In this document: piece after piece, positions 1 through 64,000 of the stretch
Layout of the letters: each line of letters begins with the position of its first letter
How positions within the stretch are numbered: the stretch's first letter is position 1
From: Patescibacteria group bacterium
Lineage (GTDB): Bacteria > Patescibacteriota > UBA1384 > XYA2-FULL-43-10
Assembly: GCA_041674405.1 (NCBI GenBank)
Contig: JBAYVT010000004.1
Coordinates: 10,599-74,598, forward strand
Length of the DNA stretch: 64,000 nt
Direction of reading: 5' to 3'
Translations under genes and position numbers: made by a program
Notes under the pieces: model-generated
What the model was told of the DNA's origin: nothing
Database searches by the model: none
What the model saw: the letters and a program-made list of their open reading frames with translations, nothing else

Positions 1-3000
1 CGGCGGGTACTGAATAAAAGGTTGAGGCGGAACTCTGATTATTAAATTCAGTTTGAATCCAGGGCTGAGTACGAATAGTTGAAGAAGCGGTAAAATTTTC
101 AAACTTTGCGCCTGTTTGCGATCCTCCCCAACTATTGTGTGCCCTCTGCCCTATGCCCACGTCTATCGCTCCTGTTGCATTTGGATCTCCATTCACCGTT
201 GGATGGGCAACGTCTGAGCCATCGATATAGAACTTCATCGAATTCCCTGAAGGCGAGAAAGTGAGAGAAACAAAATGCCAACCCGTTGTAAGGACATTCC
301 CAGCACCTACCCATCCGTTAACATTGTCGTAATAAGAAATTTCAGCATTGTTATAGTCCCACTCATACGAAACGGTGGAATCATTCGAATATCGACTAAT
401 AATTTGGTGGATGCCGTCTGAAACACTTGGAAAATAAACCATTCCTTCAAAGGTTTTGTCTTGAGCGTTAAGATTAAGCGAATCACTGCTGCCGACATTA
501 ATTGTTTGACCTGCGGTATATTGCTGCGACTTTCCGTAAAGGCCGTCGGCTTGAACAGGAGTATTTGCGCCCGATTTGCTACCTGTGTTGCCGTTTCCGC
601 TTGAATCAGAAATAGTTGAAGTCGTCACATCGTTCATGTGCCAGACACCGGCATAACCGTTTGACCATACTCCCTGTTTCCAGGAGGCTGGCGGGGCAAC
701 CGCCCCAGTATTACCCCAGTAAAGCTTAAAAACAGTATCGCTATCGCTCGAAAGACCGTCAGCCTTGAACCAGAGTTCCATTTTTTTGTTACCCGTATCA
801 AGAGAAACTAGCTCGTGATTCATTAGTAAGGTATCGTCGTGGTTCATTATCCTGATATCTTTGCCATCGGCCGCGACCTGGCTCCAAAACAAAGCCGGGA
901 TATTGGCCTCGGTGACAAGAACGGGGAAGTCGGCAACTCCGCCTGTACCAACCTTCGTGTGGTCAATCGTAATCGTGGTGTTATAATCCCAACTAGTCGG
1001 AGGAATGGGTATGGCTGTAAAGTCTTTTCCTGTGAGATCAGCTCCGGAAACCGTCGCACTCAAAGTTGCCGGGGTAAATGTGTAAGCTGTCTTGGTTGGG
1101 GTCAAAGTGTAGGTTCCATCGGGTACACCTGTAATCGTATAAGCTCCATTTTCGTCAGTATCATCGGATCTGGTACCATCAGACACAGTAACGCCAGAAA
1201 TGCCAGTGCTAGACCAGTCGAGTATTGTGCCTGAGATGCTGTACGATGGCTCCTCGGCAACTGCAAAATCGGTGTCGGGCACATCTGATCCGCTCAATGC
1301 AACGTCGGTACTGGTGGGCGAGAATGTTAGCCCTTCTATGGTTGGAGTGACAGTCCATGTCATACCGCTAAGCAAAGGCGGACTCGTGTAATTACCGCCG
1401 CCATCGGCAGTAACATGAATTGTGGTTTGGCCAGAAGCGCTGAAAGCCACATCTGCCCCCGCTGCCTGGCTTGACGCTAGATATCTGACAATTACTATAC
1501 CTGAGCCACCGTGCCCGCCAGCATAACTGCCCGAGTCAGCACCTGAACCACCGCCTCCGCCGCCAGTATTTGCCGTTCCGTCGGTTCCGTTTTGAGCCGA
1601 TATGCTCCCGGCTCCGCCACCACCTTTTCCTCCAGCTTTGGCACTTCCACCACGATCTGTCCTCGCTCCTCCTCCGCCACCTCCGGCGATCCATCTTGTT
1701 CCTGAAATATCAACGCCGGCATTAGCTGCTGTGAGCAAGCTTGAATATGTTGACAAGCCATCTCCGCCAGCACCGGCAGTATCTCCAGATGCATTTCCTC
1801 CTACAGCGCCTGCGCCACCTCCTCCTGCTCCTCCCCAACCATATGCCGATGTTTCATCACCTCCATCATTACCTTGGTTTGCAGTACCAGAACCACCACT
1901 ACCATAAGTAGTACCATCACTAGCGCTTCCGCCACCGCCACTACCACCATTACTACCTGCTGTTCCAGAATACGGCCAAGTACTAGTTGTTCTTGATCCA
2001 CCACCGCCACCACCTACAGCCGTCAAGGTGTCGACGACAGAATTTTCGCCACTTTCCCCAGGAAGTCCTCCTCCCGCTTGCGCATTCCCGGCTCCTCCCA
2101 AACCGACAGTAACTGGATATGATCCAGCTGAAAATGAATGGGAGCTTTCATGCAATAATCCTCCAGCACCACCGCCACCAGCGAAATATCCGCCGCCGCC
2201 GCCGCCAGCCACTAAGAGAACCTCTGCTTCTGCGGCTTCGGAGACGACAAGCGTGTCATCGGATTTAAAGGTGCGGATAGTGTATGCACCATCATAGATA
2301 ACTGTTCCGCCACTCATAGGATCGGATCCTGCAGCAACGGTTCCGCTAATAATGTTAGCTGCTACTGCAGTGGAATCTTGCCCTGTTACATTTGCATTGG
2401 TGATAGAAATATCTGATATGGTAGCGGGGGTAAAGCCATAATTAGTCTTGCTGAAAGCGAGATTATAGGTGCCAGGAACTAATGGTGTCGTGGTAAATGT
2501 GCCGTTAGCGGCCGTAGTGGCAGTTGCGCTTGAGGTGCCAGTAACCGAAACCGTAACTCCCGACAATCCGTTGCCACCGTAGGTAACGGTTCCTGATATA
2601 GTCCATCCATCTGGATCCCCATCAGTGACAGTTGGGGCTGGGGCAGCTGCTAGTGCCCATGTGCCCTGATCTGGAGTGGCAGCATTGGCATCTTTATAAA
2701 CATCTGTCATCGTCATTGGATCTTGTATATACCAGTCGCTACCGCTCTGGTAGAGCATGCCCATATAGTCCGTTTTCATATATTGGCCAGGACCGACAGA
2801 ATCATACTGTCCGTTAAAATTTGTATTCCCTGCGCCGGCGACCAAATAGCCAGTACCACTAACTGTTACCGAAGTTGGTGCCGGGCTATCGCTTCCTGCA
2901 ATTACCCAAGTACCAAGTGGCGAAGATGAGTTATTCGTATAAGTTCCCAATGTACCAGGCCCACCCATGTTGTAATAGATCGAATATGTTCCCGTCCAGT

Positions 3001-3748
3001 TAGCATCTCCAAGTTCCCAGTAAGAATTAGAAGCATTATAATAGTACGCTATGCCATTCGAATTCATGCCTGTCATATTAGCATCAAAAACATAATTCCC
3101 ATTTGCCGCGCTAATCCCTGCGCCGCTGACGACATAAAGCGATGATTTTCTGGTAACAGTCGGCGCGCTACCGGGACTGTTGGCAGTCCAGCTACCATCT
3201 TGGGGATTTGCTGAATTTGTATAATACAGCATGTACATCCCATTAGGATCCATAACTTGCCATTGGCCGTAATTTTGAAGCACAAAGTTACTACTATTCA
3301 TGTAGTAGCCGCCTCTGTCTGTGTATGTCCCATTTACCTCCGAGTATCCCGCACCTGAAGCAACATAGTCTGATCCATTAAGAGTAAAGGTCGGTGCTGT
3401 GCCCCAATAAGAACTCCATGATCCGACAGGAGTGTCACCGGTTGTTGTGAACATTTTTAGGCCTGATTGTTCGGAAAGAACCCAGTCACTGCCTGATTTG
3501 GTTATAGTACCCTGGCCCATCATGCCAGACATTGTATAAGGACCATCGTCTGTGCCATAATAAAAACCATCCAAATTCATGGTTCCGGAAATCGAGTAAA
3601 GGTGGTTTGTCGCTGCCTTCACCGGCTTAGGCGCAATAGAATTATAGCCCCACAAGCCAATCCCAAATGAGAAAAATAACAAAAATAAATAATGAGCCCA
3701 CTTTGCCCCGCTCCACAAATGCCATCTGTAATACCATTGAAACTTCAT
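1..3748 (-). CDS. Large secreted Gly/Thr/Ser-rich surface protein, 3'-truncated by the window start (more than 1240 aa visible). The N-terminal part resembles DUF2341 with a LamG/concanavalin-like region, followed by GGxGG-rich repeats.
   Basis: Read by hand as a continuous minus-strand frame (end mod 3 = 1) that starts at ATG 3748; an in-frame ATG at about 3839 is an alternative start. A hydrophobic signal-like N-terminus (MKFQWYYRWHLW...LFLLFFSFGIGLW) is followed by long GGGGxG/AGGxG runs. The ORF track lists only short ORFs in the other two minus frames, and Pro-rich plus-strand ORFs that mirror GGN codons, consistent with one long frame that has no stop inside the window. Domain assignment is from motif memory, not a search. 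Confidence 0.6.
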   Translation of the reverse strand, partial: MKFQWYYRWHLWSGAKWAHYLFLLFFSFGIGLWGYNSIAPKPVKAATNHLYSISGTMNLDGFYYGTDDGPYTMSGMMGQGTITKSGSDWVLSEQSGLKMFTTTGDTPVGSWSSYWGTAPTFTLNGSDYVASGAGYSEVNGTYTDRGGYYMNSSNFVLQNYGQWQVMDPNGMYMLYYTNSANPQDGSWTANSPGSAPTVTRKSSLYVVSGAGISAANGNYVFDANMTGMNSNGIAYYYNASNSYWELGDANWTGTYSIYYNMGGPGTLGTYTNNSSSPLGTWVIAGSDSPAPTSVTVSGTGYLVAGAGNTNFNGQYDSVGPGQYMKTDYMGMLYQSGSDWYIQDPMTMTDVYKDANAATPDQGTWALAAAPAPTVTDGDPDGWTISGTVTYGGNGLSGVTVSVTGTSSATATTAANGTFTTTPLVPGTYNLAFSKTNYGFTPATISDISITNANVTGQDSTAVAANIISGTVAAGSDPMSGGTVIYDGAYTIRTFKSDDTLVVSEAAEAEVLLVAGGGGGGYFAGGGGAGGLLHESSHSFSAGSYPVTVGLGGAGNAQAGGGLPGESGENSVVDTLTAVGGGGGGSRTTSTWPYSGTAGSNGGSGGGGSASDGTTYGSGGSGTANQGNDGGDETSAYGWGGAGGGGAGAVGGNASGDTAGAGGDGLSTYSSLLTAANAGVDISGTRWIAGGGGGGARTDRGGSAKAGGKGGGGAGSISAQNGTDGTANTGGGGGGSGADSGSYAGGHGGSGIVIVRYLASSQAAGADVAFSASGQTTIHVTADGGGNYTSPPLLSGMTWTVTPTIEGLTFSPTSTDVALSGSDVPDTDFAVAEEPSYSISGTILDWSSTGISGVTVSDGTRSDDTDENGAYTITGVPDGTYTLTPTKTAYTFTPATLSATVSGADLTGKDFTAIPIPPTSWDYNTTITIDHTKVGTGGVADFPVLVTEANIPALFWSQVAADGKDIRIMNHDDTLLMNHELVSLDTGNKKMELWFKADGLSSDSDTVFKLYWGNTGAVAPPASWKQGVWSNGYAGVWHMNDVTTSTISDSSGNGNTGSKSGANTPVQADGLYGKSQQYTAGQTINVGSSDSLNLNAQDKTFEGMVYFPSVSDGIHQIISRYSNDSTVSYEWDYNNAEISYYDNVNGWVGAGNVLTTGWHFVSLTFSPSGNSMKFYIDGSDVAHPTVNGDPNATGAIDVGIGQRAHNSWGGSQTGAKFENFTASSTIRTQPWIQTEFNNQSSASTFYSVPA

Positions 3749-4209
3749 CCGGCAAAAATTGTGTGCAGGTTCTAAGTGCGGGATTAATGTTCTCGTACTT
3801 TTTTGAATTTTCATAATTTCATCATCCAATTCCATGATTGTCATTCCGCAACGCTTGCTCCGATATTTTAATATTTTTGATCGCAGCAAAATCTCTCATT
3901 TTATTTTGCACAACAAAATAATGGGCGTGAAATACGCTTTTCCCAAAATAAGTAAATTGTATTCGGATTTACTATCACCGCCCCTCGCAAAATTGCACTC
4001 GATAACACACAAGAAAAGTGAGAAACTCGCTTTAGAACTCGATGGACTCCCTCCATCATGTTTTCATTATATAGTATGCCCAGCTATTGGACAACCAATA
4101 TTATCAAGATTTTATTCAAAAAATTATCTGTAGCGCAACAAAATTGGCAAGAGCAATAAAAACACTTTTAAAAAGCGGAAAACAAGAAATAAGCAAATCT
4201 CTTCGAAAA

Positions 4210-4761
4210 TTATTTCAATGAAATAGACACATCGCCCGTATTGATGTTCCCGGTAGAGTTGTTAAATAAAATCGTATTTGAACCAGTGTTCACATTCACA
4301 CTGACATTCTGGTTTGAATATATTTTTTTGGTGACTTGCGTAAAAATTGCATCGGAAACATAGACAGTCGCTTTGTTTATATTGACTGAATTTGGCCCTG
4401 TTAAATCATTTTTGAATGTAAAAGTATTGCCTGGAGCATCGCGATCAATGACTATAAGTTCACGCGCATAAACCTGCGCCGGTAGGAAATCTTGGAAGTG
4501 GTGATGTTTTCTCATCAACCCCTGGTCCTGGAAAAAAACGGCGTTTGTGTCGATTACAATCAGATTTTCCAAATTTGTTTTCATTTGAATATCACAGCCG
4601 TCTCTGTGGCAATGGCTGTGAATCCGAGTTTTGACATCCGAACTGGCAGCATATGCGTTTGGCATAGCCACCACTATCAATACCAGAGTGACAAAAGTAG
4701 CCAGAACAACTCTCGCTATTTTCTGTAAATAAACCATTCGGTTCACCTCCTTCCGTAGCAA
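4210..4761 (-). CDS. Secreted hypothetical protein (N-terminal signal peptide, Asn/Thr-rich C-terminus)
   Basis: 183-aa ORF with a hydrophobic N-terminal segment ending AYAASS (signal-peptidase-like site). No recognisable catalytic motif. The real start is probably the internal Met (MVYLQKI...). Confidence 0.45.
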   Translation of the reverse strand: MLRKEVNRMVYLQKIARVVLATFVTLVLIVVAMPNAYAASSDVKTRIHSHCHRDGCDIQMKTNLENLIVIDTNAVFFQDQGLMRKHHHFQDFLPAQVYARELIVIDRDAPGNTFTFKNDLTGPNSVNINKATVYVSDAIFTQVTKKIYSNQNVSVNVNTGSNTILFNNSTGNINTGDVSISLK

Positions 4762-4917
4762 AAATAAAAAACGCCATAAGTTTACCCGACGGCGCTCAAT
4801 ATTCCTATGGATTTATTTACTATCTCAACCTTTTAATCTTGAATGCAAGTTCGAGGATTTTAAGATTTTGGGTGTATTTTTGACTTTTGTCCGCCAGCTA
4901 GCGGATTGACTTTTGAG

Positions 4918-5619
4918 CTATCCGCGCGTATACACTTCTGCGTGGTTTGATACCCCAAAAGACTTTCCGAGATATTCGTTTAGGGCAAGCATCGCTTCAT
5001 CGTATTTTTTGACTCTAAGCTGGCTTTTGTGAGAGCGCGCAGCCTCTTTTTTTATTTCGATATACTGGTCTATTGGAAAAATAATATTGGGCTTGCCAAT
5101 TCCCCACACACTGTAATACCACACTTCCGGCTTTTCCTTAAGCTTGGAATAAGCGGTAAAAAAATGTTTATGGATCACCACGTGATCCGGGTGCCAATCT
5201 GATTTATCCGGCACCAAAATTAAATCAATTGGGCGGGTTGCAATTTCCTCAAGTATCCGAACCCAAAGATCAGAATTTGCCGGGGAATCATCTTTAAGCC
5301 GAAGAAAGTTTACTTCGGAGTGCCCGAGCACCCGCACCGCTGAAACGGCTTCTTTTTCGCGGGCATCAATCAATGATTCATCTCGCGAGCCAATCTTGTT
5401 TCCTTTTGCGCCATCAAAAAAATAGAGGGTTTTAATTTTCGCCCCACCCTGTATTAGGTGTGCAAGCAACCCTCCGCAGCTAAAAACATCATCATCGGGA
5501 TGAGGAGAGAGCACAAGAACATGGCCTGCTATCACATGGTCAACTACTTTTGCAGAAAGCCATGACCTCGCAGCAGAATGAACTAGGTCTTCTTCTTTTT
5601 TATGGTGAACATGAAACAT
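4918..5619 (-). CDS. PIG-L/LmbE family N-acetylglucosaminyl deacetylase
   Basis: Carries the LVLSPHPDDDVFSCGG metal-binding motif (the HPDD signature of the LmbE/PIG-L family) and is 233 aa long. Confidence 0.8.
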   Translation of the reverse strand: MFHVHHKKEEDLVHSAARSWLSAKVVDHVIAGHVLVLSPHPDDDVFSCGGLLAHLIQGGAKIKTLYFFDGAKGNKIGSRDESLIDAREKEAVSAVRVLGHSEVNFLRLKDDSPANSDLWVRILEEIATRPIDLILVPDKSDWHPDHVVIHKHFFTAYSKLKEKPEVWYYSVWGIGKPNIIFPIDQYIEIKKEAARSHKSQLRVKKYDEAMLALNEYLGKSFGVSNHAEVYTRG

Positions 5620-5907
5620 GGCAACCCAAGAATTACGAATTAAGAATTACGAATTAAGGTTTTGGATTTTTTTATTAATCCATTTGTCATTTTACTTAAC
5701 TCGACTGTTTTTAACGCCAATCCTTTAAAGCAAATGTCAGTAATAAAATTGACATCTTTAGCAATAATTAATTGGTTTTGTACTTCAGTCAAAGATCCCA
5801 AGGAAATCGAATAAAAGTTTGCTTTATCCTTTGATTCTTAATTCTTGCTTCTTGATTCATCTTGACTGATTTATGATACTTGATTCTTAAAATATGCGGA
5901 GGAAGAT

Positions 5908-7110
5908 TTAAAATTTATCTCTAGCTAACTTTTGGTACACTTCTTCAATTTGTCCAACGACTATCCTCCAGTCATATTTTTTTGCCGTTTCCTTCCCTTC
6001 TCGAGCTAGCTTCGCAGCTAACGCCGGATGTCCGATAATTTCAATTACTGCCTGCGCAATTTGGCTTGGGCTTTCTGCTTTAATCATTATCCCGTTTTTT
6101 CGGTCGGATACGATGTCAGCAATTCCACCCACTTTTGTTGCGATGACTGGCACTCCTGTGCTCATGGCCTCCAAAACAACAATGCCAAATGTTTCTGAGA
6201 TTGACGGCAAAACAAAAACATTCCATCTTTTCATATATTTTGTTGGATTGTCGATCCTACCAAGCAAAGTCACGTGTTTTTGTAATTTGGCATTTGTAAT
6301 TTGTAATTTGAGCGCCTCACGCTCTTCGCCCTCACCAATAATTTCAAGAGTGGCAAGGGGAAATTTTTTTATTATCTCCGGCATGGCAGCAATCAAATAT
6401 TCTTGTCCTTTCTGTAAATTCAGGTTTCCGATATTGCCAATAATCGGAGGTTGATGCCCGTGCCTAGCCTGAATGTTGCAAGCTGAGAGCTGCAAGCTTT
6501 TAGTGTCGATCCCGTTTGGAACAACCATAACTCTTTTGGCTGGAGCCATCTTATTTTTTATAAGAAAATCCGCAACGGCATTTGAAACTGCAATTATGGC
6601 ATCCGTTCGATAATTTAAAATACGCAGGGCTCTTTTCTGCAGCCATTCATTGACCCTGTTTTCAAGATGGTATGATTCATTCCAAATATGTTCGGTATAT
6701 ACTTGATATACGCCTTTTGGTGCTGCTCTGCGTCCGATAAAACCCGCTCTCGGCCCGTGCGTATGAACTATCATCGGGCGAAATGGGTTATCGCGAGTCT
6801 GAATTTCCGAAAGGATTTTTTCCAACCTGGATTTCGCAGAAAAATCAAACTTTGATCTGAATTTTATTTCGAGAACATGAATGCCATCAATTTCGCGAAC
6901 CTTTCCTGAAAGAATTCCGGGCGAACATACCAAAAAAGGCTCGAACTTTTTCTGGTCGATATTTTTAAGAAGGCCAAGAACATGGGCTTCCCCGCCCCCA
7001 AAACCGCTGTCCGCGATAATCTGTACTACTTTCATGCGTTTATCAACTTCTTTCGCTTCTGTATCGGCGGCCATTTTTTTAACGCGTTCTTTCGAAGTTT
7101 CTTTTACCAC
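5908..7110 (-). CDS. Glycosyltransferase family 4 (GT-B fold); the start may be the internal Met at about 7035
   Basis: Has the GT4-type EX7E region (GEGEEREALK...FVLPSISETFGIVVLEAMSTGVPVIAT) and a C-terminal nucleotide-sugar binding domain. It lies next to the LmbE-like deacetylase. Confidence 0.8.
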   Translation of the reverse strand: MVKETSKERVKKMAADTEAKEVDKRMKVVQIIADSGFGGGEAHVLGLLKNIDQKKFEPFLVCSPGILSGKVREIDGIHVLEIKFRSKFDFSAKSRLEKILSEIQTRDNPFRPMIVHTHGPRAGFIGRRAAPKGVYQVYTEHIWNESYHLENRVNEWLQKRALRILNYRTDAIIAVSNAVADFLIKNKMAPAKRVMVVPNGIDTKSLQLSACNIQARHGHQPPIIGNIGNLNLQKGQEYLIAAMPEIIKKFPLATLEIIGEGEEREALKLQITNAKLQKHVTLLGRIDNPTKYMKRWNVFVLPSISETFGIVVLEAMSTGVPVIATKVGGIADIVSDRKNGIMIKAESPSQIAQAVIEIIGHPALAAKLAREGKETAKKYDWRIVVGQIEEVYQKLARDKF

Positions 7111-7150
7111 AATTCTCCAATGCCAAAATAATCTTTGTCTTAGAAAACTT

Positions 7151-7447
7151 TTATATTGAGATATATTTTGTCGTATACAAAATCACAAAAACCAGCACGT
7201 AAATTATTGCCAGAAACACCCCCAGCGAATGATTGAATCTCTTACTGCCAAGCATCAGGTAACCAAGCGATAACCCGAACAAAATTCCAGAAAAACCAAT
7301 CGTTAGAGTCTCTATCGGGTTTCCCCACATCTGGTTCGCCACTACGTCTAGTACCAACAATAGCAAAGCAAGCAATGACAAAGAAACCGGATTGAACAAA
7401 ACTCCTAACTCGCTTTTAGAACTAGCCTTAGCCATGTTCCCCTCCAA
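7151..7447 (-). CDS. Small integral membrane protein (three predicted TM helices), hypothetical
   Basis: 98-aa ORF that is almost entirely hydrophobic helices. It fills the gap between the GT4 gene and gltX. Confidence 0.4.
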   Translation of the reverse strand: MEGNMAKASSKSELGVLFNPVSLSLLALLLLVLDVVANQMWGNPIETLTIGFSGILFGLSLGYLMLGSKRFNHSLGVFLAIIYVLVFVILYTTKYISI

Positions 7448-7459
7448 TTATTCGATTAA

Positions 7460-8872
7460 CTATAGACTTCTAATTAATTCTACCGCTTTAGCGATTCGCT
7501 TTAAAGATTCCTCTCTTCCAAGCGCAAACATTAACTCGACGGGCGAGGGTGATTTTTCTTCTCCCGACAAAGCTACGCGAACCGGCCAGAAAACATCACC
7601 ATTGGTCAAATTATTGTCCGAAACAATTGATTCTAACACTCCCTGCAAGCTCTCTGCATCCCATTTACTTTCCGTTTTCAACTTTTCACTTGCCACTTTA
7701 AGCGCGGTAGCTGTTTTCTCTTTATCTGATTTTCTAAAAATTAGAAGAGCTGCCTTGTACTCTGGTTCCTTTCGCAATTTCAAAATATATTCCGCCGCAT
7801 CTCTCAAGGTAACATATCCCCCGCGCCCGATAAGCTCGACTTCACCCGGAATGAGTTCTGCTACACCGAAATCTGCCAAATATTTCGAAATTTGATCTGA
7901 ATTTTTGAGATTTGAAATTTGAGATTTGAGATATTGAGAATTTATTGAATTTAATTTCTCAATATTGAATATCGCCGGCGCCTTGTTCACATTCTCGATC
8001 TTAAATTCTTTTTCAAGTTCAGAAAGTGTGAATATTTCCCGCTCGTCTTTGGGGTTCCAGCCCAGAAGCACCATGAAGTTTACCAGCGCCTCCGGTAAAT
8101 ACCCTTCACCTTTGTAATCAGCGATACTGGTTGCACCGTGGCGTTTCGATAGTTTCTTTTTATCCGGACCGAGGATCATCGACAGGTGTGCGAATTCCGG
8201 CGCTTTCCAGCCCAACATTTCATACAAAATTAAATGTTTCGGCGTTGATGATAGCCACTCCTCCGCCCTGATCACATGAGAAATTTCCATTTCATGATCG
8301 TCGACAATTGAGGCCAAATGATAAGTCGGGTAGCCATCAGATTTCAAGAGAATCTGATCATCCATAAGCGATAGATCGAATTCAACTTTCCCTCGAATCA
8401 GGTCATTTACAACGACTTTTCCGCTTTGGGGCATCTTCATTCTGATCGTATAGCATCCCTCTTTCATATCTTCGAGCTTGAAATTAGCATCCCTGCAGTA
8501 TCCTTCGTACTTGGGCGGGCGTTTCTCCTTGATCTGTTTTTCATGATCTTCGGCAAGCTTCTCCTTCGAACAAGTACATATGTAGGCTTTTCCGGCCCGA
8601 ACAAGATCAAAAGCATGCTTTTTGTAGGTCTCAAGACGCTCGGATTGAATCATAATATTTTTAAGATTGTCAGGCTTGATTCCTAACCACTTCAGAGAAT
8701 CAATAATGCGCTCGGTTGCTCCTTCAACATATCTTTCTCGATCAGTATCTTCAATGCGTAGAAAAAATTCTCCATCCTGACTCTTGGCGAATAGATACTC
8801 AAAAAGAGCTGTTCTTGCAGCACCGATATGCAATTCTCCTGTCGGACTTGGGGCAAATCGAGTTCTTATCAT
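7460..8872 (-). CDS. gltX: Glutamyl-tRNA synthetase
   Basis: N-terminal RFAPSPTGELHIGAART (class I HIGH) and KLSKRHG (KMSKS) motifs, 470 aa. Confidence 0.92.
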   Translation of the reverse strand: MIRTRFAPSPTGELHIGAARTALFEYLFAKSQDGEFFLRIEDTDRERYVEGATERIIDSLKWLGIKPDNLKNIMIQSERLETYKKHAFDLVRAGKAYICTCSKEKLAEDHEKQIKEKRPPKYEGYCRDANFKLEDMKEGCYTIRMKMPQSGKVVVNDLIRGKVEFDLSLMDDQILLKSDGYPTYHLASIVDDHEMEISHVIRAEEWLSSTPKHLILYEMLGWKAPEFAHLSMILGPDKKKLSKRHGATSIADYKGEGYLPEALVNFMVLLGWNPKDEREIFTLSELEKEFKIENVNKAPAIFNIEKLNSINSQYLKSQISNLKNSDQISKYLADFGVAELIPGEVELIGRGGYVTLRDAAEYILKLRKEPEYKAALLIFRKSDKEKTATALKVASEKLKTESKWDAESLQGVLESIVSDNNLTNGDVFWPVRVALSGEEKSPSPVELMFALGREESLKRIAKAVELIRSL

Positions 8873-8995
8873 GCCTTAAGATTACCACAAATGTCTTGCC
8901 ATTGCGAGCAGTCCGCCAGCTGGCGGATGACGAAGCAGCTTTTTAGTATTCATCCTTGTCAAATTGAAGAATCCAGCAATTTGACGATGTAGAAA

Positions 8996-9364
8996 TCACC
9001 CCTCCACCGCCGAGATCAGATGCTCAATATGGGGCGGCTCAACACTTTTGTCAACTCCGATCACGTCTATCCTGATTGTGCGGCTCGGATACTTCTGCTC
9101 GAGGATTCCGGCCAAATTCCGTAGTTTTTCCTGCTTCGCACGCCTCACCAGGTCTTTAGCCGGACCATATCCTTCCCCCTTCACCGTCTTCACTTCTACA
9201 AGAACAACAACTCCGCCGGCTGGCGGATCGAACGCCAATATATCGATTTCTCCGATCGAAAGTTCAATATTCCTGCCCAATATTTTGTATCCAATAGATT
9301 CCAGATAATCACACGCCGACTGCTCCCCTTCATCCCCGGTTTGTCTTTTCTTCGATTTACTCAT
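8996..9364 (-). CDS. YraN/UPF0102 family endonuclease (start likely the internal Met MSKSKK at 9364)
   Basis: GEIDILAF...VVVLVEVKT core typical of the YraN family. Starting at the internal Met removes a 56-bp overlap with the upstream regulator gene. Confidence 0.7.
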   Translation of the reverse strand: MSKSKKRQTGDEGEQSACDYLESIGYKILGRNIELSIGEIDILAFDPPAGGVVVLVEVKTVKGEGYGPAKDLVRRAKQEKLRNLAGILEQKYPSRTIRIDVIGVDKSVEPPHIEHLISAVEG

Positions 9365-10115
9365 ATTTATCTTTCGCAGCTTCCCACAATAGCTCAAATT
9401 TTTGCCTTTCAATTTGCGCGATTGCCGGATTCTCGATCACCGTCGCGAATGGCTCCTTTTCCGAGTGAGCAATGAATACTACTTTATTCGGATAGATCTG
9501 CGTCTCTACGGCCGGATTAAATTGATCTTTCGGCAAGAATCGAGTTCTTCTCATCTCCGCCCGATCATTTCCCAAAGATTTATAATTTTGCTTATCGTCC
9601 GGAAATATCATGCGCAATGAAATTTTTTTCTTAACCCTTTCGGTTACAAAAGCGTCGTTTTCTTCTGGGTTTTGATACCAAAAACCGGGATTTGCTAACA
9701 CCAACCTTTCCCCGCCCTCAGGCCCTTGAAGTCCCTGATAATATACCTGTCTTACACCCTCTAATCCTTCATACAATGAAATGATCGGTTTAGATGGCGA
9801 TTTGCTAGTTAATGCATCAAAAAGGGGCAGAGAATCTCGAAATTGATTTTTCTTCTGTTCTAAGGCGGTTACCAAATTTTCTGGGCTGACTACCGAATAC
9901 ATGGTGTGTGTTAGTTCTGCTGTTCTTGACCCGATTCCCTTATCGATGAATCTGTCAAAAATTTGATAGCATGTTGTGCGTTTGATACAAGATTTACGAT
10001 ATATATTCCACATCGAAGATGGCCCAATCTCACAAGAGGCAAGATACACTCGTGCCTCATTTTCTTCAAATCCAAGTAGTTTTAGTTTTTTTACTAAATT
10101 CCAGTCTGTCGTCAT
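9357..10115 (-). CDS. TrmB-like HTH transcriptional regulator
   Basis: N-terminal LGFEENEARVYLASCEIGPSS winged-helix pattern like TrmB-family regulators. A paralog sits at 35711..36469. Confidence 0.6.
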   Translation of the reverse strand: MTTDWNLVKKLKLLGFEENEARVYLASCEIGPSSMWNIYRKSCIKRTTCYQIFDRFIDKGIGSRTAELTHTMYSVVSPENLVTALEQKKNQFRDSLPLFDALTSKSPSKPIISLYEGLEGVRQVYYQGLQGPEGGERLVLANPGFWYQNPEENDAFVTERVKKKISLRMIFPDDKQNYKSLGNDRAEMRRTRFLPKDQFNPAVETQIYPNKVVFIAHSEKEPFATVIENPAIAQIERQKFELLWEAAKDKYE

Positions 10116-10280
10116 GTTTTATGACATTGTACCAGCAGAATAAATTTTAATCAAATATGATTCTAAATTCGGGATGTCAAAAAATAATAAATCCCAATAT
10201 ATGTCGTTAATGTTGACAATCAATTATGCTGCTGCTAATTTCTCGACGCGAACCAAGACTGAATCGGGAGGTTGACCAAC

Positions 10281-10766
10281 ATGTCCGACCGTAATCTTCT
10301 ATGTGCCCGAGAGATTCTTGAGAAGATCTATCTTTCACGGTATATCTTTCTCTCTGGTCTTTCAGGGTACGACACCGAAGCACAATCCGCCATTGGCACC
10401 TTCGTGGTGCCTACATCCGAGCAACTTCGCTACACAGCCGAACAACTCGGCTATGTCTCCGCCACCGAGCGCCACTCGTGCGTCAATCAGCTCGCATATT
10501 CACTCACTGCTCTGCTTGTCCGCGATCATGCCGGGCAATTCGCGTGTTACGATCTCGAGTCATTTCGAGACCTCTCCTCTGGCTTCCAGATGTGGAATAC
10601 CAAGGAGCACTTCGAGCACAAGAAAGTGCTTCCCCGAGACACGGAGTTCGAGATTAGCATGCACGTGACGCGATCTCGAATCAGCCCTCACGGGCTGAGC
10701 GTCGTCGAAGTGGAACTCAACAGGGGCGTCGATGGTTATGTCCATTTCGCCGTACAGGTAGATTAG
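10281..10766 (+). CDS. Hypothetical protein encoded in a GC-rich (about 57%) island
   Basis: The ORF is 10272..10766, but GGGAGG lies 6 nt before the ATG at 10281 (MSDRNLL...). A near-consensus promoter, TTGACA-17-TAATTT, sits at about 10208-10236. The coding GC is far above its flanks. No recognised domain. Confidence 0.5.
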   Translation: MSDRNLLCAREILEKIYLSRYIFLSGLSGYDTEAQSAIGTFVVPTSEQLRYTAEQLGYVSATERHSCVNQLAYSLTALLVRDHAGQFACYDLESFRDLSSGFQMWNTKEHFEHKKVLPRDTEFEISMHVTRSRISPHGLSVVEVELNRGVDGYVHFAVQVD

Positions 10767-10780
10767 GAGGTGAGATCAGA

Positions 10781-10812
10781 AAAACGAGCCTTTAGGGGCT
10801 CGTTTTTCATAT
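10781..10812. terminator. Bidirectional rho-independent terminator between convergent genes
   Basis: Near-perfect hairpin AAAAACGAGCC-TTTAGGG-GCTCGTTTTT, with an A-run on one side and a T-run on the other. Confidence 0.8.
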
Positions 10813-10832
10813 TTAGATCACATTATTTCAAT

Positions 10833-11444
10833 TTACTCAGCTTTGGTCTCTTCGTCTTCGGCTTCGTCAGCCTTTTCCTCTGTGGGTTCGGCAGCACGCT
10901 CGTCTGTGTTTGATCCGGCTTCGACTTCCTCGGCTTCACCATCAGCTTTTCCGCTTCTGGCTGCTAGGGCGCTTTCCGCCTTCTTTGCTAGCTCGGCGTC
11001 TTTCTCCGCTTTCTTCGCAGCATCGGCTTCGGCTTGTTTGGCTTTTTCCGCCTCAATTTTGGCTAGCTCTTCCTCGGCTTCTTTCTCTTCCCACATCTTG
11101 TACTCGCGGCTTTGTTCTTTCAGGCGGGCATTCTTGCCGGTAAGCTCGCGCATGAAGTAAAGCTTGGCACGACGAACCTTCGAGTGTTTGATTCGCTCTA
11201 TCTTGATGATTCTTGGCGAATGAAGCGGGAAAACTCGCTCAACACCGATACCAAAAGACTCCTTGCGGACTGTGAAGGTGCCATCAAGGCCTTTTCCGTG
11301 CTTCACTGCAATAACAAGGCCCTCAAAGATCTGGACACGCTCTTTGGCGCCTTCTTTGACCTTGAGGTGTACTCGAATCGTGTCACCAGAGACAATGTCC
11401 GGAACATTTTTTTTCATCAATTTTTTCTCGATTGTGGTTTGCAT
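10833..11444 (-). CDS. rplS: Ribosomal protein L19 with a roughly 100-aa Lys/Glu/Ala-rich C-terminal extension
   Basis: Core [32 protein letters not shown]...[24 protein letters not shown] matches L19. The start was taken at the internal Met (MQTTIEKK). The tail is a [13 protein letters not shown]-type low-complexity region. Confidence 0.85.
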
Positions 11445-11685
11445 TTTACAATTCCGATCTAATTCAGACTTCTGCACTCAAGATTTTGAATTCAGGAGTC
11501 CGCTCTCCTCCCGCCAGTGACGGGAGGAGAGCCGGAGAGGGCGACGAGCCCGGTGGACCTTCGTCCAAACGAGCAAGTCGTGATGCTCCACTCTACCCTG
11601 CAGGAGTCGAGTGGCTTGCTGCACGAGGACAGCGCGCTGACACTAGCCCCTCGTGCAACGAGATGGAGTCTCTCGTGCGAGCGTG

Positions 11686-12030
11686 TTACCTCACCGTCGC
11701 CGAAAACTGGCTCCTCGCTAGGGGCGAGGACTCGAAGTGATAGACGAGGGCCTGCGCCCATCCCGGATCTACGGGAACCCTCGGGCTTAGCAGGATCTCC
11801 GGGGTGCTGATGAGCCGAGGCCCATCTGCCGCGACAATGTGTACTCCTTCGCCAGGCATACGGTAGACAAGCAAGTTCCCGCCCTCGGACCAGGCATAGC
11901 CGCACAGCCCCCTGACGACACTCTGGAGGGTGTGCTGCCCGAGCTTGACCAGCTCACGGACGAGGTCTTCGTACCCCGAACGCATGAGCTGTATCCACTT
12001 TGCCCTACGATTCGAACTTCTCTTAGCCAT
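11686..12030 (-). CDS. Hypothetical protein in a GC-rich (about 60%) island
   Basis: GAGGAGG lies 8 nt upstream of the ATG (ttgaGGAGGaagcacgATG). The 114-aa protein is rich in Arg/Leu/Val and has no recognised motif. A 75-aa ORF at 12023..12250 (-) directly upstream may be a second island gene. Confidence 0.45.
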   Translation of the reverse strand: MAKRSSNRRAKWIQLMRSGYEDLVRELVKLGQHTLQSVVRGLCGYAWSEGGNLLVYRMPGEGVHIVAADGPRLISTPEILLSPRVPVDPGWAQALVYHFESSPLARSQFSATVR

Positions 12031-12316
12031 CGTGCTTCCTCCTCAATGCGGAATTGGCACTAGGCATCCTGCTGTCAGGTTTATTTGGCGCATGAAGTCC
12101 AGCGCCTCCTCTCGTGTGTGATTGACCCTCTAAAGGGCCTTGCTGCGTTTCTGAAACAACCCCACTCGCACAGAAAGTTCTGCAACCACCTCCCTTGAAC
12201 ACTATGAGATTTTCGGCAGGCAGGATTCCCCGATCTATGCCTACCGACAACCATTGCTAAATTGCTGTATTGTTAAATTGCTACCAAAACAATTTAACAG
12301 TTTAACAATGTAACAA

Positions 12317-12601
12317 TTATTTTTTATCTGCCTCTACAGACACAAAAGTTCTTTTGTCTTTATTGCTGTTGAAAGCAACTACTCTTTTCTCTTGAAATTT
12401 GACCATGCCGTCTTTCAGCGCATAAAGCGTATCGTCGCAGCCAATTCCGACATTTGCTCCGGCATGAAATTTGGAACCGCGCTGGCGGACGATTATGCCT
12501 CCGGCAAGGATTTTCTGGTCACCAAAAACTTTGACGCCAAGTCTTTGCGCTCGTGAATCCCGTCCCAGTCTTGTACTACCAGCAGCCTTCTTATGTGCCA
12601 T
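12317..12601 (-). CDS. rpmA: Ribosomal protein L27
   Basis: [29 protein letters not shown]...[17 protein letters not shown] matches L27. The start was taken at MAHKK. Confidence 0.9.
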
Positions 12602-12683
12602 ATCAATTCCTTCGGAATAATGACTAAATCCAAATGTCAAATTTCAAATTTGGGAATTAAACCATTTTGTTTGTCATTTGAAA

Positions 12684-13988
12684 TTAGGATTTAGGTGCTT
12701 GTAAAAAGAGAATTTCTCTTTTTACAACCTGATAATCCCGCCCGTAAACTAAAGGCGGACGAAGTAGAGTATAACCCATTTTTTCGATCTCGTCAACACT
12801 CGCAGCGAAAAGGCTGATCTGTCCGCCATCTGATGATTCGACGAGGGGAAAGACGAGGCAAACAGCTGACAGCTGACAGCTGCTAGCTCGCAGTAAACTA
12901 GCCAAGTTTTTAAGAAAACCCAGATATATTCCTTCTAGCTTCTTAAATTCGCCAAGAACAGCATTTTTCGAGGGCTTAAATTTTTTTGGTTCACCGAGAT
13001 ACGGCTCGGCGACGATGATTACATCGCGAGTCGAAAGTTCCAAGTCCAAAGTCGAAAGCGGGGCAAGAAAATCATGCTTGGTTGCGTCAGCTTGAAAGAT
13101 TGAAAATGTTTTGCCTGTCATTGCGAGCCCGGAGGGCGCGGCAATCTTTTTAATAGATTGCTTCGTCATTTCATTCCTCGCAATGACCCATTCTATGTTT
13201 AGTTTCGTATCCATCACAGCTTTTTCCGAAATATCCGAAGCAATAATATCGTGCCCAAGCATGAGAGCTTCTATGGGAATATTGCCCGATCCGCAGAATG
13301 GATCGACGACAATAGATTTATCATTTGATTCGCCAATACTTAGATTCACCATCATTCGAGCTAGCTTCGGCGGCAACATTCCGGAATATTTATCTCCGGC
13401 TGGCTTGCCATAATCACGCTTCGACCACTCGAACGGATTCGATATTGCAATCAATCGACCCAAATACTCGTCAAAGACACCTACTTCGACTCCCTTGCCA
13501 TCTAGCTTGTTGGTTTGTGAAACAATTGTTGAGAGCTCCTGCCCCTCCTTAATCGCTACGAATCGAGACTTAATTTGAGGCTTAAGGGCAGTCTTAACTT
13601 CAATTCCAAGCTTGTTGATATTCAAAGTTCGTTTTGAAAAATTTGAGATTCCAAAGTCAATTTTCGAACCATTTTCACTTTTTTCAGCGATCACCATATC
13701 AATGATCTCTTTTTTAAGATCAGGACTTGCCTTTTTGTACAGTTCAAATATCTTTGTCGTTCCGCCCAGGCTGCTTATCAAGCTGTCAGCTGTCATCTGC
13801 AAGCTACCAGCTTCTTCAAACTTGATGATAGCGATATTGTCGGATACACTTGAAATGCAAAAACCAAAACCAAAGCGTCCTAAAACCGCCTTTACTTCAA
13901 GGAGGGCTAGCTCGGATTCTCTACCGAGTACGAAGGCGAATGTATTTTTGTTGTGATCTGTGTCCATAAATTCATCTAAATCTATCAC
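12684..13988 (-). CDS. Putative RNA (guanine-N2/adenine-N6) methyltransferase of the UPF0020/RlmL-Trm11 type
   Basis: Motif I VVDPFCGSGNIPIEALMLG (DPxCGSG) and a downstream IIASDIS motif II-like region; 434 aa with a probable THUMP-like N-terminal region. Confidence 0.6.
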   Translation of the reverse strand: MIDLDEFMDTDHNKNTFAFVLGRESELALLEVKAVLGRFGFGFCISSVSDNIAIIKFEEAGSLQMTADSLISSLGGTTKIFELYKKASPDLKKEIIDMVIAEKSENGSKIDFGISNFSKRTLNINKLGIEVKTALKPQIKSRFVAIKEGQELSTIVSQTNKLDGKGVEVGVFDEYLGRLIAISNPFEWSKRDYGKPAGDKYSGMLPPKLARMMVNLSIGESNDKSIVVDPFCGSGNIPIEALMLGHDIIASDISEKAVMDTKLNIEWVIARNEMTKQSIKKIAAPSGLAMTGKTFSIFQADATKHDFLAPLSTLDLELSTRDVIIVAEPYLGEPKKFKPSKNAVLGEFKKLEGIYLGFLKNLASLLRASSCQLSAVCLVFPLVESSDGGQISLFAASVDEIEKMGYTLLRPPLVYGRDYQVVKREILFLQAPKS

Positions 13989-14006
13989 GAATAGGAAAAA
14001 AACTCA

Positions 14007-17000
14007 ATGAGCGAGGACAAACCAAAATTCGTACATCTGCATGTCCATAGCCACTATTCTATGCTCGATGGGATGGGTAAAATCCCCGATCTGGTGGCAA
14101 AAGCAAAAAACGACGGCCAACCTGCTATCGCCCTTACCGACCATGGTGTTATGCACGGCATAATCGAATTCTATGAAGAGTGCTTGAAGCAGGAAATCAA
14201 GCCAATATTGGGCGTTGAGGCCTATATGGCACCGCGTACGATGCATGACAAGCAGCCGCGAGTCGATTCTTCAGCCTATCACCTTATACTCTTGGCAAAA
14301 AATGAAACCGGATATAAAAATCTTTTGAAATTAACATCTATTGCTCATCTTGATGGATATTATTATAAGCCAAGAATTGACAAAAAAACGCTCAAAAAGC
14401 ATGCGGATGGTTTGATCGCTTGTAGCGCCTGTGTCCAAGGTGAAATTCCAAGAAAATCGCTTGAGAGCCTAAACGAAGGCCGCAAAGCCCTAAAAGAATA
14501 TTTGGAAATATTCCCTAAGGAAGATCTGTATCTCGAGGTTCAGAAACACCCGCACACTGTTCCCGAGCAAGACTCAGCAAATAAAAATATGTTCAAGCTT
14601 GCTCAGGAATTCGGGTTGAAAGTTATTGCAACAAATGACCCTCACTATGTAAATTCGGATGACAATATAGCCCATGATGCATTGATCTGCCTTCAAACAG
14701 GAAAAGTTTTGTCTGATGAAAACAGAATGTCCATGGCTGGAGATGATTATTCACTTCTAACCACCGAGCAGATGGCGGCGAATTTTCCCGACCATCCGGA
14801 AGTTCTTCAAAACACGCTTGAGATTGTCGAAAAATGCAATGTCGAGATCGAGCTTGGCAAATTTAAATTCCCCGAATTTCCACTCCCGGAGGGTGAAACC
14901 TATGAGACGTATCTGCGCAAGTTGATCGACGAACGCCTGCCCCGCATGGTAGGCGAAGTTACGAAAGAAATGACGGATCGTATCGACTATGAGTTTGATG
15001 TGATTAAGAAAAAAGGTTACTTAGGATATTTTTTGATTGTGCAGGATTTTTTCCACTTTGCAAAAGAAAACGGCATTCCGACCAATACCAGGGGTTCAGC
15101 CGCAGGTTGTTTCATCTCCTATGCTCTCGGAATCACTGCTAAGCAGCTGAACCCGATGGAATACAATCTGCCATTTGAACGATTTTTAAATCCGTATCGC
15201 CCATCTGCGCCCGATATCGACGCTGATATTGCCGATTCCGGCCGCGATTCGATCATTCAGTATGTGTCCAAAAAATATGGAAAAGATCACGTGGCACAGA
15301 TTATCACCTTCGGAACAATGGCAGCCAGAATGGCAGTCCGTGATGTCGGGCGGGTACTCGGCATGACATATTCAGAAGTCGATATTATTGCAAAATTAAT
15401 TCCTCCCCTCAAAACAACGCTTGAAAAAGCTCTTGATTCAGTCGAGGATTTGAAAGCACTATATAATTCTGATGCTAAGGTCAAGCAGTGTATCGATATT
15501 GCTCGCAAACTCGAGGGCGTCGTCCGCCATGCTTCCGTCCATGCTGCCGGTGTGGTTATCGCACCTGAGGCAATCACAAACTTTACTCCGATCATGATGG
15601 ACGCAAAGGGCGAACGGCTCATCACCCAATACGAAATGCACACTGTAGGAGAAGATGGCGTTGGCTTGATCAAGATGGATTTTCTTGGGCTTGCTAACCT
15701 TTCAATCATTCAAAATGCCCTCCGCATTATTCGAAAAACACGAAATACCGAGATCAATCTTGAGGAAATTCCGCTCGACGACAAAAAAACTTTTCAGCTT
15801 CTATCTCGCGGAGAAACCATTGGCGTTTTTCAGCTTGAATCCGAAGGCATGCGCAAGAATATCAAAGAGCTTCGTCCTTCGACAATCCATGACATCATGG
15901 CAATGGTGGCACTCTACCGCCCCGGGCCGATGGCTTTTATTCCAGAATACATAGCCCGCAAGCACAATCCGGCAAGAATAAGTTATCTTGATCCTAGAAT
16001 GAAACAATTCCTGGATAAATCACTTGGCCTGATCGTTTATCAGGATGATGTTCTTATGATTGCCCTCGAGCTTGCCGGCTACAACTGGGAGGAAGTCGAT
16101 AAATTTCGAAAAGCTATCGGTAAAAAAATTGCCAAAGATATGGCAGCCCAGAAAGATAAGTTCTATAAACAAATCATCGAACGCGGCATGGAGAAAAATA
16201 TCGTTGATGAGCTCTGGGCGCAGATTGAAACGTTTGCCGGTTACGGCTTTAATAAAGCGCATGCTGCAAGCTACGGCCTCGTCGCCTACCAGACAGCATA
16301 TTTGAAATCGAATTATCCGCCAGAATATATGTCAGCCTTAATGACCTCAAACCGAGATGATCTTGACAAATTAGCAATGGAGATCGAGGAATGTAAACGA
16401 ATGGGCATACAGGTTTTGCCTCCATCGGTAAACGAATCCTTCGTTGATTTTGGCGTTGTGAAAGACAGCGGCAATGTCCGTTTCGGCCTTTCCGCCATCA
16501 AGAATGTTGGTGCAGCAGTTGCAGAAGAAATAGTTGAAAATCGCAAGGAAGGTGGAAAATTCAAAGATATTGAGGATTTTTTGACGCGGTTGGGTCCCAA
16601 AGTAATTAATAAAAAATCACTGGAATCGCTTGTGATGGCGGGCGCACTAGACGATCTTGGAGAGCGGGCTCTCTTTCTCTACAACATGGAAAAAATGTTG
16701 GCTTTCGCATCGAATATTCAGAAGAATCAGAATTCTGGCCAAAATTCATTATTTACAAGCGAAGAAGTCAGTATCCCCTCTATTCAATTTGAGGAAACAA
16801 AGCCGGCAGAAAAAAAACAACGGCTGGCATGGGAGCGGGAACTTCTCGGCATGTACGTGTCTGAACATCCGCTTTCTGGCATTTCGCACATGATCGAACC
16901 CCACCGAACACTCAAGATTTCCGAAGTTACATCTGAACACGAAGGTGAATTTGTCCGAATTTCCGGCATTATTACAAACATCCATTCGATCCTCACCCGT

Positions 17001-17588
17001 GCTAATCAAAAAATGGTTTTTGCCAAAATCGAAGATCTCACCAGCAATGCTGAAGTAATCGCATTCCCGAAAATCTTAGCAGAAACAACTGACCTCTGGG
17101 TTGCCGATAAAATCGTGGCGGTAGACGGATATGTAAACTACAAAGACGGATCACCAAAAATCCTGTGTGAGCAGATACAGGAGATCCACGAACAAGCCGA
17201 CATCGATCCTTTCAAACCAAGAGGCAAAAAGAAAAATGGAGATTGGCGGAAAAAAGGAAATGGGAATGGTAATGGAAATAGCTATGCCTCTACCAACGGA
17301 TACTCCAATAACGGTTCAGTGCCCGCCCCCAAAAAACAAGCTGAAGAGTATATTATCAAGCGCAAATCGATAAAAATAACGCTACCCAAAGGCTCCGACC
17401 GCTCGATTTTGAAAGAAATAAAAGAAATATTGGAGTCCGACCCGGGTGAATCTGACGTGATCCTGAATGTACCGAATAATGGCAGCGGATACAAAGAGAT
17501 CAAAACAAAAACCAAGGTAGCGATAAATCCCGTCCTTAACAAAAAATTAAAAGAGATCGTCGGCAAGGAAAATATTGCCATCACCTAA
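14007..17588 (+). CDS. dnaE: DNA polymerase III alpha subunit
   Basis: PHP domain start KFVHLHVHSHYSMLDG, with polymerase core motifs throughout the 1193 aa. The C-terminus contains a GNGNGNGN low-complexity linker. Confidence 0.92.
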   Translation: MSEDKPKFVHLHVHSHYSMLDGMGKIPDLVAKAKNDGQPAIALTDHGVMHGIIEFYEECLKQEIKPILGVEAYMAPRTMHDKQPRVDSSAYHLILLAKNETGYKNLLKLTSIAHLDGYYYKPRIDKKTLKKHADGLIACSACVQGEIPRKSLESLNEGRKALKEYLEIFPKEDLYLEVQKHPHTVPEQDSANKNMFKLAQEFGLKVIATNDPHYVNSDDNIAHDALICLQTGKVLSDENRMSMAGDDYSLLTTEQMAANFPDHPEVLQNTLEIVEKCNVEIELGKFKFPEFPLPEGETYETYLRKLIDERLPRMVGEVTKEMTDRIDYEFDVIKKKGYLGYFLIVQDFFHFAKENGIPTNTRGSAAGCFISYALGITAKQLNPMEYNLPFERFLNPYRPSAPDIDADIADSGRDSIIQYVSKKYGKDHVAQIITFGTMAARMAVRDVGRVLGMTYSEVDIIAKLIPPLKTTLEKALDSVEDLKALYNSDAKVKQCIDIARKLEGVVRHASVHAAGVVIAPEAITNFTPIMMDAKGERLITQYEMHTVGEDGVGLIKMDFLGLANLSIIQNALRIIRKTRNTEINLEEIPLDDKKTFQLLSRGETIGVFQLESEGMRKNIKELRPSTIHDIMAMVALYRPGPMAFIPEYIARKHNPARISYLDPRMKQFLDKSLGLIVYQDDVLMIALELAGYNWEEVDKFRKAIGKKIAKDMAAQKDKFYKQIIERGMEKNIVDELWAQIETFAGYGFNKAHAASYGLVAYQTAYLKSNYPPEYMSALMTSNRDDLDKLAMEIEECKRMGIQVLPPSVNESFVDFGVVKDSGNVRFGLSAIKNVGAAVAEEIVENRKEGGKFKDIEDFLTRLGPKVINKKSLESLVMAGALDDLGERALFLYNMEKMLAFASNIQKNQNSGQNSLFTSEEVSIPSIQFEETKPAEKKQRLAWERELLGMYVSEHPLSGISHMIEPHRTLKISEVTSEHEGEFVRISGIITNIHSILTRANQKMVFAKIEDLTSNAEVIAFPKILAETTDLWVADKIVAVDGYVNYKDGSPKILCEQIQEIHEQADIDPFKPRGKKKNGDWRKKGNGNGNGNSYASTNGYSNNGSVPAPKKQAEEYIIKRKSIKITLPKGSDRSILKEIKEILESDPGESDVILNVPNNGSGYKEIKTKTKVAINPVLNKKLKEIVGKENIAIT

Positions 17589-18096
17589 TAAGTTGTTTTT
17601 CAATCCTTTTTGTCACTTCTTGCTGGATTTCGAATGGATCGGAGATGTTTTTGACAATAATTTCCGTACCAATTCCGGCTCCGGCTGTGCGTATTATCAA
17701 ATCACCAAAACCGAGTGACATGCGGATTGCCCCGGAAGTATCAGATGAAATGTCAACGATATTTCTAAGCTCGGTTTCGATAATTTTGCGGCCAAAAAAT
17801 CCTCTTTGCGCCAAATACATTACTCTTTGGTTTGTGAGAATGAGAACACTCGCGGCATATTCATAATACGGCCTTGCAAATACAGCAAAAGCAGAAAGCA
17901 CAAAAATTAACGTCGCTAGGGTAAAATATGTGCTCGCACCAGTAAAGAAGAAGACACCGACTGGAATAGCAAGCAGTATAACAGCCTTGATACCCGGCCA
18001 GAACAATACAAAAGGATGATTTTTGACCACTTCCTCGACCGTTTCATCTGCGCGCTGGCCTTTGAATGTGAACTCAAGAGACATGGGTCGTTTCAC
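17581..18096 (-). CDS. Membrane protein with a bacterial PH domain (bPH_2/DUF304, YdbS-like)
   Basis: Two TM helices followed by an ILTNQRVMYL...IRTAG pattern typical of bPH_2 proteins. Confidence 0.6.
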   Translation of the reverse strand: MKRPMSLEFTFKGQRADETVEEVVKNHPFVLFWPGIKAVILLAIPVGVFFFTGASTYFTLATLIFVLSAFAVFARPYYEYAASVLILTNQRVMYLAQRGFFGRKIIETELRNIVDISSDTSGAIRMSLGFGDLIIRTAGAGIGTEIIVKNISDPFEIQQEVTKRIEKQLIR

Positions 18097-18145
18097 TCCG
18101 ATTTCTAAATTTAACTTTTAAAATTTGGTTTTTAGTCATTAGATA

Positions 18146-19243
18146 TTAAGATTCTGTCATTTGCTTCGCTCTCATGCGAAGCAAAACGATTATCCCTATT
18201 AACAATAATATCAAAATTATTGAAGCAATGATTTTGTTCATGGTTGTCGAACGCAGAGCGACCCAGGCAAAAGCAATCGCAATAACGTAAAGCGACAGGA
18301 CAGCCTCGCGAACAGAAAAGCCAGCGGCCAAAAATCTATGATGAAGATGCGTTTTATCCGGAGTCGTAAAAGGGTTTTTGCCACGTAAAATTCTTCCGCC
18401 GGCCACAAAGAGGCCATCTACTATCGGAAAACCCAATACAAGGAACGCTGTAGCCAATTTACCGCCAGAAATAAGTGGAAGCACTCCCAGTATATAACCC
18501 AAAAACATACTTCCTGCATCCCCCATAAATATTTTTGCCGGCGGAAAATTCCAAAACAGGAACCCTGCAGTTGACCCTGCCAATATTATTGCAATTAGCG
18601 CAGTCGATGGCTGATTTACAGCCAGCGAGATTGAAAGAAGAAAAATGGTAAAGGCGGCAATAGTTGAAATTCCGGAAGCCAATCCGTCGATTCCGTCCAC
18701 GAAATTGATTACGTTCATCATTCCGACAAGCCAGACCAATGTTAGAAGATCGGACCAGAGAGAAAAATGTACCATCGTTCCAGAAACGGAGAAAAGGGGA
18801 ACATAAATCGAATTCAAATTAATTTCACCACCAAACGGATTGGTTAAAGTATCAATTCCGATTCCGCCAGATATCGCAACAATTGCTGCTAAAATTTGAA
18901 AGATTGATTTCTGCCATGCTTTTAGCCCGAAAAGATCATCAAAAAACATCGATATTACAACAAGCGTACTGCCCAATATAATTCCAATAAATTTCGAGTC
19001 CAAACCAAAAACTGCCGAACCGGCAAAGCCAAAGTTGGTTTTAAATACCAGAAGAAAAATGGTCAATGTGATCAAAAATGACAAGAAAATCGCAATTCCC
19101 CCGATCCTGGGAATTGGTTTTTTGTGCACATCGCGTTCCCTAATTTCGGCAAATATTTTTTTGCGGAAACCTAGGGATCTCACAATTCCAGTCGCAAAAA
19201 TCGATAGAACCAGGCTGATAAAAAATCCAAGAAAATAAGTCAT
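18146..19243 (-). CDS. mraY: Phospho-N-acetylmuramoyl-pentapeptide transferase MraY (or a close WecA-family polyprenyl-phosphate HexNAc-1-P transferase)
   Basis: Has the DDLFGL, NVINFVDGIDGLASG and MGDAGSMFLG motifs and a His-rich loop (THLHHRF), in a 365-aa polytopic membrane protein. Confidence 0.7.
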   Translation of the reverse strand: MTYFLGFFISLVLSIFATGIVRSLGFRKKIFAEIRERDVHKKPIPRIGGIAIFLSFLITLTIFLLVFKTNFGFAGSAVFGLDSKFIGIILGSTLVVISMFFDDLFGLKAWQKSIFQILAAIVAISGGIGIDTLTNPFGGEINLNSIYVPLFSVSGTMVHFSLWSDLLTLVWLVGMMNVINFVDGIDGLASGISTIAAFTIFLLSISLAVNQPSTALIAIILAGSTAGFLFWNFPPAKIFMGDAGSMFLGYILGVLPLISGGKLATAFLVLGFPIVDGLFVAGGRILRGKNPFTTPDKTHLHHRFLAAGFSVREAVLSLYVIAIAFAWVALRSTTMNKIIASIILILLLIGIIVLLRMRAKQMTES

Positions 19244-19290
19244 ATTTTGAAATTACCCCACAGAAATGTTACACAGAATGACACAGAAAC
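19244..19290. repeat. Array of three CACAGAA heptamers, forming the downstream flank of the GxxExxY gene
   Basis: ccCCACAGAAatgttaCACAGAAtgaCACAGAAac. Confidence 0.7.
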
Positions 19291-19683
19291 TTATTTTATT
19301 AAACGCTTAACCTTGGCGCCATTCTTGGTAAAAACTATTAATAATCCGACTTGAATTTTTTCCGACGACAAATAGCTAAGGAGTTGTCTAACGTCAGTTT
19401 CATAAATTTCATTTCTGACTTTAAGCTCAACAGCTATTTTCCCTGCCACAAGGAAATCTAAATAATATTTACCGACTTTTTTACCGTTGAATGTAACAAA
19501 TCCGTATTTCTCACGCTGAAATTCAAGTTGTTTTTTTGCAAGTGACTCTGATAACGCATTCTGATAGGTTTTTTCAGACAGCCCATATCCTAGCGCCTTA
19601 TACACCTCGAAAGCACATCCAATAATATTTCTGGTCAGTTCTATCTCAGGATATTCGTCATTATCAAATCGATTTATATTCAT
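19291..19683 (-). CDS. GxxExxY family protein (PD-(D/E)XK-like)
   Basis: The N-terminal TRNIIGCAFEVYKALGYGLSEKTYQNAL pattern is the defining GxxExxY motif. Confidence 0.8.
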   Translation of the reverse strand: MNINRFDNDEYPEIELTRNIIGCAFEVYKALGYGLSEKTYQNALSESLAKKQLEFQREKYGFVTFNGKKVGKYYLDFLVAGKIAVELKVRNEIYETDVRQLLSYLSSEKIQVGLLIVFTKNGAKVKRLIK

Positions 19684-19767
19684 TTCCCCCTTCTGTGTTT
19701 TTCTGTGGACCGTTTTTCTGTGACCGTCCCTTCCGTGTTCTTCTGTGGGTTGTGCTTCTGTGACCGT
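19684..19767. repeat. Array of five TTCTGTG heptamers plus one TTCCGTG (the reverse complement of CACAGAA), forming the upstream flank of the GxxExxY gene
   Basis: tTTCTGTGtttTTCTGTGgaccgtttTTCTGTGaccgtcccTTCCGTGttcTTCTGTGggttgtgcTTCTGTGaccg. Confidence 0.7.
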
Positions 19768-20379
19768 CTACTCGTTGAACATCACGCTATGATCTGACCG
19801 CTTATATTCATCATGAATATCTTCATCAGAAAACCAATGGGTAATCTCATGCTCGGCCTCTTCTGGCGTTTCCGAAGCATGCATGATGTTCTTAATTGCC
19901 CGACCTTCTAGGTTTGCAGCCGCAGGTGAGTCTACTGAAAAATCTCCCCTCACAGTGCCAATTTCAGCCTTGGACGGAAGGGTATTACCAGCAATTTTGC
20001 GCACCATATCAATAGCGTGCACACCCTCGACAATCATTGCAACAACAGGAGCATCAAGGAGATAATCAACCAACCATTTTCGAACCATTTTTCCGGCTTC
20101 TTTCTTTGAATCGGTGCCCATCATTTCTTTTGGATCGATGCCATATTCCTCAAAGACCGTAAAACCTTTGTGCCCGAGCCTTTCTATCCAGGCTTCGTCC
20201 TTTGGGTAATGATTATCGATGTGTTCAAGTGATGGCTTGACCATTTTAAGAGCAACGATTTTCAGCCCGCGATTCTCAAGCCGTTTAATTACTTCGCCAA
20301 CCAATCCCCTCTGTACCCCGTCCGGCTTGACTAGTACGAGCGATCTTTGAATCGCAATCTTTAATTTCTTTTCCGCCAT
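19768..20379 (-). CDS. ndk: Nucleoside diphosphate kinase with a roughly 60-aa extension or insertion
   Basis: RSLVLVKPDGVQRGLVGEVIKRLENRGLKIVALKMV matches the NDK N-terminus. At 203 aa it is longer than the typical 140 aa. Confidence 0.85.
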   Translation of the reverse strand: MAEKKLKIAIQRSLVLVKPDGVQRGLVGEVIKRLENRGLKIVALKMVKPSLEHIDNHYPKDEAWIERLGHKGFTVFEEYGIDPKEMMGTDSKKEAGKMVRKWLVDYLLDAPVVAMIVEGVHAIDMVRKIAGNTLPSKAEIGTVRGDFSVDSPAAANLEGRAIKNIMHASETPEEAEHEITHWFSDEDIHDEYKRSDHSVMFNE

Positions 20380-20387
20380 AAGTTCTC

Positions 20388-21659
20388 CTATCCATTTAAA
20401 ATTTTCTTAAGCTTCTTGTCGTCAAGAAAAGGCCCGACAACAGACACCAACATTTTATCAAAGTTGATGTATTTTTTCGCCACCCGTATTACGTCTTTGG
20501 CCGTTACTTCTTCAAATTTGGCAATGACTTCCTCGGGCGCCATGAGCTTTTCATGGATTATTTCCATCCGCATCAGCGATTCTGCCAAATTTTCCGAATC
20601 TTCCATTCCGATCGATATCGCACTTTTCATAAGTTCTTTAGCGCGCTTTATTTCCTCGTCTTTTGGGCCATCTTTGACAATTTTCCGGTATTCATTGATT
20701 ATCGCCCTGGATGCTTTCTCGATATTTTCATGCGCAACATTGGCAAGGGTAACCAGCGACCCAGCATCGGAGTATGCGATGTGCTCAGTCTCAGCTGCAT
20801 ATGCCAGACCTAGTTTTTCTCTTACTTCAACAAACATTCTGGAGCTGGATGATCCGCCCAATATTTCCGCCAAGATTTTAAACGCATATCTATCTTCCAA
20901 ATCCCTGAGTCCAGGACCGGCAAAACCGATTATTAAATTCGTTTGCTCTGTTTTTCTTTGCCCGGAAACCTCTCTTGCAACATCAAGTGTACCCGATGTA
21001 ATAATTTCAGATTTTTTGCCACTTTTCGCTGTAAAATACTTTTCAGCCTCACAGACAACTTTTTCTTCTGTAAGATTGCCAAGGTTACCGCATATGACGA
21101 CCACAATATTCTCGGCAATGTAATGATCCTGCTCAAATTCCAATAGCTCTTCGTGTTTGATTTTTCGCACAGATTCAACGGTGCCTGCAATTCTTCGTCC
21201 AAGTGATTTTTCTGTAAAAATATTTTCTTCGAAAAGTTCAATCACTTCTTCCATTGGTCTATCTTTGTGCATCTTGATATCTTCGATCACAACGTTTTTT
21301 TCGCGGTTAAACTCTTCTTTGGAATTTATCGGATTGATCAAATTATCTGAGAGGTAATCAAGGACCTCAACCAAGTGATCGGAAGATATTTTGACATGAT
21401 AAGCCGTAAGCTCCTTATCGGTATAAGCGTTATAAATGCCGCCGATATCGTTGATAAAGTCGTTCACCTTAGAAGGAGTGGGGCGTTTTTTCGATCCCTT
21501 GAAGCTCATGTGCTCAATAAAATGGGAAACTCCCGACAAATTCTCCGGTTCATACCGGCTGCCGACAGCAACGCCAACCATCACCGCCACCGCATTTGTT
21601 TCTTCCCGTGGGGCAATAATCAGCCGAACTCCATTTTTGAGCGTGTATTTCTTGAACAA
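20388..21659 (-). CDS. M16 family zinc peptidase (pitrilysin/insulinase-like)
   Basis: Inverted zinc motif HFIEHMSFKGS (HxxEH) near the N-terminus; 423 aa. Confidence 0.85.
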   Translation of the reverse strand: MFKKYTLKNGVRLIIAPREETNAVAVMVGVAVGSRYEPENLSGVSHFIEHMSFKGSKKRPTPSKVNDFINDIGGIYNAYTDKELTAYHVKISSDHLVEVLDYLSDNLINPINSKEEFNREKNVVIEDIKMHKDRPMEEVIELFEENIFTEKSLGRRIAGTVESVRKIKHEELLEFEQDHYIAENIVVVICGNLGNLTEEKVVCEAEKYFTAKSGKKSEIITSGTLDVAREVSGQRKTEQTNLIIGFAGPGLRDLEDRYAFKILAEILGGSSSSRMFVEVREKLGLAYAAETEHIAYSDAGSLVTLANVAHENIEKASRAIINEYRKIVKDGPKDEEIKRAKELMKSAISIGMEDSENLAESLMRMEIIHEKLMAPEEVIAKFEEVTAKDVIRVAKKYINFDKMLVSVVGPFLDDKKLKKILNG

Positions 21660-21660
21660 T

Positions 21661-22005
21661 TTATTTCTTCGAATTATTTATGCTTGGCAGATCTGATAGA
21701 GCAATAATATCCAATGCAATTTCTTCGTAAGGATGATTTTCCTTAATGACTTCTAGCGCTTTTTCAATGTCAGATTTAGGACAGATGAATTCCAGTTTCA
21801 CCTCTTCGGCTTCCTCAATTTTTCCAACTTCACCAATCGCCGGATCTGCGCCTTTGAGGGGCCGAAAATATCCTTTGCCCTCTGATATGAATGAACAATA
21901 ATCATAATTGCCCATTTTGCCAATACCGGCTTTGCCGAGAGCAAGTCGTAATTGTTCAATGTGATTTTTTGGCACGAAAACATAGATTTTAACAAATTGA
22001 TTCAT
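21661..22005 (-). CDS. CutA/PII-like small protein
   Basis: C-terminal ALEVIKENHPYEEIALDIIAL resembles the CutA HHPYxxPE region, and the 114-aa size fits a PII-like fold. Confidence 0.45.
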   Translation of the reverse strand: MNQFVKIYVFVPKNHIEQLRLALGKAGIGKMGNYDYCSFISEGKGYFRPLKGADPAIGEVGKIEEAEEVKLEFICPKSDIEKALEVIKENHPYEEIALDIIALSDLPSINNSKK

Positions 22006-22027
22006 GACCTATCTCCTCTTACGGAAA

Positions 22028-22129
22028 GCTCCGCCCGAAAAGTCCCTACGGGGCATTTCCCGACTCCTTCCCGTTTGAATCCCATCAAAAAGTCCAACCG
22101 CATAGCCCGACGAATCGGGCGACGTGGAA
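22028..22129 (-). repeat. Conserved roughly 100-nt element directly 3' of tRNA-Ser(TGA); homologous to 33957..34045
   Basis: Starts TTCCACGTCGCCCGATTCGTCGGGCTATGCGG and continues ...AACGGGAAGGAGTCGGGAAATG.... It shares long identical blocks with the sequence that follows tRNA-Ser(CGA). Confidence 0.6.
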
Positions 22130-22220
22130 TGGCGGAGAGAGTGGGATTCGAACCCACGAGAGCCTTGCAGCCCTACCTGTTTTCAAGACAGGCGCACTAG
22201 ACCAACTATGCGATCTCTCC
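22130..22220 (-). tRNA. tRNA-Ser (anticodon TGA), class II with a long variable arm and encoded CCA
   Basis: Folded by hand: acceptor GGAGAGA/TCTCTCC, anticodon stem CCTGT/ACAGG with loop CTTGAAA, T-arm GTGGG-TTCGAAT-CCCAC. Confidence 0.85.
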
Positions 22221-22221
22221 A

Positions 22222-22314
22222 TGGCGGAAGGTGTGGGATTCGAACCCACGTGGCGGCTTTTAGACCACCGACGGTTTAGCAAACCGTTCCCTTAAGCCTC
22301 TCGGGCAACCTTCC
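22222..22314 (-). tRNA. tRNA-Ser (anticodon GCT), class II with a long variable arm and encoded CCA
   Basis: Acceptor GGAAGGT/ACCTTCC, anticodon stem ACGGT/ACCGT with loop TTGCTAA, T-arm GTGGG-TTCGAAT-CCCAC. It lies 1 nt upstream of tRNA-Ser(TGA). Confidence 0.85.
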
Positions 22315-22438
22315 ATTTACTTGACGATTCTAACAGAAAAATACTCTCGGAGCAACCGTTTTGTGCGCAAAATTCATATCTGGAGTATAATGCAATTATT
22401 GTAATTCTCTCGACTACGCTCGAGATAAAGGAGGCTAT

Positions 22439-22669
22439 ATGAGCGAAGTTAAATTAGGCAAATATAGACATTTCAAAGGCATGATTGTCGATGTCATCGG
22501 CATTGCACTCCACAGCGAAACGATCGAGGAGATGGTTGTTTACAACCACCCCGATCCGGTGAAGGGCAAAGACGCCAATACGATGTGGGTCCGCCCGAAA
22601 GCGATGTTTCTAGAAACCGTTGAGAAAGACGGCAAAACTATCCCGCGATTTGAATACATTGGGGGGTAA
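22439..22669 (+). CDS. DUF1653 family protein
   Basis: KLGKYRHFKG...VIGIALHSETIEEMVVY...WVRPKAMFLETVE matches the DUF1653 pattern. Confidence 0.7.
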   Translation: MSEVKLGKYRHFKGMIVDVIGIALHSETIEEMVVYNHPDPVKGKDANTMWVRPKAMFLETVEKDGKTIPRFEYIGG

Positions 22670-23094
22670 TGCAAACAAGATTTTATAAAAATGAAGATTA
22701 TGAATCTGTCAAATCAATTCTTTCGGAAGCAGATATGTTCGACGAGGTTTGGGATAGCAAACAACATCTCGCAAAAAAGATTCAATTAGAAGCCAAGGGC
22801 ATTCTCTTAGCCGTAGAAAATAAGGAAATCATCGGCTGCATTTATGTAAATCGTAATCCTTGGGCTTGTTTTCTGTATCGGTTAGCAGTGAGAAAACAAT
22901 ATCGCAAAAAAGGGGCAGGAACGCTTTTGATTGAGACTGCTACCAACATGCTGCAAGAGGAAGGTGTTGAAGAAGTCGCAATTTATGTTGATTCCTCGAA
23001 TGAAGATCTTCAAAATTTTTATGAAAAACGCGGATTTATCAAGGGCGGTCTTTATAGATGCATGTATAAAAAGCTTGATGGTGAAGACGAATGA
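22669..23094 (+). CDS. GNAT family N-acetyltransferase
   Basis: Motif A region LAVRKQYRKKGAGTLLIETA with a C-terminal FYEKRGF. The start overlaps the stop of the upstream gene. Confidence 0.75.
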   Translation: MQTRFYKNEDYESVKSILSEADMFDEVWDSKQHLAKKIQLEAKGILLAVENKEIIGCIYVNRNPWACFLYRLAVRKQYRKKGAGTLLIETATNMLQEEGVEEVAIYVDSSNEDLQNFYEKRGFIKGGLYRCMYKKLDGEDE

Positions 23095-23666
23095 AAGTCC
23101 TCTTAATCGACAACAATACCAAGCATTTGAAAGAGCTCCGTGATCTTATCGAAGGTTGCGGGCATACTTCGGATACGATCAAATACACCGAGGCCAGCTC
23201 CGCAATCGCAGACCGATACGATCTCTCGATAATCACCGGTGGCCATCTTCTGGCGATTCCGAACCATAAGGAAGATTTGGCCCCGCAAATTGCGATGATC
23301 AAAGACATGCAGAAGCCGCTTCTGGGAATCTGTCACGGATTTCAACTCATAGCCTACACTTTCGGCGCCAAGCTTCACTACCGCACCGAACGGCTCAAAG
23401 GAATCATCGAGGTCAATGTCTCTAAAACCGATCCTATCTTCGGTGAACTTACGAAGTTCGACGCGTTTGTGTCACACAAATATTACATCATGCGTCTGCC
23501 GAAAGAGCTTATCGAATTAGCGAGATCAAAATACAATATCGAGGCATTAAAACACAATAATCGGCCAATTTATGGCTTTCAGTTTCACCCTGAAGTAATA
23601 ACCCCGGGCAACACCAGCGGCCAAATATTGATCAATCTTTTTCGTGAAATTGAAAAACGCTCGTAA
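23091..23666 (+). CDS. Class I glutamine amidotransferase-like protein (Cys-His-Glu triad)
   Basis: GICHGFQL (nucleophile elbow) and FQFHPEV motifs. The gene overlaps the upstream GNAT gene by 4 bp. Confidence 0.75.
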   Translation: MKVLLIDNNTKHLKELRDLIEGCGHTSDTIKYTEASSAIADRYDLSIITGGHLLAIPNHKEDLAPQIAMIKDMQKPLLGICHGFQLIAYTFGAKLHYRTERLKGIIEVNVSKTDPIFGELTKFDAFVSHKYYIMRLPKELIELARSKYNIEALKHNNRPIYGFQFHPEVITPGNTSGQILINLFREIEKRS

Positions 23667-23755
23667 TTTCTATTTTTCATCAAATTTTTATTACTTTTTT
23701 GACAGAATCTTCAAAAGTTTTATAATGGAAGTAGCTATTATTTCTCGGAGGGATT

Positions 23756-24262
23756 TTGGCAAACGACCCAAAAACCACAGCTCCCAAGATTGACTTGTCC
23801 AACGAGAAGCCGCTTTTTCAGTGGAAAGCAAATGAATTTGCGGAATATTCCAAAAATTCTTCTTGGTATCTATTGGTGATCGTGGTTGCGATTGCAATTG
23901 CAGCCGTGTTTTGGTGGCTTAAGAACTGGACTGCCATCGGAGTTGTAGCGGCAGCGGCTATTGCCCTCATTGCACAAGCCAAGACCAAGCCGAAAAGTGT
24001 ATCTGTCCAGCTATTTAGGGAAGGTATTGTTGTAAATAATAAAGTCTATCCTTATGATTCCTTAAAATCTTTTTGGATTATTTCCGGAGACCATCCGGTT
24101 TTTCGGCTCGAGCAAACCGGGTTTCTAAGGCCGCACATCAATGTGCCTATTGCCGAAGAAGATCCAGCACAGATTCAGCTTTTTTTGGCAAAATTTTTAC
24201 CTGAAAACGAGAAAAAAGGCGAGGATATTGCCGATATCATCCAGAGATGGACGCGATTCTAA
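23756..24262 (+). CDS. Hypothetical membrane protein (two TM helices); probable TTG start
   Basis: Consensus promoter TTGACA-17-TATAAT at about 23697-23725 and GGAGGG before the start; a hydrophobic pair of helices. Confidence 0.5.
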   Translation: MANDPKTTAPKIDLSNEKPLFQWKANEFAEYSKNSSWYLLVIVVAIAIAAVFWWLKNWTAIGVVAAAAIALIAQAKTKPKSVSVQLFREGIVVNNKVYPYDSLKSFWIISGDHPVFRLEQTGFLRPHINVPIAEEDPAQIQLFLAKFLPENEKKGEDIADIIQRWTRF

Positions 24263-24322
24263 AGAAGTTAAAAGTGGAAAGTATAAAAAAATGCACAGGA
24301 GAGTGCTTTTTTGTTTGGTTTT

Positions 24323-24952
24323 CTAAAGAGGCTTTAATTCGTCCTTAAATCTTTCAATCATAAATTTAAGATCAGGAGTGAAAGAATCTGGATTTTTATC
24401 GATCTCGTGCAAAAGTTCGTCCATTGAGAAAACTTCTATTCCACACGATTCTCCGTCGACAAATTTCAACACACCATTATAATAGCCGATGTAATAACAA
24501 GTAATATACGGCTGAATGAATTTTTTACCATCAATTGAAGTTCTCTCTGAATCCAAATCTGCCGGCCCGAGCAATTTTTTAACGAGTCCAATAACTTCAA
24601 GATTTGTGGATTTCACAGCTTTTGAAAAATCCTCGTCGCTAATTACTGCGACTGGAATCCCAAGTTCCTCGGCACATTCACGAACGACCGTGATCTCCCA
24701 GTGTCCCCCGGAGCTAAGATGCCCCCCTACTGTCTTGTCGTATAGCCCAGGGTTTTCAGGTTTTATTCGGCTTCTCTTTTGCAAATAAATCCTGCCGTCC
24801 GTGTTCAGAAGAAGTAGTCTGATAGATTTAACCCTACTAGAGACTTTTCCCGTCTTTTCAAACTCTTCTTTGCTTTCAATAAAGTATTTCTTCCGGTCTT
24901 CAACCCTAAGTAGGTTGCCTTCGAGATCATATATATCTAATTTCTCAGCCAT
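24323..24952 (-). CDS. Nudix hydrolase (IDI-like subgroup possible)
   Basis: Nudix box GGHLSSGGHWEITVVRECAEELGI. Confidence 0.75.
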   Translation of the reverse strand: MAEKLDIYDLEGNLLRVEDRKKYFIESKEEFEKTGKVSSRVKSIRLLLLNTDGRIYLQKRSRIKPENPGLYDKTVGGHLSSGGHWEITVVRECAEELGIPVAVISDEDFSKAVKSTNLEVIGLVKKLLGPADLDSERTSIDGKKFIQPYITCYYIGYYNGVLKFVDGESCGIEVFSMDELLHEIDKNPDSFTPDLKFMIERFKDELKPL

Positions 24953-24974
24953 ATTGATTCCATAATATTAACTT

Positions 24975-25050
24975 CGGCCTCTGATTTTGAGTTATGGTAC
25001 GCCCGGCAGGAATTGAACCTGCGACCTTCTGGACCGCAACCAGACGCTCT
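24975..25050 (-). tRNA. tRNA-Arg (anticodon GCG), with encoded CCA
   Basis: Hand fold of GCGCCCGTAGCTCAGTGGATAGAGCGTCTGGTTGCGGTCCAGAAGGTCGCAGGTTCAATTCCTGCCGGGCGTACCA: anticodon loop TTGCGGT, G1-U72 pair, discriminator A. Confidence 0.7.
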
Positions 25051-25145
25051 ATCCACTGAGCTACGGGCGCAAACACGCATTATATTAGCATTATTTTAAG
25101 ATTATTTCTAGACTTTCCACTTTGCACTTTTCACTTGAAACTATT

Positions 25146-25846
25146 TTATCCGTGCGCCACTACAACGCCGTACACTTTCTTCGCCCCGGCGGCCTTTAGA
25201 ACTTTCGCACATTCGTTTAAGGTTGTTCCGGTAGTCGCAACATCATCAATCAATAAAACGTTTTTTCCGTGCACAAATTCATCGTCTTCAACGCGAAAAA
25301 CCCCTGTAAGATTAGAAAGCCTTTCGTTTCGCTTAAGGGTAGCTTGGGGTTTTTGATCTTTTATTCTTGATAGCGCATCACAGCCGGGAATTCCAAGCTT
25401 ATTTGAAACGTATTTTCCGATCAATTCTGACTGGTTGAATCCCCTTTCTGCCTTCCGTTTCAGCGAGAGTGGAACTGATACAATTACACAATTATCGGGT
25501 ATAGCTTCGAGCAATAATCGCTCTACCAACAATTCTCCGAGTATGCCGGCAAGGTCGACAAATCCTGAATATTTTAAGTGATGAATAATTTCCTTTGTCG
25601 GTCCCGCGTCATAAGTCGCAGCCGACATAATGCCATTTATCATAAAACCCAGGTTTTTTTGCAGTTGAGACAATACGAGCCAAATTTGATGATTTTACCG
25701 CATTCCGGACAAGTCGATGTGGCGATTTTTTCGATTTTACTGGCACAACCAAAACACAAATGATTGCCATATTTGCCACAAGAAATACATTTTTTCGGAT
25801 AAAATATGTCAATGATCGTATTTAGATATTGTCTGGTTAAACCCAT
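25146..25846 (-). pseudogene. comFC: ComFC-family phosphoribosyltransferase interrupted by an apparent frameshift (double zinc-ribbon N-terminus in one frame, PRTase body in another)
   Basis: ORF 25640..26074 carries the CISCGKYGNHLCFGC...CPECGKII...CLNC zinc ribbons. ORF 25146..25673 carries the ComFC middle region and the PRT motif VLLIDDVATTGTT. The two overlap by 34 nt in different frames. This could be a sequencing error rather than true decay. Confidence 0.55.
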
Positions 25847-25971
25847 ACATATATAATTAATGTTTTGCTGTTGACTAGTTTTTTTTACTGATTTACAATT
25901 ACATTGTATATTATAATTGAATATCGCAATTATTCTGGATATCCTGAGGATTTGCCGCTCAAAGGAGGGAA

Positions 25972-26340
25972 ATGACAGAGGAGGACAAAAATGACTGGGC
26001 GGATGGCGAAAGTGAAGGACAACTAGCAATAGATGTCTATCATGACGACCAAGCCGTATATATTTTGGCGCCAATAGCCGGTGTCAAGGCTTCTGATGTT
26101 GACATTTCCATCACAGATGAGGTTGTTACCATACGCGGCGAACGAAGCCCCGGTCACGATACCGGAGACGAAAAACATTTTACAAAAGAGTGCTATTGGG
26201 GGCCATTTTCCCGATCTTATGTTATGCCTATTGCGGTCGCTTCCGAAAAAGCAAAGGCAATACTTAAAGACGGCCTTCTTAAAATTGTGATTCCAAAAGA
26301 CGAAAAAGTTAAAACAAAAATAATAAAAGTTGAGGAATAG
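25972..26340 (+). CDS. Hsp20/alpha-crystallin family small heat-shock protein
   Basis: Alpha-crystallin domain ending DGLLKIVIPK; 122 aa; promoter-like TTGACT...TATATTATAAT upstream. Confidence 0.8.
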   Translation: MTEEDKNDWADGESEGQLAIDVYHDDQAVYILAPIAGVKASDVDISITDEVVTIRGERSPGHDTGDEKHFTKECYWGPFSRSYVMPIAVASEKAKAILKDGLLKIVIPKDEKVKTKIIKVEE

Positions 26341-26377
26341 TTCACAATTAGTAGTTTGTAGTCCTTGGTTTGCTAAT

Positions 26378-26416
26378 TAATTACCGCTTGGAGCTTGGCG
26401 GTAATTTGTGTTTTAA
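26378..26416 (+). terminator. Rho-independent terminator downstream of the Hsp20 gene
   Basis: Hairpin AATTACCGC-ttggagcttg-GCGGTAATT followed by TGTGTTTT. Confidence 0.7.
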
Positions 26417-26479
26417 TTAAGGTGTGATGGTTTTCCCTACTGACTACGGACTACCCCCTAATGACTAAAAGGAGTTTTT

Positions 26480-27355
26480 ATGAAAATTCGCAAAGCCGTT
26501 ATTCCGGCAGCAGGTTACGGAACAAGATTTTTGCCGGCAACCAAATCTATCCCAAAAGAAATGCTGCCGATTGTCGACAAACCAACCATTCAGTATGTGA
26601 TCGAAGAGGCTGTTGAGTCAGGAATAGAAGATATCATTATCGTCACCGGTAGTACCAAGAGAGCAATCGAGGACCACTTCGACCACAGCCTGGAACTTGA
26701 AGGACAACTACAAAAAGCGGGAAAGATAGATCAATTAGAACAAATCCAAAAAATTGCCAGGATGGCGAATTTTATTTACGTGCGCCAGAAAGGGGCTTAC
26801 GGTAATGGTACGCCTGTTCTTAACGCAGAGCACATCATAGGAAATGAGCCTTTTGCAGTTCTTTGGGGCGATGAGTTTATTGCTGGTAATCCTCCGCGAT
26901 TGAAACAGTCGATAGAAGTATTTGACGAGTTTAAGAGGCCAGTTATTTCAGCTGTTCGAGTCGAAAAAAAGGAAGATCTGTCCCGTTATGGCATTGGCGA
27001 TGTAACGCTGGTAAGAGACAATATCTTCGAAATTAACGAGATAGTCGAAAAGCCTGATCCGGACAAAGCGCCGTCAAATTTAGCCACGCATGGAGCCTAC
27101 ATCCTAACTCCAGATATTTTTGATGCTTTAAAGAGTCAGAAACCTGGAAAAGGCGGTGAAATTTGGTTAGTAGATGGAATAAATGAACTTAAAAAGAAGG
27201 GTCCGATCTATGCCTGCGAAATTAAGGGCGGCAAATATTATGACTGCGGGAATATTACAGAATATCTAAAGACCAATGTCGAGCTTGCCTTGAAGCGCCC
27301 GGATCTCCAGGAGGAATTTGGGGAATTTATAAAAGAAACTGCCTCGAAATTGTAA
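26480..27355 (+). CDS. galU: UTP--glucose-1-phosphate uridylyltransferase
   Basis: MKIRKAVIPAAGYGTRFLPATKSIPKEMLPIVDKPTIQY is the canonical GalU N-terminus. Confidence 0.9.
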   Translation: MKIRKAVIPAAGYGTRFLPATKSIPKEMLPIVDKPTIQYVIEEAVESGIEDIIIVTGSTKRAIEDHFDHSLELEGQLQKAGKIDQLEQIQKIARMANFIYVRQKGAYGNGTPVLNAEHIIGNEPFAVLWGDEFIAGNPPRLKQSIEVFDEFKRPVISAVRVEKKEDLSRYGIGDVTLVRDNIFEINEIVEKPDPDKAPSNLATHGAYILTPDIFDALKSQKPGKGGEIWLVDGINELKKKGPIYACEIKGGKYYDCGNITEYLKTNVELALKRPDLQEEFGEFIKETASKL

Positions 27356-27436
27356 AAGTGGTTGTTTTGTACAAAATGTTGTATCATGTTATCAGATACA
27401 TTGATAGATGTCCTTGTTTATAAAAGGTGAGGGGAT

Positions 27437-28816
27437 ATGGAAATTAAAGCTGGGTTTTTGAAAAAAATCAGTCTAGTTCTCTCGATTTTGCTTTTAGCCA
27501 TTCTTACATCAGGGTGCTCCATAAGATCTACGGGCACAACAGAATCAAAAGTTATAACCATATGGGGCTTTGAAGATGAGGATACTTGGAAGCCAACAAT
27601 AGACGAACTATCCCAAGGAAGCCTAAACGGATACGAAATAAACTACGTCAAAAAAACTCTCGACGCCAACTATGAGAATGATTCTTTGAATTCAATTATG
27701 TCTGGCCAAGGGCCAGATGTTTGGGCCATGCCAGCAGATTGGGTTTATCGACACAAAGACAAGCTGGCACCCATGCCAGATGATATGTTGAAAGACATTG
27801 ACCTGGATAATAAATTCGTCCCAGCCATCAAACAATCTCTTGATTTTGACGGGAAGCTTTATGGGCTTTCGCCGGTTGTTAACACCTTAATGCTGTATAT
27901 AAACAAATCAGTTACCGCCCAAGTTCTTTCCGAATTTAATCAATCCGATGCCGCGACTAATGCCGAACAAGCCGATAAGGTAAATACTCTCCTAAACTCA
28001 ACTCCGCAGACCTGGACCGAATTTGCCGACTTTGCAAATCTTGTTACCAAGAAAAATGGCGACCAAATTGTAAGAAGCGGTGTTGCCCTGGGTACAAGCC
28101 AGAACGTCACGATCTCCGAAGACCCTCTGTATGCGATGATGCTCCAAAATGGCACAGCCATGACATCTAACGACTTGCAAACCGCTACGTTTAACTTGCC
28201 TTCTTCGGGAGGATCAGACATACCGGGAAAAAGAGCTCTAGACTTCCTTGCAAGTTTTTCCAAACCGGGTTCTGCCAACTATTCCTGGAATGGAAGCATG
28301 CCGAAAGACATCGAGGCATTTGCAACCGGCAAAACTGCGATGGTATTTGCGTATGAATCTTTTGCGAATTACATGGATCAAAATTACCCAAATGTTGAAT
28401 ATTCACAGTCGGCCCTTCCTCAAATTGGCGGGGCAGATGAAAAGATTGTGGATTTTGCGCGATTTAACGCCTTGGTGGTACCAGGATTAACAAAGTTTCC
28501 ACAAGAGGCATGGGAAGTTGTTTCTGCTGTTTCTACCGAACATGCTACCGATTTTTCTAGTGCACTAAAAATTACGACTTCACAAAAAGACAATGCTATG
28601 ATCAAAGTCCTGAAAGACCGGGCGGGAAACTCTGACGTCGGCAGCTTTCAGGCCCAAACCGCTGTTACATGGAACAAGGGGAGGTACCCACTAAATATCG
28701 ATAGCATTTTTACAACAATGATCAACAATGTTTCGTCAAGCGGACAAGATACAAAAGCCGCTCTCGACACAGCAGCATCACAGGTTACGCAAATATTAAG
28801 AAAAACCACATGGTAA
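27437..28816 (+). CDS. Lipoprotein: extracellular solute-binding protein (ABC family 1, sugar type), orphan with no permease nearby
   Basis: Lipobox LTSGCS followed by a MalE-like TIWGFEDEDTWK...GKLYGLSPVVNTLMLYINKS pattern. Confidence 0.6.
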   Translation: MEIKAGFLKKISLVLSILLLAILTSGCSIRSTGTTESKVITIWGFEDEDTWKPTIDELSQGSLNGYEINYVKKTLDANYENDSLNSIMSGQGPDVWAMPADWVYRHKDKLAPMPDDMLKDIDLDNKFVPAIKQSLDFDGKLYGLSPVVNTLMLYINKSVTAQVLSEFNQSDAATNAEQADKVNTLLNSTPQTWTEFADFANLVTKKNGDQIVRSGVALGTSQNVTISEDPLYAMMLQNGTAMTSNDLQTATFNLPSSGGSDIPGKRALDFLASFSKPGSANYSWNGSMPKDIEAFATGKTAMVFAYESFANYMDQNYPNVEYSQSALPQIGGADEKIVDFARFNALVVPGLTKFPQEAWEVVSAVSTEHATDFSSALKITTSQKDNAMIKVLKDRAGNSDVGSFQAQTAVTWNKGRYPLNIDSIFTTMINNVSSSGQDTKAALDTAASQVTQILRKTTW

Positions 28817-29169
28817 AAATCAAAAAAACAAAAAAAACTGCTTTAATTTTCGCCGCCACCACATTGATCTCTGTGCTGCCCGGGTTTGCCAGCGCATTTA
28901 CCACCGGAGTTGCAATAAATGGCAAAACAACTTTCTCCAGTTATATGGACTGGATGAAATCAATTTTTGGCTTTGCCATGAAACTTGGAGCGGTTTTAAC
29001 TACCCTAATGATACTCTATGCCGCAATCAAATATATCACCTCGCAAGGCAATTCTAGTGCTACCAATGAAGCAAAGGACATAATTATCGGCAGCCTGTCC
29101 GGCTTCGCCATGCTGCTTCTCATTTATTTAATTCTTAATGTTTTGGGGCTAAAAAGCTTTGCGTTTTAG
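28810..29169 (+). CDS. VirB2/TrbC-like pilin-module protein 1 (signal peptide plus two hydrophobic helices)
   Basis: 119 aa with a signal-like N-terminus and two helices separated by a short polar loop (ITSQGNSSATNEAKD). The architecture is shared with 31374..31685, 31769..32086 and the C-terminus of 29179..31377. Confidence 0.5.
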   Translation: MVKIKKTKKTALIFAATTLISVLPGFASAFTTGVAINGKTTFSSYMDWMKSIFGFAMKLGAVLTTLMILYAAIKYITSQGNSSATNEAKDIIIGSLSGFAMLLLIYLILNVLGLKSFAF

Positions 29170-29178
29170 TTAGTTAAA

Positions 29179-31377
29179 ATGAAAAGTTATAAATTCATAA
29201 AATCCATTTCTCGATACCTCATAGTTTTTGCTGTTTTTGCAACCGCTACCTCCGCCATGGTTTTTGCTGTGCAAAATAACCAGGTGGGCGCGGACACAAC
29301 AACAGGTGTCAATTCCGCTGCCACTTCTGGAACAAGCAGCACGGGAGTCTCATCCGGAAAGGATTCCTCAGACGCTAAAAAAACTATTTCCGCTACCCCT
29401 AACTACAAAGTTGTTAAGTCATCTTCCGGTACCTCCGCCAAGATGGTCTTGGTTTCGGTCACAAATGAAGAAATTACTGGAGCTGATTATACAAACTCCA
29501 CCACCAGCTATGGCATTACAAAATCCAAAGACAGCGCTACATGCGAAAACATACTTTCCCTTGATGAATATTGTTACATTTTGACCTACAACCAAGAGTG
29601 GATCAAGCCTTCGGTCATTGATCCGATAAGCCCATCCTGGATATTTCTTGAAGAAATAAAGGGCCGCGCGACCACAGCAAGTGACTCATCTTCTCTCACC
29701 ATTATTAACAATGCCGAAGCCAGTTTTGCTTCGACTGCGCTCCAGAAATGGGACGGAGTAGATCTCTCGCAAATATCTCAGGGCGACGGGCAGATTATCA
29801 TTCGATCAGAGGCTTTTTTCGATGCACTTGACGCAGATAAATTGACCTCAACCGGGTCTTATGTCACCTATTCGGCACCACAAGACAAGAAAACCTCCAG
29901 TGGAACAACTTCGAAACAGCTCATTGTGAAACTGGCACCAGCGTATCCGGATGCAAAAGCTGAATCGCTATGGATGGACGCAATTGATTTCACTTTGGGA
30001 TCTGTAATTATCCCCTGGCAAGAAACCTTTCATGTGGATTTGTCGGACAAAAAATTAGCGCTTGAGAATCATCGAAAGGCATATGCAAACTATGCTGATG
30101 TGGCATCGTCAAAAACAGATGTGAACGGAACAGCCTTGAAAATTTCCGGCCCGCAAAAAATCATTATTGGCACCGATGGCTCGGCAAAAACAGACGGCGG
30201 TTTCAGTGTCACCATTGATCCTACCAAATTTACCAAACCCGAGAGAGGATACAAAACCCAGGTGTATATTAAGCCAACTGTCAAAAATGGGGATGCTGTT
30301 TTCACTTATTTACAATCTACCGATCCGGCCGCAACGTCATTTCCCTTTACTTGGTCTGCGATTGCCACAAATCCTTATGCCACCTCTATTCTCGCCGATG
30401 GTTCAGTAAAAACATATGACGATAGTGAGATCAAAGCTAATGGAATAATGTCTTACGAAAAAAATTATCCGCAGTCATACACCGTCACCGCCATCACATA
30501 CAATCAAGATGATTCGGAAAAAGAGAGAGTCGTTATGACTTTCGATACGATCGGCGATTCTTCATTTACCGAAGCACCGAAGGTTGGTTCGGGCAATATC
30601 ACAAATGGGCATATCTCGATTTCTGTCCCACAAAACACATTCACTAAAGCTGACAGGCAGCCAGTTCATTACACGATTCAGCTCGCAGATACAAACAATC
30701 CTAAAAAAATGAAAAAGATTGTTGTCTGGACATGCGGAGGAACAGCATCTGCAACAATAGCAGGGGATTCAAGCAACTGCGTCGGCACAGGAAATATCGA
30801 GCAAACAATCGCTGCATTTATAATGAGCGACATTCGCCCAGCCGACAAGCCAACCTGGAAAGAACTTGCATATGATGAAAACGGAGAGGCTACTCTTCAG
30901 GGCGATTGGGATATTTCGGGTACAAATGTCGGCACATTTTCCTTGATGGCCAAGGCACATAGTGCCAATTCGGATGATTCGGGCGGTATGGCTTCATATG
31001 TTCCCGGCAGCAAAGTTGCCGTCACCGTGAGCATAACCGATTCGAAACTCAATGATGGAGGTGGTTTAGATACTAAGTTTACCGACCTCCTCAAGCTCGG
31101 GAAAAAAGCATCATCAAATGCCAGAGGGTCTTCAATTACAGACTTAACAGGGGCAGCCACCAGGGTTGTAAATATAATTTTGTCTGCCCTCAGTGCGATT
31201 TGCGTGTTGGCAATAATAATCGGCGGAATACAATACATCTCATCAGGGGGAGATCCGGCCAAAGCTGAAAAGGGCAAAAAAACTGTTATCTATGCTGTTT
31301 ATGGAATCGTTTTAGCAATATTAGGATTTTTTATTGAATATGTGGTTATTGACTTAATTCACCAAATACTAAAATGA
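29179..31377 (+). CDS. Large Ser/Thr-rich surface protein with a C-terminal VirB2/TrbC-like pilin module (candidate pilus-tip or adhesin fusion)
   Basis: N-terminal signal anchor and a roughly 640-aa ectodomain. The last roughly 80 aa (VVNIILSALSAICVLAIIIGGIQYISSGGDPAKAEKGKKTVIYAVYGIVLAILGFF) align in pattern with the neighbouring small pilins. Confidence 0.55.
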   Translation: MKSYKFIKSISRYLIVFAVFATATSAMVFAVQNNQVGADTTTGVNSAATSGTSSTGVSSGKDSSDAKKTISATPNYKVVKSSSGTSAKMVLVSVTNEEITGADYTNSTTSYGITKSKDSATCENILSLDEYCYILTYNQEWIKPSVIDPISPSWIFLEEIKGRATTASDSSSLTIINNAEASFASTALQKWDGVDLSQISQGDGQIIIRSEAFFDALDADKLTSTGSYVTYSAPQDKKTSSGTTSKQLIVKLAPAYPDAKAESLWMDAIDFTLGSVIIPWQETFHVDLSDKKLALENHRKAYANYADVASSKTDVNGTALKISGPQKIIIGTDGSAKTDGGFSVTIDPTKFTKPERGYKTQVYIKPTVKNGDAVFTYLQSTDPAATSFPFTWSAIATNPYATSILADGSVKTYDDSEIKANGIMSYEKNYPQSYTVTAITYNQDDSEKERVVMTFDTIGDSSFTEAPKVGSGNITNGHISISVPQNTFTKADRQPVHYTIQLADTNNPKKMKKIVVWTCGGTASATIAGDSSNCVGTGNIEQTIAAFIMSDIRPADKPTWKELAYDENGEATLQGDWDISGTNVGTFSLMAKAHSANSDDSGGMASYVPGSKVAVTVSITDSKLNDGGGLDTKFTDLLKLGKKASSNARGSSITDLTGAATRVVNIILSALSAICVLAIIIGGIQYISSGGDPAKAEKGKKTVIYAVYGIVLAILGFFIEYVVIDLIHQILK

Positions 31378-31685
31378 TGCATAAAATTATTTCTATCGCT
31401 ATGGCTGCGGATGACCTTAAGCTGCCGGAGAAATCTGGTGGCACAGAGGCTGATCTTGGCACTGTTCTTGGCTTTCTTGAAAAAATTATTTCTATTGCCA
31501 TGGATATCGCCATAATCCTCGGTGTTATTATGATTTTTGTTTCCGCCTTTATATATGCAAGCTCTTTCGGCGAAGAATCCAAGGCAGAAACTGCCAAAAA
31601 GACTCTTTTGTGGGCAGTTATCGGAACAGGCGTAGCATTCTTGGCAAAGATTATTGTTGACAACCTTGATCTGCTTTTGGGTTAG
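31374..31685 (+). CDS. VirB2/TrbC-like pilin-module protein 2
   Basis: 103 aa with the two-helix module IILGVIMIFVSAFIYASSFGEESKAETAKKTLLWAVIGTGVAFLA. Its start overlaps the stop of the upstream gene. Confidence 0.5.
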   Translation: MMHKIISIAMAADDLKLPEKSGGTEADLGTVLGFLEKIISIAMDIAIILGVIMIFVSAFIYASSFGEESKAETAKKTLLWAVIGTGVAFLAKIIVDNLDLLLG

Positions 31686-31768
31686 CGCATCAATAATGTT
31701 ATTTGACAAGCAAAAAATATGTGCTTAAAATTGTTCTTAGTGGACTTAAATAATAAGACGGAGGGCGA

Positions 31769-32086
31769 ATGAATTTAGTAGAAAAGGCGTACGCGGTTAG
31801 CAAAAACCAGTGGACTGGTTTGCTAAACCCAACAGCCACCACTTCGGGAAACTGGCAAGATATTGTTAATAACGTTATTAACATTGTCTTGATGGTAGCT
31901 GGTGCATTAGCGGTTATTTATCTAATCTATTCTGGCATTCTCTACATTACTGCGGCAGGTAATCCGGATTCAGCCAAAAAGGGTCAGCAAGGCATTATCA
32001 ATGCTGTGATCGGTATTGTGATCATCGTTGCCGCATTCTTCATCGTCAGAGCAGCAATGGGTCTTGCTGGGCAAGCTACAAAATAA
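31769..32086 (+). CDS. VirB2/TrbC-like pilin-module protein 3
   Basis: 105 aa with VINIVLMVAGALAVIYLIYSGILYITAAGNPDSAKKGQQGIINAVIGIVIIVAAFF. It has its own TTGACA...TTAAAAT promoter and a GGAGGG Shine-Dalgarno. Confidence 0.5.
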   Translation: MNLVEKAYAVSKNQWTGLLNPTATTSGNWQDIVNNVINIVLMVAGALAVIYLIYSGILYITAAGNPDSAKKGQQGIINAVIGIVIIVAAFFIVRAAMGLAGQATK

Positions 32087-32096
32087 GATCAATTGG

Positions 32097-33761
32097 TTAA
32101 TCTTTCGTTACGCGCCAGACTTCTTCTGCAGTCGTAACGCCCGATAAAACTTTTGAAAGTCCGTCCTGTTCCATGGTAATCATGCCTGAAGACAGGGCGG
32201 CTTTTGTAAATTCCGAGAGTCCGGCTTTTTCGAATAATAGTTTATCGATTGACTCGTTTGGAACAAGCACTTCAATAATTACTTGCCGGCCAGAAAACCC
32301 GACATTTCTACATTTTCCACATCCTTTTCCGCGTTTTAGCTTGGGAGCGGCACTTGATAACAAATTTTGGGATGCAGGATCCAATAATTTTTGAATAGGC
32401 AACAAAGAGTCTTGAATTTCTTTCCAGACTTCAGGGCTGGGAGTATATTCCTCGGCACAAGCCGGGCATATTCTGCGCACGAGCCGCTGAGCCATAACCA
32501 AGTTTATTGATCCTGACAAGAGGAATGGTTTTACGCCAATATCAAGCAATCGGACAAAAACTCCGGGTGCAGAGTTGGCGTGAATAGTAGAGAGCAGCAA
32601 ATGGCCCGTCATGGCAGCCTGTATCGCAATTTCCGCCGTTTCGGTGTCTCTTACCTCCCCTACCATTAAAATGTCAGGATCTTGGCGCAGAGAGGCTCTA
32701 AGACCCAAGGCGAAGGTATATCCCTCCTCTTTTTCAACCTGGCTCTGCTCCACACCGGGAATGTGATACTCGACAGGATCCTCAAGAGTGATTATTTTTA
32801 CATTTGACTTATTGAGCTCATGTAAAATTGCATAAAGCGTAGAGGATTTACCTGAACCGGTCGGTCCAGAAGTTAGAATCATCCCATGCGGCTTCGAAAT
32901 TGCTGCCTCGATTACAGATAGCGCATCGGGCCTTATGCCCAAGTTCTTTAGGCTCAAGATTGACCCAGTTTGGCGGAGCAATCGGATTACAACGCTCTCT
33001 CCGTCAGCTGAAGGTAAGGTAGACACTCTTAAATCGATTGGCTCCTCTCCAAACTTGAAAGAAAACCTGCCGTCCTGCGGTTCGATGGCATTATCCATTT
33101 TTAGTTTCGATAAAAATTTTATTCTGGATAAAAGTGACTTATACTGGGACATCGGAAGAGACACGACGTTTTGCAAAACCCCGTCAATTCTGTATCGAAT
33201 AATGAATTCTTTTTCTGTCGGCTCAAGGTGGATATCTGATGCATTTGTTTTTGCTGCTCCGGTCATAATTACCTCGAGGAGATGGGTAGTTGATACGCTT
33301 CTGGCGACACTGGCAGCTGATTCTAAATCTTTAATCTCTTCCGTAAAGTTTTGCCCGGATTCTTTCGTTTCTTCGGCTTTCTTTTTTTCCTCTTTTTCTT
33401 TGTTTTCATAAGCCAGAATGCCGTAAAACAGGCTTGCTTTCGAAATTAATGATTTCACAAATTTCAATTTCGATGTTCTCTCAAGCTCGGCTAGATAAGA
33501 TGCCATGGCATCATCCGAAGGGTTGGCTGTGCCAATTTTTACCGTAGACCCGATCTTTAAGTAAGGAATAATTTGAAACCTCAAGGCGATTTCCTTTGAA
33601 ATCAAATTTAAAATCTCCGGCGCAATCGGATAATTTGAGAGATTTATATATGGCAAATTCAGCTTTTTTGCCAATTCTTGGGTATGTCTCTCCTCCTGCT
33701 CGCGGTTGAGGTAAAAAATTGTCTTATTAAGATCAGGCAAGTTCCCTCCGGTCAAAAACAA
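32097..33761 (-). CDS. pilB: Type IV pilus / type II secretion family assembly ATPase (PilB/GspE)
   Basis: GspE N-terminal domain, Walker A LTSGPTGSGKSS, Asp/His boxes (GEVRDTETAEIAIQAAMTGHLLLSTIHANSA) and a C-terminal tetracysteine CPAC...CGKC. Confidence 0.85.
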   Translation of the reverse strand: MFLTGGNLPDLNKTIFYLNREQEERHTQELAKKLNLPYINLSNYPIAPEILNLISKEIALRFQIIPYLKIGSTVKIGTANPSDDAMASYLAELERTSKLKFVKSLISKASLFYGILAYENKEKEEKKKAEETKESGQNFTEEIKDLESAASVARSVSTTHLLEVIMTGAAKTNASDIHLEPTEKEFIIRYRIDGVLQNVVSLPMSQYKSLLSRIKFLSKLKMDNAIEPQDGRFSFKFGEEPIDLRVSTLPSADGESVVIRLLRQTGSILSLKNLGIRPDALSVIEAAISKPHGMILTSGPTGSGKSSTLYAILHELNKSNVKIITLEDPVEYHIPGVEQSQVEKEEGYTFALGLRASLRQDPDILMVGEVRDTETAEIAIQAAMTGHLLLSTIHANSAPGVFVRLLDIGVKPFLLSGSINLVMAQRLVRRICPACAEEYTPSPEVWKEIQDSLLPIQKLLDPASQNLLSSAAPKLKRGKGCGKCRNVGFSGRQVIIEVLVPNESIDKLLFEKAGLSEFTKAALSSGMITMEQDGLSKVLSGVTTAEEVWRVTKD

Positions 33762-33866
33762 AAGTCAAAAATATGCAAATTTAGTTCAATTATAGAACAC
33801 CCGGACAAATAATACCAATGGACAATTTCGGGCAAAGATGATAATGTTTGAGTCTGAAGACCTTAC

Positions 33867-33956
33867 GGTGAGGTGCTAGAGTGGTTGAATAGGCCGGTCT
33901 CGAAAACCGGTATGCCCGCAAGGGTATCGTGGGTTCAAATCCCACCCTCACCGCCA
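33867..33956 (+). tRNA. tRNA-Ser (anticodon CGA), class II with a long variable arm and encoded CCA
   Basis: Acceptor GGTGAGG/CCTCACC, anticodon stem CCGGT/ACCGG with loop CTCGAAA, T-arm GTGGG-TTCAAAT-CCCAC. Confidence 0.85.
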
Positions 33957-34045
33957 TCCCACGTTGCCCGATTTATCGGGCTATGCGGGATGAAGAACAG
34001 AATTTGAACGGGAAGGGGTCGGGAAACGGGAGTTTCCCGCTTCGG
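33957..34045 (+). repeat. Conserved element directly 3' of tRNA-Ser(CGA); homologous to 22028..22129
   Basis: TCCCACGTTGCCCGATTTATCGGGCTATGCGGG...AACGGGAAGGGGTCGGGAAACGGGAGTTTCCCG. The first 32 nt are nearly identical to the element after tRNA-Ser(TGA). Confidence 0.6.
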
Positions 34046-34108
34046 AAAAAACTAAAAACCGAGGGTTTTTAGAAGCTTGTCTCGAGGAACCGAGAGGCGA
34101 AGCGCTCG

Positions 34109-34129
34109 AAATCCCACCCTCACCGCCAT
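34109..34129 (+). repeat. Perfect 21-nt duplicate of the 3' end of tRNA-Ser(CGA) (T-loop through CCA)
   Basis: AAATCCCACCCTCACCGCCAT occurs at 33937..33957 inside the tRNA and again here, 150 bp downstream, at the edge of a GC-rich island. Confidence 0.7.
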
Positions 34130-34199
34130 TTGACGAGTTTATATCTCCAACTGAAAAAGCCGGCGCAAACTTCACGCCGACTTTTTAGTTCCTCACCTC

Positions 34200-34919
34200 C
34201 TATTTCACCGCGCAGATTATGTCGTAGTTGGGCTCTGCCGCAAGGTTTGGTCTCAAGACTCTCTTCACCCCTAGCCCCCGAACAAGCCCTTCCATTTCGT
34301 TTGGCGCAAGCAAATACGAAAGTGAGCGGTTCTGGAACTGCTGCCCGCGAACGATACCCTTCCCCTCTATCACCCGCGTTCGCCGAAACCAATCGTGGGT
34401 GATGTCAACCGCCATGCTGTAGCCGAGGAAGGAAAGGTTCAGGTGACCACCACCCTGATCAATCTCGTGCTGTGAGATCGTGTCGAGGTAGAGAAGTCCG
34501 CCGCTTTTTAAGGCAGCGAGCATTTCTTTTAGGCTTCTTCCGATCTCCATGCGACACCGACCAGGATCGAAGATATCGCCCTTCCCCCAGCCCCCCACGT
34601 TTGTTAAGCTGTTACCTCTGCATATCACAGCGTCGAAAGTCCTGGCCAGCTCGCGAGCCTTCCGCCAATCCAGTTTGCGAAACTCAATCGCCGGATGGCT
34701 GTGGCGAGCAGTGGCGATGTCGATCATCTCTTCGTCCGCATCGATCCCGACCCCTGTAAAGCCGCGCTCTGCTAAACCGTGCAGCACATGCCCACCGCCG
34801 CATCCACACTCGATGATTGTTCTGACGCCGAGTTCCCGCAGTAAATCCGCTAGTTCTTTGATGAACTCCGAGCCATACATCAGCTCGGACAAGATTACCC
34901 ACTGCTGTGACAGAGTCAC
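34200..34919 (-). CDS. Class I SAM-dependent methyltransferase in a GC-rich (about 57%) island
   Basis: Motif I IIECGCGGGHVLHGLAE and motif II GVGIDADEEM. A terminator hairpin lies downstream, and the gene overlaps the upstream gene by 4 bp. Confidence 0.75.
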   Translation of the reverse strand: MTLSQQWVILSELMYGSEFIKELADLLRELGVRTIIECGCGGGHVLHGLAERGFTGVGIDADEEMIDIATARHSHPAIEFRKLDWRKARELARTFDAVICRGNSLTNVGGWGKGDIFDPGRCRMEIGRSLKEMLAALKSGGLLYLDTISQHEIDQGGGHLNLSFLGYSMAVDITHDWFRRTRVIEGKGIVRGQQFQNRSLSYLLAPNEMEGLVRGLGVKRVLRPNLAAEPNYDIICAVK

Positions 34920-35560
34920 GTGCCTTCAACCTCCTTCATCATGATCACTCGCAGGCCTCCTGTTGCTGCGTCCTCCGGAATAAAATCCGGAGCTATCCAG
35001 AGAAACTTACCCCCAAGCCGGTAGTAGAAGGCCAAGAGCGGGTCGAGGCAAAGTTCGCGATCAGTAGGAAAGGGCCCTCCCGCGAGATGTCGATCTATCG
35101 CCTCCTTGAACGCGGGCCTTTGTCTAATCCCTTCTCTTGGGCTTCCATTGTAGGAGGCCGGCCTCCCGTCAGCTATTCCAAGGATGCAACCATCCGACTT
35201 AATTCGACCAAGCATAGCTTGCGCCAGTAATACTGCTGTGCGGGCATTGCGATACTTATCCTGCACGTTGAGGTTGTAGACGAAGGCACAATCATGGCTG
35301 GTCTCCATCGGCATCGTCGAGAACTCCCCAAAGTTTCTGGAAAATGCTTTGGGATCACTCGGATAAAACCGGGAGTAGGAAAAGCAGATTTTCCCAACCA
35401 GCTCCCCGTCCAGTCTGGCCCCAAGCATGATGTGTCCAAGGCGCAGCCGCTGCTCGATCAGCTCACGGCTGGCGCGCAGATAGGGCGGGAACGACAGGTT
35501 CTCGTCTTCGAGGATTTCGTCCAAATCCTCGAAAGACAACTCGACTATCATCGTGTCCAT
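34916..35560 (-). CDS. Putative GNAT-like acyltransferase in the GC-rich island (start at MDTM, with AGGAGG 7 nt upstream)
   Basis: GC-rich coding begins at the internal Met; upstream of it, the 45 codons of the longer ORF are AT-rich and unlikely to be coding. AFVYNLNVQDKYRNARTAVLLAQAM resembles a GNAT motif A region. Confidence 0.45.
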   Translation of the reverse strand: MDTMIVELSFEDLDEILEDENLSFPPYLRASRELIEQRLRLGHIMLGARLDGELVGKICFSYSRFYPSDPKAFSRNFGEFSTMPMETSHDCAFVYNLNVQDKYRNARTAVLLAQAMLGRIKSDGCILGIADGRPASYNGSPREGIRQRPAFKEAIDRHLAGGPFPTDRELCLDPLLAFYYRLGGKFLWIAPDFIPEDAATGGLRVIMMKEVEGT

Positions 35561-35710
35561 AATGTCTCGCCTCCTTTGGATTCTTCGAAACAAAAAATTA
35601 TCCCTCCGTCTTGGCAGGATGTCAATAATTTGCACAGGGATTTTGTTAGTGATATCCTTTAATCGAGATTGTTTTATTAAAATGTTGTCAAAGTTTTTCA
35701 CAAATAAGTT

Positions 35711-36469
35711 ATGAACTTACAGGCAATTTTAGAGGAATTCGGGCTTTCCAAACGCCAGGCCAGCGTCTATCTGGCAAATTTGGAGTTGGGAGAGGCGAGT
35801 GTTGCTCAAATTGCCGAAAAAGCTCAAATCGAGCGTACTGGCACCTACTACGTTATAGAATCGCTGTGCGGCAAAGGCCTTATCGTCGAGATTGAGCGAG
35901 GCAAAAAAGATTTTTTTGTCGCCATCGAGCCAAAAGAGCTGCTATCAATTGCAAAAAGAAGAGAAAAGTTGATATTAGAACACCTGCAGGAATTTGAGGC
36001 CTTTTCGAATATCTCCTCGGAGAAACCTCATGTCCGCCTTTACACCGGAATCAACGGAATAAAAACGGTTTTTTTAAAAACAATTGAGAAACCAAAAATA
36101 CAGATGCTGGGCTTTTCACCCTACAGAACAGCCGAGAAAACCGCCTGGTACAACGGCAAAGAGTATGTGGAATGGGGTTTGGACTATATCAGGAAACGAG
36201 CCTCCAGAAGGATTTTCGCTCGCACCATCGCTGAAGATACACCGGAATCACAAGCGCGCAAGGGGAGAGACGCTGAAGAACTGCGGGAAACACGTCTGGT
36301 TCCACACGATAAATTCCTGTTCACCAACGAAATAGCCATCCTCGACGATTGGGTCGCGGTAATTTCATACAAAGAGATGGCTGCGCTTGTAATTGAATCA
36401 AAAGAATTTACTAAAACAATGAGATCAATTTTTGAACTAGCATGGGATGGAGCGGAAAAATATTTGTAG
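35711..36469 (+). CDS. TrmB-like HTH transcriptional regulator (paralog of 9357..10115)
   Basis: EEFGLSKRQASVYLANLELGEASVAQIAEKAQIERTGTYYVIESL at the N-terminus, and about 252 aa like its paralog. Confidence 0.6.
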   Translation: MNLQAILEEFGLSKRQASVYLANLELGEASVAQIAEKAQIERTGTYYVIESLCGKGLIVEIERGKKDFFVAIEPKELLSIAKRREKLILEHLQEFEAFSNISSEKPHVRLYTGINGIKTVFLKTIEKPKIQMLGFSPYRTAEKTAWYNGKEYVEWGLDYIRKRASRRIFARTIAEDTPESQARKGRDAEELRETRLVPHDKFLFTNEIAILDDWVAVISYKEMAALVIESKEFTKTMRSIFELAWDGAEKYL

Positions 36470-36521
36470 CCCAACGGATATTTCAGTTAATAATTTTTGA
36501 CTTGCAATTTTGATTTTTGAG

Positions 36522-37001
36522 CTATTTAAGTTGGAGCGCGTCTCCAATTTTTATATTATTTTGAGAAACTATACCCGCCTTAAGTTCCAGAACCTCATTT
36601 ATATCCGAATCCGGAACATAATTCGTAAGCTTATCTTCTGGCTCAACCGGAACATTTTCAACGATGCCTTTTACAATCCAGTCCTTCATCCAGACAATAT
36701 CGATTGGAAATTTCATCCCCTTCATCCAGAATGAGGGTTTGCCATAATTGTCAAAATAAAACAGCATCCCCTCATTGTCTTTTATATGATCGAATGCGGA
36801 CAATCCCATTTCGCGTTCAATTTGAGTCCTTGCCTCATAAACACTAAGCTCATGCCCCGAGATCACGATATCACGTTTGTTTAATTCGGTTTCGGCAATA
36901 TTTTTAGGAGTCCTGATTTTCAAAAGAACAAAAGCAACGATCGATAACATAATTACGATCCATAAAATTCCTGAGGTTTTTGTATGTGTTGGGCGAGACA
37001 A
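36522..37001 (-). CDS. DUF192 domain protein (COG1430)
   Basis: GMLFYFDNYGKPSFWMKGMKFPIDIVWMKD matches the DUF192 core; it has an N-terminal TM anchor. Confidence 0.75.
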   Translation of the reverse strand: MSRPTHTKTSGILWIVIMLSIVAFVLLKIRTPKNIAETELNKRDIVISGHELSVYEARTQIEREMGLSAFDHIKDNEGMLFYFDNYGKPSFWMKGMKFPIDIVWMKDWIVKGIVENVPVEPEDKLTNYVPDSDINEVLELKAGIVSQNNIKIGDALQLK

Positions 37002-37116
37002 AGGTCGCTACGCTCCAAATTACAATGATAAATTACAAACAAATTGTAAATCAAAAAATCACAATGCTCAAATTGTGATTTTCCATGTCTAATTCGTGTG
37101 TTTAATCTTGTAGTTC

Positions 37117-37629
37117 CTACTGCTTGTTTGATTTTTTCGGTTTAATTACAATTCTTCTGTCTTGGCCGGTACCGATTGATTCTGATTCTACATCGGCAAT
37201 ATTGGAAACAACCATGTGCACAATCCTTCTTTCGTATGAAGACATTGGGCTTAGCTCTTCGGATATTCCCGTGGCAAGCACTTGAAATGCTTTTTCCCGT
37301 GCATGTTTTTTGGTGCCTTCAATCCTTTTGTCGCGATATCCGTCTATGTCAATAACCAGAGATTTGTTGTGCTGAGCGATTTCCTTTCCCATTATTGAGC
37401 GCAGAATATGCTGAAAAGACTCCAAGCCCTCCCCCCCTTTGCCAATTAGCAGAGCCGGCGATTCTAGGTTGAAGTTCATAAAAACTATATTGTCTTTAAA
37501 TGTAACAATGGGATCAGCATCAAAGCCCATTAGGTCTAGGAGATTTTTTGAGTTGTCTTTAATTTTTAGGATCAATTCTTCCATTCTTGTCCTTCGATTT
37601 AAGTCTGCTGCAAAAGAATAATACCGCAC
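37117..37629 (-). CDS. khpB: Jag/KhpB RNA-binding protein (KH plus R3H domains)
   Basis: KH-like IGKGGEGLESFQ and R3H ELSPMSSYERRIVHMVV. It sits in the conserved position after yidC. Confidence 0.8.
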   Translation of the reverse strand: MRYYSFAADLNRRTRMEELILKIKDNSKNLLDLMGFDADPIVTFKDNIVFMNFNLESPALLIGKGGEGLESFQHILRSIMGKEIAQHNKSLVIDIDGYRDKRIEGTKKHAREKAFQVLATGISEELSPMSSYERRIVHMVVSNIADVESESIGTGQDRRIVIKPKKSNKQ

Positions 37630-37658
37630 CCACCCAATTGAATCAATGCCCGTGCCGG

Positions 37659-38543
37659 CTATTTCTTTTCGCGTATGGTAATCGACACGCCTTTTTTCTT
37701 GTCCTGTTTATCAAGCCGGCCCTGCATTACCTTTGTCATTAAGTCTTTTTTTGCTGGTTTTTCGGCTTTATTTTCTTTGGGTTCATCAATCTGTACAGGA
37801 CTTAATTCAGCCGAATTTTCGTTTTTAGTTTTTAGTTTTTCGTTCCGGATGTTTGTATTCACGTAATACTGCTGGCCGATGCTAAAAATTGTAGTGATAA
37901 TCCAGTAAATCACCAAAGCCGCGGGAACAGACCGGGCGATGAAAATGGTGATTAGGGGAAAAAGAAATATCATCTGTTTGTTCATCATTGCCATCGGATC
38001 ATTCTTTTGTGTAGGAGAAGCCTTTGGAAGAGTCATCCACGAAAGTAACATCTGCGTGGCACCGGCAATAATCGGCAGAATCCACAAATCGTGCAGTGCC
38101 AGATTAAACCCTAAAAATACCGTGTGCAAGGCTTCTGGGCGCGGCGTAAAGGAGTACAAAAGGTCATACCGAGAAGTATCAAGGCCGATTTGGAATACTT
38201 GATATAGAATAATGATGATTGGAAGCTGAATTAAGAGAGGCAAACACGAGCCCCAAGGGGACGTCCCCTCTTCTTTGTAGAGCCTCATCATTTCCTCATT
38301 CATTTTTTTCGGATCATCTTTGTGTTTCGTCCTGATTTCATTCATCTTTGGCTGAACCGCTTGCAGCTTTACACTCGCTTTTGCCGCCTTAAGGGAGCTT
38401 GGCAACAGAATCAAACGGATAATGATCGTTAAAATGACAATAGACCAACCCACAGAACCGCCCGTTGCCCATGCGAAAAAGATTAGAAGATTATAAAACG
38501 GAATATAGAGCACTGCTCTAAAAATTTCTTTAATAAAACTCAT
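37659..38543 (-). CDS. yidC: Membrane protein insertase YidC (short Gram-positive-like form)
   Basis: ILTIIIRLILLPSSLKAAKASVKLQAVQPKMNEI...GSCLPLLIQLPIIIILYQVF is the YidC/Oxa1 core. Confidence 0.88.
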   Translation of the reverse strand: MSFIKEIFRAVLYIPFYNLLIFFAWATGGSVGWSIVILTIIIRLILLPSSLKAAKASVKLQAVQPKMNEIRTKHKDDPKKMNEEMMRLYKEEGTSPWGSCLPLLIQLPIIIILYQVFQIGLDTSRYDLLYSFTPRPEALHTVFLGFNLALHDLWILPIIAGATQMLLSWMTLPKASPTQKNDPMAMMNKQMIFLFPLITIFIARSVPAALVIYWIITTIFSIGQQYYVNTNIRNEKLKTKNENSAELSPVQIDEPKENKAEKPAKKDLMTKVMQGRLDKQDKKKGVSITIREKK

Positions 38544-38681
38544 TAAGTTCCTTATTGTTACATTGCTAAATGGTTAAATTGTTATTTTTCAAGTTTGTCA
38601 TTTGTATATTTTATCAAGTAATTTATTGATCGCGGAAGCTTTTGTAAGTGCTCCAAAAATAAAACAATTTAACAATGCGGG

Positions 38682-38915
38682 CTATTTGACTTCGTCAATT
38701 CCGCCACCACTCCATGGATTACATCTTAAAACGCGCCAAAACGCAAGTGCAAGGCCCTTTCCGGCCCCGTATTTCATCACCGCTTGGCGGCCATATTCCG
38801 AACAATGCGGAGTATATTTGCAATATCCGCCTGAAAATCTTGCCGAAAACCAACCGGTGTCAGGAGACAATGTCCGCTGATATAATTCAATAATTTTTAT
38901 AACAATCTTTTTCAT
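38682..38915 (-). CDS. yidD: Membrane protein insertion efficiency factor YidD
   Basis: YQRTLSPDTGWFSARFSGGYCKYTPHCSEYGRQAV...RVLRCNPWSGGGID matches the YidD pattern. Confidence 0.88.
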   Translation of the reverse strand: MKKIVIKIIELYQRTLSPDTGWFSARFSGGYCKYTPHCSEYGRQAVMKYGAGKGLALAFWRVLRCNPWSGGGIDEVK

Positions 38916-39253
38916 TTAATTACATTTGCTCTTTTTAAGCCCTCTATTATCTGTAGTTTAATTTTTCCGTAATTATATGGCAGGGGAAAGTCTTGTTTAA
39001 CCATAATCGCTACATCAAAGCCTTGGTTTATCTGTGGCCAAGTTTCTTGCACAATGGCTCTCAGGCGTCTTCGAAGGGCATTGCGGCGGCTTGCCCTTTT
39101 ATCAATCTTGTTTGAAACAACAAATCCAAACCGGGATTTGTCCCGCCCCTTTGCAACACGAAAAACGAGGTTTTCTGTATAAATCGGTTTGGATGATTTA
39201 AAAATCTTCTGAAAATCTTTATTGGTTCGAAGTCTGTTTTGTTTTGGAAGCAT
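38912..39253 (-). CDS. rnpA: RNase P protein component
   Basis: MLPKQNRLRTNKDFQKIFKSSKPIYTENLVFRV...SRRNALRRRLR matches the RnpA pattern. It overlaps yidD by 4 bp. Confidence 0.88.
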   Translation of the reverse strand: MLPKQNRLRTNKDFQKIFKSSKPIYTENLVFRVAKGRDKSRFGFVVSNKIDKRASRRNALRRRLRAIVQETWPQINQGFDVAIMVKQDFPLPYNYGKIKLQIIEGLKRANVIK

Positions 39254-39355
39254 GAGCCGATTTTAGCACAAATATGAGCTTAATACGAATAAACACAGAG
39301 ACAGCCACCTCGATGCGAGATGGCTGCCCTGAAAGTCCCTCCAGGTTGTTGGTCG

Positions 39356-39868
39356 CTAGAAGCGGCCGATGTTGTACTGGGCGCAGACGCTGTCGTCCTG
39401 CCCATCCACGCAGAGCCGGTATAGCCCTGATGCGCGGCCGGACTTCCAACAGAACTGGATGGTCTGGTAGGGCTTGCACCCCGCCTGGTATTTCACATAC
39501 CCCATCGCATCCAGGCCCCTCACGATCTTGACCGGCGGCGTCGTAACGTCCGCCCGCCACGGGTCGTATCCCCACACACGAAGACACGAATTCCAGGGGT
39601 TGACCTCGGCGCCGAGCCTCAGCCGCTCATTGTCCGTCCTGGCAAGCCAGAGGACATCGGCCGGCTTGTACCCTGCCATCAGCAGAGTGTAGGGCCCGTC
39701 CACCTGCTGTTCGGCGTAGAACCACGCCGAACCGCGAGCAACGGTCACGGTTGCAGCCGTGTACTCGCCTTGGACGAACACACCCGGAGACACCGACACC
39801 TCGTCCGCGAAAGCGACCGAGACGGACAAAGCCAACATTGCGATCAGAACAGCGGTAATAGCGCGCAT
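39356..39868 (-). CDS. Secreted Cys-containing hypothetical protein encoded by a GC-rich (about 62%) single-gene insert between rnpA and rpmH
   Basis: Signal peptide MRAITAVLIAMLALSVSVAFA. AGGAGG lies 7 nt before the ATG, with a TTGACA-15-TATATA promoter upstream and a GC hairpin terminator downstream. Confidence 0.55.
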   Translation of the reverse strand: MRAITAVLIAMLALSVSVAFADEVSVSPGVFVQGEYTAATVTVARGSAWFYAEQQVDGPYTLLMAGYKPADVLWLARTDNERLRLGAEVNPWNSCLRVWGYDPWRADVTTPPVKIVRGLDAMGYVKYQAGCKPYQTIQFCWKSGRASGLYRLCVDGQDDSVCAQYNIGRF

Positions 39869-40048
39869 GTTTGCGCCTCCTGTACCCGAAATTGTACGCC
39901 TGATACCGACAATTCAATATATACTATTTCTCATCAATTGTCAATCTTCTCGAGCACAAAAAAAGAACCCGTGGGGCTCCCAAATACATGATTAAATGGT
40001 TATATTATTATTCTCAACAATTTAGCAATACAGCAATTTAGCAATTTA

Positions 40049-40186
40049 TTAGGCTGAAAGTTTCGCTCTGCCTTTCGCTCGGCGGTTTGCAAGAACATTT
40101 CTGCCGGCACGAGAAGCCATGCGCGAGAAAAACCCGTGTTTCTTTGCCCTTCTTCTTTTGTTTGGTTGGTATGTGCCTTTTTTCAT
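40049..40186 (-). CDS. rpmH: Ribosomal protein L34
   Basis: [45 protein letters not shown] matches L34. The listed 97-aa ORF extends far upstream of the true Met. Confidence 0.85.
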
Positions 40187-40342
40187 AAGATCATTCTTCA
40201 AAAATAAAAACACCGAAATCGTGTTTGACTTAAGTAAAGTACCATAATTAATAGTTAAAGTCAACGATTTAGAGATAGTGGCTTTGCCCAGTGAAGAGCC
40301 CGAAACTGAACGAAGTGAATTTTGGAGTGTCTTCACGGACAA

Positions 40343-40695
40343 AGCAATACAATATATGCGTGCAGGAGTAAGGGTCTTAGGGGGCTAGAGGGCTGCCCCG
40401 CAATTAAGCCCTCTGCCCCCTAATATAATGGCTATTTTATTTGTAGGTTTCTCGGCAAGCTCGAAATGACAAGTGTATTTGAGATTGTCTGCCGTACTAC
40501 GTCAGACAAGGCATTAATCCCGAGCTTGTCGAGGGATTGACTCATTCGACTGTGCTCAGAGTCAATCCAAAAACTTTGAGTAATTTATCACCATTATAGC
40601 CACAGCAATTTATCCCGAGCTTGTCGAGGGATTGACACACCCTGTGGATAACTTGATATAGTTTTTACATAAGATTAATTGCCTTAAGGAACTGA
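40343..40695. promoter_or_regulatory. oriC-associated region upstream of dnaA
   Basis: Near-perfect 14-bp inverted repeat GGGGGCTAGAGGGC ... GCCCTCTGCCCCC. Two copies of ATCCCGAGCTTGTCGAGGGATTGAC (each internally palindromic). DnaA box CTGTGGATAA about 40 bp before the dnaA start. Confidence 0.7.
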
Positions 40696-42084
40696 ATGGA
40701 CCTGGTCGAAATTTGGCGAAATTCATTAGGTGAACTCGAAGTGTCCATATCACGGGCCAATTTCACGACGTGGTTTAAAAATACTTTTATTCTCGACTTC
40801 AAAAAGGGCATTTTAACAATCGGGGTGCCAACTTTTTTTGTTGAGGATTGGCTCAAGAAAAAATATTTGTCCGAAATTGAAAAGGCACTAGCTCACCAGA
40901 TCAGCGAGGAAATAAAACAAATAAAGTTTAAGGTTGCCACCCCTTCCACAGAGCAAGTAGTCAGGTTTGAAAAAGACAAAGTTGTCCACACCCCTGTGGA
41001 TAACAAGGAGGCTATTAAACCGACTCACATCGTTCAGACTTTAACAGAAAATTCGACACTAAATGACTATTATAGATTCGACAATTTTGTTGTAGGCTCA
41101 TCCAACCAATTGGCATACGCTGCTGCCGACGCGGTTTCAAAAACCCCTGGAATTGTTTACAATCCTTTATTCATTTATGGCGATTCAGGTCTCGGCAAAA
41201 CTCACCTAATGCAAGCCATCGGGCATCACGTCCTTTCAAAAAATCCAAACAAACGCATCCTTTATGTTAGTTCGGAAACTTTTGTTAATGATTATATTTC
41301 GGCTGTTGAGTCTGGTTCTGGAAAAGCAAAAGATTTCAAAAACCGTTATCGCAACGTCGATGTCCTTTTAATTGACGATATTCAATTTTTATCAGGCAAA
41401 GAGGGGACACAAGAAGAATTTTTTCACACCTTTAATCATTTACACCAAAACAAGAAACAAGTTGTCCTTACCGCTGACCGCACCCCGAAAGCAATTAAAG
41501 GGCTTGAGAGGCGCTTACAAACGCGTTTTGAGGGTGGAATGGTAGCTGACATCGGATTACCGGATTTAGAAACAAGAGCGGCAATTCTGCGACAGAAAGC
41601 CAAAGTTCAAAACTTTGAAGTGCCGGATGATGTCATCAACCATATTGCAGAAAATATTAAATCATCGGTCCGCGAGCTCGAAGGAGCATTGACTAAAATT
41701 TTTGCATTTTGCAATCTAAAACAATGCGAACCAAATATGTCGGTGGCTTCAGAAATATTAGGTAATATTATTGAAGACAGAAGAACCACTATTACTCCAG
41801 ATCTAATCATCCGAGAAATATGCAAATATTTTCATGTCCCTGTTGAGGATTTACTTGGCAGAAAAAGAAATAAAGAGATTGTGCGGCCAAGGCAGGTTGC
41901 AATGTATCTTTTGCGCCACGAGGCATCACTTTCTTTTCCGGAAATTGGGCGGGAAATGGGAGGAAAAGACCACACTACTATTATGCATGGATGCACGAAG
42001 GTAGAGAGTGAAATATCACAAGACTTAAGGTTAAAAGATGAAATATCAAATATTAAAAACAAAGTTCATCTGGTAGTTTCTTAA
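40696..42084 (+). CDS. dnaA: Chromosomal replication initiator DnaA
   Basis: N-terminus WRNSLGELEVSISRANFTTWFKN, Walker A GDSGLGKTHL, Walker B LLIDDIQFL and the C-terminal DNA-binding helix. Confidence 0.95.
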   Translation: MDLVEIWRNSLGELEVSISRANFTTWFKNTFILDFKKGILTIGVPTFFVEDWLKKKYLSEIEKALAHQISEEIKQIKFKVATPSTEQVVRFEKDKVVHTPVDNKEAIKPTHIVQTLTENSTLNDYYRFDNFVVGSSNQLAYAAADAVSKTPGIVYNPLFIYGDSGLGKTHLMQAIGHHVLSKNPNKRILYVSSETFVNDYISAVESGSGKAKDFKNRYRNVDVLLIDDIQFLSGKEGTQEEFFHTFNHLHQNKKQVVLTADRTPKAIKGLERRLQTRFEGGMVADIGLPDLETRAAILRQKAKVQNFEVPDDVINHIAENIKSSVRELEGALTKIFAFCNLKQCEPNMSVASEILGNIIEDRRTTITPDLIIREICKYFHVPVEDLLGRKRNKEIVRPRQVAMYLLRHEASLSFPEIGREMGGKDHTTIMHGCTKVESEISQDLRLKDEISNIKNKVHLVVS

Positions 42085-42520
42085 TTTTCCACATCGGTTT
42101 GGAAATAAAAACAGATATTTATTGTAATAACATTAATAATAAGGCCTGTGGATAGTGTGGAAATCTTTAAAAAATGTTTATCACTTTAACAATTTCAATA
42201 AATATCCTGTGAATTAATTAGTGCACAAGCTGTGTCTTTCCTGTGAAAAAAGCTTTGTAAGTTGTTTATAACTTTTTCAATAAATTTTATCTTTGGAATA
42301 ATTCACATAAATATCCACAATTTTCCACAAGAAAAATCTCAGTTATCCACATATCACAAACAAGAAATAAGAAATAAGAAATGTGGTACTACAAAATTAG
42401 CCATTAACCAAAACCAAAATTATCCACCACCCTGTGGAAAACATCAAAAGTAAATATCAAGCAAAAACCAATACATTATCTAATTAACCAGCCAATCAAT
42501 TAACTAAGAATAGAGGAAAA
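42085..42520. promoter_or_regulatory. oriC: dnaA-dnaN intergenic region with multiple DnaA boxes and an AT-rich unwinding element
   Basis: Boxes TGTGGATAG, TTATCCACA (tcagTTATCCACAtat), ATATCCACA, TTATCCACC/CTGTGGAAA. A 3x AAGAAAT tandem within an AT-rich stretch. Confidence 0.8.
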
Positions 42521-43624
42521 ATGAAAGCGACAATATTACAATCGAATTTTTCAAAAGCAATTAATGTGGTTTCTCGTGTGGTTGGAACCCGCACAACGTT
42601 GCCAGTTTTAAACAATATTCTGCTTTCGATAGATAAAGGAAAAATCAAACTATCGGCAACCGATTTGGAGGTTGCTATCACAACCCAGGTTATCGGAAAA
42701 ATTGATGATTCGGGAAAGGTTACAATTCCAGCGAGACTCTTGTCCGATTTTGTCCACAATAACAGCGATGAGCAGATTTCTATTGAAACAAAAGATCTTT
42801 CCGTAAATTTGAGATCAGACAGATTTGAGGCAACAATCCAAGGTATTGATGCCGATGAATTCCCTACAATCCCCGATATGGACAAAGATGCTTTCTGTGA
42901 ACTTGCCGGGAAAGACTTAATTGATGTACTTAAAAAGGTCACTATATCCGCTGCAAATGATGAAACACGGCCGGTGCTAGCTGGTGTTTATATGAAATTT
43001 GAGGGAAAATCAGCAATTTTTGCTGCCACGGATTCATACAGACTGTCAGAAAAAAAGATTGCCCTTTCCAAGGAAGTAGAAAAAAAAGAAATCATTGTGC
43101 CGGCCCGAACCATGAATGAGCTACTTCGAATTCTTTCCGGTGAAATGGTGGAGAAAGTTAAATTAATCGCAGAAGAAAACCAAATTTCATTTGTGGTTGC
43201 CGATACCCAGATCGTGTCGAGACTGATTGAGGGCAATTTCCCAAATTACGAACAGATTATTCCGAAGAGCTCGAAAATTAATGTTAAAGCCCCGACAAGC
43301 GAAACTCTTTCTGCTATTAAAATGTCGGCTCTTTTTGCCAAAGACATGGCAAACAACATCAAAATCATATGCAACAAAGATGGTATGACCGTAAAATCGG
43401 CAACAACCGGCGCCGGATCGACAACATCACATGTGAAGGCAAATGTTTCCGGAGGTGAAATCGAGGTATCATTCAACGCCAGGTATCTTTTGGATGTGAT
43501 AAATATTCTTCCCGATGAAGACATTGTCCTAAGCTTTAATGATGAGGCGTCAGCCGGGGTTATTAAATCGGAAAAAGACAAAGAATTTGTCTATCTCGTC
43601 ATGCCACTAAGGACAGAACAATAA
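42521..43624 (+). CDS. dnaN: DNA polymerase III beta sliding clamp
   Basis: MKATILQSNFSKAINVVSRVVGTRTTLPVLNNILL matches the DnaN N-terminus; 367 aa. Confidence 0.95.
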   Translation: MKATILQSNFSKAINVVSRVVGTRTTLPVLNNILLSIDKGKIKLSATDLEVAITTQVIGKIDDSGKVTIPARLLSDFVHNNSDEQISIETKDLSVNLRSDRFEATIQGIDADEFPTIPDMDKDAFCELAGKDLIDVLKKVTISAANDETRPVLAGVYMKFEGKSAIFAATDSYRLSEKKIALSKEVEKKEIIVPARTMNELLRILSGEMVEKVKLIAEENQISFVVADTQIVSRLIEGNFPNYEQIIPKSSKINVKAPTSETLSAIKMSALFAKDMANNIKIICNKDGMTVKSATTGAGSTTSHVKANVSGGEIEVSFNARYLLDVINILPDEDIVLSFNDEASAGVIKSEKDKEFVYLVMPLRTEQ

Positions 43625-43760
43625 TAGGAAATTTCATCCACAGAAACTTCACGCAGAAAAGCACAGAAAAACATTCCCGGTAGCCTGTTTCTCCGGAGAG
43701 ATTGGGGTTAAAGGTTCCGTGTGATTCTGTGTAATAATTCTGTGAGGTAAATACATTGCA
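43625..43760. repeat. dnaN-recF spacer carrying inverted CACAGAA / TTCTGTG heptamer arrays
   Basis: catCCACAGAAacttcacGCAGAAaagCACAGAAaaac ... ccgtgtgaTTCTGTGtaataaTTCTGTGagg. Confidence 0.65.
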
Positions 43761-44822
43761 ATGATATCTCGCTTGAAACTTGAAAACTATCGAAACTACG
43801 GCAAATTTGAGCTTGTCCTCGATAAATCCACTGTTCTTGTCGGCTTGAATGGCGTGGGGAAGACCAACATCCTCGAGGCTGTTGGTCTTTTATCATTTGG
43901 CAGGTCGTTTCGCGAAGAAGACAAGAAAAACTTAGTCAAATTCGATGCAGATTACGCTCGCATTACAGGTGACGAACTTACGCTGTATTTGCAGAAAAAT
44001 CCACGACTTTTAGCCGCGGCCAAGGAGCGCGGAGTCAAAAAAAAGATGTCCGAATTTATCGGCACACTCTTAACAGTCGTGTTTTCGCCCGAAACTATAG
44101 AGATAATTACCGGCTCGCCGGCCGAGAGGCGCCGCTTTCTTGATGTCATGATCTCTCAGGTTGAGCGGGAATATCTTCTGGCGCTTTCCGTCTACAACAA
44201 AGTCCGTAAACAGCGGAACCACTTATTGCAGCGGATCGGGGCGGGTGAGGCGTCCGAAACCGAGCTAAAATTCTGGGACGGAGAGCTTGTCAAGAGCGCC
44301 GAAATTATCAACGCGAGTAGGCGGGAGGCGGTAGTGTTTATCAATAAAATTTTGCCCGATTTTTACGCCAATATTTCCGGAGAGAAAGGGGAGCAGCCTA
44401 AGGTTGTTTATCACTGCAAATCGGGTGACGATTTGGCTGCGAAACTCGCTGAAAATTGGCGCCGCGAGGTGGCGTATGGAGCGACAATTTACGGCCCACA
44501 CAGGGATGATCTCGAGTTCTATCTAGACACGCGCAATATGGCAAATTTTGCCTCGAGAGGCGAGATAAGATCGGCGATTCTGGCGCTCAAAGTCGCCGAA
44601 CTCGAATTTTTAGAAAAGCATGTGAACGATCGGGCTGATCGGGAAGAGAAATATGCCTCCCCGATCCTCCTCCTAGACGATATTTTTTCCGAATTTGACC
44701 CGATTCGCCGCGAGCATTTAGGAGCCCTTATTTTGAAGTATCAATCGCTGATAACAACGACAGAAAAAGCGCACCTATCAGCCGAGCTTCTAAAAAATTC
44801 TAAAATAATTGAGTTAAAATAA
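43761..44822 (+). CDS. recF: DNA replication and repair protein RecF
   Basis: MISRLKLENYRNYGKFELVL...GLNGVGKTNILEA Walker A and a C-terminal signature region. Confidence 0.9.
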   Translation: MISRLKLENYRNYGKFELVLDKSTVLVGLNGVGKTNILEAVGLLSFGRSFREEDKKNLVKFDADYARITGDELTLYLQKNPRLLAAAKERGVKKKMSEFIGTLLTVVFSPETIEIITGSPAERRRFLDVMISQVEREYLLALSVYNKVRKQRNHLLQRIGAGEASETELKFWDGELVKSAEIINASRREAVVFINKILPDFYANISGEKGEQPKVVYHCKSGDDLAAKLAENWRREVAYGATIYGPHRDDLEFYLDTRNMANFASRGEIRSAILALKVAELEFLEKHVNDRADREEKYASPILLLDDIFSEFDPIRREHLGALILKYQSLITTTEKAHLSAELLKNSKIIELK

Positions 44823-44826
44823 TATT

Positions 44827-45099
44827 ATGGACAAGATTGAGAAGTTATTGATGGGTGCTCTCAACAAGAAGGGGCTTGCTGGAGCGGCTACAAGCTCGCA
44901 TGCCTGTTTTTTGGCCGAAAAATGGGGAAAGGGGCGGCTCAAAGCCATATCCTGCTCTCGGGGGATTCTGAAGGTCTCTGTGAGCTCATCCGCTGCTGCC
45001 CAGGAACTCTCTATGGACGAAGAAGAATTGCTCTCTCATATCAATGTTAAGATGGGTCGAGAATGCGTTAAGCGTTTACGTATAATCAACTCTGATTAA
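44827..45099 (+). CDS. DUF721 domain protein (DciA/YaaB-like)
   Basis: 90 aa directly after recF with GILKVSVSSSAAAQELSMDEEELL, typical of DUF721. Confidence 0.7.
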   Translation: MDKIEKLLMGALNKKGLAGAATSSHACFLAEKWGKGRLKAISCSRGILKVSVSSSAAAQELSMDEEELLSHINVKMGRECVKRLRIINSD

Positions 45100-45263
45100 A
45101 CGCGAAAGAGCCGCGTTGATCTTGAAGCCCCGCGATTTCCAATCGCGAGGCGTATTCAGCCAAAAAAGATTGGCTGATTTTTGGTACCGCAGGGCGAGTG
45201 GGAGAGTGATTTAAGGATATCAAAATTCTAATTGTAAATGTCAAATAATTATCCACAGAACCT

Positions 45264-45291
45264 TGACTTTGGGGCAGTATTGTGGTATATT
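45264..45291 (+). promoter_or_regulatory. Near-consensus sigma70 promoter (TTGACT, 16-17 nt spacer, TATATT) for the GC-rich gene; a perfect DnaA box TTATCCACA lies just upstream at about 45249-45257
   Basis: ccTTGACTttggggcagtattgtggTATATTgg, then a roughly 80-nt leader and AGGAGG 7 nt before the ATG. Confidence 0.6.
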
Positions 45292-45374
45292 GGAGCGTTC
45301 GATAATAATCCTTAGGGCGCACAGCTGCGATTAGCGCAGGCGTCCAAGGTACTGATTGTCAGGAGGTGGCAGAC

Positions 45375-46295
45375 ATGCGTCTGTCCACGATAATTGGGTT
45401 AGCTATGATGTTGGTGTCGGGGGCGTTCGCGGGAGAGATCGCAGTCTGCCCGCAGCCTACCCCTCAGAGACTGGCGATCGCGCCGGTCTCTGCCTCGTCC
45501 CTTGGCCAGTTCGAGTGGTGGGTGGACGAAGAGGAGGCGGCCGGCCTGGTCGAGGAGCGAGCCTATGAGGTCGCTCCCTGCATTCTGGCCGCCTACAACA
45601 TGGAGCTGGTAGAGCGGAAGATGCTCGGGATCGCAGAGGCCGAGCAGGCCTTGGCAGAGGATCCGTACATGGACCCCACTACCTTCGAGCAGCCTGGCCA
45701 GGGCGTCGGCGCCAACTGGCTCCTGGTGGTTACGGTCACCAGGATGAGCGTGGAGGATAAGTCCGTGGACGTTGAGATCCGCGGCAACTCCTATCACGCT
45801 GAGAAGTCCATGATAACGGTCTGGCTGCAGGCGCGGATCGTCAATGTGGGGACGAAAGTCGTGTCACCCGCGCTATCGATTCGCAAGAACTGCACGATCA
45901 CGACTGACCAGCAGCTCAGCCTGCAGAGCGGCGAGTGGGATCTGGGCGGTGATCAGCGGACGGACATCGTGACCGATGCCGTCTATAAGATCACCGACTC
46001 TGGTCTTGCCGAGCTCTTGGGGCAGCTGCTGCCCAAGCTTGGCATCAGGACTGGGGCGCAAGCCGGATTCCGGTACGACCCGCAGACGGGCGAACGCATT
46101 TCGGTGATTGAGCAGACATACATCTGCCCGAACCCGAGATGCAACCGGATCTCGCCGAAAGGAGCGAACTTTTGCCCCTACTGCGGCGCCAGGTTGGACC
46201 GGCCCTGCGAACCCGCACCGGCAATCGAAAGGGCGCGGCCCTGTGAGCCGCCACCAGCCGCTAACCGCGACAAGGTGAACCACGCCGGCGGATAG
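45375..46295 (+). CDS. Secreted protein with a C-terminal zinc ribbon, encoded in a GC-rich (about 60%) island
   Basis: Signal peptide MRLSTIIGLAMMLVSGAFAG. C-terminal CPNPRCNRISPKGANFCPYCGARL Cys4 ribbon. A GC-rich hairpin terminator at 46321-46357. Confidence 0.55.
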   Translation: MRLSTIIGLAMMLVSGAFAGEIAVCPQPTPQRLAIAPVSASSLGQFEWWVDEEEAAGLVEERAYEVAPCILAAYNMELVERKMLGIAEAEQALAEDPYMDPTTFEQPGQGVGANWLLVVTVTRMSVEDKSVDVEIRGNSYHAEKSMITVWLQARIVNVGTKVVSPALSIRKNCTITTDQQLSLQSGEWDLGGDQRTDIVTDAVYKITDSGLAELLGQLLPKLGIRTGAQAGFRYDPQTGERISVIEQTYICPNPRCNRISPKGANFCPYCGARLDRPCEPAPAIERARPCEPPPAANRDKVNHAGG

Positions 46296-46377
46296 CCGGC
46301 ACCAAGGAGGAGAAGTACCAAAGGAGCGCCCTTAACCGGGCGCTTCCTTTGTGTTTAAATAGGTTATTAGTTTTTAG

Positions 46378-49300
46378 TTAAAATCCGACATGTGTATACG
46401 CGGTAGTCTGTGGATTTGCCCACATGCCAGCCTTGGTGCCGTTACACAAGCCGTTTGTTTGCCCGCCGCCAGTGACATTTTTACATATGGTATCTGATGT
46501 AAGTGCTGACCAAGCATTTACATCTTCCCAACGGCCGGTCATGACCTGGGTTGGGACGAGCTTTTGATCATCTGTACTTGATGGCATGTCGTATAAGTTT
46601 TGGATGAATTTATTGGCCTTGTATTGTGCAGCCTCAATTATCTTTCTCTCTCTGGTTTTACTGTCTATACCATTCCATACCCCGAGATTTCCGTTGTCCA
46701 CTATATCGGGTGATGGTGGTGATTCGATGCTAGGATAATAACCATCAGCTGTACACAAGTATTCAACTTTGTAAACACCAAAGAGGTTATTGTAAAGGAT
46801 AATTGCCACATCAATTGCTGCTTGTATCCAGTTGCCATACAGAAAGCTGATAGTGGCATCCAGAAGAAGCGATAAGGTGCCAGGAGCAAGTCCGAGCTGC
46901 TCGTCCCATTTTGCCAATGTGTCGCCCAGAACAAGCCTTGCCGCATAAGAGATTGCCGCAGCCTTGGCATTTGCAAGATTGGCACCAGAAGCCCCGCTTC
47001 CGCCGGACGCAGCAAATGCCTGCTCTGCCTGTTTAAAGTTCTGGTACAAATTATAAAGATTTTGGCTTGTGCCTGGCGGCAGACCAAATGTCTTGTCAAC
47101 AAATCCGCCAACAAAGTTTAGGGCAAACGATGGGCCCCCATAAATGTCTGCTAGAGATTGAAGCTTATTTCCAGCTATTGATAGTGCCCCTTCTAAGCTT
47201 CCAGTCTGAAGAAATCCAAGAATACCACCGAATGTGCCTTGGCCGAAATCGACCCCAAAAATCGAGGCTGCCTTACCTGTAATGTAATTATCTATTGTGT
47301 TAACGAGAGTTCCGTCGGCAGTGGCTGATCCCAAAAGGCCATTCAAAGCGCTCTTAAAGTCAAAGCTGTTCGGATCAGAAATAAAATTTTGTAGTGTTCC
47401 CAAGAATCCGCCCGGAAGAAAATCTATTCCGAGGTCATTCCGGATTAAGCCCTCGGCATATTCAAGTAGGGTAGTTGTCCGCGTCCAATCATTCCCCTGA
47501 AACATGCTGCGGGCAAAATCGGCAGGAATATTCGGATCCAGCCTGTGCAAGGCTAAATCAATTGATTTATACTCCACTCCCTGGCTCCAAATATTTGTAG
47601 CAAAGTCGATTGCTGCTTGCCCAGCGTTTAAGACATCAAGCGCTCGAGTATTGCCAATTCGAACATTTAGAAGGCTGTCAATTGCCGCCCCTGTATCAAT
47701 CCCAGCAGTAATGCGCAATCCATTGTCAACTTGAAGATTTAGAATCGGCGCACTTGAAGTATCCGATGCACCCGGGAAATTAAGGCCAATGTTAATAATC
47801 CCGTTTGGAGGCCCAAGGTTAGATGATGTAGTAGAATCGGACAATATCCCGGTTGAAACGTTGAAGGTGGCGTTACCGGCGGCGATCGTCCAGTTGTAAC
47901 TAGAATTAGTCAGCTGGTTCCATCTTTGTTGCTCTGCTGCCAGGCGAACGGCAATTTCCTGTGTTAAATCTCCATATACCAATCGCGTTAGATCGCTAAA
48001 ATTAAACTTGAATGAATTTAGGGCATTTATTGCGTTGTCGTATGTTTCAAATATTCCCAAATTGAAGGGCAATCCGTCTTTGCCGGAATACATTTGGGGG
48101 ATATTCATGACTGCACCTAGGAGCTGAATCGGCCTAAAATCCCCATAGAGAATTTGCTGGAAAGTTGAAGAGTCAAACCCGTCCATGTTTAGGAGATTTT
48201 TGAGAGAATATTCCAGGTTGCCGGCAATATCTTTGATCGTGAAATTAACTTGCAAATCTTTAAAAGCGTCCCCGACAAGTGTGTTTAACTGTCCCCCGAT
48301 CGTGGACTTGAGGCAAGATTCCGTATCTCCACTGCCGCCAAATATCGAGAGCCCGCATCTTATGTCCGGATTGCCCAAGATCAATGTCTTGAATACTGAA
48401 GTCAATCCTAAACTGCTGTCAAATGCCTCGGCACCAAAGGATATTAATCTGTTAAAAGTTGTCTGAGGGTCTTGCAGAATTGTGGCCATGGTGCCTTCCG
48501 GCAAACCGGCTTTTTTATCCAGATTCCAAGAGAAAATATTGTTTAATGTACCATAAAGATCACCCATGTTATCGCCGGGATCTTTGATCCAGGTGATGAG
48601 ATTGTTTATGTCGCCATCTGTTATTTGCCTGTCGCTGCCGTCTTGTAGCCCGAGTCCTTTTATCAAACCCGAAATCAAATTGTTCTGAGTTGCGGCATCA
48701 GTAACCTGGCGTACGTATTGGTTTATCGGGAAAATCTCACCCAGGCTTCCCGCGGTTGGCGAGGCAAGAAGCTTGACTGTTGTGCCATCCGGCAGCCCGA
48801 GATTGCGATCCAGAAAAGATAATCTGCCAACGAAGTTGTTCCACGAAGGTTCGTTCTGGCTAAATAAGGTGGCAATTGTATCCGAATTAAATCCACCGGT
48901 GCTTCCTTTTGAGACCAGGGAATCAATTGTCTTTTGTAATGCATCATTCACTCCGGTCCAGTTAGTGCCTAAGGCCTGGTAATAAGTTACAACGGAGTTT
49001 AGTTTTTGATAAAAGCTGTTTCCTGCATTCACATTAAAGAAATTTTCACCCATAGACTTTAATTCTGCATTTACAACACTGATCTCTTCTTGGCTTACCG
49101 GAATTTGGAACGCTTCGGCAAATTTAACAACCCCGACATTCTTTGCAACACCCAAAATATTTCCGCTTTTTAGCGACCCAGCCGGTAATCCGAGCAGTGA
49201 CTCTGCTTTATTTGACCCAACACTGCTACCGGTGAACAAAGAAGCCAAGTCAAGGTTGCCTGTGCCAATAGAGTTACCGATAAGATTAGTTGATATTTGA

Positions 49301-52300
49301 GTGGCTGCGCACTTTCTTGCGCTTGCATTATCATTGTTTAGGAGCCCCGAAGCGGTACCTTTTTGCAGATTGAGGCTAGAATCTAGAATTGAGCTGCCGA
49401 TTTTTGCGAATACGCTCTTTGAATTGCCGTTAAATATATTGAAGATATCGTCAGCGGTCAATCTTCCGGATCCTATTTGTGTTCCGATAGATTGGTTTAC
49501 AGAAGATGCGGCAAGCTTGTCGACTATGTTGTAGCCAGAAACCTTTAGGTAGTCGAGCGGGACTTGCCCACCGGAGCTATTTTTATTCTGCCTTGAAAAT
49601 ACCGCTTCGCTTTCTTCAGTCGAGATATTTAGCCCGAAGTCCAAAATCTTTTCAAATTGGATAAGATTAGCATCGCTAAATGGCTTGGACGATGTATTAT
49701 CAGAAACAAATGTGTCTAGGGCAGCTTTTATTTTATCAGCACTTCCATAATCCTTTAGGAAGTCTTTTGCCGCGGCAATTCCTTCGGCAGAAAATTGTGG
49801 CGGGAATGACCTAAAATAATTTTCGAGGTAAGAAGGAACTCCGCTGCCTGTTTGTGAAGCTCCTTTAGATATGTCCAAAGATAACAAATAAACTGCGTTT
49901 GCAATTTCGTCAGTATAATTTATTTTTTTATCATCGTTTGCGCTCTTGTATTCACTAGCAGCAGAATATGTGCTAAATATATGTTCGCCGGCTTTGTCGA
50001 AATACACGTAGCTATTGTCTGGTATGGTCGTGCCTGCGATATCGACATTTTGTATGGGCTGGCAGGGATTGTCAGGCGTTGCTGCTGCCATTAAGTAATT
50101 GTTGTGGTCGACGAAGTAAATTTGGTTAACCCCAGGATTGTCATTTCCTCCCTTGTGTGTCATAAACGCCTTAATCGCTGCTTCGGAAACATGCATTTTT
50201 GTTGCCAAAAGCCTGATAGTATCGCTGTCAGCTTCCGATTGGTCATATCCACCGATTTGTTGTCCGGTGATAAATTTCTCGGTCGTCCCGGCCGGCAGCT
50301 TGCTTTTCACGTCATTCGCAATCGCCTTGGAGCGAGCCGAAGACCACGCGCTGAAGCTGTTGTTCATAAGGTCATCAAGATCAAATCCCTTTAGTCCCAT
50401 GCCCGATGCAAGAATATTGTTTGCTTTGCTCCGGCTTATTTTCAATTTGTTTACCATGCCGTCACGAAGGTCTGCCAAAGATTTTGGTGACGACAGATCA
50501 GATCCTGTTAAAATTGAGCTTCCGGCAACTCCAGCTTGCTCCTCAAGAGCTGCTGAACCGATGGCACGGAAAAAAATGTCTTTGAAACTTTGGCTGTTCT
50601 TTGCTTGGTCATTGTTTTTTGCCAGAGCCAGTGCGTCCGAAGCATATTTTAGGGCCTTTGAAGAGATCCCCAAGCTGCCGCTTAGTTTAGCTGAGGCAGC
50701 GCCAGATACTAAATCTTGCAAAGTAGTTTTTCCGGACAGGAACGAAACCAGGTCTCCCAATCCAAGCTTGGAGCCACCCAGATCGATGGAGGAAAACTTA
50801 ATATCACTCAAGTGCAAATCTTCAATCTTAAAATCCGCCTGCTCGTTTCCAGTGGTGATCTCATATGCAGATTTTGTGATATCTTGTACATTCTGCATTA
50901 CGCCATTGAGCTGGTGCAGATAATCGGAAAATGTTCCGTCATTGCTTGAAAGGCCTTCGGAGAGATCTGTAGATCCGGAAAATACCGGGGAGCTTGCTTC
51001 GTTAATGATACTGCCAATCGCGATTGCGGCTGTTGTTGTGTCTCCGCCTCCCGGGTTTGCATCAGCCTTTTCGGCAGCGGTCGCGAACACAGACAAAGCC
51101 TGTTTTAGAGCGTCATCCTTTGCTTTTATTGTGCTATTTAATTTGTCTGATACTGCGCTTGAAGCAGACGTATAACTTTGTATTCGTTGATTTAGAGTGT
51201 TCAGTGTGGACTTAATGCCGTTGATTCGGTCGGTATAATATGCCTGATCGCGAACATTTTTATTTTCTAATACATTTGAATTGTTTGCTTCTTGTGTTTT
51301 TTTATCGTCATAGCCCGAAGTCTCAAGTGCTTGCCTTAAGTTTTTTTGCCCTATTTTTTTGAAAGTACCGGCCGGGTCTGATCCTATGCCAAATAAATTT
51401 GCGAAATCGATCTGGTTTATGCCAAGCCTTGAGGCATAGGTTTGCACCTGGATTTGTGCGGTCTGCAAAGACGGCTCCTCTGCTGTATTGGTGGGAACAT
51501 CTGTTGTAAATGTTGCATTTGGATTTTTAAACCAGTTGCTCAAATTTGTTCTTGATTGCTCGCCGTTTTCAAGAGCGCTCGATAGAGCAAAGATGCCAGC
51601 GTTCAATAACTGGTCCTGAGAAATTGTCCCCCCAAGAAAACTGGCCAGAGTGCCGGCAGGCAGATTAAAAATACTATCATTTTGGCCATATGAACCATTA
51701 AAGTTTTTGTATACATCCGCTCTTTTTGTGATGTAGCTTTCTGCAATTTGCTGTAGATAATTTGGAAGAGAAAGAACCCCGGCCTTAAGAGACGCTGTTG
51801 TTCCCGATCCCAAGCCGAAATCGGTATCGAGGGCACTTGGAAATGCGATTATGGTTGAAAGCTGGTTTTTTCCAATTGTAGAAAGCACATCATTAAGTCC
51901 GGATTTATTGAATGATCCCGAGGCAAGGCCAAATTGATTTTCAATTAATCTTGCTCCGATTTGGCTATATAGGCTTGGCTGATTCATTGACTGAACGTCG
52001 AAAACTCCCTCTGGCAGTGAAAGTTCTTGAATTATTCTCTCTCTTCCGATTTGGGCGAGAATATCGGCCCTGTTCTCGCCGGTGAGTGAGCCGTAGGGGA
52101 GGCCAAGGGCTTGTTCTATCCCGGCCCTACCCAGAGATTCTTCGAGGCCATCAATATTTAAGACCGAACCATCCATAAATGGGCCAGAAGGCAACGATAA
52201 GGCTTCTGCAATTATCGAGCCGCCGATTTGTTGTAACGTACCGGAAAGGTCAAGGTTCCAAAAATCTGAATCAGTTCCAGAGTTGATGGTATTGGCAAGA

Positions 52301-53667
52301 AATTGTTGGCCAACCAAGGTTAATACATCACTGAAACTATCTATGTTCATATTCTGTATATCAGAGAAATTCAGCCCGAGGCCAGATAGCATTTCAGTTA
52401 TCGAGTCCTGGGACATTCTCTGTATTGCCGTATTGAAACTGGAATCAATCGCTGCCTTGTCTTTATTGTATCCTTCGGATGTTTGCCACAAGAGCTTAAT
52501 GTTCATTGGAGGCTGGGGGATCTTGGTATCGCTGCCAATGCGGCGTTTTTTGATCAAGGTGCAGCGTATATCATCGATTTGCGAAATATCAAAAGCCTGC
52601 CCTGCATTATGCGCTGAAACTATCCGCGGGCTTTCATTGGTAATAATAAAATCTGAGATCGATTTCCCGTTATCATCAACGAGTTGCCCGCTTAAGAGGC
52701 TATCCTTTTGCTGAATTCCTGCTTCCGCTGCTAGTTCCCCAACGCCAGAATTGTCTTCCTGTGCCTTGTATTCCTCAATTGTTTGTTCTGATTCGGCTTT
52801 TTTCTCACTGTCTTTTTGTTCGGCCACCTCAGATTCCCTGGAGAATTTGGTTACATCGTTTGTATAACTATTTCTAATCTTATCAACCTGAATTCGCCAG
52901 TGCCCGGCACCTCCAATGGGGCTATTTTTTGGACGGACCAGATAATTGAGGGTATCAATAATCCGTTTATCAATTTTGGTATTTATAATACCTTCGACAG
53001 CGGAAACCACATATTGTTTTCCTGAATCATCCTGCATTTGTTGAATCATTGATTCTTGGTCAGTTTCAAATATCTGTGCAAGAATATTTGGGCTTGCGAG
53101 AAGACGCTGTGTTAGATATCCCTGCGTGAAATATTTTGCGGATGCGTTGTCAGCAAATTTTGAAAAGCCTTCCCAGTCACTTTCGCGCATTTGGTTTAGG
53201 CTGCTTATGTCTTTGCCGGTTAAGCGTGAAAGCTCAGACGCATCGCTTTTAAGGTCTGGGAGAACAGAATTGACCAAAGCAATATTTTCCAGATCTTTCT
53301 TGTCGCTTGGGTTTAGAATTATTTTGTCCGACAAAATCAAACCGGTTGAGCTCGCATTTTTATTAAGTGGTGCAGGCGCAACGTATTGGGTGACTGGGGC
53401 TGCATCAGTGTCTGGGGTGGCAATCAACTCATCGGCAGGGAGCGAATCATCAAAATTATCTGTTGCCGGTCCGCTTGCGGGAACTGTATCTTTAGCAGAT
53501 TCTCCGGAGTAATCAGCATCTGACCCAACCTGGTCATTTCCTGAATTAGCATATTGATCCTCTTCGAGTGCCTGCACAATCATGGGTTGGTATGGCAACA
53601 TTACCGAAGTTATGATTACAATCGGTATTACTAGAAAAGAAAACAATTTTATAAATTTATTTGTCAT
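46378..53667 (-). CDS. Giant secreted or surface protein (2429 aa) with no recognised catalytic domain and a recurrent G-[LF]-P-x-G-[TS] motif
   Basis: N-terminal signal/TM MTNKFIKLFSFLVIPIVIITSV. A single uninterrupted frame. Motifs LGLPYGSLTG, LSLPEGVF, LSLPSGPF, LGLPAGSLKSG, LGLPDGTTV, AGLPEGTMA, GLAPGTLS and FGLPPGTSQ recur along the length. Confidence 0.7.
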   Translation of the reverse strand: MTNKFIKLFSFLVIPIVIITSVMLPYQPMIVQALEEDQYANSGNDQVGSDADYSGESAKDTVPASGPATDNFDDSLPADELIATPDTDAAPVTQYVAPAPLNKNASSTGLILSDKIILNPSDKKDLENIALVNSVLPDLKSDASELSRLTGKDISSLNQMRESDWEGFSKFADNASAKYFTQGYLTQRLLASPNILAQIFETDQESMIQQMQDDSGKQYVVSAVEGIINTKIDKRIIDTLNYLVRPKNSPIGGAGHWRIQVDKIRNSYTNDVTKFSRESEVAEQKDSEKKAESEQTIEEYKAQEDNSGVGELAAEAGIQQKDSLLSGQLVDDNGKSISDFIITNESPRIVSAHNAGQAFDISQIDDIRCTLIKKRRIGSDTKIPQPPMNIKLLWQTSEGYNKDKAAIDSSFNTAIQRMSQDSITEMLSGLGLNFSDIQNMNIDSFSDVLTLVGQQFLANTINSGTDSDFWNLDLSGTLQQIGGSIIAEALSLPSGPFMDGSVLNIDGLEESLGRAGIEQALGLPYGSLTGENRADILAQIGRERIIQELSLPEGVFDVQSMNQPSLYSQIGARLIENQFGLASGSFNKSGLNDVLSTIGKNQLSTIIAFPSALDTDFGLGSGTTASLKAGVLSLPNYLQQIAESYITKRADVYKNFNGSYGQNDSIFNLPAGTLASFLGGTISQDQLLNAGIFALSSALENGEQSRTNLSNWFKNPNATFTTDVPTNTAEEPSLQTAQIQVQTYASRLGINQIDFANLFGIGSDPAGTFKKIGQKNLRQALETSGYDDKKTQEANNSNVLENKNVRDQAYYTDRINGIKSTLNTLNQRIQSYTSASSAVSDKLNSTIKAKDDALKQALSVFATAAEKADANPGGGDTTTAAIAIGSIINEASSPVFSGSTDLSEGLSSNDGTFSDYLHQLNGVMQNVQDITKSAYEITTGNEQADFKIEDLHLSDIKFSSIDLGGSKLGLGDLVSFLSGKTTLQDLVSGAASAKLSGSLGISSKALKYASDALALAKNNDQAKNSQSFKDIFFRAIGSAALEEQAGVAGSSILTGSDLSSPKSLADLRDGMVNKLKISRSKANNILASGMGLKGFDLDDLMNNSFSAWSSARSKAIANDVKSKLPAGTTEKFITGQQIGGYDQSEADSDTIRLLATKMHVSEAAIKAFMTHKGGNDNPGVNQIYFVDHNNYLMAAATPDNPCQPIQNVDIAGTTIPDNSYVYFDKAGEHIFSTYSAASEYKSANDDKKINYTDEIANAVYLLSLDISKGASQTGSGVPSYLENYFRSFPPQFSAEGIAAAKDFLKDYGSADKIKAALDTFVSDNTSSKPFSDANLIQFEKILDFGLNISTEESEAVFSRQNKNSSGGQVPLDYLKVSGYNIVDKLAASSVNQSIGTQIGSGRLTADDIFNIFNGNSKSVFAKIGSSILDSSLNLQKGTASGLLNNDNASARKCAATQISTNLIGNSIGTGNLDLASLFTGSSVGSNKAESLLGLPAGSLKSGNILGVAKNVGVVKFAEAFQIPVSQEEISVVNAELKSMGENFFNVNAGNSFYQKLNSVVTYYQALGTNWTGVNDALQKTIDSLVSKGSTGGFNSDTIATLFSQNEPSWNNFVGRLSFLDRNLGLPDGTTVKLLASPTAGSLGEIFPINQYVRQVTDAATQNNLISGLIKGLGLQDGSDRQITDGDINNLITWIKDPGDNMGDLYGTLNNIFSWNLDKKAGLPEGTMATILQDPQTTFNRLISFGAEAFDSSLGLTSVFKTLILGNPDIRCGLSIFGGSGDTESCLKSTIGGQLNTLVGDAFKDLQVNFTIKDIAGNLEYSLKNLLNMDGFDSSTFQQILYGDFRPIQLLGAVMNIPQMYSGKDGLPFNLGIFETYDNAINALNSFKFNFSDLTRLVYGDLTQEIAVRLAAEQQRWNQLTNSSYNWTIAAGNATFNVSTGILSDSTTSSNLGPPNGIINIGLNFPGASDTSSAPILNLQVDNGLRITAGIDTGAAIDSLLNVRIGNTRALDVLNAGQAAIDFATNIWSQGVEYKSIDLALHRLDPNIPADFARSMFQGNDWTRTTTLLEYAEGLIRNDLGIDFLPGGFLGTLQNFISDPNSFDFKSALNGLLGSATADGTLVNTIDNYITGKAASIFGVDFGQGTFGGILGFLQTGSLEGALSIAGNKLQSLADIYGGPSFALNFVGGFVDKTFGLPPGTSQNLYNLYQNFKQAEQAFAASGGSGASGANLANAKAAAISYAARLVLGDTLAKWDEQLGLAPGTLSLLLDATISFLYGNWIQAAIDVAIILYNNLFGVYKVEYLCTADGYYPSIESPPSPDIVDNGNLGVWNGIDSKTRERKIIEAAQYKANKFIQNLYDMPSSTDDQKLVPTQVMTGRWEDVNAWSALTSDTICKNVTGGGQTNGLCNGTKAGMWANPQTTAYTHVGF

Positions 53668-54670
53668 GAAGGGCCCATAGTCCTTTTATAAGTCCGCTAT
53701 TTAATTCGCTGGCAGGCGAATATCTGGCCGGCCGGCCGCGCGACGCTTCGGCTGAAGGATCGTTCAGTACTAAGAATTTGTCGTCTTTGCTCACTCCGAT
53801 AATTACAACCCAGTGTTGGCCGGTAGCCCGAAAGGCTGTAATACCTTGTGCTAAAATTGGATTTCCAGCGGCAATCTCTTTTTTGACCGAGTCTAAATTT
53901 CGAGGGACCTGTGCGAGCTCTTTGTTTAACCCTTTACTGTTTATGTAGCTGACCCAAGTAGCCTTGTCGAGCGCCATGCTGTGGTTTGTGTCAGCCAAAT
54001 ACTGGCCTAAAATATAGGGGGTTATTCCGGAAACTCCATAATAATTTGCAATCATTGCGGATGATGTAATTGCACACGCAGCACCTGCATACGAATTACG
54101 TTTACTGCTCCATCCTGCTGCTTGGCCAGGTTTGTCTCCCCATCTGGGATCGCCTTGATTGAAATACCATTTTGTCGGATCTCCAGGAACCGTTATTGAG
54201 TTGCCAAGAACTTGTTTTATATCGGCGGCATCAGCCTCGCTATAAACCGAAGCATCGATTGGCTGAGATTTTCCATCCATTCCACGATTTGATCCTGACA
54301 TTCTGCCAAAGGCAGGGACGGTTATGAAAAATATTAGGAGAATGACAATGGCAATTGTGGTTAATGTCGGCCAGTTTGCGATCAAAAATGTTTTCAAAAA
54401 ATTTTTGGTCGCGAATTTTAGTGCTTTGTTCGATAAATTATCCAGCGCTTTGCCAATAACCGGTAGTCTCTTTGCTGCCTCCCACGCTCCGCCAGTTGCT
54501 GCATCAAGCGCCTTGTCTTTGCCTGCATCGATTGCTTTATTAAGGACCTTGTTGCCGGTAACGCCGGAACCAGAACCGGATTTTGCCGCCGTTATGGCCG
54601 AGCCTCTCTCGTTTGGGCGCGGAGCCTCTGATTGTCCATCTAAATTTTCGTTATTAAATTCTTCTGGCAT
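53657..54670 (-). CDS. Membrane-anchored papain-like cysteine peptidase (Peptidase_C39_2-like), candidate cell-wall hydrolase
   Basis: Cytoplasmic N-terminus, one TM (WPTLTTIAIVILLIFFITVPAF), then YFNQGDPRWGDKPG...YAGAACAITSSAMIANYYG with a candidate catalytic Cys. Start taken at MPEEF. Confidence 0.55.
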   Translation of the reverse strand: MPEEFNNENLDGQSEAPRPNERGSAITAAKSGSGSGVTGNKVLNKAIDAGKDKALDAATGGAWEAAKRLPVIGKALDNLSNKALKFATKNFLKTFLIANWPTLTTIAIVILLIFFITVPAFGRMSGSNRGMDGKSQPIDASVYSEADAADIKQVLGNSITVPGDPTKWYFNQGDPRWGDKPGQAAGWSSKRNSYAGAACAITSSAMIANYYGVSGITPYILGQYLADTNHSMALDKATWVSYINSKGLNKELAQVPRNLDSVKKEIAAGNPILAQGITAFRATGQHWVVIIGVSKDDKFLVLNDPSAEASRGRPARYSPASELNSGLIKGLWALHDK

Positions 54671-54672
54671 AT

Positions 54673-55821
54673 TTAGCTCCAATTTCCTCCATATTGAAAA
54701 TGCATTGCGTCGCATACTCCCTTAAATTTTGCTCCCCAAAAAAACCCGTTTTTTTCAAAAGCATCTGAAACAGCTTTGGGAATATCATGGGGGCACCCTG
54801 CTGGGTCACGAGGCCTTCCGGATCGTCTTCCATTGGGATTTTGGCCTGGATTAATATCACATGCTGCGCCAGTTGAGTGTGGGCTAAGAAGGCTGGGGCT
54901 ATTCACATTGTGCCTCCAGTTATAACATCCAATATCTTTGATCTTGTATGTTGATCCACTACTTTTGATATCATTTACAACATTTTGGAGGGCAGGAACT
55001 ATATACTTATTTACTCGAATTGAGTGGCCGAGAAAATTGAAATTAACTAGCTGCTTTTCTACTTCATTTTGTGTTTTTGAATGAAGAGCAGACTGAGCCT
55101 GTGATAATGACTTCCAGATTCCCACCTGTCCACTGCTTCCCGGACCATAACCACGAAAGTCTAAAGATCCGGAGACAAAATTATTAACTGGATTGGGGCT
55201 GGAACATTGTATTTGCCCAGGAACCAATTGTTTTAGAAAAGTGAAAAATATTTCCCTGTCTTCCGAGACATTATTTCTTGAATCAGATTCCGGCGTATAT
55301 GCATCGATCCACCAAGTTTGAATCGCGGTTCCGGCAGGGCGATTTCCATAAGGCGCAACATTATCTCGTGCTTTTGTCAGGGTTTTTACATGTTTTGTGA
55401 GCTGGTCCTCGAAGGATGTGCTACCAGGAGCGACGCCAAACGCATAGCTTGGTTTGCCAAAGTTTTGCTCCTTGCCCCATGTGGCGATTGCTACAGCCGG
55501 ATTTACACCAGCGGCCCTTGTGGCCTGAAGGATCTGATCAATACGCTCCTTGGAAGGCATGATACTTCTTCCGCCGAGTTTGGAGATTACAGAAGCAGAA
55601 TCTGGAATTTCAGATGTGGAAGGACTTGTCCAGTTCTGATCTGGCATAACACATTCACCACCACCCCCCATAGCCAAGGGGGTTTCACCGGTGTTTTTGC
55701 GCATTGTTGCAAATGTCATGCCAGCAGCTGTGCCGGCGACGAGGAATGTCAAAACTGCGCTGATTCCAATTGCAATCACCACATTTCCTCCGGATCGTGA
55801 ATTTAATTTGGCTCCCTCCAT
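54673..55821 (-). CDS. Membrane-anchored peptidoglycan hydrolase with a C-terminal M15 (VanY-like) zinc peptidase domain
   Basis: N-terminal TM. SPHSTGAACDI (SxHxxGxAxD) and FFWGAKFKGVCDAMHFQY at the C-terminus are typical of M15 D,D-peptidases. Confidence 0.6.
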   Translation of the reverse strand: MEGAKLNSRSGGNVVIAIGISAVLTFLVAGTAAGMTFATMRKNTGETPLAMGGGGECVMPDQNWTSPSTSEIPDSASVISKLGGRSIMPSKERIDQILQATRAAGVNPAVAIATWGKEQNFGKPSYAFGVAPGSTSFEDQLTKHVKTLTKARDNVAPYGNRPAGTAIQTWWIDAYTPESDSRNNVSEDREIFFTFLKQLVPGQIQCSSPNPVNNFVSGSLDFRGYGPGSSGQVGIWKSLSQAQSALHSKTQNEVEKQLVNFNFLGHSIRVNKYIVPALQNVVNDIKSSGSTYKIKDIGCYNWRHNVNSPSLLSPHSTGAACDINPGQNPNGRRSGRPRDPAGCPHDIPKAVSDAFEKNGFFWGAKFKGVCDAMHFQYGGNWS

Positions 55822-55832
55822 TTATCCCTCGC

Positions 55833-57104
55833 CTACAAACCTGTTTGATACAAATGGTTATTCGAAACAAAGTATAGAGTTTTGTTGTCCTTCGAAATCG
55901 AAAGTTCTGTAATATATACGCCCGAAAGTGGAATCGAGAAACCGATTTTTTGTTTAGAATCTACATTAAATTTAAACAAACTTTCTTGCTGTGTCTCCGG
56001 GTCATAGGTAGCGACGGCGATATTGGAATTATCAATCCAAACAATTTTGGAGATTATCGCTTTTATTCCAAGATCTCTGGCGTTTGATCCGTCGCTATTC
56101 ATAACGGATACCTCTGATTTAACTGGATTTGAAGGGTCATCCGAGGTGGTTGTGTAGATAATTTTATTACCATCTGGCGAATATAAGGCTTCTTGGTTGT
56201 TGCCAGTGTCGGTAATATTTTTTACAGCCATCGTGTAAGCATTCAAAAGATAAATTTTGTTGCCGCTTGCATCGGTATTGCGTGGGATAATAAGCAGCCA
56301 TTCTGACGAAGGCGACCATCTAAGATATGGGTTTGTAATGCCGTAATCTTTTAGGTTGAGGGCACGTTTGATGTTTGTGTTTGCCTTGTCCGCGAAAATG
56401 ATTGATTGTTCGCCCGAAGATGGGGCATATGAATAAGCAATCTTGGAATCGTCTGGTGCCCAGGCGACATTACCGATATCGTCCCCAAATTTAACTTCCT
56501 GTTGGCTGACAAAATTATATTTTTGAAAATCAAAAAAGTATGCGGCGCTTCCTTTCTGAAAGAGGGCAGCATCTTTCTTGGGTCCCCAGACAATATTCGT
56601 AATTCCGGAAAAACCAGGATTTGATATCTGTCTTACATAGTCTACACTGCGGTCAGATTTGAACTGGATTTTGTAAAGTGCTGATTTGCCGCTTCCTAGA
56701 AACATAAGCGAGTCATCTTCATCACCGGTTGTGATATTATCTACCGGCAAATCTTTAATGTTACCAAGTGGCAGGACAATCGGTTTTGGTACCTCGACAA
56801 GATCAACTTGCACAGATTTACTGCGCCCGCCACTCAGAGTCAAATTCATAATTTGCGTTACGTATCCGTTTTTCTTGACAGTCAGAACATGATCGCCGGG
56901 TTTTGTGGTAATCTTGGCCGTGCCGTCAGGCAGGGTGCTTACAGGGGCGCTGTCAAGCAAAATGTTGGCGTCTTGCGGGGTAAATTTGACCGACAGAGTA
57001 GATCGGTTCAGGAGAATTATTAGGACCACCGCTGCAACCACTAAAATTCCCAAAAGCAGATACGCTTTTGATCTTAAAAAATTCATTTCGTCTGTGATTT
57101 TCAT
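55833..57104 (-). CDS. Membrane-anchored TolB-like beta-propeller protein with a PEGA-like domain
   Basis: A TM helix, then LTVKKNGYVTQIMNLTLSGG (PEGA-like) and repeated ...SPDG/KIAY... propeller blades. The start, taken at MKITDE, abuts the VirB4 stop. Confidence 0.5.
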   Translation of the reverse strand: MKITDEMNFLRSKAYLLLGILVVAAVVLIILLNRSTLSVKFTPQDANILLDSAPVSTLPDGTAKITTKPGDHVLTVKKNGYVTQIMNLTLSGGRSKSVQVDLVEVPKPIVLPLGNIKDLPVDNITTGDEDDSLMFLGSGKSALYKIQFKSDRSVDYVRQISNPGFSGITNIVWGPKKDAALFQKGSAAYFFDFQKYNFVSQQEVKFGDDIGNVAWAPDDSKIAYSYAPSSGEQSIIFADKANTNIKRALNLKDYGITNPYLRWSPSSEWLLIIPRNTDASGNKIYLLNAYTMAVKNITDTGNNQEALYSPDGNKIIYTTTSDDPSNPVKSEVSVMNSDGSNARDLGIKAIISKIVWIDNSNIAVATYDPETQQESLFKFNVDSKQKIGFSIPLSGVYITELSISKDNKTLYFVSNNHLYQTGL

Positions 57105-57105
57105 A

Positions 57106-58965
57106 TTATTCTCCCAATAATTGTTTCGGATCCGTGGTGATGATTTGATCTTCGGCATATGATGCAACAATTTTTATGGCGACATGGTTTAAACCGGCGA
57201 AAAACAATCCTTCGCCTACATCCGATTGCAATAGAATATATTTTTCCCCCTCCGTAAGGCCGAAAGTCTCTGCGATTACATCGATTGACGAAGTGGATTG
57301 CTTCATGAGCATCTGCATAGAAGAGTTGGCAACCACTGCTTTTCCATATCTTGAACCTAAGAAATCTTCCACATCTTGGCTGATCACGGTAACTCCAAGG
57401 TAGTATTTGCGCGCCCGTTTTACTAAGCCGTGTAAGAATTTGGCAGAATCTTCGTATTGCATCATCCACCAAGCTTCATCAATAACCATCAAGCGGCGGC
57501 GCATATCCATGCGGATTTTGGTCCAGATATAATTTAATATCAGATACATCGCGATCGGCCGAAGTTGCTCTTCGAGATCGCGGACCGAAAACACCACAAA
57601 ACCAGGCTTGAGTTCAAAGTTGGTAGTCTGGTTGAACATGCCAGCAAACGTGCCTTCGGTATATTTAGACAACCGCGCCCTCAAAGACTCGCTGCTGCCC
57701 ATATTGGACAGAACATTGTAGAAATCTTGCATCACTGGCGGCTCATTTTTTTGGCTCTCTGGGTCGGTAGTAATGTCTTTGATCGCATATGTCTCATACA
57801 AACCCTTATCTACCAGAGCGTCTTCTTCTGGGGAAAGTCCACCAACCATAAGATTGATGAGTCCGTGCAACGAAGAGATGGTTGACCTTAGAACATCATC
57901 TCCCGATTCTTCTCCTGATTCGGAATGGGGAAGATCAAAAGGGTTAATGCGATGCTCGGCATTTAAAGAAATGCTTAGATAACTGCCCCCGACGGCCTCA
58001 CAGAGCGACTTATATTCATTTTCTGGGTCAACTACGACCACATCTGTTCCCGACATCAAATAGCGCAAAATTTCAAGCTTAACTGCGTAAGATTTACCAG
58101 AGCCGGACTTTGCAAAAACCACTGAATTGGCATTTTCCAGATCAAATCTGTCAAAAATTATCAAAGAATTATTGTGGCGATTGATCCCGTACAATATTCC
58201 GTCATCCTGGGTAAGCTCAGTAGATGTAAACGGGAAGGTTGATGAGAGTGATCCAGTATCAAGGTTGCGAAGAACACCGATTTCATCAGTCATCAGAGGA
58301 AGGGTGGTGTTGAAACCCTGTTCCATCTGCAGGAGTGTTTGTTTGGAGTAAACTAGCATGCCGCCGAGAGTAGATTCAAGCTGTTCTGTCAGGGTGTTGA
58401 GATCGTCTGGGGTTTTTCCATAAATTGTGAAATATAATCCGAACTGGAACAACCTCATCTCACCTCGTTGTAACACGTCACGCAAGGACTCAACATCTCC
58501 TAGTGCTGTTTCCATTTCCGGATCTCTTGGGGCACCCTTCTCTTGCTCGATCATCATCGTTGACTCAAGTTTTCCGACTTGTTTTTTAAGGTCATACATG
58601 ACATCTTTTGACTCGAGCGGGTGAATATACATCCCAATATCCATCGTAAGATCATAATCAATGATTGGGGAAAGCCAATTTGTATCTAGGTAACGCGGAT
58701 AGGTAAATACGAATAAAGTTTTGATAAAATACTCACCCAGTTGCAGATAATTCGGTGTCACAACAAAAGCTGCCGGAGCGATGAGGTCACGCACCGAAGA
58801 TAATCCCTGCGATACGGCATCGATTGTTTGGTCGGTTGCCTTATCGGCCCAGAATTTAGGATCCGAAGCTTGTTTTTCTCGCTTTGCAATGTTTTTTTGG
58901 GCAAGAGCTCTTGGGTCCTGGGTTGCTATTTGTTTTTGATCGTTATCAGCCATTTTACCAGCCAA
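57106..58965 (-). CDS. VirB4/TraE/PrgJ-family type IV secretion ATPase (body and ATPase domain)
   Basis: VVFAKSGSGKSYAV Walker A, LMVIDEAWWMM Walker B, and the upstream VTPNYLQLGEYFIKTLFVFTYPRYLDTNWLSPII region typical of Gram-positive VirB4 homologs. Confidence 0.8.
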   Translation of the reverse strand: MAGKMADNDQKQIATQDPRALAQKNIAKREKQASDPKFWADKATDQTIDAVSQGLSSVRDLIAPAAFVVTPNYLQLGEYFIKTLFVFTYPRYLDTNWLSPIIDYDLTMDIGMYIHPLESKDVMYDLKKQVGKLESTMMIEQEKGAPRDPEMETALGDVESLRDVLQRGEMRLFQFGLYFTIYGKTPDDLNTLTEQLESTLGGMLVYSKQTLLQMEQGFNTTLPLMTDEIGVLRNLDTGSLSSTFPFTSTELTQDDGILYGINRHNNSLIIFDRFDLENANSVVFAKSGSGKSYAVKLEILRYLMSGTDVVVVDPENEYKSLCEAVGGSYLSISLNAEHRINPFDLPHSESGEESGDDVLRSTISSLHGLINLMVGGLSPEEDALVDKGLYETYAIKDITTDPESQKNEPPVMQDFYNVLSNMGSSESLRARLSKYTEGTFAGMFNQTTNFELKPGFVVFSVRDLEEQLRPIAMYLILNYIWTKIRMDMRRRLMVIDEAWWMMQYEDSAKFLHGLVKRARKYYLGVTVISQDVEDFLGSRYGKAVVANSSMQMLMKQSTSSIDVIAETFGLTEGEKYILLQSDVGEGLFFAGLNHVAIKIVASYAEDQIITTDPKQLLGE

Positions 58966-60064
58966 AATCTTTATTTAATGCAGGATCGCTATCTGGATCA
59001 TTTGTGGCTTTCGGGTTCACTGGTGGATTGTTAGGTTGGGGAGGTGTTTGCCTGTTCTGTGGCGGTTCATTAATACTTGTGCCGGATTCTTGTGATTGCG
59101 CTTTAGTTTGGGTTTCCGCAGTCTGGCTTTGTGGTGTGGCCGGCTTCTCTTGCGCCTCTGCTGCCGGTGGAGCCGGTGCGGTGCTCGGTGCGTTGGAAGA
59201 ATTTGTGTTTGCGGATACCGTATTGTTTGAAGTCGTCGGCGCTTTCATGTCTCTTTCTGCGTTTTTTTCTATCGCCTGTTGTCTTTCTTCCTGTTCCTTT
59301 TTCTGCTGGGCATTAACTATTTCTGTGTTATCGATTGTAGATTCATCTTCAATCTGGCTGGGCTCGAGAGCCTCGTCTTCTTTGTCTTTTGTGTGTGTAA
59401 CAAAAGCTGAGGCGAAAGTATTTGCTTCTTCTGCAAGCCTTTCCTTGCCGGCAACCTCGGGATTGTACGTGCTGTAAAGAAGCTCAATCACTTCTTGTGT
59501 ATTTAGTTGCTTGCAATGTAATCCGATCGAGCCGAGGCCCTGGGCGACGGTAGTAGCGCGCTGCTTTAATTCGGTTGTGTATCGGGCATAGTCTTCTTCG
59601 GAAACCCTGAGCTGGGCAGTTTCATTATTCTTTTTGAAAAGCTTATCCAATATTCCGCCGTTATTTGTGACCAATGGCTGATAACCGACGGTTACGTAAA
59701 AAGTTTTTTTCATAATATTGGCTAGGTTGATAAGCTGAGAGACGAAGTCGACATAATCTTCTGTTTGCAACTTCAAAAGCTCGTTTTTCTGTTTTTCCGC
59801 CAATTTCTTAATCTTGTTTAAATATGGGGTCAAATCCAGTTTTTTTGATGAAATCAAAATCTCAATCGGAAAATGAAGCGAATTTAAGAAGCTTTGGTAA
59901 TTAAAAATAATGCTATTTTGCTCTTGCTCGCTCTTTAAGTCGAAATTTATAGCAGCAACAGACATGACAATGCGGTATTGCCCGTTTCTCAGAATAACTA
60001 TCCCGTCGCGAATGCCTGCGACCAAAACGTTTTCTTGGGTTGTGGGAGCTTTGACGGTAGCCAT
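58955..60064 (-). CDS. T4SS-associated protein resembling the N-terminal domain of VirB4 (about 230 aa) followed by a Pro/Gln/Thr-rich disordered tail; possibly the 5' part of a split or frameshifted virB4
   Basis: GIRDGIVILRNGQYRIVMSVAAINFDLKSEQEQNSIIFNYQSFLNSLHFPIEILISSKKLDLTPYL fits the VirB4 N-terminal pattern. It overlaps the ATPase ORF by 11 nt in another frame. Confidence 0.45.
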   Translation of the reverse strand: MATVKAPTTQENVLVAGIRDGIVILRNGQYRIVMSVAAINFDLKSEQEQNSIIFNYQSFLNSLHFPIEILISSKKLDLTPYLNKIKKLAEKQKNELLKLQTEDYVDFVSQLINLANIMKKTFYVTVGYQPLVTNNGGILDKLFKKNNETAQLRVSEEDYARYTTELKQRATTVAQGLGSIGLHCKQLNTQEVIELLYSTYNPEVAGKERLAEEANTFASAFVTHTKDKEDEALEPSQIEDESTIDNTEIVNAQQKKEQEERQQAIEKNAERDMKAPTTSNNTVSANTNSSNAPSTAPAPPAAEAQEKPATPQSQTAETQTKAQSQESGTSINEPPQNRQTPPQPNNPPVNPKATNDPDSDPALNKDFGW

Positions 60065-60066
60065 GC

Positions 60067-60516
60067 TTACCTCGTTGCAATATTATTATTTGAAGAATCC
60101 AGCGATTTTGCCATTCTTTCCATCTGCTCGCGGGTTATGTGTTTGGATTCGACATGCGTAGCCGATTCCTTTTCTGGATTTTTGTAAACTTCCACGTCAA
60201 ACCCTGATTCTTCTCTTTGCCAAACGCGCATCCTTGGTTTGCCCATAAAAACAAACAAAGAAGCAAGAAAATGCAAAAAAGGCCGTTCGTTAATTTTAAG
60301 AAATATCAGAGCCAATGTAAAAAGTGCAACCATTATAGCTAAAAACAAGCCAAACATGTTTGGTATCGACATATAGCAGACATACGCCAATCCGCCGCCA
60401 ACGACAGCATAGACAAACTGAAGCATTGTCAGCGGTCCCAAAATGCGATCCTGCATATCTATATTTTGCGGAACCTTGTAACGCAATTTCCCTCGCTCCC
60501 TCCTTTTGGAGTTCAA
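60067..60516 (-). CDS. PrgI-family (VirB3-like) small membrane protein
   Basis: YKVPQNIDMQDRILGPLTMLQFVYAVVGGGLAYVCY followed by a second TM helix, the defining PrgI pattern. It sits directly upstream of virB4, as in Gram-positive conjugation loci. Confidence 0.65.
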   Translation of the reverse strand: MNSKRRERGKLRYKVPQNIDMQDRILGPLTMLQFVYAVVGGGLAYVCYMSIPNMFGLFLAIMVALFTLALIFLKINERPFLHFLASLFVFMGKPRMRVWQREESGFDVEVYKNPEKESATHVESKHITREQMERMAKSLDSSNNNIATR

Positions 60517-60586
60517 AGGATCGCTAAAAATCTCAAATCAATTGTAACACAATTGATTTGGAAAAAATAGGAAAAATTTTGACCAG

Positions 60587-62077
60587 TTATTCTATCGGTG
60601 AAAGAATGTTCGTTTCATTGGCAAGAGCGCCGAGAAATGCACCGCCAACTGCTAGCAGGCCCGTGCTAGATGCCTGGGATTCCGGAGTTGGATTTTGTTT
60701 GTCGAAACCGCCCCAGCCATCATAATATCCCATTGAATCCAAATCCAGCCCATCAAAATCTTCGCCTAAATGGCCTTTTTCTGATTGGACGATTCTCTTT
60801 ATGGTGTTATAAAAAACTAAGTACGATTCGATTGCGCGGGAGATCCCGGGATGTTCCGTCCTTAACTTTTCTATTGAAAAATTTCCGCCGGCGATACCTT
60901 CGGCAATTTCGGCATATTTTGTACTAATTTCTCCTGATTGATCTGTATCCGATTCACTAATGCCGAGTTCTGAACTGGAGAAACGGCTGAAACTGCCGGG
61001 ATCGAGCTTTTTAAGGCATACCTCTAAAAAGCTCAAGAAGCTTCCATCGCTCTGGAGATAAATGGCAGTGTAATCGGTTACAATTTCTTCTGCTGCCATG
61101 ATTTCGCGCGACTTTGTGAACTTTTCTTCCGACCCCCATTTTGCTTTTTCTGTCGGTGAGAGTGAATTATATTCCGATTTTTCCAAGCTCTTAATCACGT
61201 TTCTGACGTGTTGCGGCTGAAAATCAATATAATCTTTTGCATTTCGAATGATTTCTTTTGCCTCTCTAAGCGAAATCTCGATCGGAGAATTGGCATTTTC
61301 TTCATCTGCTTCGGATTCTTTGTGTTTTGCGACAGCGACTATTCCGTGGGATATCTCGTGGTCGATCATTTGAACAAAATCCAAGCTCAGGATTTTTCCT
61401 TCGGAAGTTGCAAAATTATCTTTCAGGGCAGATCTCGAGAGTTTGATAACCCCTCCCCCAAAAGACATAATCCCTTCATAACCAGCCGAGGCTCGAGATT
61501 CGTCCTCTAAACTATCGGATATTTCAACATTTTGAACGAGTGTACAGACATCATTAGCGGTAAGGTGCCCATTGATTATCGGGAGAGATAGGGCATAAAG
61601 GATCTCTGTTTTTTTACTCAATACTCCCGAATACTCAGGGTTTTTTGATAACTCGGAAATAGCGGCATCTGAATCTTGAAACAGCGCTTCTGAACGTGCG
61701 ATAAAAATCGCCGTCTCAGTGAGAGCGCTACTAGATGGCGCAGACTCTCCGTATCGCTCTTTTAATATCGCATAAATTTTTTCAATCAGGTAAGAATTCA
61801 GATTTTCGTCCGATATATGATTGAGGAGAATTGCAAAAACTTCTCTCTTGTCCAGGGAGTGGCTTTTATTTTCGTGAGTCATTCTTTTCGTTGCTTCGAG
61901 AATAGAGGGACGATTCTGCTCGGTAATTTCAACTTCACCGGAATGATCTATCTCCGGTTCTGCCCCTTCCTGGCCTTCGTTGCCCCCTTCTGGTTGTTCT
62001 CTTGTTTGATCCGCTTCCGAAATTTCTGGCGATTGTCCAGGTGGGCCAGCAGAAGGGTTTGGGGCGTCAGTGGCCAT
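60587..62077 (-). CDS. Hypothetical protein with an HExxH motif (candidate zinc metallopeptidase), an acidic low-complexity N-terminus and a hydrophobic C-terminal segment
   Basis: MIDHEISHGIV contains HEISH; no signal peptide; the C-terminus TGLLAVGGAFLGALA is hydrophobic. Confidence 0.45.
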   Translation of the reverse strand: MATDAPNPSAGPPGQSPEISEADQTREQPEGGNEGQEGAEPEIDHSGEVEITEQNRPSILEATKRMTHENKSHSLDKREVFAILLNHISDENLNSYLIEKIYAILKERYGESAPSSSALTETAIFIARSEALFQDSDAAISELSKNPEYSGVLSKKTEILYALSLPIINGHLTANDVCTLVQNVEISDSLEDESRASAGYEGIMSFGGGVIKLSRSALKDNFATSEGKILSLDFVQMIDHEISHGIVAVAKHKESEADEENANSPIEISLREAKEIIRNAKDYIDFQPQHVRNVIKSLEKSEYNSLSPTEKAKWGSEEKFTKSREIMAAEEIVTDYTAIYLQSDGSFLSFLEVCLKKLDPGSFSRFSSSELGISESDTDQSGEISTKYAEIAEGIAGGNFSIEKLRTEHPGISRAIESYLVFYNTIKRIVQSEKGHLGEDFDGLDLDSMGYYDGWGGFDKQNPTPESQASSTGLLAVGGAFLGALANETNILSPIE

Positions 62078-62108
62078 GACAGCCTTTCTTTTTTATCGTC
62101 AAATTATC

Positions 62109-63992
62109 TTATTCGGGATTTGCGCTTGGTGGTTCTGCGGGGGGAGTCGGAGGGGGAGTCGGTGTTGAATGGGTCTCAGGGCGTGGGGTAGACGGCGCCT
62201 CTACGGTAGTATTGTTGTTGATCACAGTTGTGTTCTGAACTGGGTTTGGCCGAACCGCATCAACGGCCCTTGCAGGTGATACGCGTGAAGATGCTTTTGC
62301 TGTGGCGCTGCCGATTTCGCGAGCAAGAGATTTTTGGAATCTTTCACTCATTAGTGTTGATGCGAGCGAATCCCCGCCGGAAACCCCCGAAGCAGCGGCA
62401 ACGCTTCCCAGGATGGAACTTGCCTGCATCGGTGAGTACGAAACAGCTGCTCCTCCTCGAGCTGCAGCGGTGGCTTGTGCAACCTGGTTCACATGTTGGG
62501 TCAACGCTTCGATATGATCGGAACCTTCGGCAAAGCCATCGCCAACCGAAATATTCTCAAATTGAGAAGCTAATTGCTTGGTTTGGTCGGCCATGCTCTG
62601 CATCGATAATCTGGCGGAGGCAGTAGCTTCGGCAGCAGTTCTTAGTTCGGTCTGTTTGGAAGTCTGAAATTGTTTAAGAGAGTCTGACCAGGCTCGCCCT
62701 TCTGTTGAAGTCAGTTGTCCGGAAGCAGCCATTGATCTTGCGTTTACGGCTGCCTGCTGAACCTGTTGAAACGTTGAAGCTAACTTTTGTTTGGCGGCGG
62801 GATCGCTCGTGCTAATTTTGGGTACTCCCATCTTACTAGCAATTTTGGCCGCCTCTTCAATATCACCAGCCTGAAGCTTGCTTGCGCCTGCGGCAGCATC
62901 CTGAGAAATCAATGCCAGCTTAGACCCTAGACCTTGTGGGGAAACACCGCTCATTTGGCCACGGATTAGCCTCAAACCTGCAATTTGGTCTTCGATTTGT
63001 TGGGCTCCTGCTTCAACCTCTTCGTTAACCATGGAATCACGAGCCTTCCTAACATCTTCAAAGTGTTTTCGGAGTTCTTGTTGCGCTCCAGGACTCATTG
63101 CAGCAACATCACCACCCAATCTTTGAGCCAGTTGGTCAAAATTTTCATTGCTGTGCATTGCGGCACGAGAGACCTGATCAGCCTGTGCACCAGCAAGAGC
63201 CCTAATTCCCTGGCTTGCACCGCTGATAGATGCAGCTTCTGTAGTAGCTTGGGCAGCTGCCTCAATTTCTTCACCAACAGGAGAAGAAAATCCGGAAGCA
63301 TCCATGTTTCTGTTTCTTTTTCGCAAAGCTCCGGTTGTAGGATCTCTGGACTCGTCGGTTCGGAATCTCCCTTTTTCTTTACTTACAGCATCAATACTTT
63401 CCCCATTAAAAAATTTCAAGGCTTCATCATGTCCGTCGGCACTGGAATTTCCAGCCCTTCTGGTAAGTTCCTTATACTTCGCCATATATTCCCTTGATTG
63501 CGCCCAACTCATCTTTTTGTCTCTAAATAATTTTCCGTTTTTTCCTGGAGTTGCAACTTCGCCTGTTTCAGGATCGATCTCCATCGCTCCGGCCAACTTA
63601 GAAACTTCTTCATATTGCCAGGTTTTTTGTTCATCGAGAGAATCAGCCCTTAATGCGGCCCTTACTCGACCCTGGGCTCCCTTTGGCAATTTTCCGCTCA
63701 TCATAAGATCAAAGTACCTCTGGTTGAGTGCCTCTTTCTCGTACTTAGCTCTCACGTCCTGCGGAATTTGCTTAGCGGCTTTTCTATTCATCATCATCTT
63801 ACCCAAACGAGTCAGCTGAAAATCTCCTTTTTTATCATGATATCCGATCATCCTGTTCTGGGCTCTGGTTTTGACATTGTCATATTTTTCCTTCGCAAAA
63901 TCACCGGCGTATTTGGCAGCCCGACCGCCTGTCTTATTCCATCCCCATTTGCCAAGGTTGTTCCATGCTGTCATCACGCCTTTACCCATCAT
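62109..63992 (-). CDS. Ala/Gln-rich predicted coiled-coil protein with a Pro/Thr-rich C-terminal tail; the N-terminus may extend beyond the window
   Basis: 627 aa of AQ-rich heptad-like sequence, with no TM and no catalytic motifs. The first Met lies 8 nt from the window end. Confidence 0.45.
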   Translation of the reverse strand: MMGKGVMTAWNNLGKWGWNKTGGRAAKYAGDFAKEKYDNVKTRAQNRMIGYHDKKGDFQLTRLGKMMMNRKAAKQIPQDVRAKYEKEALNQRYFDLMMSGKLPKGAQGRVRAALRADSLDEQKTWQYEEVSKLAGAMEIDPETGEVATPGKNGKLFRDKKMSWAQSREYMAKYKELTRRAGNSSADGHDEALKFFNGESIDAVSKEKGRFRTDESRDPTTGALRKRNRNMDASGFSSPVGEEIEAAAQATTEAASISGASQGIRALAGAQADQVSRAAMHSNENFDQLAQRLGGDVAAMSPGAQQELRKHFEDVRKARDSMVNEEVEAGAQQIEDQIAGLRLIRGQMSGVSPQGLGSKLALISQDAAAGASKLQAGDIEEAAKIASKMGVPKISTSDPAAKQKLASTFQQVQQAAVNARSMAASGQLTSTEGRAWSDSLKQFQTSKQTELRTAAEATASARLSMQSMADQTKQLASQFENISVGDGFAEGSDHIEALTQHVNQVAQATAAARGGAAVSYSPMQASSILGSVAAASGVSGGDSLASTLMSERFQKSLAREIGSATAKASSRVSPARAVDAVRPNPVQNTTVINNNTTVEAPSTPRPETHSTPTPPPTPPAEPPSANPE

Positions 63993-64000
63993 TTGTGGAG

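Follow-up and report, generated by a model that had tools for sequence, protein, structure and literature searches.

The classic mark of integrative elements is a direct repeat in which a tRNA 3' end is copied from the T-loop onward, and the tyrosine-integrase elements and genomic islands that target tRNA genes reportedly carry att repeats beginning in that loop. A second arrangement with the same appearance, the tRNA-linked repeat (TLR), has been an unexplained oddity of Escherichia coli since 1978. TLRs were first seen in that species (Egan & Landy 1978; Rudd 1999), where they number 22 copies and have no known function (PMC8144298). By definition, a TLR belongs to a tRNA or rRNA operon, where it comes directly after the RNA gene and shares its orientation, and its 3'-terminal 18 to 19 bp repeat the 3' end of that gene exactly; a dual-terminator arrangement of these repeats has also been described (PMC8144298). 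RrA, RrB and RrF are E. coli TLRs situated between two rrn-operon terminators, after the 5S rRNA, and their binding to Hfq and CsrA has been shown in vitro (PMC8144298).

In the window (the whole stretch of DNA analysed here, 64,000 nucleotides), both ARAGORN and Rfam called a tRNA-Ser(CGA) gene at 33867-33956 on the + strand, and the perfect 21-nt duplicate of its 3' end that the sequence-only reading had reported is present at 34109-34129. This 21-mer, AAATCCCACCCTCACCGCCAT, occurs exactly twice in the window (33937-33957 and 34109-34129), with 0.00 chance matches expected over 100 shuffles even at 3 mismatches, and tRNA-Ser(TGA) supplies the sole other near match, its 3' end at 22129, with 3 mismatches. 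The second copy reproduces 20 nt of tRNA-Ser(CGA) and 1 more nt identically; it starts 152 nt after the end of the tRNA, and the 151 bp between the two 21-mers are non-coding. In our judgment, the duplicate is probably the 3' terminus of a TLR-class element of about 172 bp, inserted right after tRNA-Ser(CGA) and oriented like it. The features of this unit, and of a second copy elsewhere in the window, are as follows.

33867..33956, + strand: tRNA-Ser(CGA) gene, CCA gene-encoded (ARAGORN; Rfam tRNA model, 59 bits)
33937..33957, + strand: repeat copy 1, an exact 21-mer comprising the last three T-loop bases, T-stem 3' strand, acceptor 3' strand, discriminator, CCA and 1 further nt
33957..33990, + strand: trailer hairpin TCCCACGTTGCCCGATTTATCGGGCTATGCGGGA, with no U-tract after it (fold; trailer comparison)
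33998..34009, + strand: X', the 5' anti-T-loop segment CAGAATTTGAAC, a partly decayed complement of the tRNA T-loop
34010..34103, + strand: conserved core GGGAAGGGGTC with hairpins P2 and P3 and a variable hairpin region containing GCGAAGCGC (model R1, 110 bits)
34020-34039, + strand: hairpin P2, GGGAAAC/GTTTCCC with a GGGA loop (covariation)
34052-34072, + strand: hairpin P3, AAAAACC-GAG-GGTTTTT, separated from P2 by a purine-rich linker (covariation)
34104..34129, + strand: T-loop-like junction GCTCGAAATCC (exceeding a T-loop by 1 base), then repeat copy 2 (34109-34129)
34149..34190: hairpin between A- and U-runs (fold, z = -3.2)
21970..22092, - strand: second, degenerate copy behind tRNA-Ser(TGA) (22130-22220, -) (model R1, 27.8 bits, E = 2e-4; sequence)

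On this reading, the element runs from the trailer hairpin through X', a core of about 95 nt and the T-loop-like junction to X. X' is a short segment complementary to the T-loop and T-stem of the tRNA, the core holds two covarying hairpins and purine-rich single strands, and X is the exact tRNA 3'-end copy, namely the last three T-loop bases, the 3' strands of the T-stem and acceptor, and CCA. In better-preserved family members, X' reaches up to 21 nt complementary to the tRNA 3' end; the window copy has decayed and still pairs with the tRNA-derived 3' segment over about 11 bp (-13 kcal/mol). Hairpins homologous to the trailer at 33957..33990 stand behind other element-bearing tRNA-Ser genes (the window's tRNA-Ser(TGA) and loci L022 and L182), and the trailer of a further locus, L141, begins in the same way. 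While this trailer hairpin lacks a U-tract, copy 2 is followed by a terminator-like hairpin at 34149-34190, which is predicted to work as a terminator in both directions and which separates the tRNA/element unit from a convergent methyltransferase gene. The copy behind tRNA-Ser(TGA) kept its trailer hairpin and the start of its core and lost the 3' half with the tRNA-end copy; no 3'-end copy of tRNA-Ser(TGA) was found within 1500 nt downstream of that gene.

The element of tRNA-Ser(CGA) belongs to a large multi-copy family, with at least 115 distinct relatives in metagenomes. Its members follow tRNA or tmRNA genes on the same strand, and most of them end in that gene's own 3' end. Among the matches listed that had at least 160 nt of upstream sequence, a same-strand tRNA was located within 150 nt upstream in 91 of 108, and an opposite-strand tRNA in none of the 108. 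The upstream tRNAs among the matches listed represent at least 18 isotypes and at least 35 isoacceptors, and one element has a tmRNA gene upstream. In a first pass, a perfect 10- to 20-nt copy of the tRNA 3' end closed the element in 84 of the 99 with an upstream tRNA among 124 pattern matches listed. The homologous elements of the same layout behind tRNA-Ser genes in L022, L006 and L012 illustrate this point, as their terminal copies match the local tRNA despite the differences between the tRNA sequences of these loci.

The structure is likewise a property of the family. Both hairpins, P2 and P3, covary across it; 97% of cells are paired and 12 pairs show changes on both sides, values that none of 500 shuffles reached, and the G-U pairs fall on the tRNA-sense strand. 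The pairing of X' is specific to its own tRNA-end copy (permutation test, p = 3e-4), with X' in one locus (L127) forming a perfect 21-nt complement of that copy. The duplication is about 10 nt to more than 60 nt long and always begins in the T-loop, and in 9 of 77 loci, against 0.8 expected, the direct repeat runs on into the trailer. Because the repeat in some members reaches the tRNA trailer and terminator, the duplication took place at the DNA level, with one fixed boundary in the T-loop. Related loci carry 2 to 3 element copies or arrays. Among the genes around the elements, small GIY-YIG genes were seen in 7 loci.

Compared with the TLRs of E. coli, the window element begins immediately after the last base of tRNA-Ser(CGA) and on its strand, ends in 20 nt of the tRNA plus 1 more, and has a degenerate second copy in the window besides the multiple copies of related loci. 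The tyrT/tyrV repeats of E. coli (178-bp TLRs, RttR/rtT, RF00391) have the same layout and, like the window element, come straight after a tRNA gene and share its strand. The E. coli TLRs and the family agree in further respects: the last 18 to 21 nt are the tRNA 3' end including CCA, the structure is closed by a 5' stretch that complements the 3' strands of T-stem and acceptor, and the repeats are multi-copy, with tandem arrays possible. This closing X':X helix, weak in the window copy and clear across the family, also closes the Rfam RtT consensus structure, and in RefSeq the RttR RNA is annotated up to the CCA of the copy. Junction motifs resembling those of E. coli TLRs occur in the metagenomic GGGGTGACC-core subtype (5' (G)GAUGAGAA(C/G) and 3' (C/G)UGAGU(A/G)(A/U)UCC), whereas the junctions of subtype a, which includes the window copy, differ (GGAUUCGAAC / GYUCGARAUCC), the 5' motif in the window being a decayed GAAUUUGAAC.

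However, the core sequence of the family is unlike that of the E. coli TLRs, its hosts are of the Patescibacteria/CPR lineage rather than Enterobacteriaceae, and it spans at least 18 tRNA isotypes and tmRNA. The Rfam RF00391 RtT model did not detect the element at its gathering threshold of 45 bits, nor either subtype at E <= 10, while the E. coli control gave 4 matches at 133 to 138 bits; in the reverse direction, model R1 did not detect the E. coli TLRs (best match, 7 bits). Since neither model detects the other family, homology with the E. coli TLRs rests on architecture and short junction motifs. No Rfam family of any kind matched the element at E <= 10, and our literature search found no paper with the core sequence and none tying TLRs to CPR bacteria. 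Because the TLR architecture is present and the RtT model gives no detection, we call the element a new form of TLR-type repeat. The family architecture is TLR-like with a different, strongly conserved core, and its more than 100 members come from Patescibacteria-type metagenomes, where they stand behind nearly every kind of tRNA, and one behind tmRNA; the TLR phenomenon is therefore phylogenetically broad and extends beyond enterobacteria. The diversity of the family, with its trailer-reaching repeats, mixed-core arrays and covarying arms, provides comparative material on the origin and role of such units.

As for what the element may do, the annotation of RttR and the case of RrB in E. coli offer an analogy. 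Read-through from the tRNA promoter would transcribe the element, X' would pair with the tRNA-like 3' end, and the enzymes of tRNA 3'-end maturation might then trim the RNA at the copy to give a stable small RNA. A full intrinsic terminator stands between tRNA and element in many family members, so transcription may be weak. Many of them lie between two terminators, like RrA/RrB/RrF, and transcription would need read-through of the first; as in those RNAs, the 3' end copies that of the upstream stable RNA, although RrA/RrB/RrF follow 5S rRNA, which the family does not. The window core is GGA-rich, with five GGA in about 45 nt, and in this respect resembles the CsrA-binding RrB. No homologues of CsrA, Hfq or RNase Z were found in about 2 Mb of locus sequence, a small sample that is weak evidence either way.

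A rather unlikely alternative is a mobile cassette that is non-coding and purely selfish, inserted duplicatively at the T-loop of tRNA or tmRNA genes and with no role as a host RNA, so that the tRNA-end copy and its complement serve to recognize the target and not to guide RNA processing. The target duplication of variable length with one fixed T-loop boundary fits such a cassette, as does the variation in X' length, which resembles 5' truncation. Arrays combine different cores with the same tRNA-end copy, several copies may occupy one locus, copies in one genome share lineage-specific insertions (e.g., L169), and presence among relatives is patchy; full terminators often intervene between tRNA and element, and a Logan contig breaks exactly at the start of the repeated core. 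A SINE-like RNA could anneal through its tRNA-like tail to a tRNA gene that has been nicked and so undergo target-primed reverse transcription, or the cassette might recombine as a folded single-stranded hairpin. As an analogy of mechanism only, SINE/LINE target-primed retro-insertion likewise combines one site-specific junction with a variable target duplication and a variable 5' end, and uses a structured RNA whose 3' tail is homologous to the target; unlike in SINE/LINE systems, no reverse transcriptase partner was found near the elements, and the comparison is inferential. To our knowledge, no target-primed system of the SINE/LINE type is known in bacteria.

Against a selfish cassette, clustering of 1686 ORFs within 4 kb of elements revealed no enriched reverse transcriptase, transposase or recombinase family, the commonest protein family occurring in 9 loci. 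A 19-mer of the core had 0 matches in 2.9 million viral contigs, blastn against phage and plasmid collections returned nothing for the core, and no pair of empty and filled alleles was found. Moreover, the core is strongly conserved and an old insertion (L102) has kept its copy unchanged, which suggests constraint beyond mobility. Equally tentative is the broader proposal that TLR-like cassettes in general are active, self-propagating non-coding elements whose duplicative insertion at the T-loop is guided by base-pairing between arm and target gene. If it were true, these cassettes would constitute a nucleic-acid-guided mobile element of about 100 nt without a protein gene of its own, and self-propagation would also account for the origin of the E. 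coli TLRs.

Far less probable is the interpretation from which this work started, in which the two 21-mers are taken for the attL/attR footprint left by a tyrosine-integrase element at tRNA-Ser, with the neighboring methyltransferase and acyltransferase genes as decayed cargo of that element or as the mark of a second use of the att site. These genes, together with a third, are the following.

34200..34919, - strand: class I SAM-dependent methyltransferase, outside the repeat pair (Pfam Methyltransf_25, 48 bits against a cut-off of 27)
34916..35563, - strand: GNAT-like protein, a weak assignment (Acetyltransf_1, 19.8 bits against a cut-off of 20.7)
35711..36469, + strand: TrmB-family regulator, divergent, third gene of the module (Pfam TrmB)

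The direct repeat of the 3' end from the T-loop agrees with the classic signature, the two enzyme genes are GC-rich, and the flank is variable. The gene order RnpA-YidD-YidC-(Jag)-(DUF192)-tRNA-Ser(CGA)-PilB is retained in 22 related loci of Berkelbacteria-like type, and none of the 22 has the TrmB, GNAT-like or methyltransferase gene; several relatives carry other accessory genes beside tRNA-Ser(CGA), including a GH1 hydrolase, an AbiEii toxin and a diversity-generating retroelement (bAvd + reverse transcriptase), and the variable regions of four relatives contain a retroelement of this type, toxin-antitoxin genes, a glycosidase and a sigma factor. The data support the view that the 3' flank of tRNA-Ser(CGA) is a variable insertion site. 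Nevertheless, the enzyme genes lie outside the repeat pair, and only the 151 bp of non-coding DNA lie inside it. That inter-repeat segment is a conserved non-coding family found behind at least 18 tRNA isotypes, with a core absent from the viral, phage and plasmid collections searched. The absence of an integrase gene was borne out by Pfam, with no integrase domain within about 10 kb, and the suggested intact element at tRNA-Ser in relatives did not materialize, as the ORFs scanned beside the tRNA in four of them (L015, L016, L022 and L024) included no integrase. Nor did the proposed att copy on the far side of the gene pair appear, since up to 37100 we found no third repeat with up to 5 mismatches and no T-loop-like junction motif.

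The att-scar interpretation is thus largely refuted, and of the integration hotspot proposed in the sequence-only reading, the variable tRNA 3' flank and an inserted segment bounded by the 21-mers stand, but the integrase att footprint does not. The element does share with tyrosine-integrase elements the tRNA 3'-end direct repeat from the T-loop, an intact tRNA gene and tandem accretion at the same site. It differs from them in lacking an integrase or coding cargo, in a unit of only about 150 bp, in one core serving many tRNAs, and in a repeat that varies in length and may include the host trailer. Integrated islands are as a standard called where a tRNA gene has a piece of its own 3' end behind it; TLR-like elements mimic this arrangement and lead to false island calls, as here.

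There is next to no chance that the second 21-mer is a remnant of a tandem tRNA-Ser duplicate with a decayed 5' part, for which tandem tRNA-Ser genes elsewhere in the window (22130-22314) and a faint anticodon-loop resemblance just upstream of the copy might speak, since the family data refute it: at the T-loop, identity breaks off sharply, from 100% to none, loci of at least 18 isotypes have the intervening sequence in common, and the 5' arm reverse-complements the tRNA 3' strand instead of copying the 5' strands of the tRNA. In L199 and L101, for example, the 5' arm reads GAGGG against GGGGG in the tRNA. A tRNA with an internal deletion was rejected on the same ground, the 5' arm being the exact complement of the 3' strand. 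A copy made from mature tRNA, of the retroviral primer-binding-site type, was rejected because copies behind CCA-less tRNA genes have no CCA after them, and a DNA transposon or MITE because the inverted arms (X' and the tRNA-end copy) are present but the duplication is not of fixed length.

If the duplicate is the end of a TLR-class element, the methyltransferase, GNAT-like and TrmB genes would be a separate unit that landed in the same variable flank. The three form a conserved module that occurs elsewhere with no tRNA nearby. Of what had been read from the sequence about the gene pair, the 4-bp overlap (34916-34919) and the SAM-methyltransferase assignment, which lies above its Pfam cut-off, hold; NCBIfam and PDB give only distant small-molecule N-methyltransferases for this protein, whose homologues are at most 50% identical. 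The acyltransferase call is less secure, as the ORF is present and the GNAT score falls below its cut-off, with no NCBIfam match and no PDB sequence match. The repeat does not directly border the pair as had been stated, because a 70-nt stretch with the hairpin lies between them, and the pair is indeed GC-rich against 44% in the window, at slightly lower values (methyltransferase 55.4%, GNAT-like 54.2%) than the 57% given. The argument that high GC proves a recent transfer of the pair is weakened by L205, which has the same pattern at about 50% protein identity, with GC-rich enzyme genes and a regulator at host GC; elevated GC is therefore no evidence of recent transfer. The GNAT-like protein is 51% identical to the partner gene of the methyltransferase homologue in L205, and the TrmB regulator is 47% identical to the L205 regulator, which has the same position and orientation.

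The 3' end of tRNA-Ser(CGA) is duplicated in the window. The 21-mer AAATCCCACCCTCACCGCCAT occurs exactly twice, at 33937-33957 and 34109-34129, with 0.00 chance matches expected from shuffles when up to 3 mismatches are tolerated, which verifies that the duplicate recognized in the sequence-only reading is real and non-random. The copy starts with the last three T-loop bases and continues through the 3' strands of the T-stem and the acceptor to the discriminator, CCA and 1 further base. Beyond these two sites, the only approximate match falls on the 3' end of tRNA-Ser(TGA). The region is arranged as follows:

33867-33956, plus strand, tRNA-Ser(CGA), on which ARAGORN and Rfam agree
34149-34190, hairpin with flanking A- and U-runs, between the copy and the methyltransferase gene
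34200-34919, minus strand, methyltransferase gene
34916-35563, minus strand, weakly GNAT-like ORF

We read the hairpin as a bidirectional terminator; because it stands between the copy and the gene pair, the two do not directly adjoin as had been proposed. The coordinates bear out the claimed 4-bp overlap of the two genes, and the pair does exceed the 44% GC of the window, but its GC content is 54-55%, a small correction.

By comparing the window with the related loci L022, L006 and L012, we found that in each a copy of the tRNA-Ser 3' end follows the gene at a distance of about 140-170 nt. These copies agree with the local tRNA despite the tRNA sequences differing among loci, and window 33957-34108 is clearly homologous to the inter-copy sequences of all three. 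The conserved element consists of nine parts, in which X is the closing copy and X' a 5' segment complementary to it:

1, trailer, frequently a hairpin
2, X', complement of the T-loop, of the T-stem 3' strand and of 0-7 nt on the acceptor 3' strand
3, the sequence GGGAAGGGGTC
4, hairpin P2, GGGAAAC/GTTTCCC with a GNRA loop
5, linker rich in purines
6, hairpin P3, AAACC-GNG-GGTTT
7, variable hairpin
8, T-loop-like junction, of T-loop length plus 1 base
9, X, the exact tRNA 3' end

A second, degenerate copy of the element (21970-22092, minus strand) lies behind tRNA-Ser(TGA) at 22130-22220; it retains the trailer hairpin and the core start, whereas the place of its 3' half and tRNA-end copy is taken by the 5' part of a protein-coding gene starting at about 22004.

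Scanning the metagenome collection for an exact pattern yielded at least 120 stretches with family members, comprising at least 115 distinct instances after duplicate removal. Linkage and orientation are strict: among the matches listed, 91 of the 108 instances whose upstream sequence reaches 160 nt or more have a same-strand tRNA gene within 150 nt upstream, and none of the 108 has one on the opposite strand. The upstream tRNAs of the listed instances cover at least 18 isotypes and at least 35 isoacceptors, and in the first pass (124 matches listed) 84 of 99 tRNA-preceded matches end in 10-20 nt identical to the local tRNA 3' end. Among the 17 instances with no tRNA called nearby, the tRNA lies farther upstream and the element in an array in L092, L173, L202 and L196, and the element of L117 follows a tmRNA gene. 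In L152 and L174, tRNA-like 5' and 3' halves stand about 300 nt apart upstream of the element; they were missed by ARAGORN, Rfam gave no tRNA or intron there at gathering threshold, and the insert looks like a group I intron. A 194-aa multi-pass membrane protein is encoded in L159 (oriented to the minus strand, 486-1385) by a cassette of about 900 bp, with tRNA-Trp on one side and a partial tRNA 3' half on the other, after which comes an element copy; therefore, tRNA-end copies can also bound protein-coding cassettes in these genomes.

A covariance model trained on 42 members found 114 matches in 100 sources among the matches listed, with at most three copies per 10-kb locus, and only three copies, all already known, in 1.2 Mb of PilB-anchored genome loci. 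Cassettes with other cores in the same frame occur in L173, L092 and L202, as well as in L005 (10168-10260) and L024 (17325-17420); their start resembles GGATTCGAA(A/C), their end copies the tRNA 3' end, and behind tRNA genes they stand singly or arrayed; the GGGAAGGGG-core family is thus one among several. As separate observations, small GIY-YIG nuclease genes (about 90 aa) lie directly behind tRNA genes or element copies at seven loci (L182 at 1040-1970, L113, L151, L091, L134, L200 and L161). L182 also has a small ORF pair, from its sequence a putative Phd/RelE toxin-antitoxin, between tRNA-Ser(GCT) and tRNA-Ser(TGA), which are just 1 nt apart in the window, and in L145 about 5 kb separate a LOOT RNA (Rfam RF03000, 66.6 bits; 2545-2660) from an element copy.

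The hairpins covary. In the 114-sequence alignment, 97% of cells pair, and both-side changes occur in 12 of 19 pairs (121 cells versus 30 in shuffles); none of 500 shuffles matched the observed pairing values, and slid controls collapse. P2 has G-U pairs on the tRNA-sense strand, which favors folding of that strand. X' pairs better with its own X than with the X of other tRNAs (duplex energies, Mann-Whitney p = 3e-4), and its own X falls within the best decile for 25 of 78 X' instances. In L127 the inverted copy is perfect over 21 nt, and the X':X pairing of L199 comprises 14 bp including two G-U pairs.

Units of the same construction, 178 bp long, are found at the tyrT/tyrV locus of E. coli K-12, in the order trailer, GGGGAAGGA, UGAGAAG, core, GCUGAGUAAUCC and TTCCCCCACCACCA, where GGGGAAGGA is complementary to the T-stem and acceptor 3' strand of tRNA-Tyr and TTCCCCCACCACCA is the tRNA 3' end. 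Such units are defined as tRNA-linked repeats (TLRs), of which E. coli K-12 has 22 at ten loci, each matching the 3' end of its upstream tRNA or rRNA gene exactly over 18-19 bp at its own 3' end (PMC8144298). The three rrn-linked TLRs are enclosed by two terminators, depend on read-through for their transcription and are bound by Hfq and CsrA in vitro (PMC8144298); similarly, many element loci have a terminator on both sides of the element. All four tyrT/tyrV units are matched by the Rfam RtT model, whose consensus structure is closed by the same X':X helix as the element. However, while the junction motifs are common to both, the cores are unrelated: the RtT model did not match the element family even at E <= 10, our covariance model did not detect the E. 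coli TLRs, none of 4,227 Rfam 15 models detects the family, and the core sequence was absent from the literature searched. We therefore file the element as a TLR-class member of a large Patescibacteria family distinct from Rfam RtT. Read-through from the tRNA would transcribe it, and the trailer hairpin in the window has no U-tract. By analogy with the RttR RNA, whose 3' end in RefSeq is at the CCA of the copy, and with RrB data, the tRNA 3'-end maturation machinery may trim the element RNA at the copy.

Several signs point to insertion or duplication at the DNA level. The direct repeat of L012 (55 nt) includes the tRNA end and the entire trailer and terminator, that of L102 reaches about 62 nt beyond the tRNA at about 70% identity, its terminator hairpin showing compensatory changes, and trailer-spanning repeats occur similarly in L107, L154, L178, L191 and L192. 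Trailer-to-trailer similarity exceeds the 99th percentile of mismatched pairs in 9 of 77 loci versus 0.8 expected. Arrays hold two to four cassettes with differing cores and an identical terminal copy, lineage-specific insertions are common to the copies of one genome (e.g., L169), and the element subtype tends to track the tRNA species. An independent Logan contig of the window locus ends exactly at the start of the repeated core, as expected of multi-copy sequence. Because the left repeat boundary is always in the T-loop, while the right boundary, the duplication length and the 5' arm vary, target-primed, annealing-guided insertion fits better than integrase recombination; we identified no enzyme for new-copy formation. 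A tRNA with an internal deletion is ruled out, since X' is the complement of the tRNA 3' strand and not a copy of the 5' strands.

The sequence-only reading had tied the duplicate, as an integrase scar, to the methyltransferase pair, and this is not supported: the duplicate belongs to a TLR-class element, and no further tRNA-end copy, such as a second att copy on the far side, bounds the genes. The GNAT-like homologue precedes the methyltransferase homologue with the same 4-bp overlap in three independent contexts, none with a nearby tRNA, and in L205 a divergent TrmB regulator also precedes the pair (49%, 51% and 47% identity to the window methyltransferase, GNAT-like protein and TrmB, respectively). 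The genes therefore form a three-gene module, 34200-36469. L205 likewise has GC-rich enzyme genes next to a regulator at host GC, so the GC excess is a property of the genes and does not prove recent transfer. No homologue of the methyltransferase exceeds 50% identity, and DPANN archaea account for several of the named matches; the protein resembles small-molecule N-methyltransferases only distantly. The L205 module lies in a polysaccharide-synthesis region (2441-6801; glycosyltransferases, Wzy, flippase) beside a second TrmB paralogue, a setting which hints that the module may modify the cell surface or a small molecule.

The window belongs to a 158-kb contig (ENA ERZ27247358), close to dnaA, and the nearest species-level genomes are Berkelbacteria-like Patescibacteria (PilB identity at most 62%). 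The order RnpA-YidD-YidC-(Jag)-(DUF192)-tRNA-Ser(CGA)-PilB, found in 22 Berkelbacteria-like loci, is ancestral; in L007, 36 nt separate the tRNA 3' end from the DUF192 end. TrmB, GNAT-like and methyltransferase genes are absent from all 22 of these tRNA-Ser(CGA) loci, and the window therefore has about 2.56 kb of extra DNA (33957-36521) 3' of the tRNA. Of the suspected integration hotspot, the variable tRNA flank stands; the integrase scar and its tie to the methyltransferase pair are not supported. In the relative L015 (568-9295), the interval from tRNA-Ser(CGA) to PilB holds a diversity-generating retroelement (bAvd and reverse transcriptase), a rubrerythrin and two proteins of very large size, 872 and 1050 aa. 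In the window, a gene at 39356-39868 (minus strand, local GC about 62%) between rnpA and rpmH, beside dnaA, encodes a 170-aa protein with a signal-peptide-like N-terminus and no domain in precomputed Pfam; the gene resembles a further small GC-rich insert within a conserved gene row. Patches of 52-55% GC also lie at 1001-3000, 11001-12000, 44001-47000 and 62001-63000, and patchy GC recurs throughout the window and is not peculiar to the methyltransferase region.

Follow-up and report, generated by a model that had tools for sequence, protein, structure and literature searches.

Introduction

A phage moron is a single gene of deviant base composition that lies between two adjacent genes and has a promoter and a terminator of its own. 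Another class of gene acquisition site comprises hot spots of horizontal gene transfer that contain no mobile elements, are flanked by core genes and change their content through homologous recombination (Oliveira et al. 2017, PMC5635113). Here we describe a GC-rich single-gene unit that is built much like the former and is situated much like the latter, and whose product is predicted to resemble the KdgM/NanC porins. It was found in a 64,000-nt stretch of DNA (hereafter the window) from an organism named Patescibacteria group bacterium at NCBI; a preliminary description made from the letters of this DNA had guessed a CPR-type bacterium, which agrees with this name.

Results

A GC-rich transcription unit separates rpmH and rnpA

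The genes rpmH and rnpA are almost always adjacent, as the preliminary description had stated, and they are normally tightly spaced: in 49 other loci in which both genes were detected by tblastn, the median gap was 76 nt, and it did not exceed 150 nt in 36 of them. Compared with these loci, the junction in the window is unusually wide. The interval between the two genes, both of which were identified with Pfam, measures 795 nt and contains one long ORF (39356–39868, minus strand). On the minus strand, the order is rpmH, the 795-nt interval, rnpA, yidD, yidC and jag (Pfam E-value for YidD next to rnpA: 5.9e-24), and dnaA is divergently oriented from position 40696. The inserted unit, which we call the cassette, is located among core genes, and its distance to the replication origin is about 2.5 kb. 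Its features and those of its neighbours are as follows, in the direction of transcription.

40049–40186, minus strand: rpmH, ribosomal protein L34, 45 aa (Pfam Ribosomal_L34 PF00468, E 2.9e-20), the upstream neighbour
39963–39981, minus strand: terminator-like hairpin of rpmH with a T7 run, an 8-pair stem GGGAGCCCCACGGGTTCTT followed by TTTTTGTG, which would end the rpmH transcript
39944–39916, minus strand: sigma-70-like cassette promoter, TTGACA-17 nt-TATATT, with 11 of 12 consensus matches
39299–39902, no strand assigned: GC-rich block of about 604 nt and about 0.6 GC (change-point scan and 30-nt GC profile)
39881–39876, minus strand: Shine-Dalgarno motif AGGAGG, read from the sequence, 7 nt 5' of the ATG
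39356–39868, minus strand: 170-aa ORF, a signal peptide plus a mature domain of about 150 aa
39329–39299, minus strand: cassette hairpin resembling an intrinsic terminator, with 14 pairs, of which 8 are G-C, and the T-rich tail CTGTGTTTAT
39260–39271, minus strand: extended −10-like element of rnpA, TTGTGCTAAAAT, 6 nt ahead of the rnpA ATG (from the sequence)
38912–39253, minus strand: rnpA, RNase P protein, 113 aa (Pfam Ribonuclease_P PF00825, E 1.6e-21), the downstream neighbour

The preliminary description had recognized a GC-rich single-gene unit at this place, with a promoter, a Shine-Dalgarno sequence and a hairpin terminator of its own. Indeed, all of these were recovered in our analysis; only the promoter had been read differently, with TATATA at a spacing of 15 nt, which is an alternative reading of the bases that we give as TTGACA-17 nt-TATATT.

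The ORF has a GC content of 0.626 (0.60, 0.48 and 0.80 at the first, second and third codon position, GC3 being 79.5%), and its GC3 of 0.80 contrasts with about 0.40 in host genes. Overall, the window has a GC content of 0.442 (sd 0.054 across 400-nt windows), so that the background is about 44% and not about 40% as first given. A change-point scan placed the compositional boundaries of the cassette at 39299 and 39902. The promoter is outside the GC-rich block and is AT-rich like the host (0.20 GC in the 30-nt window 39910–39939). From the edges of the block and the positions of the signals it follows that the GC-rich block matches the predicted transcript, which extends from just past the −10 box to the terminator. 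Other islands of comparable GC content were noticed in the window at 45366–46295 and at 11492–12250.

The extended −10-like element ahead of rnpA is a putative promoter of its own, from which rnpA would be transcribed as a leaderless mRNA. The geometry TTGTGCTAGTTT-6 nt-ATG at rnpA is kept in three strains of a sister species (L100, L101 and L102), with or without the cassette. Since rpmH possesses a terminator and rnpA an apparent extended −10 promoter of its own, the junction would tolerate an insertion, and it may represent a safe insertion place in this clade.

The cassette encodes a member of a small family of exported proteins

The N-terminus of the 170-aa protein, MRAITAVLIAMLALSVSVAFA followed by DE, reads as a Sec signal peptide (residues 1–21, ending in AFA ahead of DE) by inspection, and signal-peptide-like N-termini were likewise seen in all other family members. 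The product had been described as a small secreted Cys-containing protein; the signal peptide and the five Cys of the mature window protein agree with that, and these Cys are not conserved across the family.

In a word-indexed search of 5.8 billion proteins, the 170-aa protein matched only itself. An exhaustive phmmer search of 1.84 billion representatives retrieved three secreted relatives of the same size (P0007, P0008 and P0010), a profile search added P0011 and P0012, and a family HMM run over all fetched loci added a 189-aa member present in L100 and L101. Seven homologous lineages were found, the window included. They share 25–36% identity with the window protein, with conserved columns, and up to 66% among the other members. 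The L100-type protein belongs to a cluster of 14 near-identical members from many samples, which the large-scale searches had missed; the family size and host range given here are thus minimum values, and two-membrane bacteria may carry homologues as well. A DnaA scan of GTDB genomes gave no close sister of the organism (best identity: 48%), and the useful relatives were obtained through a YidC metagenome scan.

Five family members had no match in Pfam at E-values up to 10, and none to curated models of outer-membrane barrels (Pfam KdgM, OMP_b-brl and similar). NCBIfam had no match for the family, a family-profile search of PDB sequences returned noise only, and the matches in PHROGs were marginal (E 0.2 or more) and confined to the signal-peptide region. 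No members were found in IMG/VR, which was searched with the family alignment, or in PLSDB plasmids and GenBank phages, both searched by tblastn. Four further phmmer matches (P0004, P0005, P0006 and P0009) were discarded as artefacts of low complexity or of repeats, for they consisted of many short stretches in giant repeat proteins of 1000–3000 aa. A 214-aa gene of the window was checked because it occupies the slot between TrmB and a methyltransferase in which L007 holds a family member; it encodes a GNAT acetyltransferase and was rejected as well.

For the L100 and L101 homologues, dN/dS was about 0.29, and for the L007 and L010 homologues it was about 0.19 (dN 0.27, dS about 1.4). With dN well below dS between homologues, the cassette product is, judging from these substitution rates, a protein under purifying selection. 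We regard the gene as part of a small, unannotated and fast-evolving family.

The product is predicted to fold as a porin-like barrel

AlphaFold (AF2) models were built on a 5-member alignment. The model of the window protein had a pLDDT of 72.0 and a pTM of 0.60, and that of P0008, which had the same strand topology, a pLDDT of 82.8 and a pTM of 0.71. In the models, the signal helix is followed by an all-beta meander that forms a 12-stranded barrel. When compared with the PDB by Foldseek, the predicted structure matched the KdgM porin 4fqe (TM 0.60/0.63, E 7e-5, rmsd 4.2 Å over 179 columns) and the designed 12-stranded membrane barrel 9fdg (TM 0.64); other matches were the beta-domains of intimin and invasin, OmpG, general porins and the Occ family. 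Nearly all of the top 40 matches were outer-membrane barrels, and among the lower-ranked ones were FABP/CRABP, nitrobindin and LolA-like proteins. A C-terminal aromatic residue is an assembly signal of outer-membrane proteins. Six of the seven family members end with F or W and the seventh with W-P; the window protein ends with …YNIGRF. On the basis of these models, the product is probably an exported barrel of 12 strands with a porin-like fold. That this barrel works as a pore is a more tentative proposal.

A barrel of the outer-membrane type is unexpected here. To our knowledge, Patescibacteria are regarded as one-membrane organisms that possess neither an outer membrane nor BAM, and in the L007 genome no secretin gene follows pilM, pilN and pilO. 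The predicted barrel would thus have no obvious home in this phylum: it would either insert itself into a membrane, possibly that of a host, or be soluble or associated with the cell wall. The second alternative, according to which the product is a secreted ligand-binding or adhesin-like beta-barrel and not a membrane pore, is in our opinion somewhat unlikely, yet it has several observations on its side. Apart from the one-membrane cell plan and the pilMNO genes without a following secretin gene, these are the alternation of hydrophobic and polar residues in the strands, which is typical of soluble barrels too, the soluble proteins among the lower-ranked Foldseek matches, and the five Cys of the window protein, which would be unusual for an outer-membrane protein. 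What weighs against a soluble barrel is that the best and most numerous matches were membrane barrels of 10–14 strands, aligned over the full length with TM 0.60–0.64, and that the aromatic C-terminus recurs in six of seven members. Furthermore, 12 strands without a plug domain would enclose a lumen too wide for a hydrophobic core.

The GC excess is shared by all members of the family found

The GC content of the cassette gene and of each homologue is listed here beside that of the flanks.

Window: gene GC 0.626, flank GC 0.44
L007: gene GC 0.615, flank GC 0.40
L008: gene GC 0.568, flank GC 0.36
L010: gene GC 0.552, flank GC 0.33
L011: gene GC 0.562, flank GC 0.39
L092: gene GC 0.627, flank GC about 0.36
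L100/L101: gene GC 0.57, flank GC 0.42–0.44

In all seven lineages, the gene has a GC content of 0.55–0.63 compared with 0.32–0.44 in the flanks, an excess of 15–26 GC points. All seven are found in low-GC, Patescibacteria-like contigs, an assignment that for the short homologue contigs rests on gene context, and the genes around the members look like Patescibacteria housekeeping genes (pilMNO without secretin, TrmB, RNase III, NusB, L32, RnpA). The window copy is thus not alone in its GC excess, which characterizes the family as found here. Homologues of ordinary GC content, which the preliminary description had named as evidence against an import, were not found.

The window contains a second GC-rich gene (45366–46295, plus strand; GC 0.627, GC3 0.79). 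The N-terminus of its 306-aa product is signal-like, and a zinc ribbon is present at the C-terminus. The only relative of this protein, P0003, is about 50% identical and is encoded by a gene with a GC of 0.61 and a GC3 of 0.73, just 3' of which the GC content falls to 0.43–0.47. The P0003 gene is syntenic with the same giant gene as the gene in the window. In the gene neighbouring the 306-aa gene, the C-terminal part is 71% identical at the protein level, synonymous sites are saturated (pS 0.74) and both genomes have a GC3 of 0.47. Since the GC3 of the P0003 gene stays high while the synonymous sites of the neighbour are saturated, either the GC excess of this gene has outlived the saturation of neutral sites, or the gene has been replaced repeatedly at its site. 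The GC excess thus looks persistent; candidate causes are an ongoing exchange with a pool of GC-rich genes, selection that acts on composition, and biased conversion. GC-rich single genes, including genes for enzymes, are also scattered in related genomes. Our literature search for GC-rich islets or beta-barrels in Patescibacteria gave no results.

The family recurs at the same junction and varies between strains

In L100 and L101, the gene order is rpmH, family member, rnpA, as in the window, and in the nine contigs with the L100-type protein cluster the member is always directly upstream of rnpA. The L010 member is situated between a divergent TrmB gene and rnpA, so that a member directly precedes rnpA in three lineages (the window, L100/L101 and L010). 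The L007 member is located between TrmB and a methyltransferase; L007 and L010 have the cassette 5'UTR, the 3' hairpin and the TrmB neighbour in common, despite a dS of about 1.4. Between the window and L100, the identity is 51% for RnpA and 28% for the cassette protein. Three closer relatives, L093, L096 and L099, have no cassette, so common descent would require repeated loss. Another relative, L095, carries a GC-rich insert of 1042 nt between rpmH and rnpA with a weak family-like motif in a shifted frame (E 1.9, not significant); it could be a decayed family member or a different insert, and the similarity is suggestive at most. The presence of a rare family at one junction in distant lineages may be due to common ancestry with repeated loss or to a preference for the site. 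In either case, the recurrence argues for a long-standing or recurrent association and fits no single recent import.

A comparison of this junction in sister genomes, as proposed in the preliminary description, revealed presence and absence of the cassette within one species. L100, L101 and L102 represent a single species with flanks that are 97–99% identical; the variation was seen in a sister species, whose RnpA is 51% identical to that of the window, and for the window the only comparable sign is a cluster of contig ends at 39263–39354 and at 40304. The cassette is present in L100 and L101 and absent in L102, where 789 nt of L100 are replaced by 127 unrelated nt. It behaves like accessory DNA and varies between strains. 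Within the cassette, L100 and L101 differ by about 2% (150-nt windows). The flanks are mosaic: the first approximately 110 nt of rnpA are common to L100 and L101 and 12% diverged from L102, the remainder of rnpA is common to L101 and L102 and 10% diverged from L100, and in one block upstream of rpmH the strains with the cassette differ by 12% from the strain without it. Which strains pair up thus changes in rnpA as well as upstream of rpmH, at blocks whose divergence of 10–12% stands out from the 0–3% of the background. This mosaic divergence points to recombination tracts with breakpoints in the core flanks, i.e., to exchange of the cassette by homologous recombination.

A search for repeats in 38900–40700 revealed no direct or inverted repeats beyond chance and none bracketing 39299–39950, nothing convincing as a target-site duplication was found around the cassette, and there were no integrase or transposase Pfam matches within 10 kb on either side of it. 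The stretch AGCTCTTTTTTGGTTGA, which L100 and L102 have in common, was considered as a duplication and rejected, as it consists of the tail of the rpmH terminator and a −35 box.

The preliminary description had interpreted the cassette as a recent and functional acquisition, conceivably from a high-GC partner organism. According to this explanation, a single horizontal transfer from a GC-rich partner or host took place recently, and the gene retained the composition of the donor and picked up host-like expression signals. The GC3 of the cassette, twice that of host genes, and its sharp compositional boundaries are what such an event would leave behind, and the organism is indeed a Patescibacteria MAG. 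The scattered GC-rich single genes of related genomes would fit a general import from GC-rich neighbours, and an outer-membrane-like fold would fit a two-membrane donor. Nevertheless, we consider a single recent transfer unlikely. No relative was found in Actinobacteria, where the preliminary description had proposed to look for the closest ones, or in any other high-GC organism, plasmid or phage; the relatives that were found are GC-rich genes in low-GC contexts, in all seven lineages. The same rare family occupies the same junction in lineages whose RnpA proteins have diverged to 51% and whose cassette proteins have diverged to 28% identity, L007 and L010 have kept common cassette UTRs and the TrmB neighbour, and the second GC-rich gene of the window keeps a GC3 of 0.73–0.79 in a syntenic relative beside a neighbour with saturated synonymous sites. 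Considering the low-GC contexts and the GC excess of the relatives, the divergence at the junction and the second GC-rich gene, we conclude that the cassette was probably not acquired in a single recent event and that its association with these genomes is more likely long-standing or recurrent. What stands of the original interpretation is that the cassette is accessory, coding and equipped with its own signals; a recent single import and a high-GC donor are not supported.

The cassette is very probably a coding unit on contiguous DNA

The predicted cassette transcript folds somewhat better than shuffled sequences (z = −2.7). This value was obtained with 20 shuffles only and owes part of the folding energy to the terminator hairpin, and we did not accept it as indication of a functional RNA. 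Rfam had no match at E-values up to 1 over 39200–40700. A reading of the GC-rich block as non-coding, be it a structured RNA or another element, with a spurious ORF, is highly improbable, as the folding score is all that would favour it and is offset by the contribution of the terminator, by the missing Rfam match, by a strong three-base periodicity in the ORF, by conservation at the amino acid level with dN well below dS, and by a confident and reproducible fold prediction.

The exact 170-aa protein is encoded on contigs of four data sets, ENA ERZ27247358 (MEGAHIT), Logan SRR6484325, JGI 3300037067 and Logan SRR22315508, all of which are 100% identical to the window. The contigs of ENA ERZ27247358 and Logan SRR6484325 cross both junctions, and those of JGI 3300037067 and Logan SRR22315508 cross the junction on the rpmH side. 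Four contig ends from three assemblies fall near the 3' junction (at 39263, 39273, 39324 and 39354), and two Logan contigs begin at 40304; the clustering of contig ends may reflect heterogeneity of the population at the borders of the cassette. The abrupt change in GC content and these clustered ends would also be expected if a fragment of a high-GC organism had been mis-joined into a Patescibacteria contig, but with separate data sets crossing both junctions at 100% identity and homologous cassettes at the same junction of another species in at least nine contigs, such an assembly chimera, which the preliminary description had asked to exclude, is very unlikely, to the point of being negligible.

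Discussion

Taken together, our results are probably best described by a dispensable GC-rich accessory gene in a recombination hot spot that encodes an exported porin-like barrel. The gene would form an independent transcription unit consisting of an AT-rich, host-like promoter, a GC-rich 5'UTR, the ORF and a GC-rich terminator. This unit would occupy a hot spot of recombination between two core genes near the origin of a low-GC Patescibacteria genome, and members of the gene family would be gained, lost and swapped between related strains when the core genes on either side recombine homologously. The product would be exported via Sec, would fold as a 12-stranded porin-like barrel and might serve as a pore or channel on the surface of the cell or where the cell meets a host.

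A more far-reaching interpretation, which we offer as speculation and consider rather improbable, is that Patescibacteria, as epibionts with a single membrane, export small porin-like barrels of a self-inserting kind. These would enter the outer membrane of a host that has two membranes, or serve as a pore at the contact site, and host metabolites would be tapped in this way. The gene would then be strain-variable as it tracks host specificity, and a GC excess that extends past synonymous saturation would be due to a gene-specific force, either exchange with a GC-rich pool or selection on composition, and not to a one-off transfer.

If the predicted fold holds, a phylum thought to have no outer membrane would possess a family of outer-membrane-type barrels, and this family would be a concrete candidate for the means by which ultra-small epibionts gain a channel to the host. 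Independently of the fold, the family keeps its composition 15–26 GC points above that of the genome across deep divergence, and the second gene in the window shows a similar pattern. Such behaviour is at odds with the common assumption that foreign DNA gradually takes on the composition of its host, and makes the family a tractable case for studying what maintains composition gene by gene. Finally, the nearly universal pairing of rpmH and rnpA has been turned into a recombination hot spot in one Patescibacteria clade, in which each of the two genes has apparent transcription signals of its own.

Regarding its product, the cassette is most comparable with the KdgM/NanC porins (e.g. PDB 4fqe), to which its predicted 12-stranded antiparallel barrel is similar in size, and with which it has the N-terminal Sec signal peptide and the C-terminal aromatic residue in common. 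On the other hand, similarity of the cassette protein to any family of outer-membrane proteins was not detected at the sequence level, its mature domain of about 150 aa is shorter and has short loops, and its gene forms a GC-rich, strain-variable islet in organisms that are considered to possess a single membrane and to lack BAM.

Regarding its genetic organization, several kinds of element can be compared. An insertion sequence or MITE was rejected, as no terminal inverted repeats or target-site duplication bracket 39299–39950. Integron cassettes also consist of a single ORF followed by an imperfect hairpin, and L007 and L010 suggest that the conserved unit comprises the 5'UTR, the ORF and the 3' hairpin without the promoter, which is a further similarity; unlike in integrons, however, there is no attC-type site with a GTTRRRY core, no integrase nearby and no array of cassettes. 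In phage morons, too, a promoter, one ORF and a terminator form a unit whose GC content differs from that of its neighbours and whose insertion leaves the flanking transcription units undisturbed. Yet this unit is located among the chromosomal core genes dnaA, rpmH, rnpA, yidD and yidC with no phage genes nearby, and no family member was found in IMG/VR or GenBank phages.

The hot spots without mobile elements (PMC5635113) offer the best match to the locus. Here, too, accessory DNA in one core-gene interval is carried by some conspecific strains and missing from others, the flanking core genes show recombination tracts, and there is no integrase, transposase or terminal repeat. Differences from these hot spots are that the site holds one gene and is inside the tight rpmH-rnpA pair by the origin, that the same rare family recurs at this junction across deeply diverged lineages, and that the compositional anomaly persists instead of fading. 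We class the cassette as a hot-spot islet, made unusual by its persistent GC excess and by a predicted outer-membrane-type fold in a phylum regarded as having one membrane.

Probable origin region and a second GC-rich gene

The segments at 40187-40695 and 42085-42520 form the probable replication origin region. Perfect DnaA boxes occur four times in the window (40643, 40995, 42343 and 45249), where chance alone would give 0.5. The GC content of the dnaA-dnaN spacer is 0.25-0.27, and the rpmH-dnaA spacer carries, besides a hairpin (40381-40420), a direct repeat of 32 nt whose copies lie at 40513-40544 and 40608-40639. No more than about 3.5 kb separates this region from each of two GC-rich genes: the cassette between rpmH and rnpA, and a second single gene with a GC content of 0.627 and a GC3 of 0.79, near the perfect DnaA box at 45249:

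45366-46295, plus strand, 306-aa protein (signal-like at the N-terminus, zinc ribbon at the C-terminus)

This gene has a terminator hairpin of its own and is flanked by a dciA-like gene on one side and a 2429-aa ORF on the other. The only homologue of its product was P0003, a protein of about 50% identity encoded in the related locus L005 by a gene that is likewise GC-rich and syntenic with the window gene. The synonymous sites of the gene neighbouring this pair are saturated, yet both homologues are GC-rich.

Contig ends around the cassette

In three or four additional assemblies of the window's population, contigs end in clusters at window positions 39263-39354, the 3' border of the cassette, and 40304, within the rpmH-dnaA spacer. 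These clusters hint at branching of the assembly graph, i.e. strain heterogeneity, around the module made up of rpmH and the cassette.

Other GC-rich segments and giant ORFs in the window

A third GC-rich patch (11492-12250, GC 0.60-0.64) lies between rplS and the following gene. Its best ORF (GC3 0.73) had no match in Pfam, NCBIfam or PHROG, and a search of the patch against Rfam at E-values up to 1 returned nothing except two chance microRNA matches. The GC content was raised mildly in one further ORF (0.53, GC3 0.62), whose match to the Pfam FcoT-like thioesterase domain was sub-threshold (E 2.3e-5; 24.4 bits, cut-off 27), and moderately in a gene pair (0.51-0.55) adjoining a TrmB regulator gene:

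11686-12030, minus strand, 114-aa ORF
10272-10766, plus strand, 164-aa ORF
34200-35701, minus strand, methyltransferase (239 aa) and GNAT-like acetyltransferase
35711-36469, TrmB regulator

In the related locus L007, the equivalent slot between TrmB and a methyltransferase is filled by a member of the barrel family, the cassette's family of predicted porin-like proteins; in L010, TrmB is likewise adjacent to a family member.

Two giant ORFs probably encode large surface proteins:

2-3895, minus strand, at least 1298 aa, continuing past the left end of the window
46378-53667, minus strand, 2429 aa

At about 1200-2400 the former contains a patch that is GC-rich and looks rich in proline; the latter had no match in Pfam.

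GC-rich genes in related loci

The rpmH/rnpA junction of L095 holds a different GC-rich insert (1822-2863, GC 0.58-0.65) with a 171-aa ORF whose start is signal-like. A shifted frame shows a weak barrel-family-like motif (LRSDEGGARLG, E 1.9), and the insert may be a decayed family member.

In L092, positions 136-1268 are occupied by a tandem pair of small secreted beta-rich genes (GC 0.61-0.63), encoding a 186-aa non-family protein and P0010, the 191-aa barrel-family member. Directly past the pair the GC content falls abruptly to about 0.36, and the next gene weakly matches Pfam DUF7387.

In the sister species represented by L100 and L102, further GC-rich genes adjoin the origin:

L100 about 3600-4130 and L102 4259-4786, minus strand, 175-aa ORF between dnaA and rpmH (GC 0.62, GC3 0.77)
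L102 6921-8189, minus strand, 422-aa ORF after yidC (GC 0.60)

Judged by eye only, the 422-aa product looks like a PLP-dependent decarboxylase, and the donor of its gene might be traceable.

What the first reader, a model, noticed from the sequence alone, without database searches (positions are those of the whole stretch)
53657..64000. Gram-positive-type type IV secretion/conjugation-like cluster in a low-GC reduced genome, next to oriC and running against replication
A co-directional minus-strand block encodes a PrgI(VirB3)-like protein, a VirB4-like ATPase, a TolB-like propeller protein, and two separate membrane-anchored peptidoglycan hydrolases (M15 peptidase and C39-like papain peptidase). 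The two hydrolases together mimic the bifunctional CwlT/PrgK-type wall hydrolases of Gram-positive conjugative elements. The block also holds an HExxH protein and a long coiled-coil protein, and it abuts a 2429-aa giant protein. No VirD4, VirB6 or relaxase lies inside the window, so the system either continues beyond 64000 or is a non-conjugative secretion or attachment apparatus. Right of oriC every housekeeping gene is plus-strand while this block is minus-strand, which suggests a horizontally acquired module.
Basis: partly seen in the sequence, partly recalled or inferred. Interest (0 to 1): 0.75.

Follow-up and report, generated by a model that had tools for sequence, protein, structure and literature searches.

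The report
Patescibacterial type IV secretion gene cluster
This is the chromosomal type IV secretion system that ultra-small Patescibacteria (here a Berkelbacteria-like genome) keep next to their replication origin; the system is already described and is essential in a cultured relative, so this is a new example of a known system whose cargo is still unknown.

Summary
HMMs confirm PrgI/VirB3, a VirB4 ATPase, a PD40 propeller protein, an M15_4 peptidase and a C39-like cysteine peptidase. All lie in one tightly packed minus-strand block about 4 kb from a DnaA-box cluster.

- VirB4 is split into a TrsD-like N-terminal protein (58955-60064) and the ATPase.
- The last ORF (62109-64000) is not a free coiled-coil protein. 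It runs off the window and is the hydrophilic tail of a 904-aa VirB6-like protein, so VirB6 is present.
- Four VirB2-like pilin genes lie left of oriC (28810-32086).
- The propeller protein is PEGA plus PD40, not TolB.
- GC is about 44%, and codon usage matches the housekeeping genes (r=0.97). Recent horizontal acquisition is therefore not supported.

The closest VirB4 relatives (73-82% identity) are Berkelbacteria and other Patescibacteria MAGs. Gene order and orientation match the Southlakia epibionticum T4SS (SEML1_0006-0019), which is essential for epibiotic growth, and the phylum-wide survey of 2025. No relaxase or coupling protein lies within the window or 8 kb beyond it.

Lineage-specific extras are a 2429-aa surface protein that is always syntenic in close relatives, and a conserved cytoplasmic HExxH protein. 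Neither could be assigned a fold.

Verdict: new member of a known kind; modest interest.

The parts
62109..64000 (-). C-terminal hydrophilic extension (629 aa within the window) of an 'extended' VirB6/TrbL-like polytopic membrane protein. The full gene is 904 aa and would reach window-equivalent coordinate 64823.
   Evidence: There is no stop codon upstream of the ATG at 63992. It aligns from its first residue to residue 290 onward of the 910-aa L011 protein (E 1e-23). The N-terminus of that L011 protein hits PF04610 TrbL at 32.6 bits against a cut-off of 25.9. On the real contig the gene is 904 aa with PF19590 TrbL_3.
60587..62077 (-). Soluble 496-aa protein with a conserved HExxH motif (HEISH at residue 240). 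It has no signal peptide or TM segment. It is a putative cytoplasmic zincin-like protein of unknown role.
   Evidence: No Pfam, NCBIfam or PDB hit. No TM segment. HE[IMVA][SAG]H is conserved in 8 of 8 full homologues at the same position between VirB6 and PrgI. The only hit in the 5.8-billion-protein database is itself, NCBI WC080_03285.
60067..60486 (-). PrgI/VirB3-like two-TM protein (139 aa by the gene caller; the longest ORF runs to 60516).
   Evidence: PF12666, 1.3e-9, above cut-off. Two hydrophobic segments. Syntenic in 60 of 80 related loci.
58955..60064 (-). TrsD-like protein, the detached N-terminal domain of VirB4. It carries a disordered P/Q/T-rich tail of about 150 aa.
   Evidence: NCBIfam TrsD NF041427 at 2e-8. 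It matches positions 11-121 of the CD1110 VirB4 profile, while the ATPase ORF matches positions 176-733. Precomputed PF26593 TraC-like. Found in 67 of 80 loci directly upstream of VirB4.
57106..58953 (-). VirB4 ATPase (615 aa), the signature motor of type IV secretion systems.
   Evidence: NF045971 at 7e-107, above cut-off. PF19044 at 6e-32. PDB 4AG5 at 1.5e-46. Walker A and B are intact. It is 54-83% identical to 80 Patescibacteria loci.
55833..57104 (-). Membrane-anchored extracytoplasmic PEGA domain plus PD40 beta-propeller protein (423 aa).
   Evidence: PD40 at 1.6e-8, PEGA at 1.2e-3. The TolB equivalog is far below cut-off. One N-terminal TM segment. Syntenic in 41 of 80 loci. S. epibionticum has an essential PEGA protein, SEML1_0005, in the same block.
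54673..55821 (-). Membrane-anchored two-domain wall hydrolase. The C-terminal domain is an M15_4 (LAS) metallopeptidase. The N-terminal domain (about residues 45-215) has an invariant Glu and may be lysozyme- or transglycosylase-like; this is unproven.
   Evidence: PF13539 at 6.7e-15. SPHSTGAACD at 313 and DAMH at 371. N-domain alignment A5 has invariant E in NPAV.IA.WG.EQ.F. There are only weak SLT_2 (0.18) and MltB_2 (0.087) hints. The AF2 single-sequence model failed.
53657..54670 (-). C39-like papain-fold cysteine peptidase (337 aa). It has a cytoplasmic N-terminus, one TM segment and an extracytoplasmic catalytic domain.
   Evidence: PF13529 at 1.5e-10 and PF12385 at 4e-7. TM segment at residues 109-142 of the long ORF. 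GAAC, GQH and LND motifs are present.
46378..53667 (-). Giant 2429-aa surface protein with an N-terminal anchor and the rest extracytoplasmic. It has a conserved N-proximal domain (residues about 215-420) with invariant GGAGH and S-x-H-x2-G-x-A-x-D motifs, then scattered LGLPxG(S/T) motifs. It is the last gene of the block.
   Evidence: It overlaps the C39 gene by 11 nt. It has only one hydrophobic segment. A homologue lies 4-6 kb downstream of VirB4 in 24 of 24 loci with VirB4 at 66.8% identity or more. The domain occurs in only 102 clusters out of 1.84 billion representatives, almost all 1400-3100 aa long. No Pfam or PDB hit. hhalign to M15_4 aligns only the motif. The AF2 model had pLDDT 54.
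46323..46346 (.). GC-rich hairpin followed by a T-run, between the convergent plus-strand (dnaA side) and minus-strand (T4SS) units. It is a likely terminator marking the end of the block.
   Evidence: 9-bp stem with 7 G-C pairs. Overall, the pattern scan found no more terminator-like sites than chance, so this is only a positional argument.
28810..32086 (+). Array of four VirB2-like T4SS pilin genes (119 aa, 732 aa, 103 aa, 105 aa). The 732-aa member is an extracellular domain of about 640 aa fused to a C-terminal pilin module.
   Evidence: PF18895 above cut-off in all four: 2.8e-7, 3.4e-10, 2.4e-9 and 5.7e-12. They are paralogous by tblastn. Pilin arrays are a described hallmark of the Patescibacterial T4SS (PMC12102498, PMC10633639).
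42085..42441 (.). Cluster of DnaA boxes in the dnaA-dnaN spacer (probable oriC). This is context for the 'next to oriC' claim.
   Evidence: 7 of the 21 window-wide matches (at most 1 mismatch) fall in these 360 bp. GC3 skew changes sign here.

Best explanation
[quoted passage not shown] It derives from the monoderm (MPF_FATA) conjugation machinery.

Shown:
- Cytoplasmic-membrane channel parts: an extended VirB6, PrgI/VirB3 and a VirB4 motor split into TrsD plus ATPase.
- These are co-transcribed with four membrane-anchored extracytoplasmic proteins: a PEGA/PD40 propeller, an M15 metallopeptidase, a C39-like cysteine peptidase and a 2429-aa surface protein.
- A VirB2-like pilin array lies on the other side of oriC.

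Inferred:
- VirB4 energises assembly of a pilus or conduit made of the VirB2-like pilins through the VirB6/VirB3 pore.
- The two peptidases, and possibly a lysozyme-like domain, cut peptidoglycan cross-links so that the structure can cross the cell's own wall and perhaps the host's wall.
- The propeller and the giant protein scaffold or tether the apparatus at the epibiont-host contact.

No relaxase or coupling protein accompanies the system. It most likely does not conjugate DNA. It more likely moves proteins to, or macromolecules or nutrients from, a host bacterium. The cargo and the direction of transport are unknown.
For: - Component identities come from curated HMMs and PDB.
- The genes are tightly packed and co-directional, with gaps or overlaps from -11 to +70 nt.
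- Best VirB4 matches are Berkelbacteria, Saccharibacteria and other Patescibacteria MAGs at 54-83% identity. PrgI-TrsD-VirB4 order is kept in 60-67 of 80 loci, and dnaA/dnaN/recF are adjacent in several.
- S. epibionticum has the same layout: dnaA, dnaN, recF, then a minus-strand PEGA protein, a lysozyme plus cysteine protease, a DD-peptidase-fold protein, VirB4, a TrsD-like protein, PrgI and VirB6-like proteins, then pilins. Almost all are scored essential by Tn-seq (PMC10633639).
- The phylum-wide survey reports TrsD, PrgI, VirB6 and VirB2 arrays, scarcity of relaxases and proximity to dnaA (PMC12102498).
- No relaxase or T4CP lies in the window ORFs scanned or 10 kb upstream on the native contig, which instead holds BacA, PAP2, a XerC/D-like recombinase and a Mur ligase.
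- Composition is native.
Against: - Function is inferred from homology and from one cultured relative in a different class. Nothing here shows transport, cargo or direction.
- A VirB8-like component was not found. The 216-aa upstream protein looks TPR-like, and the 630-aa one has no hits.
- Only about 72 kb of a 158-kb contig was examined, so a distant VirD4 or relaxase cannot be excluded. The survey notes that VirD4 homologues are often encoded far from virB4.
- The roles assigned to the propeller, the giant protein and the HExxH protein rest on synteny and topology only.
Confidence: 0.88

Rival explanations
1. It is a recently acquired integrative conjugative element of Gram-positive type. 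Its relaxase, coupling protein and integrase would lie outside the window.
For: - VirB4, TrsD and PrgI match conjugation families (CD1110, TrsD, PrgI).
- The block is on the opposite strand to its neighbours.
- A tyrosine recombinase lies 7 kb beyond the window end.
Against: - The recombinase scores as XerC/XerD (239 bits) and sits among BacA, PAP2 and Mur ligase genes. BacA and PAP2 recur upstream of the cluster in relatives.
- GC, GC3 and codon usage cannot be told apart from the housekeeping genes.
- The same cluster sits beside dnaA/recF in distant Patescibacteria.
- No relaxase or T4CP lies within about 72 kb.
- The literature finds relaxases in only about 100 Patescibacteria genomes.
Confidence: 0.04
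2. It is a DNA or nucleotide uptake machine, like ComB of Helicobacter or Ced of archaea, that imports host nucleic acids to feed a genome lacking nucleotide synthesis.
For: - The cluster has VirB4, VirB6, VirB3 and pilins but no coupling protein or relaxase, as ComB does.
- NCBIfam gives weak CedB (1.6e-11) and CedD hits on the ATPase domain.
- The idea is raised in PMC11665869.
Against: - The CedB/CedD scores are far below cut-off and reflect only the shared ATPase fold.
- No DNA-binding or nuclease component was identified in the block.
- This is a sub-hypothesis about cargo within the best explanation, not a different kind of system.
Confidence: 0.15
3. It is an ordinary cell-wall remodelling or recycling operon that happens to lie beside an ATPase.
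For: Two peptidoglycan peptidase families and a PD40 propeller lie in a row. BacA and PAP2, which act in undecaprenyl-phosphate metabolism, lie upstream on the contig.
Against: VirB4 scores above the curated equivalog cut-off. PrgI, TrsD and VirB6 are adjacent, and pilins lie nearby. The peptidases keep their place downstream of VirB4 across genomes.
Confidence: 0.01

Closest known systems
T4SS of Candidatus Southlakia epibionticum ML1 (SEML1_0006-0019; Wang et al. 2023, PMC10633639) and the 'Patescibacteria clade' T4SS surveyed by Quinonero-Coronel et al. 2025 (PMC12102498)
   Same: - Same position: immediately after dnaA-dnaN-recF and convergent with them.
- Same core order: VirB6-like, PrgI, TrsD-like, VirB4.
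- Wall hydrolases (a DD-peptidase/LAS fold and a cysteine protease) and a PEGA protein lie downstream of VirB4.
- A VirB2-like pilin array is present.
- No relaxase or coupling protein lies nearby.
   Different: - Different class (Berkelbacteria-like, not Saccharimonadia).
- The hydrolases are arranged differently. Here a 382-aa M15_4 protein and a separate 337-aa C39-like protein replace the 643-aa lysozyme x2 plus Cys-protease and the 1113-aa DD-peptidase proteins.
- The PEGA domain is fused to a PD40 propeller.
- An extra HExxH protein sits between VirB6 and PrgI.
- A 2429-aa surface protein ends the operon.
- The pilin array is about 25 kb away across oriC and includes a 732-aa pilin fusion.
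- No NTF2-like (VirB8-fold) protein was found.
MPF_FATA conjugative T4SS of monoderm plasmids and ICEs (pGO1 TrsC/D/E, pIP501, pCF10 PrgI/PrgJ/PrgK, CTn2 CD1110, ICEBs1 CwlT)
   Same: - The VirB4 is of the CD1110 type.
- A separate TrsD protein is present, as in pGO1.
- A PrgI-type VirB3 and a VirB6-like channel protein are present.
- Membrane-anchored peptidoglycan hydrolases with two chemistries are encoded next to the motor.
- There are no outer-membrane core components.
   Different: - No relaxase, oriT or VirD4/TcpA coupling protein was found.
- VirB2-like pilins are present, which monoderm conjugation systems lack.
- The hydrolase domains are M15 and C39-like, not SLT/muramidase plus CHAP/NlpC-P60.
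- The cluster is chromosomal, native in composition and conserved in position.
- No PrgB-type adhesin is present.
Relaxase- or T4CP-less T4SSs used for other tasks (Bordetella Ptl toxin exporter, Helicobacter ComB DNA uptake)
   Same: A VirB4-driven apparatus with pilin-like subunits that works without a coupling protein or relaxase.
   Different: Those are diderm systems with VirB7/9/10 outer-membrane cores. No homology beyond the shared core was tested here.

Membership tests
Patescibacteria-clade T4SS (MPF_FATA-derived) | VirB4 ATPase of the monoderm (CD1110/MPF_FATA-like) type, closest to Patescibacteria VirB4s | tested here: met
   NF045971 at 358.5 bits against a cut-off of 325. It is 54-83% identical to 80 Patescibacteria loci. 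No formal phylogeny was built.
Patescibacteria-clade T4SS (MPF_FATA-derived) | TrsD-like protein encoded directly upstream of virB4 | tested here: met
   NF041427 at 2e-8, which is below the curated cut-off of 200 bits. It matches the N-terminal part of the CD1110 profile. PF26593 is precomputed. Synteny holds in 67 of 80 loci.
Patescibacteria-clade T4SS (MPF_FATA-derived) | PrgI/VirB3-like membrane protein next to virB4 | tested here: met
   PF12666 at 38.9 bits against a cut-off of 27.
Patescibacteria-clade T4SS (MPF_FATA-derived) | VirB6/TrbL-like polytopic protein in the cluster | tested here: met
   A 904-aa gene with PF19590 lies on the native contig. The L011 orthologue hits PF04610 above cut-off. 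Only its C-terminal tail lies in the window.
Patescibacteria-clade T4SS (MPF_FATA-derived) | Array of divergent VirB2-like pilins | tested here: met
   Four PF18895 genes at 28810-32086. They are not adjacent to virB4; they lie about 25 kb away.
Patescibacteria-clade T4SS (MPF_FATA-derived) | No relaxase or coupling protein associated with the cluster | tested here: met
   None among the ORFs scanned in the window, which cover every listed ORF of 400 aa or more, or in the 10 kb upstream. The rest of the genome was not examined.
Patescibacteria-clade T4SS (MPF_FATA-derived) | Chromosomal location near dnaA/oriC | tested here: met
   dnaA is at 40696, the DnaA-box cluster at 42085-42441 and the block starts at 46378.
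Patescibacteria-clade T4SS (MPF_FATA-derived) | Required for epibiotic growth | not testable with these tools
   Known only from Tn-seq in S. epibionticum (PMC10633639).
Conjugative MPF_FATA T4SS (ICE or plasmid) | Relaxase (MOB) and oriT | tested here: not met
   No relaxase family hit in the proteins scanned from the window or the upstream flank. The search was limited to about 72 kb.
Conjugative MPF_FATA T4SS (ICE or plasmid) | Type IV coupling protein (VirD4 or TcpA) | tested here: not met
   Apart from VirB4, the only ORFs of about 500 aa or more with ATPase hits are PilB and DnaE.
Conjugative MPF_FATA T4SS (ICE or plasmid) | VirB8-fold (NTF2-like) bitopic protein (PrgL/TraM/TcpC) | tested here: inconclusive
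   The candidate bitopic proteins upstream (216 aa, TPR-like; 630 aa) have no hits. No usable structure models were obtained.
Conjugative MPF_FATA T4SS (ICE or plasmid) | VirB1-type bifunctional wall hydrolase (glycosidase plus peptidase) | tested here: inconclusive
   The peptidase domains are confirmed. A glycosidase domain is only hinted at (SLT_2 at 0.18, MltB_2 at 0.087). The AF2 model failed.
TolB (Tol-Pal system) | Full-length match to the TolB equivalog, within a Tol-Pal gene context | tested here: not met
   TIGR02800 scores 37.2 bits against a cut-off of 343. No tol or pal genes are present, and the organism is a monoderm.
LAS/M15 metallopeptidase (for the giant protein's N-proximal domain) | H-x6-D plus a third His zinc ligand in a Hedgehog/DD-peptidase fold | tested here: inconclusive
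   An invariant S-x-H-x2-G-x-A-x-D motif is present, but hhalign probability is 7% over 19 columns. VanY and Extensin-like_C hints appear in 4 of 29 members. No downstream His is present (WQ replaces the MH of the DxMH motif). The AF2 model had pLDDT 54.

The most novel reading that the evidence does not exclude
In the Berkelbacteria-type version of the system, the strictly syntenic surface protein of about 2400 aa may be the host-contact or wall-breaching part of the apparatus. Alternatively it may be a T4SS-dependent surface fibre. It belongs to a family of only about 100 sequence clusters. It has an invariant LAS-like H-x6-D motif and scattered LGLPxG motifs. The conserved cytoplasmic HExxH protein may be a dedicated processing or loading factor. 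Under this reading the cluster would hold components with no counterpart in any described T4SS.
Probability: 0.2. Interest if true: 0.55.

Novelty: new member of a known kind. Interest (0 to 1): 0.3.

Why it matters
The Patescibacterial T4SS is the first type IV system shown to be essential for its bearer. Its cargo is unknown, and it is thought to underlie how a very large branch of bacteria lives off other bacteria.

This window adds a Berkelbacteria-class example and shows which parts are constant: the VirB6, PrgI, TrsD and VirB4 core, a LAS-type peptidase, a cysteine peptidase, a PEGA module, pilins, and the position beside oriC. It also shows which parts are lineage-specific: the PD40 fusion, the HExxH protein and the giant surface protein. 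That helps in choosing targets, but it does not answer what the machine transports.

Tried and rejected
- The search for homologous proteins on the giant protein's N-domain found nothing, both as an alignment and as a single sequence (8000 candidates, none scored). The exact protein does exist in the representative library (P0001), so this is a limit of the tool, not evidence of absence.
- The same tool on the HExxH protein returned only the protein itself.
- AF2 of the giant N-domain with a 21-sequence MSA gave pLDDT 54. A single-sequence model of the M15 protein gave pLDDT 34. Both are unusable, so no fold search was run.
- PDB sequence or profile searches found nothing for the giant domain, the M15 N-domain, the HExxH protein, the C39 protein and the 630-aa upstream protein.
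- Pfam on diverse members of the giant family gave only noise.
- Promoter and terminator pattern scans were at chance level.
- I briefly suspected that window 1-4200 (GC 0.50, no listed ORFs, no Rfam hit) was a large non-coding region. It is a minus-strand ORF of at least 1298 aa that runs off the window edge.
- The 216-aa upstream bitopic protein was considered as a VirB8 candidate and rejected, because it looks TPR-like.
- The XerC/D-like recombinase was considered as an ICE integrase and rejected.

Full report
**What is in the sequence**

Between 46378 and the window end there are nine co-directional minus-strand genes. Gaps or overlaps run from -11 to +70 nt. Curated profiles identify the following:
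- PrgI/VirB3: PF12666, 1.3e-9.
- A VirB4 ATPase: PF19044 at 6e-32. NCBIfam CD1110-family VirB4 at 7e-107, 358.5 bits against a cut-off of 325. PDB 4AG5 at 1.5e-46.
- A PD40 propeller with a PEGA domain.
- A Peptidase_M15_4 protein (6.7e-15).
- A Peptidase_C39_2 protein (1.5e-10).

Catalytic and nucleotide-binding motifs are intact. Hydropathy shows that M15, C39, PD40 and the giant protein each have a single membrane anchor with the bulk outside the cell. PrgI has two TM segments. VirB4, the 369-aa protein and the HExxH protein are soluble.

**Refinements to the anatomy**

1. The 369-aa ORF upstream of VirB4 (58955-60064) is TrsD-like. It matches positions 11-121 of the CD1110 VirB4 profile, while the ATPase ORF matches 176-733. 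VirB4 is therefore split, as in pGO1 and as reported for most Patescibacteria.
2. The 627-aa 'coiled-coil' ORF has no stop codon upstream. From its first residue it aligns with residue 290 onward of a 910-aa protein in a related locus. The N-terminus of that protein is a TrbL/VirB6 domain, PF04610 above cut-off.
3. I recovered the native contig through the HExxH protein, which is NCBI WC080_03285 from a 'Patescibacteria group bacterium'. There the gene is 904 aa with PF19590 TrbL_3. VirB6 is therefore present, of the 'extended' kind, and is cut by the window edge.
4. Upstream on that contig lie a 630-aa and a 216-aa bitopic protein, then BacA, PAP2, a XerC/D-like recombinase and a Mur ligase. 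No VirD4 or relaxase is there.
5. Four VirB2-like pilin genes (PF18895, all above cut-off) lie at 28810-32086, on the other side of the origin. One is a 732-aa fusion.

**Origin, strand and composition**

Seven DnaA boxes cluster in the dnaA-dnaN spacer (42085-42441). GC3 skew on the + strand switches sign there.

The inference of horizontal acquisition is not supported:
- GC (0.41-0.49) and GC3 match the housekeeping genes.
- Synonymous codon usage correlates at r=0.97 with housekeeping genes. Two halves of the housekeeping set correlate at 0.94.
- The only compositional outlier nearby is a 309-aa ORF with GC3 of 0.79, between recF and the block.

**Who it belongs to and how conserved it is**

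The 80 best genomic matches to VirB4 (54-83% identity) are Berkelbacteria, Saccharibacteria and other Patescibacteria MAGs.
- PrgI-TrsD-VirB4 is kept in 60-67 of the 80 loci. The PD40 protein is found in 41 and the giant protein in 31. recF, dnaN or dnaA appear beside the cluster in four loci.
- Every one of the 24 loci with VirB4 at 66.8% identity or more, and enough flanking DNA, has the giant homologue 4-6 kb downstream. More distant genomes have other 800-1400-aa ORFs there.

**Comparison with the literature**

The arrangement is the one published for Southlakia epibionticum. That genome has dnaA, dnaN and recF, followed on the minus strand by:
- a PEGA protein;
- a lysozyme x2 plus cysteine-protease protein;
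- a 1113-aa protein with a Hedgehog/DD-peptidase domain;
- VirB4, a TrsD-like protein and PrgI;
- two VirB6-like proteins.

A pilin array follows. Nearly all of these genes are essential by Tn-seq.

A 2025 survey of the phylum describes the Patescibacteria VirB4 clade, its MPF_FATA ancestry, TrsD, PrgI, VirB6 and VirB2 arrays, the near absence of relaxases and the proximity to dnaA. A T4SS review lists these systems as a new monoderm class. McLean et al. noted the region in Saccharibacteria and other CPR in 2020. The finding is thus a new member of a known kind.

**Mechanism**

Shown: a membrane translocon (VirB6, VirB3, split VirB4), pilins, two wall peptidases and two large surface proteins.

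Inferred:
- VirB4 drives assembly of a pilin-based conduit.
- The M15 (LAS) and C39-like peptidases open peptidoglycan, either the cell's own or the host's.
- The PEGA/PD40 protein and the giant protein act as scaffold or tether at the contact site.

The lack of a relaxase and coupling protein argues for protein export or macromolecule import rather than conjugation. The field regards the cargo as unknown, and nothing here resolves it.

**Unresolved parts**

The giant protein has no Pfam or PDB match.
- Its conserved N-proximal domain occurs in only 102 clusters among 1.84 billion representatives, nearly all in 1400-3100-aa proteins.
- It carries invariant GGAGH and S-x-H-x2-G-x-A-x-D motifs.
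- The second motif aligns with the zinc-binding motif of the neighbouring M15_4 domain, but only over 19 columns at 7% probability. There are weak VanY and Extensin-like_C hints in 4 of 29 members.
- AF2 with a 21-sequence MSA gave pLDDT 54. The LAS assignment therefore remains a lead only.

The HExxH protein keeps its motif in all full homologues but has no detectable relatives in the profile libraries or PDB.

The M15 protein's N-terminal domain has an invariant Glu in a lysozyme-like context. Support is only sub-threshold SLT_2 and MltB_2 hints.

**Verdict**

The claims of VirB6 absence, TolB similarity and recent horizontal transfer are wrong. The system is a new member of a known kind. 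Interest is about 0.3, mainly for the lineage-specific accessory proteins.

Noticed in passing
window 28810-32086 (+): Four tandem VirB2-like T4SS pilin genes (PF18895). One is a 732-aa protein in which an extracellular domain of about 640 aa, with no family hit, is fused to a C-terminal pilin module. Such a large pilin fusion was not mentioned in the papers I read.
   Followed up: partly
window 45366-46295 (+): A 309-aa ORF with GC 0.63 and GC3 0.79 in a genome of about 0.43 GC. It has an N-terminal hydrophobic segment and a C-terminal zinc ribbon, and lies between recF and the end of the T4SS block. It has no homologue in the 80 related loci. It is the only clear compositional outlier near the cluster.
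   Followed up: partly
window 1-3895 (-): A minus-strand ORF of at least 1298 aa that runs off the left edge, so the ORF tool does not list it. It has an N-terminal TM segment, Gly-rich repeats and GC of about 0.50. It is another very large surface protein.
   Followed up: partly
window 60534-60560 (-): A 12-bp perfect AT-rich inverted repeat (CAAATCAATTGT..ACAATTGATTTG) in the 70-nt gap between the HExxH gene and prgI. It could be an operator or an attenuator.
   Followed up: no
window 32097-33761 (-): A PilB/T2SSE-type ATPase (PF00437, 1.9e-123) lies convergent with and abutting the T4SS pilin array. Type IV pilus and T4SS genes are therefore neighbours here.
   Followed up: no
window 58955-59410 (C-terminal third of the TrsD-like gene): The TrsD-like protein carries a low-complexity tail of about 150 aa, rich in P, Q, T and A, that aligns poorly or not at all with its homologues in related loci.
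   Followed up: no
L081 4680-7239 (window-equivalent about 64839-67398, beyond the window): Two conserved bitopic membrane proteins (216 aa, TPR-like; 630 aa, no hits) lie between BacA and VirB6. They recur at that position in relatives and may be further T4SS components.
   Followed up: partly
window 46378-53667 (-): LGLPxG(S/T)-type motifs are scattered through the giant protein, at residues 490-670, 1490-1725 and 2190-2260. They may mark a repeated structural unit.
   Followed up: no
window 12684-13988 (-): A 434-aa DNA methyltransferase-like ORF (N6_N4_Mtase and UPF0020 hits) sits among housekeeping genes. No partner restriction enzyme was looked for.
   Followed up: no
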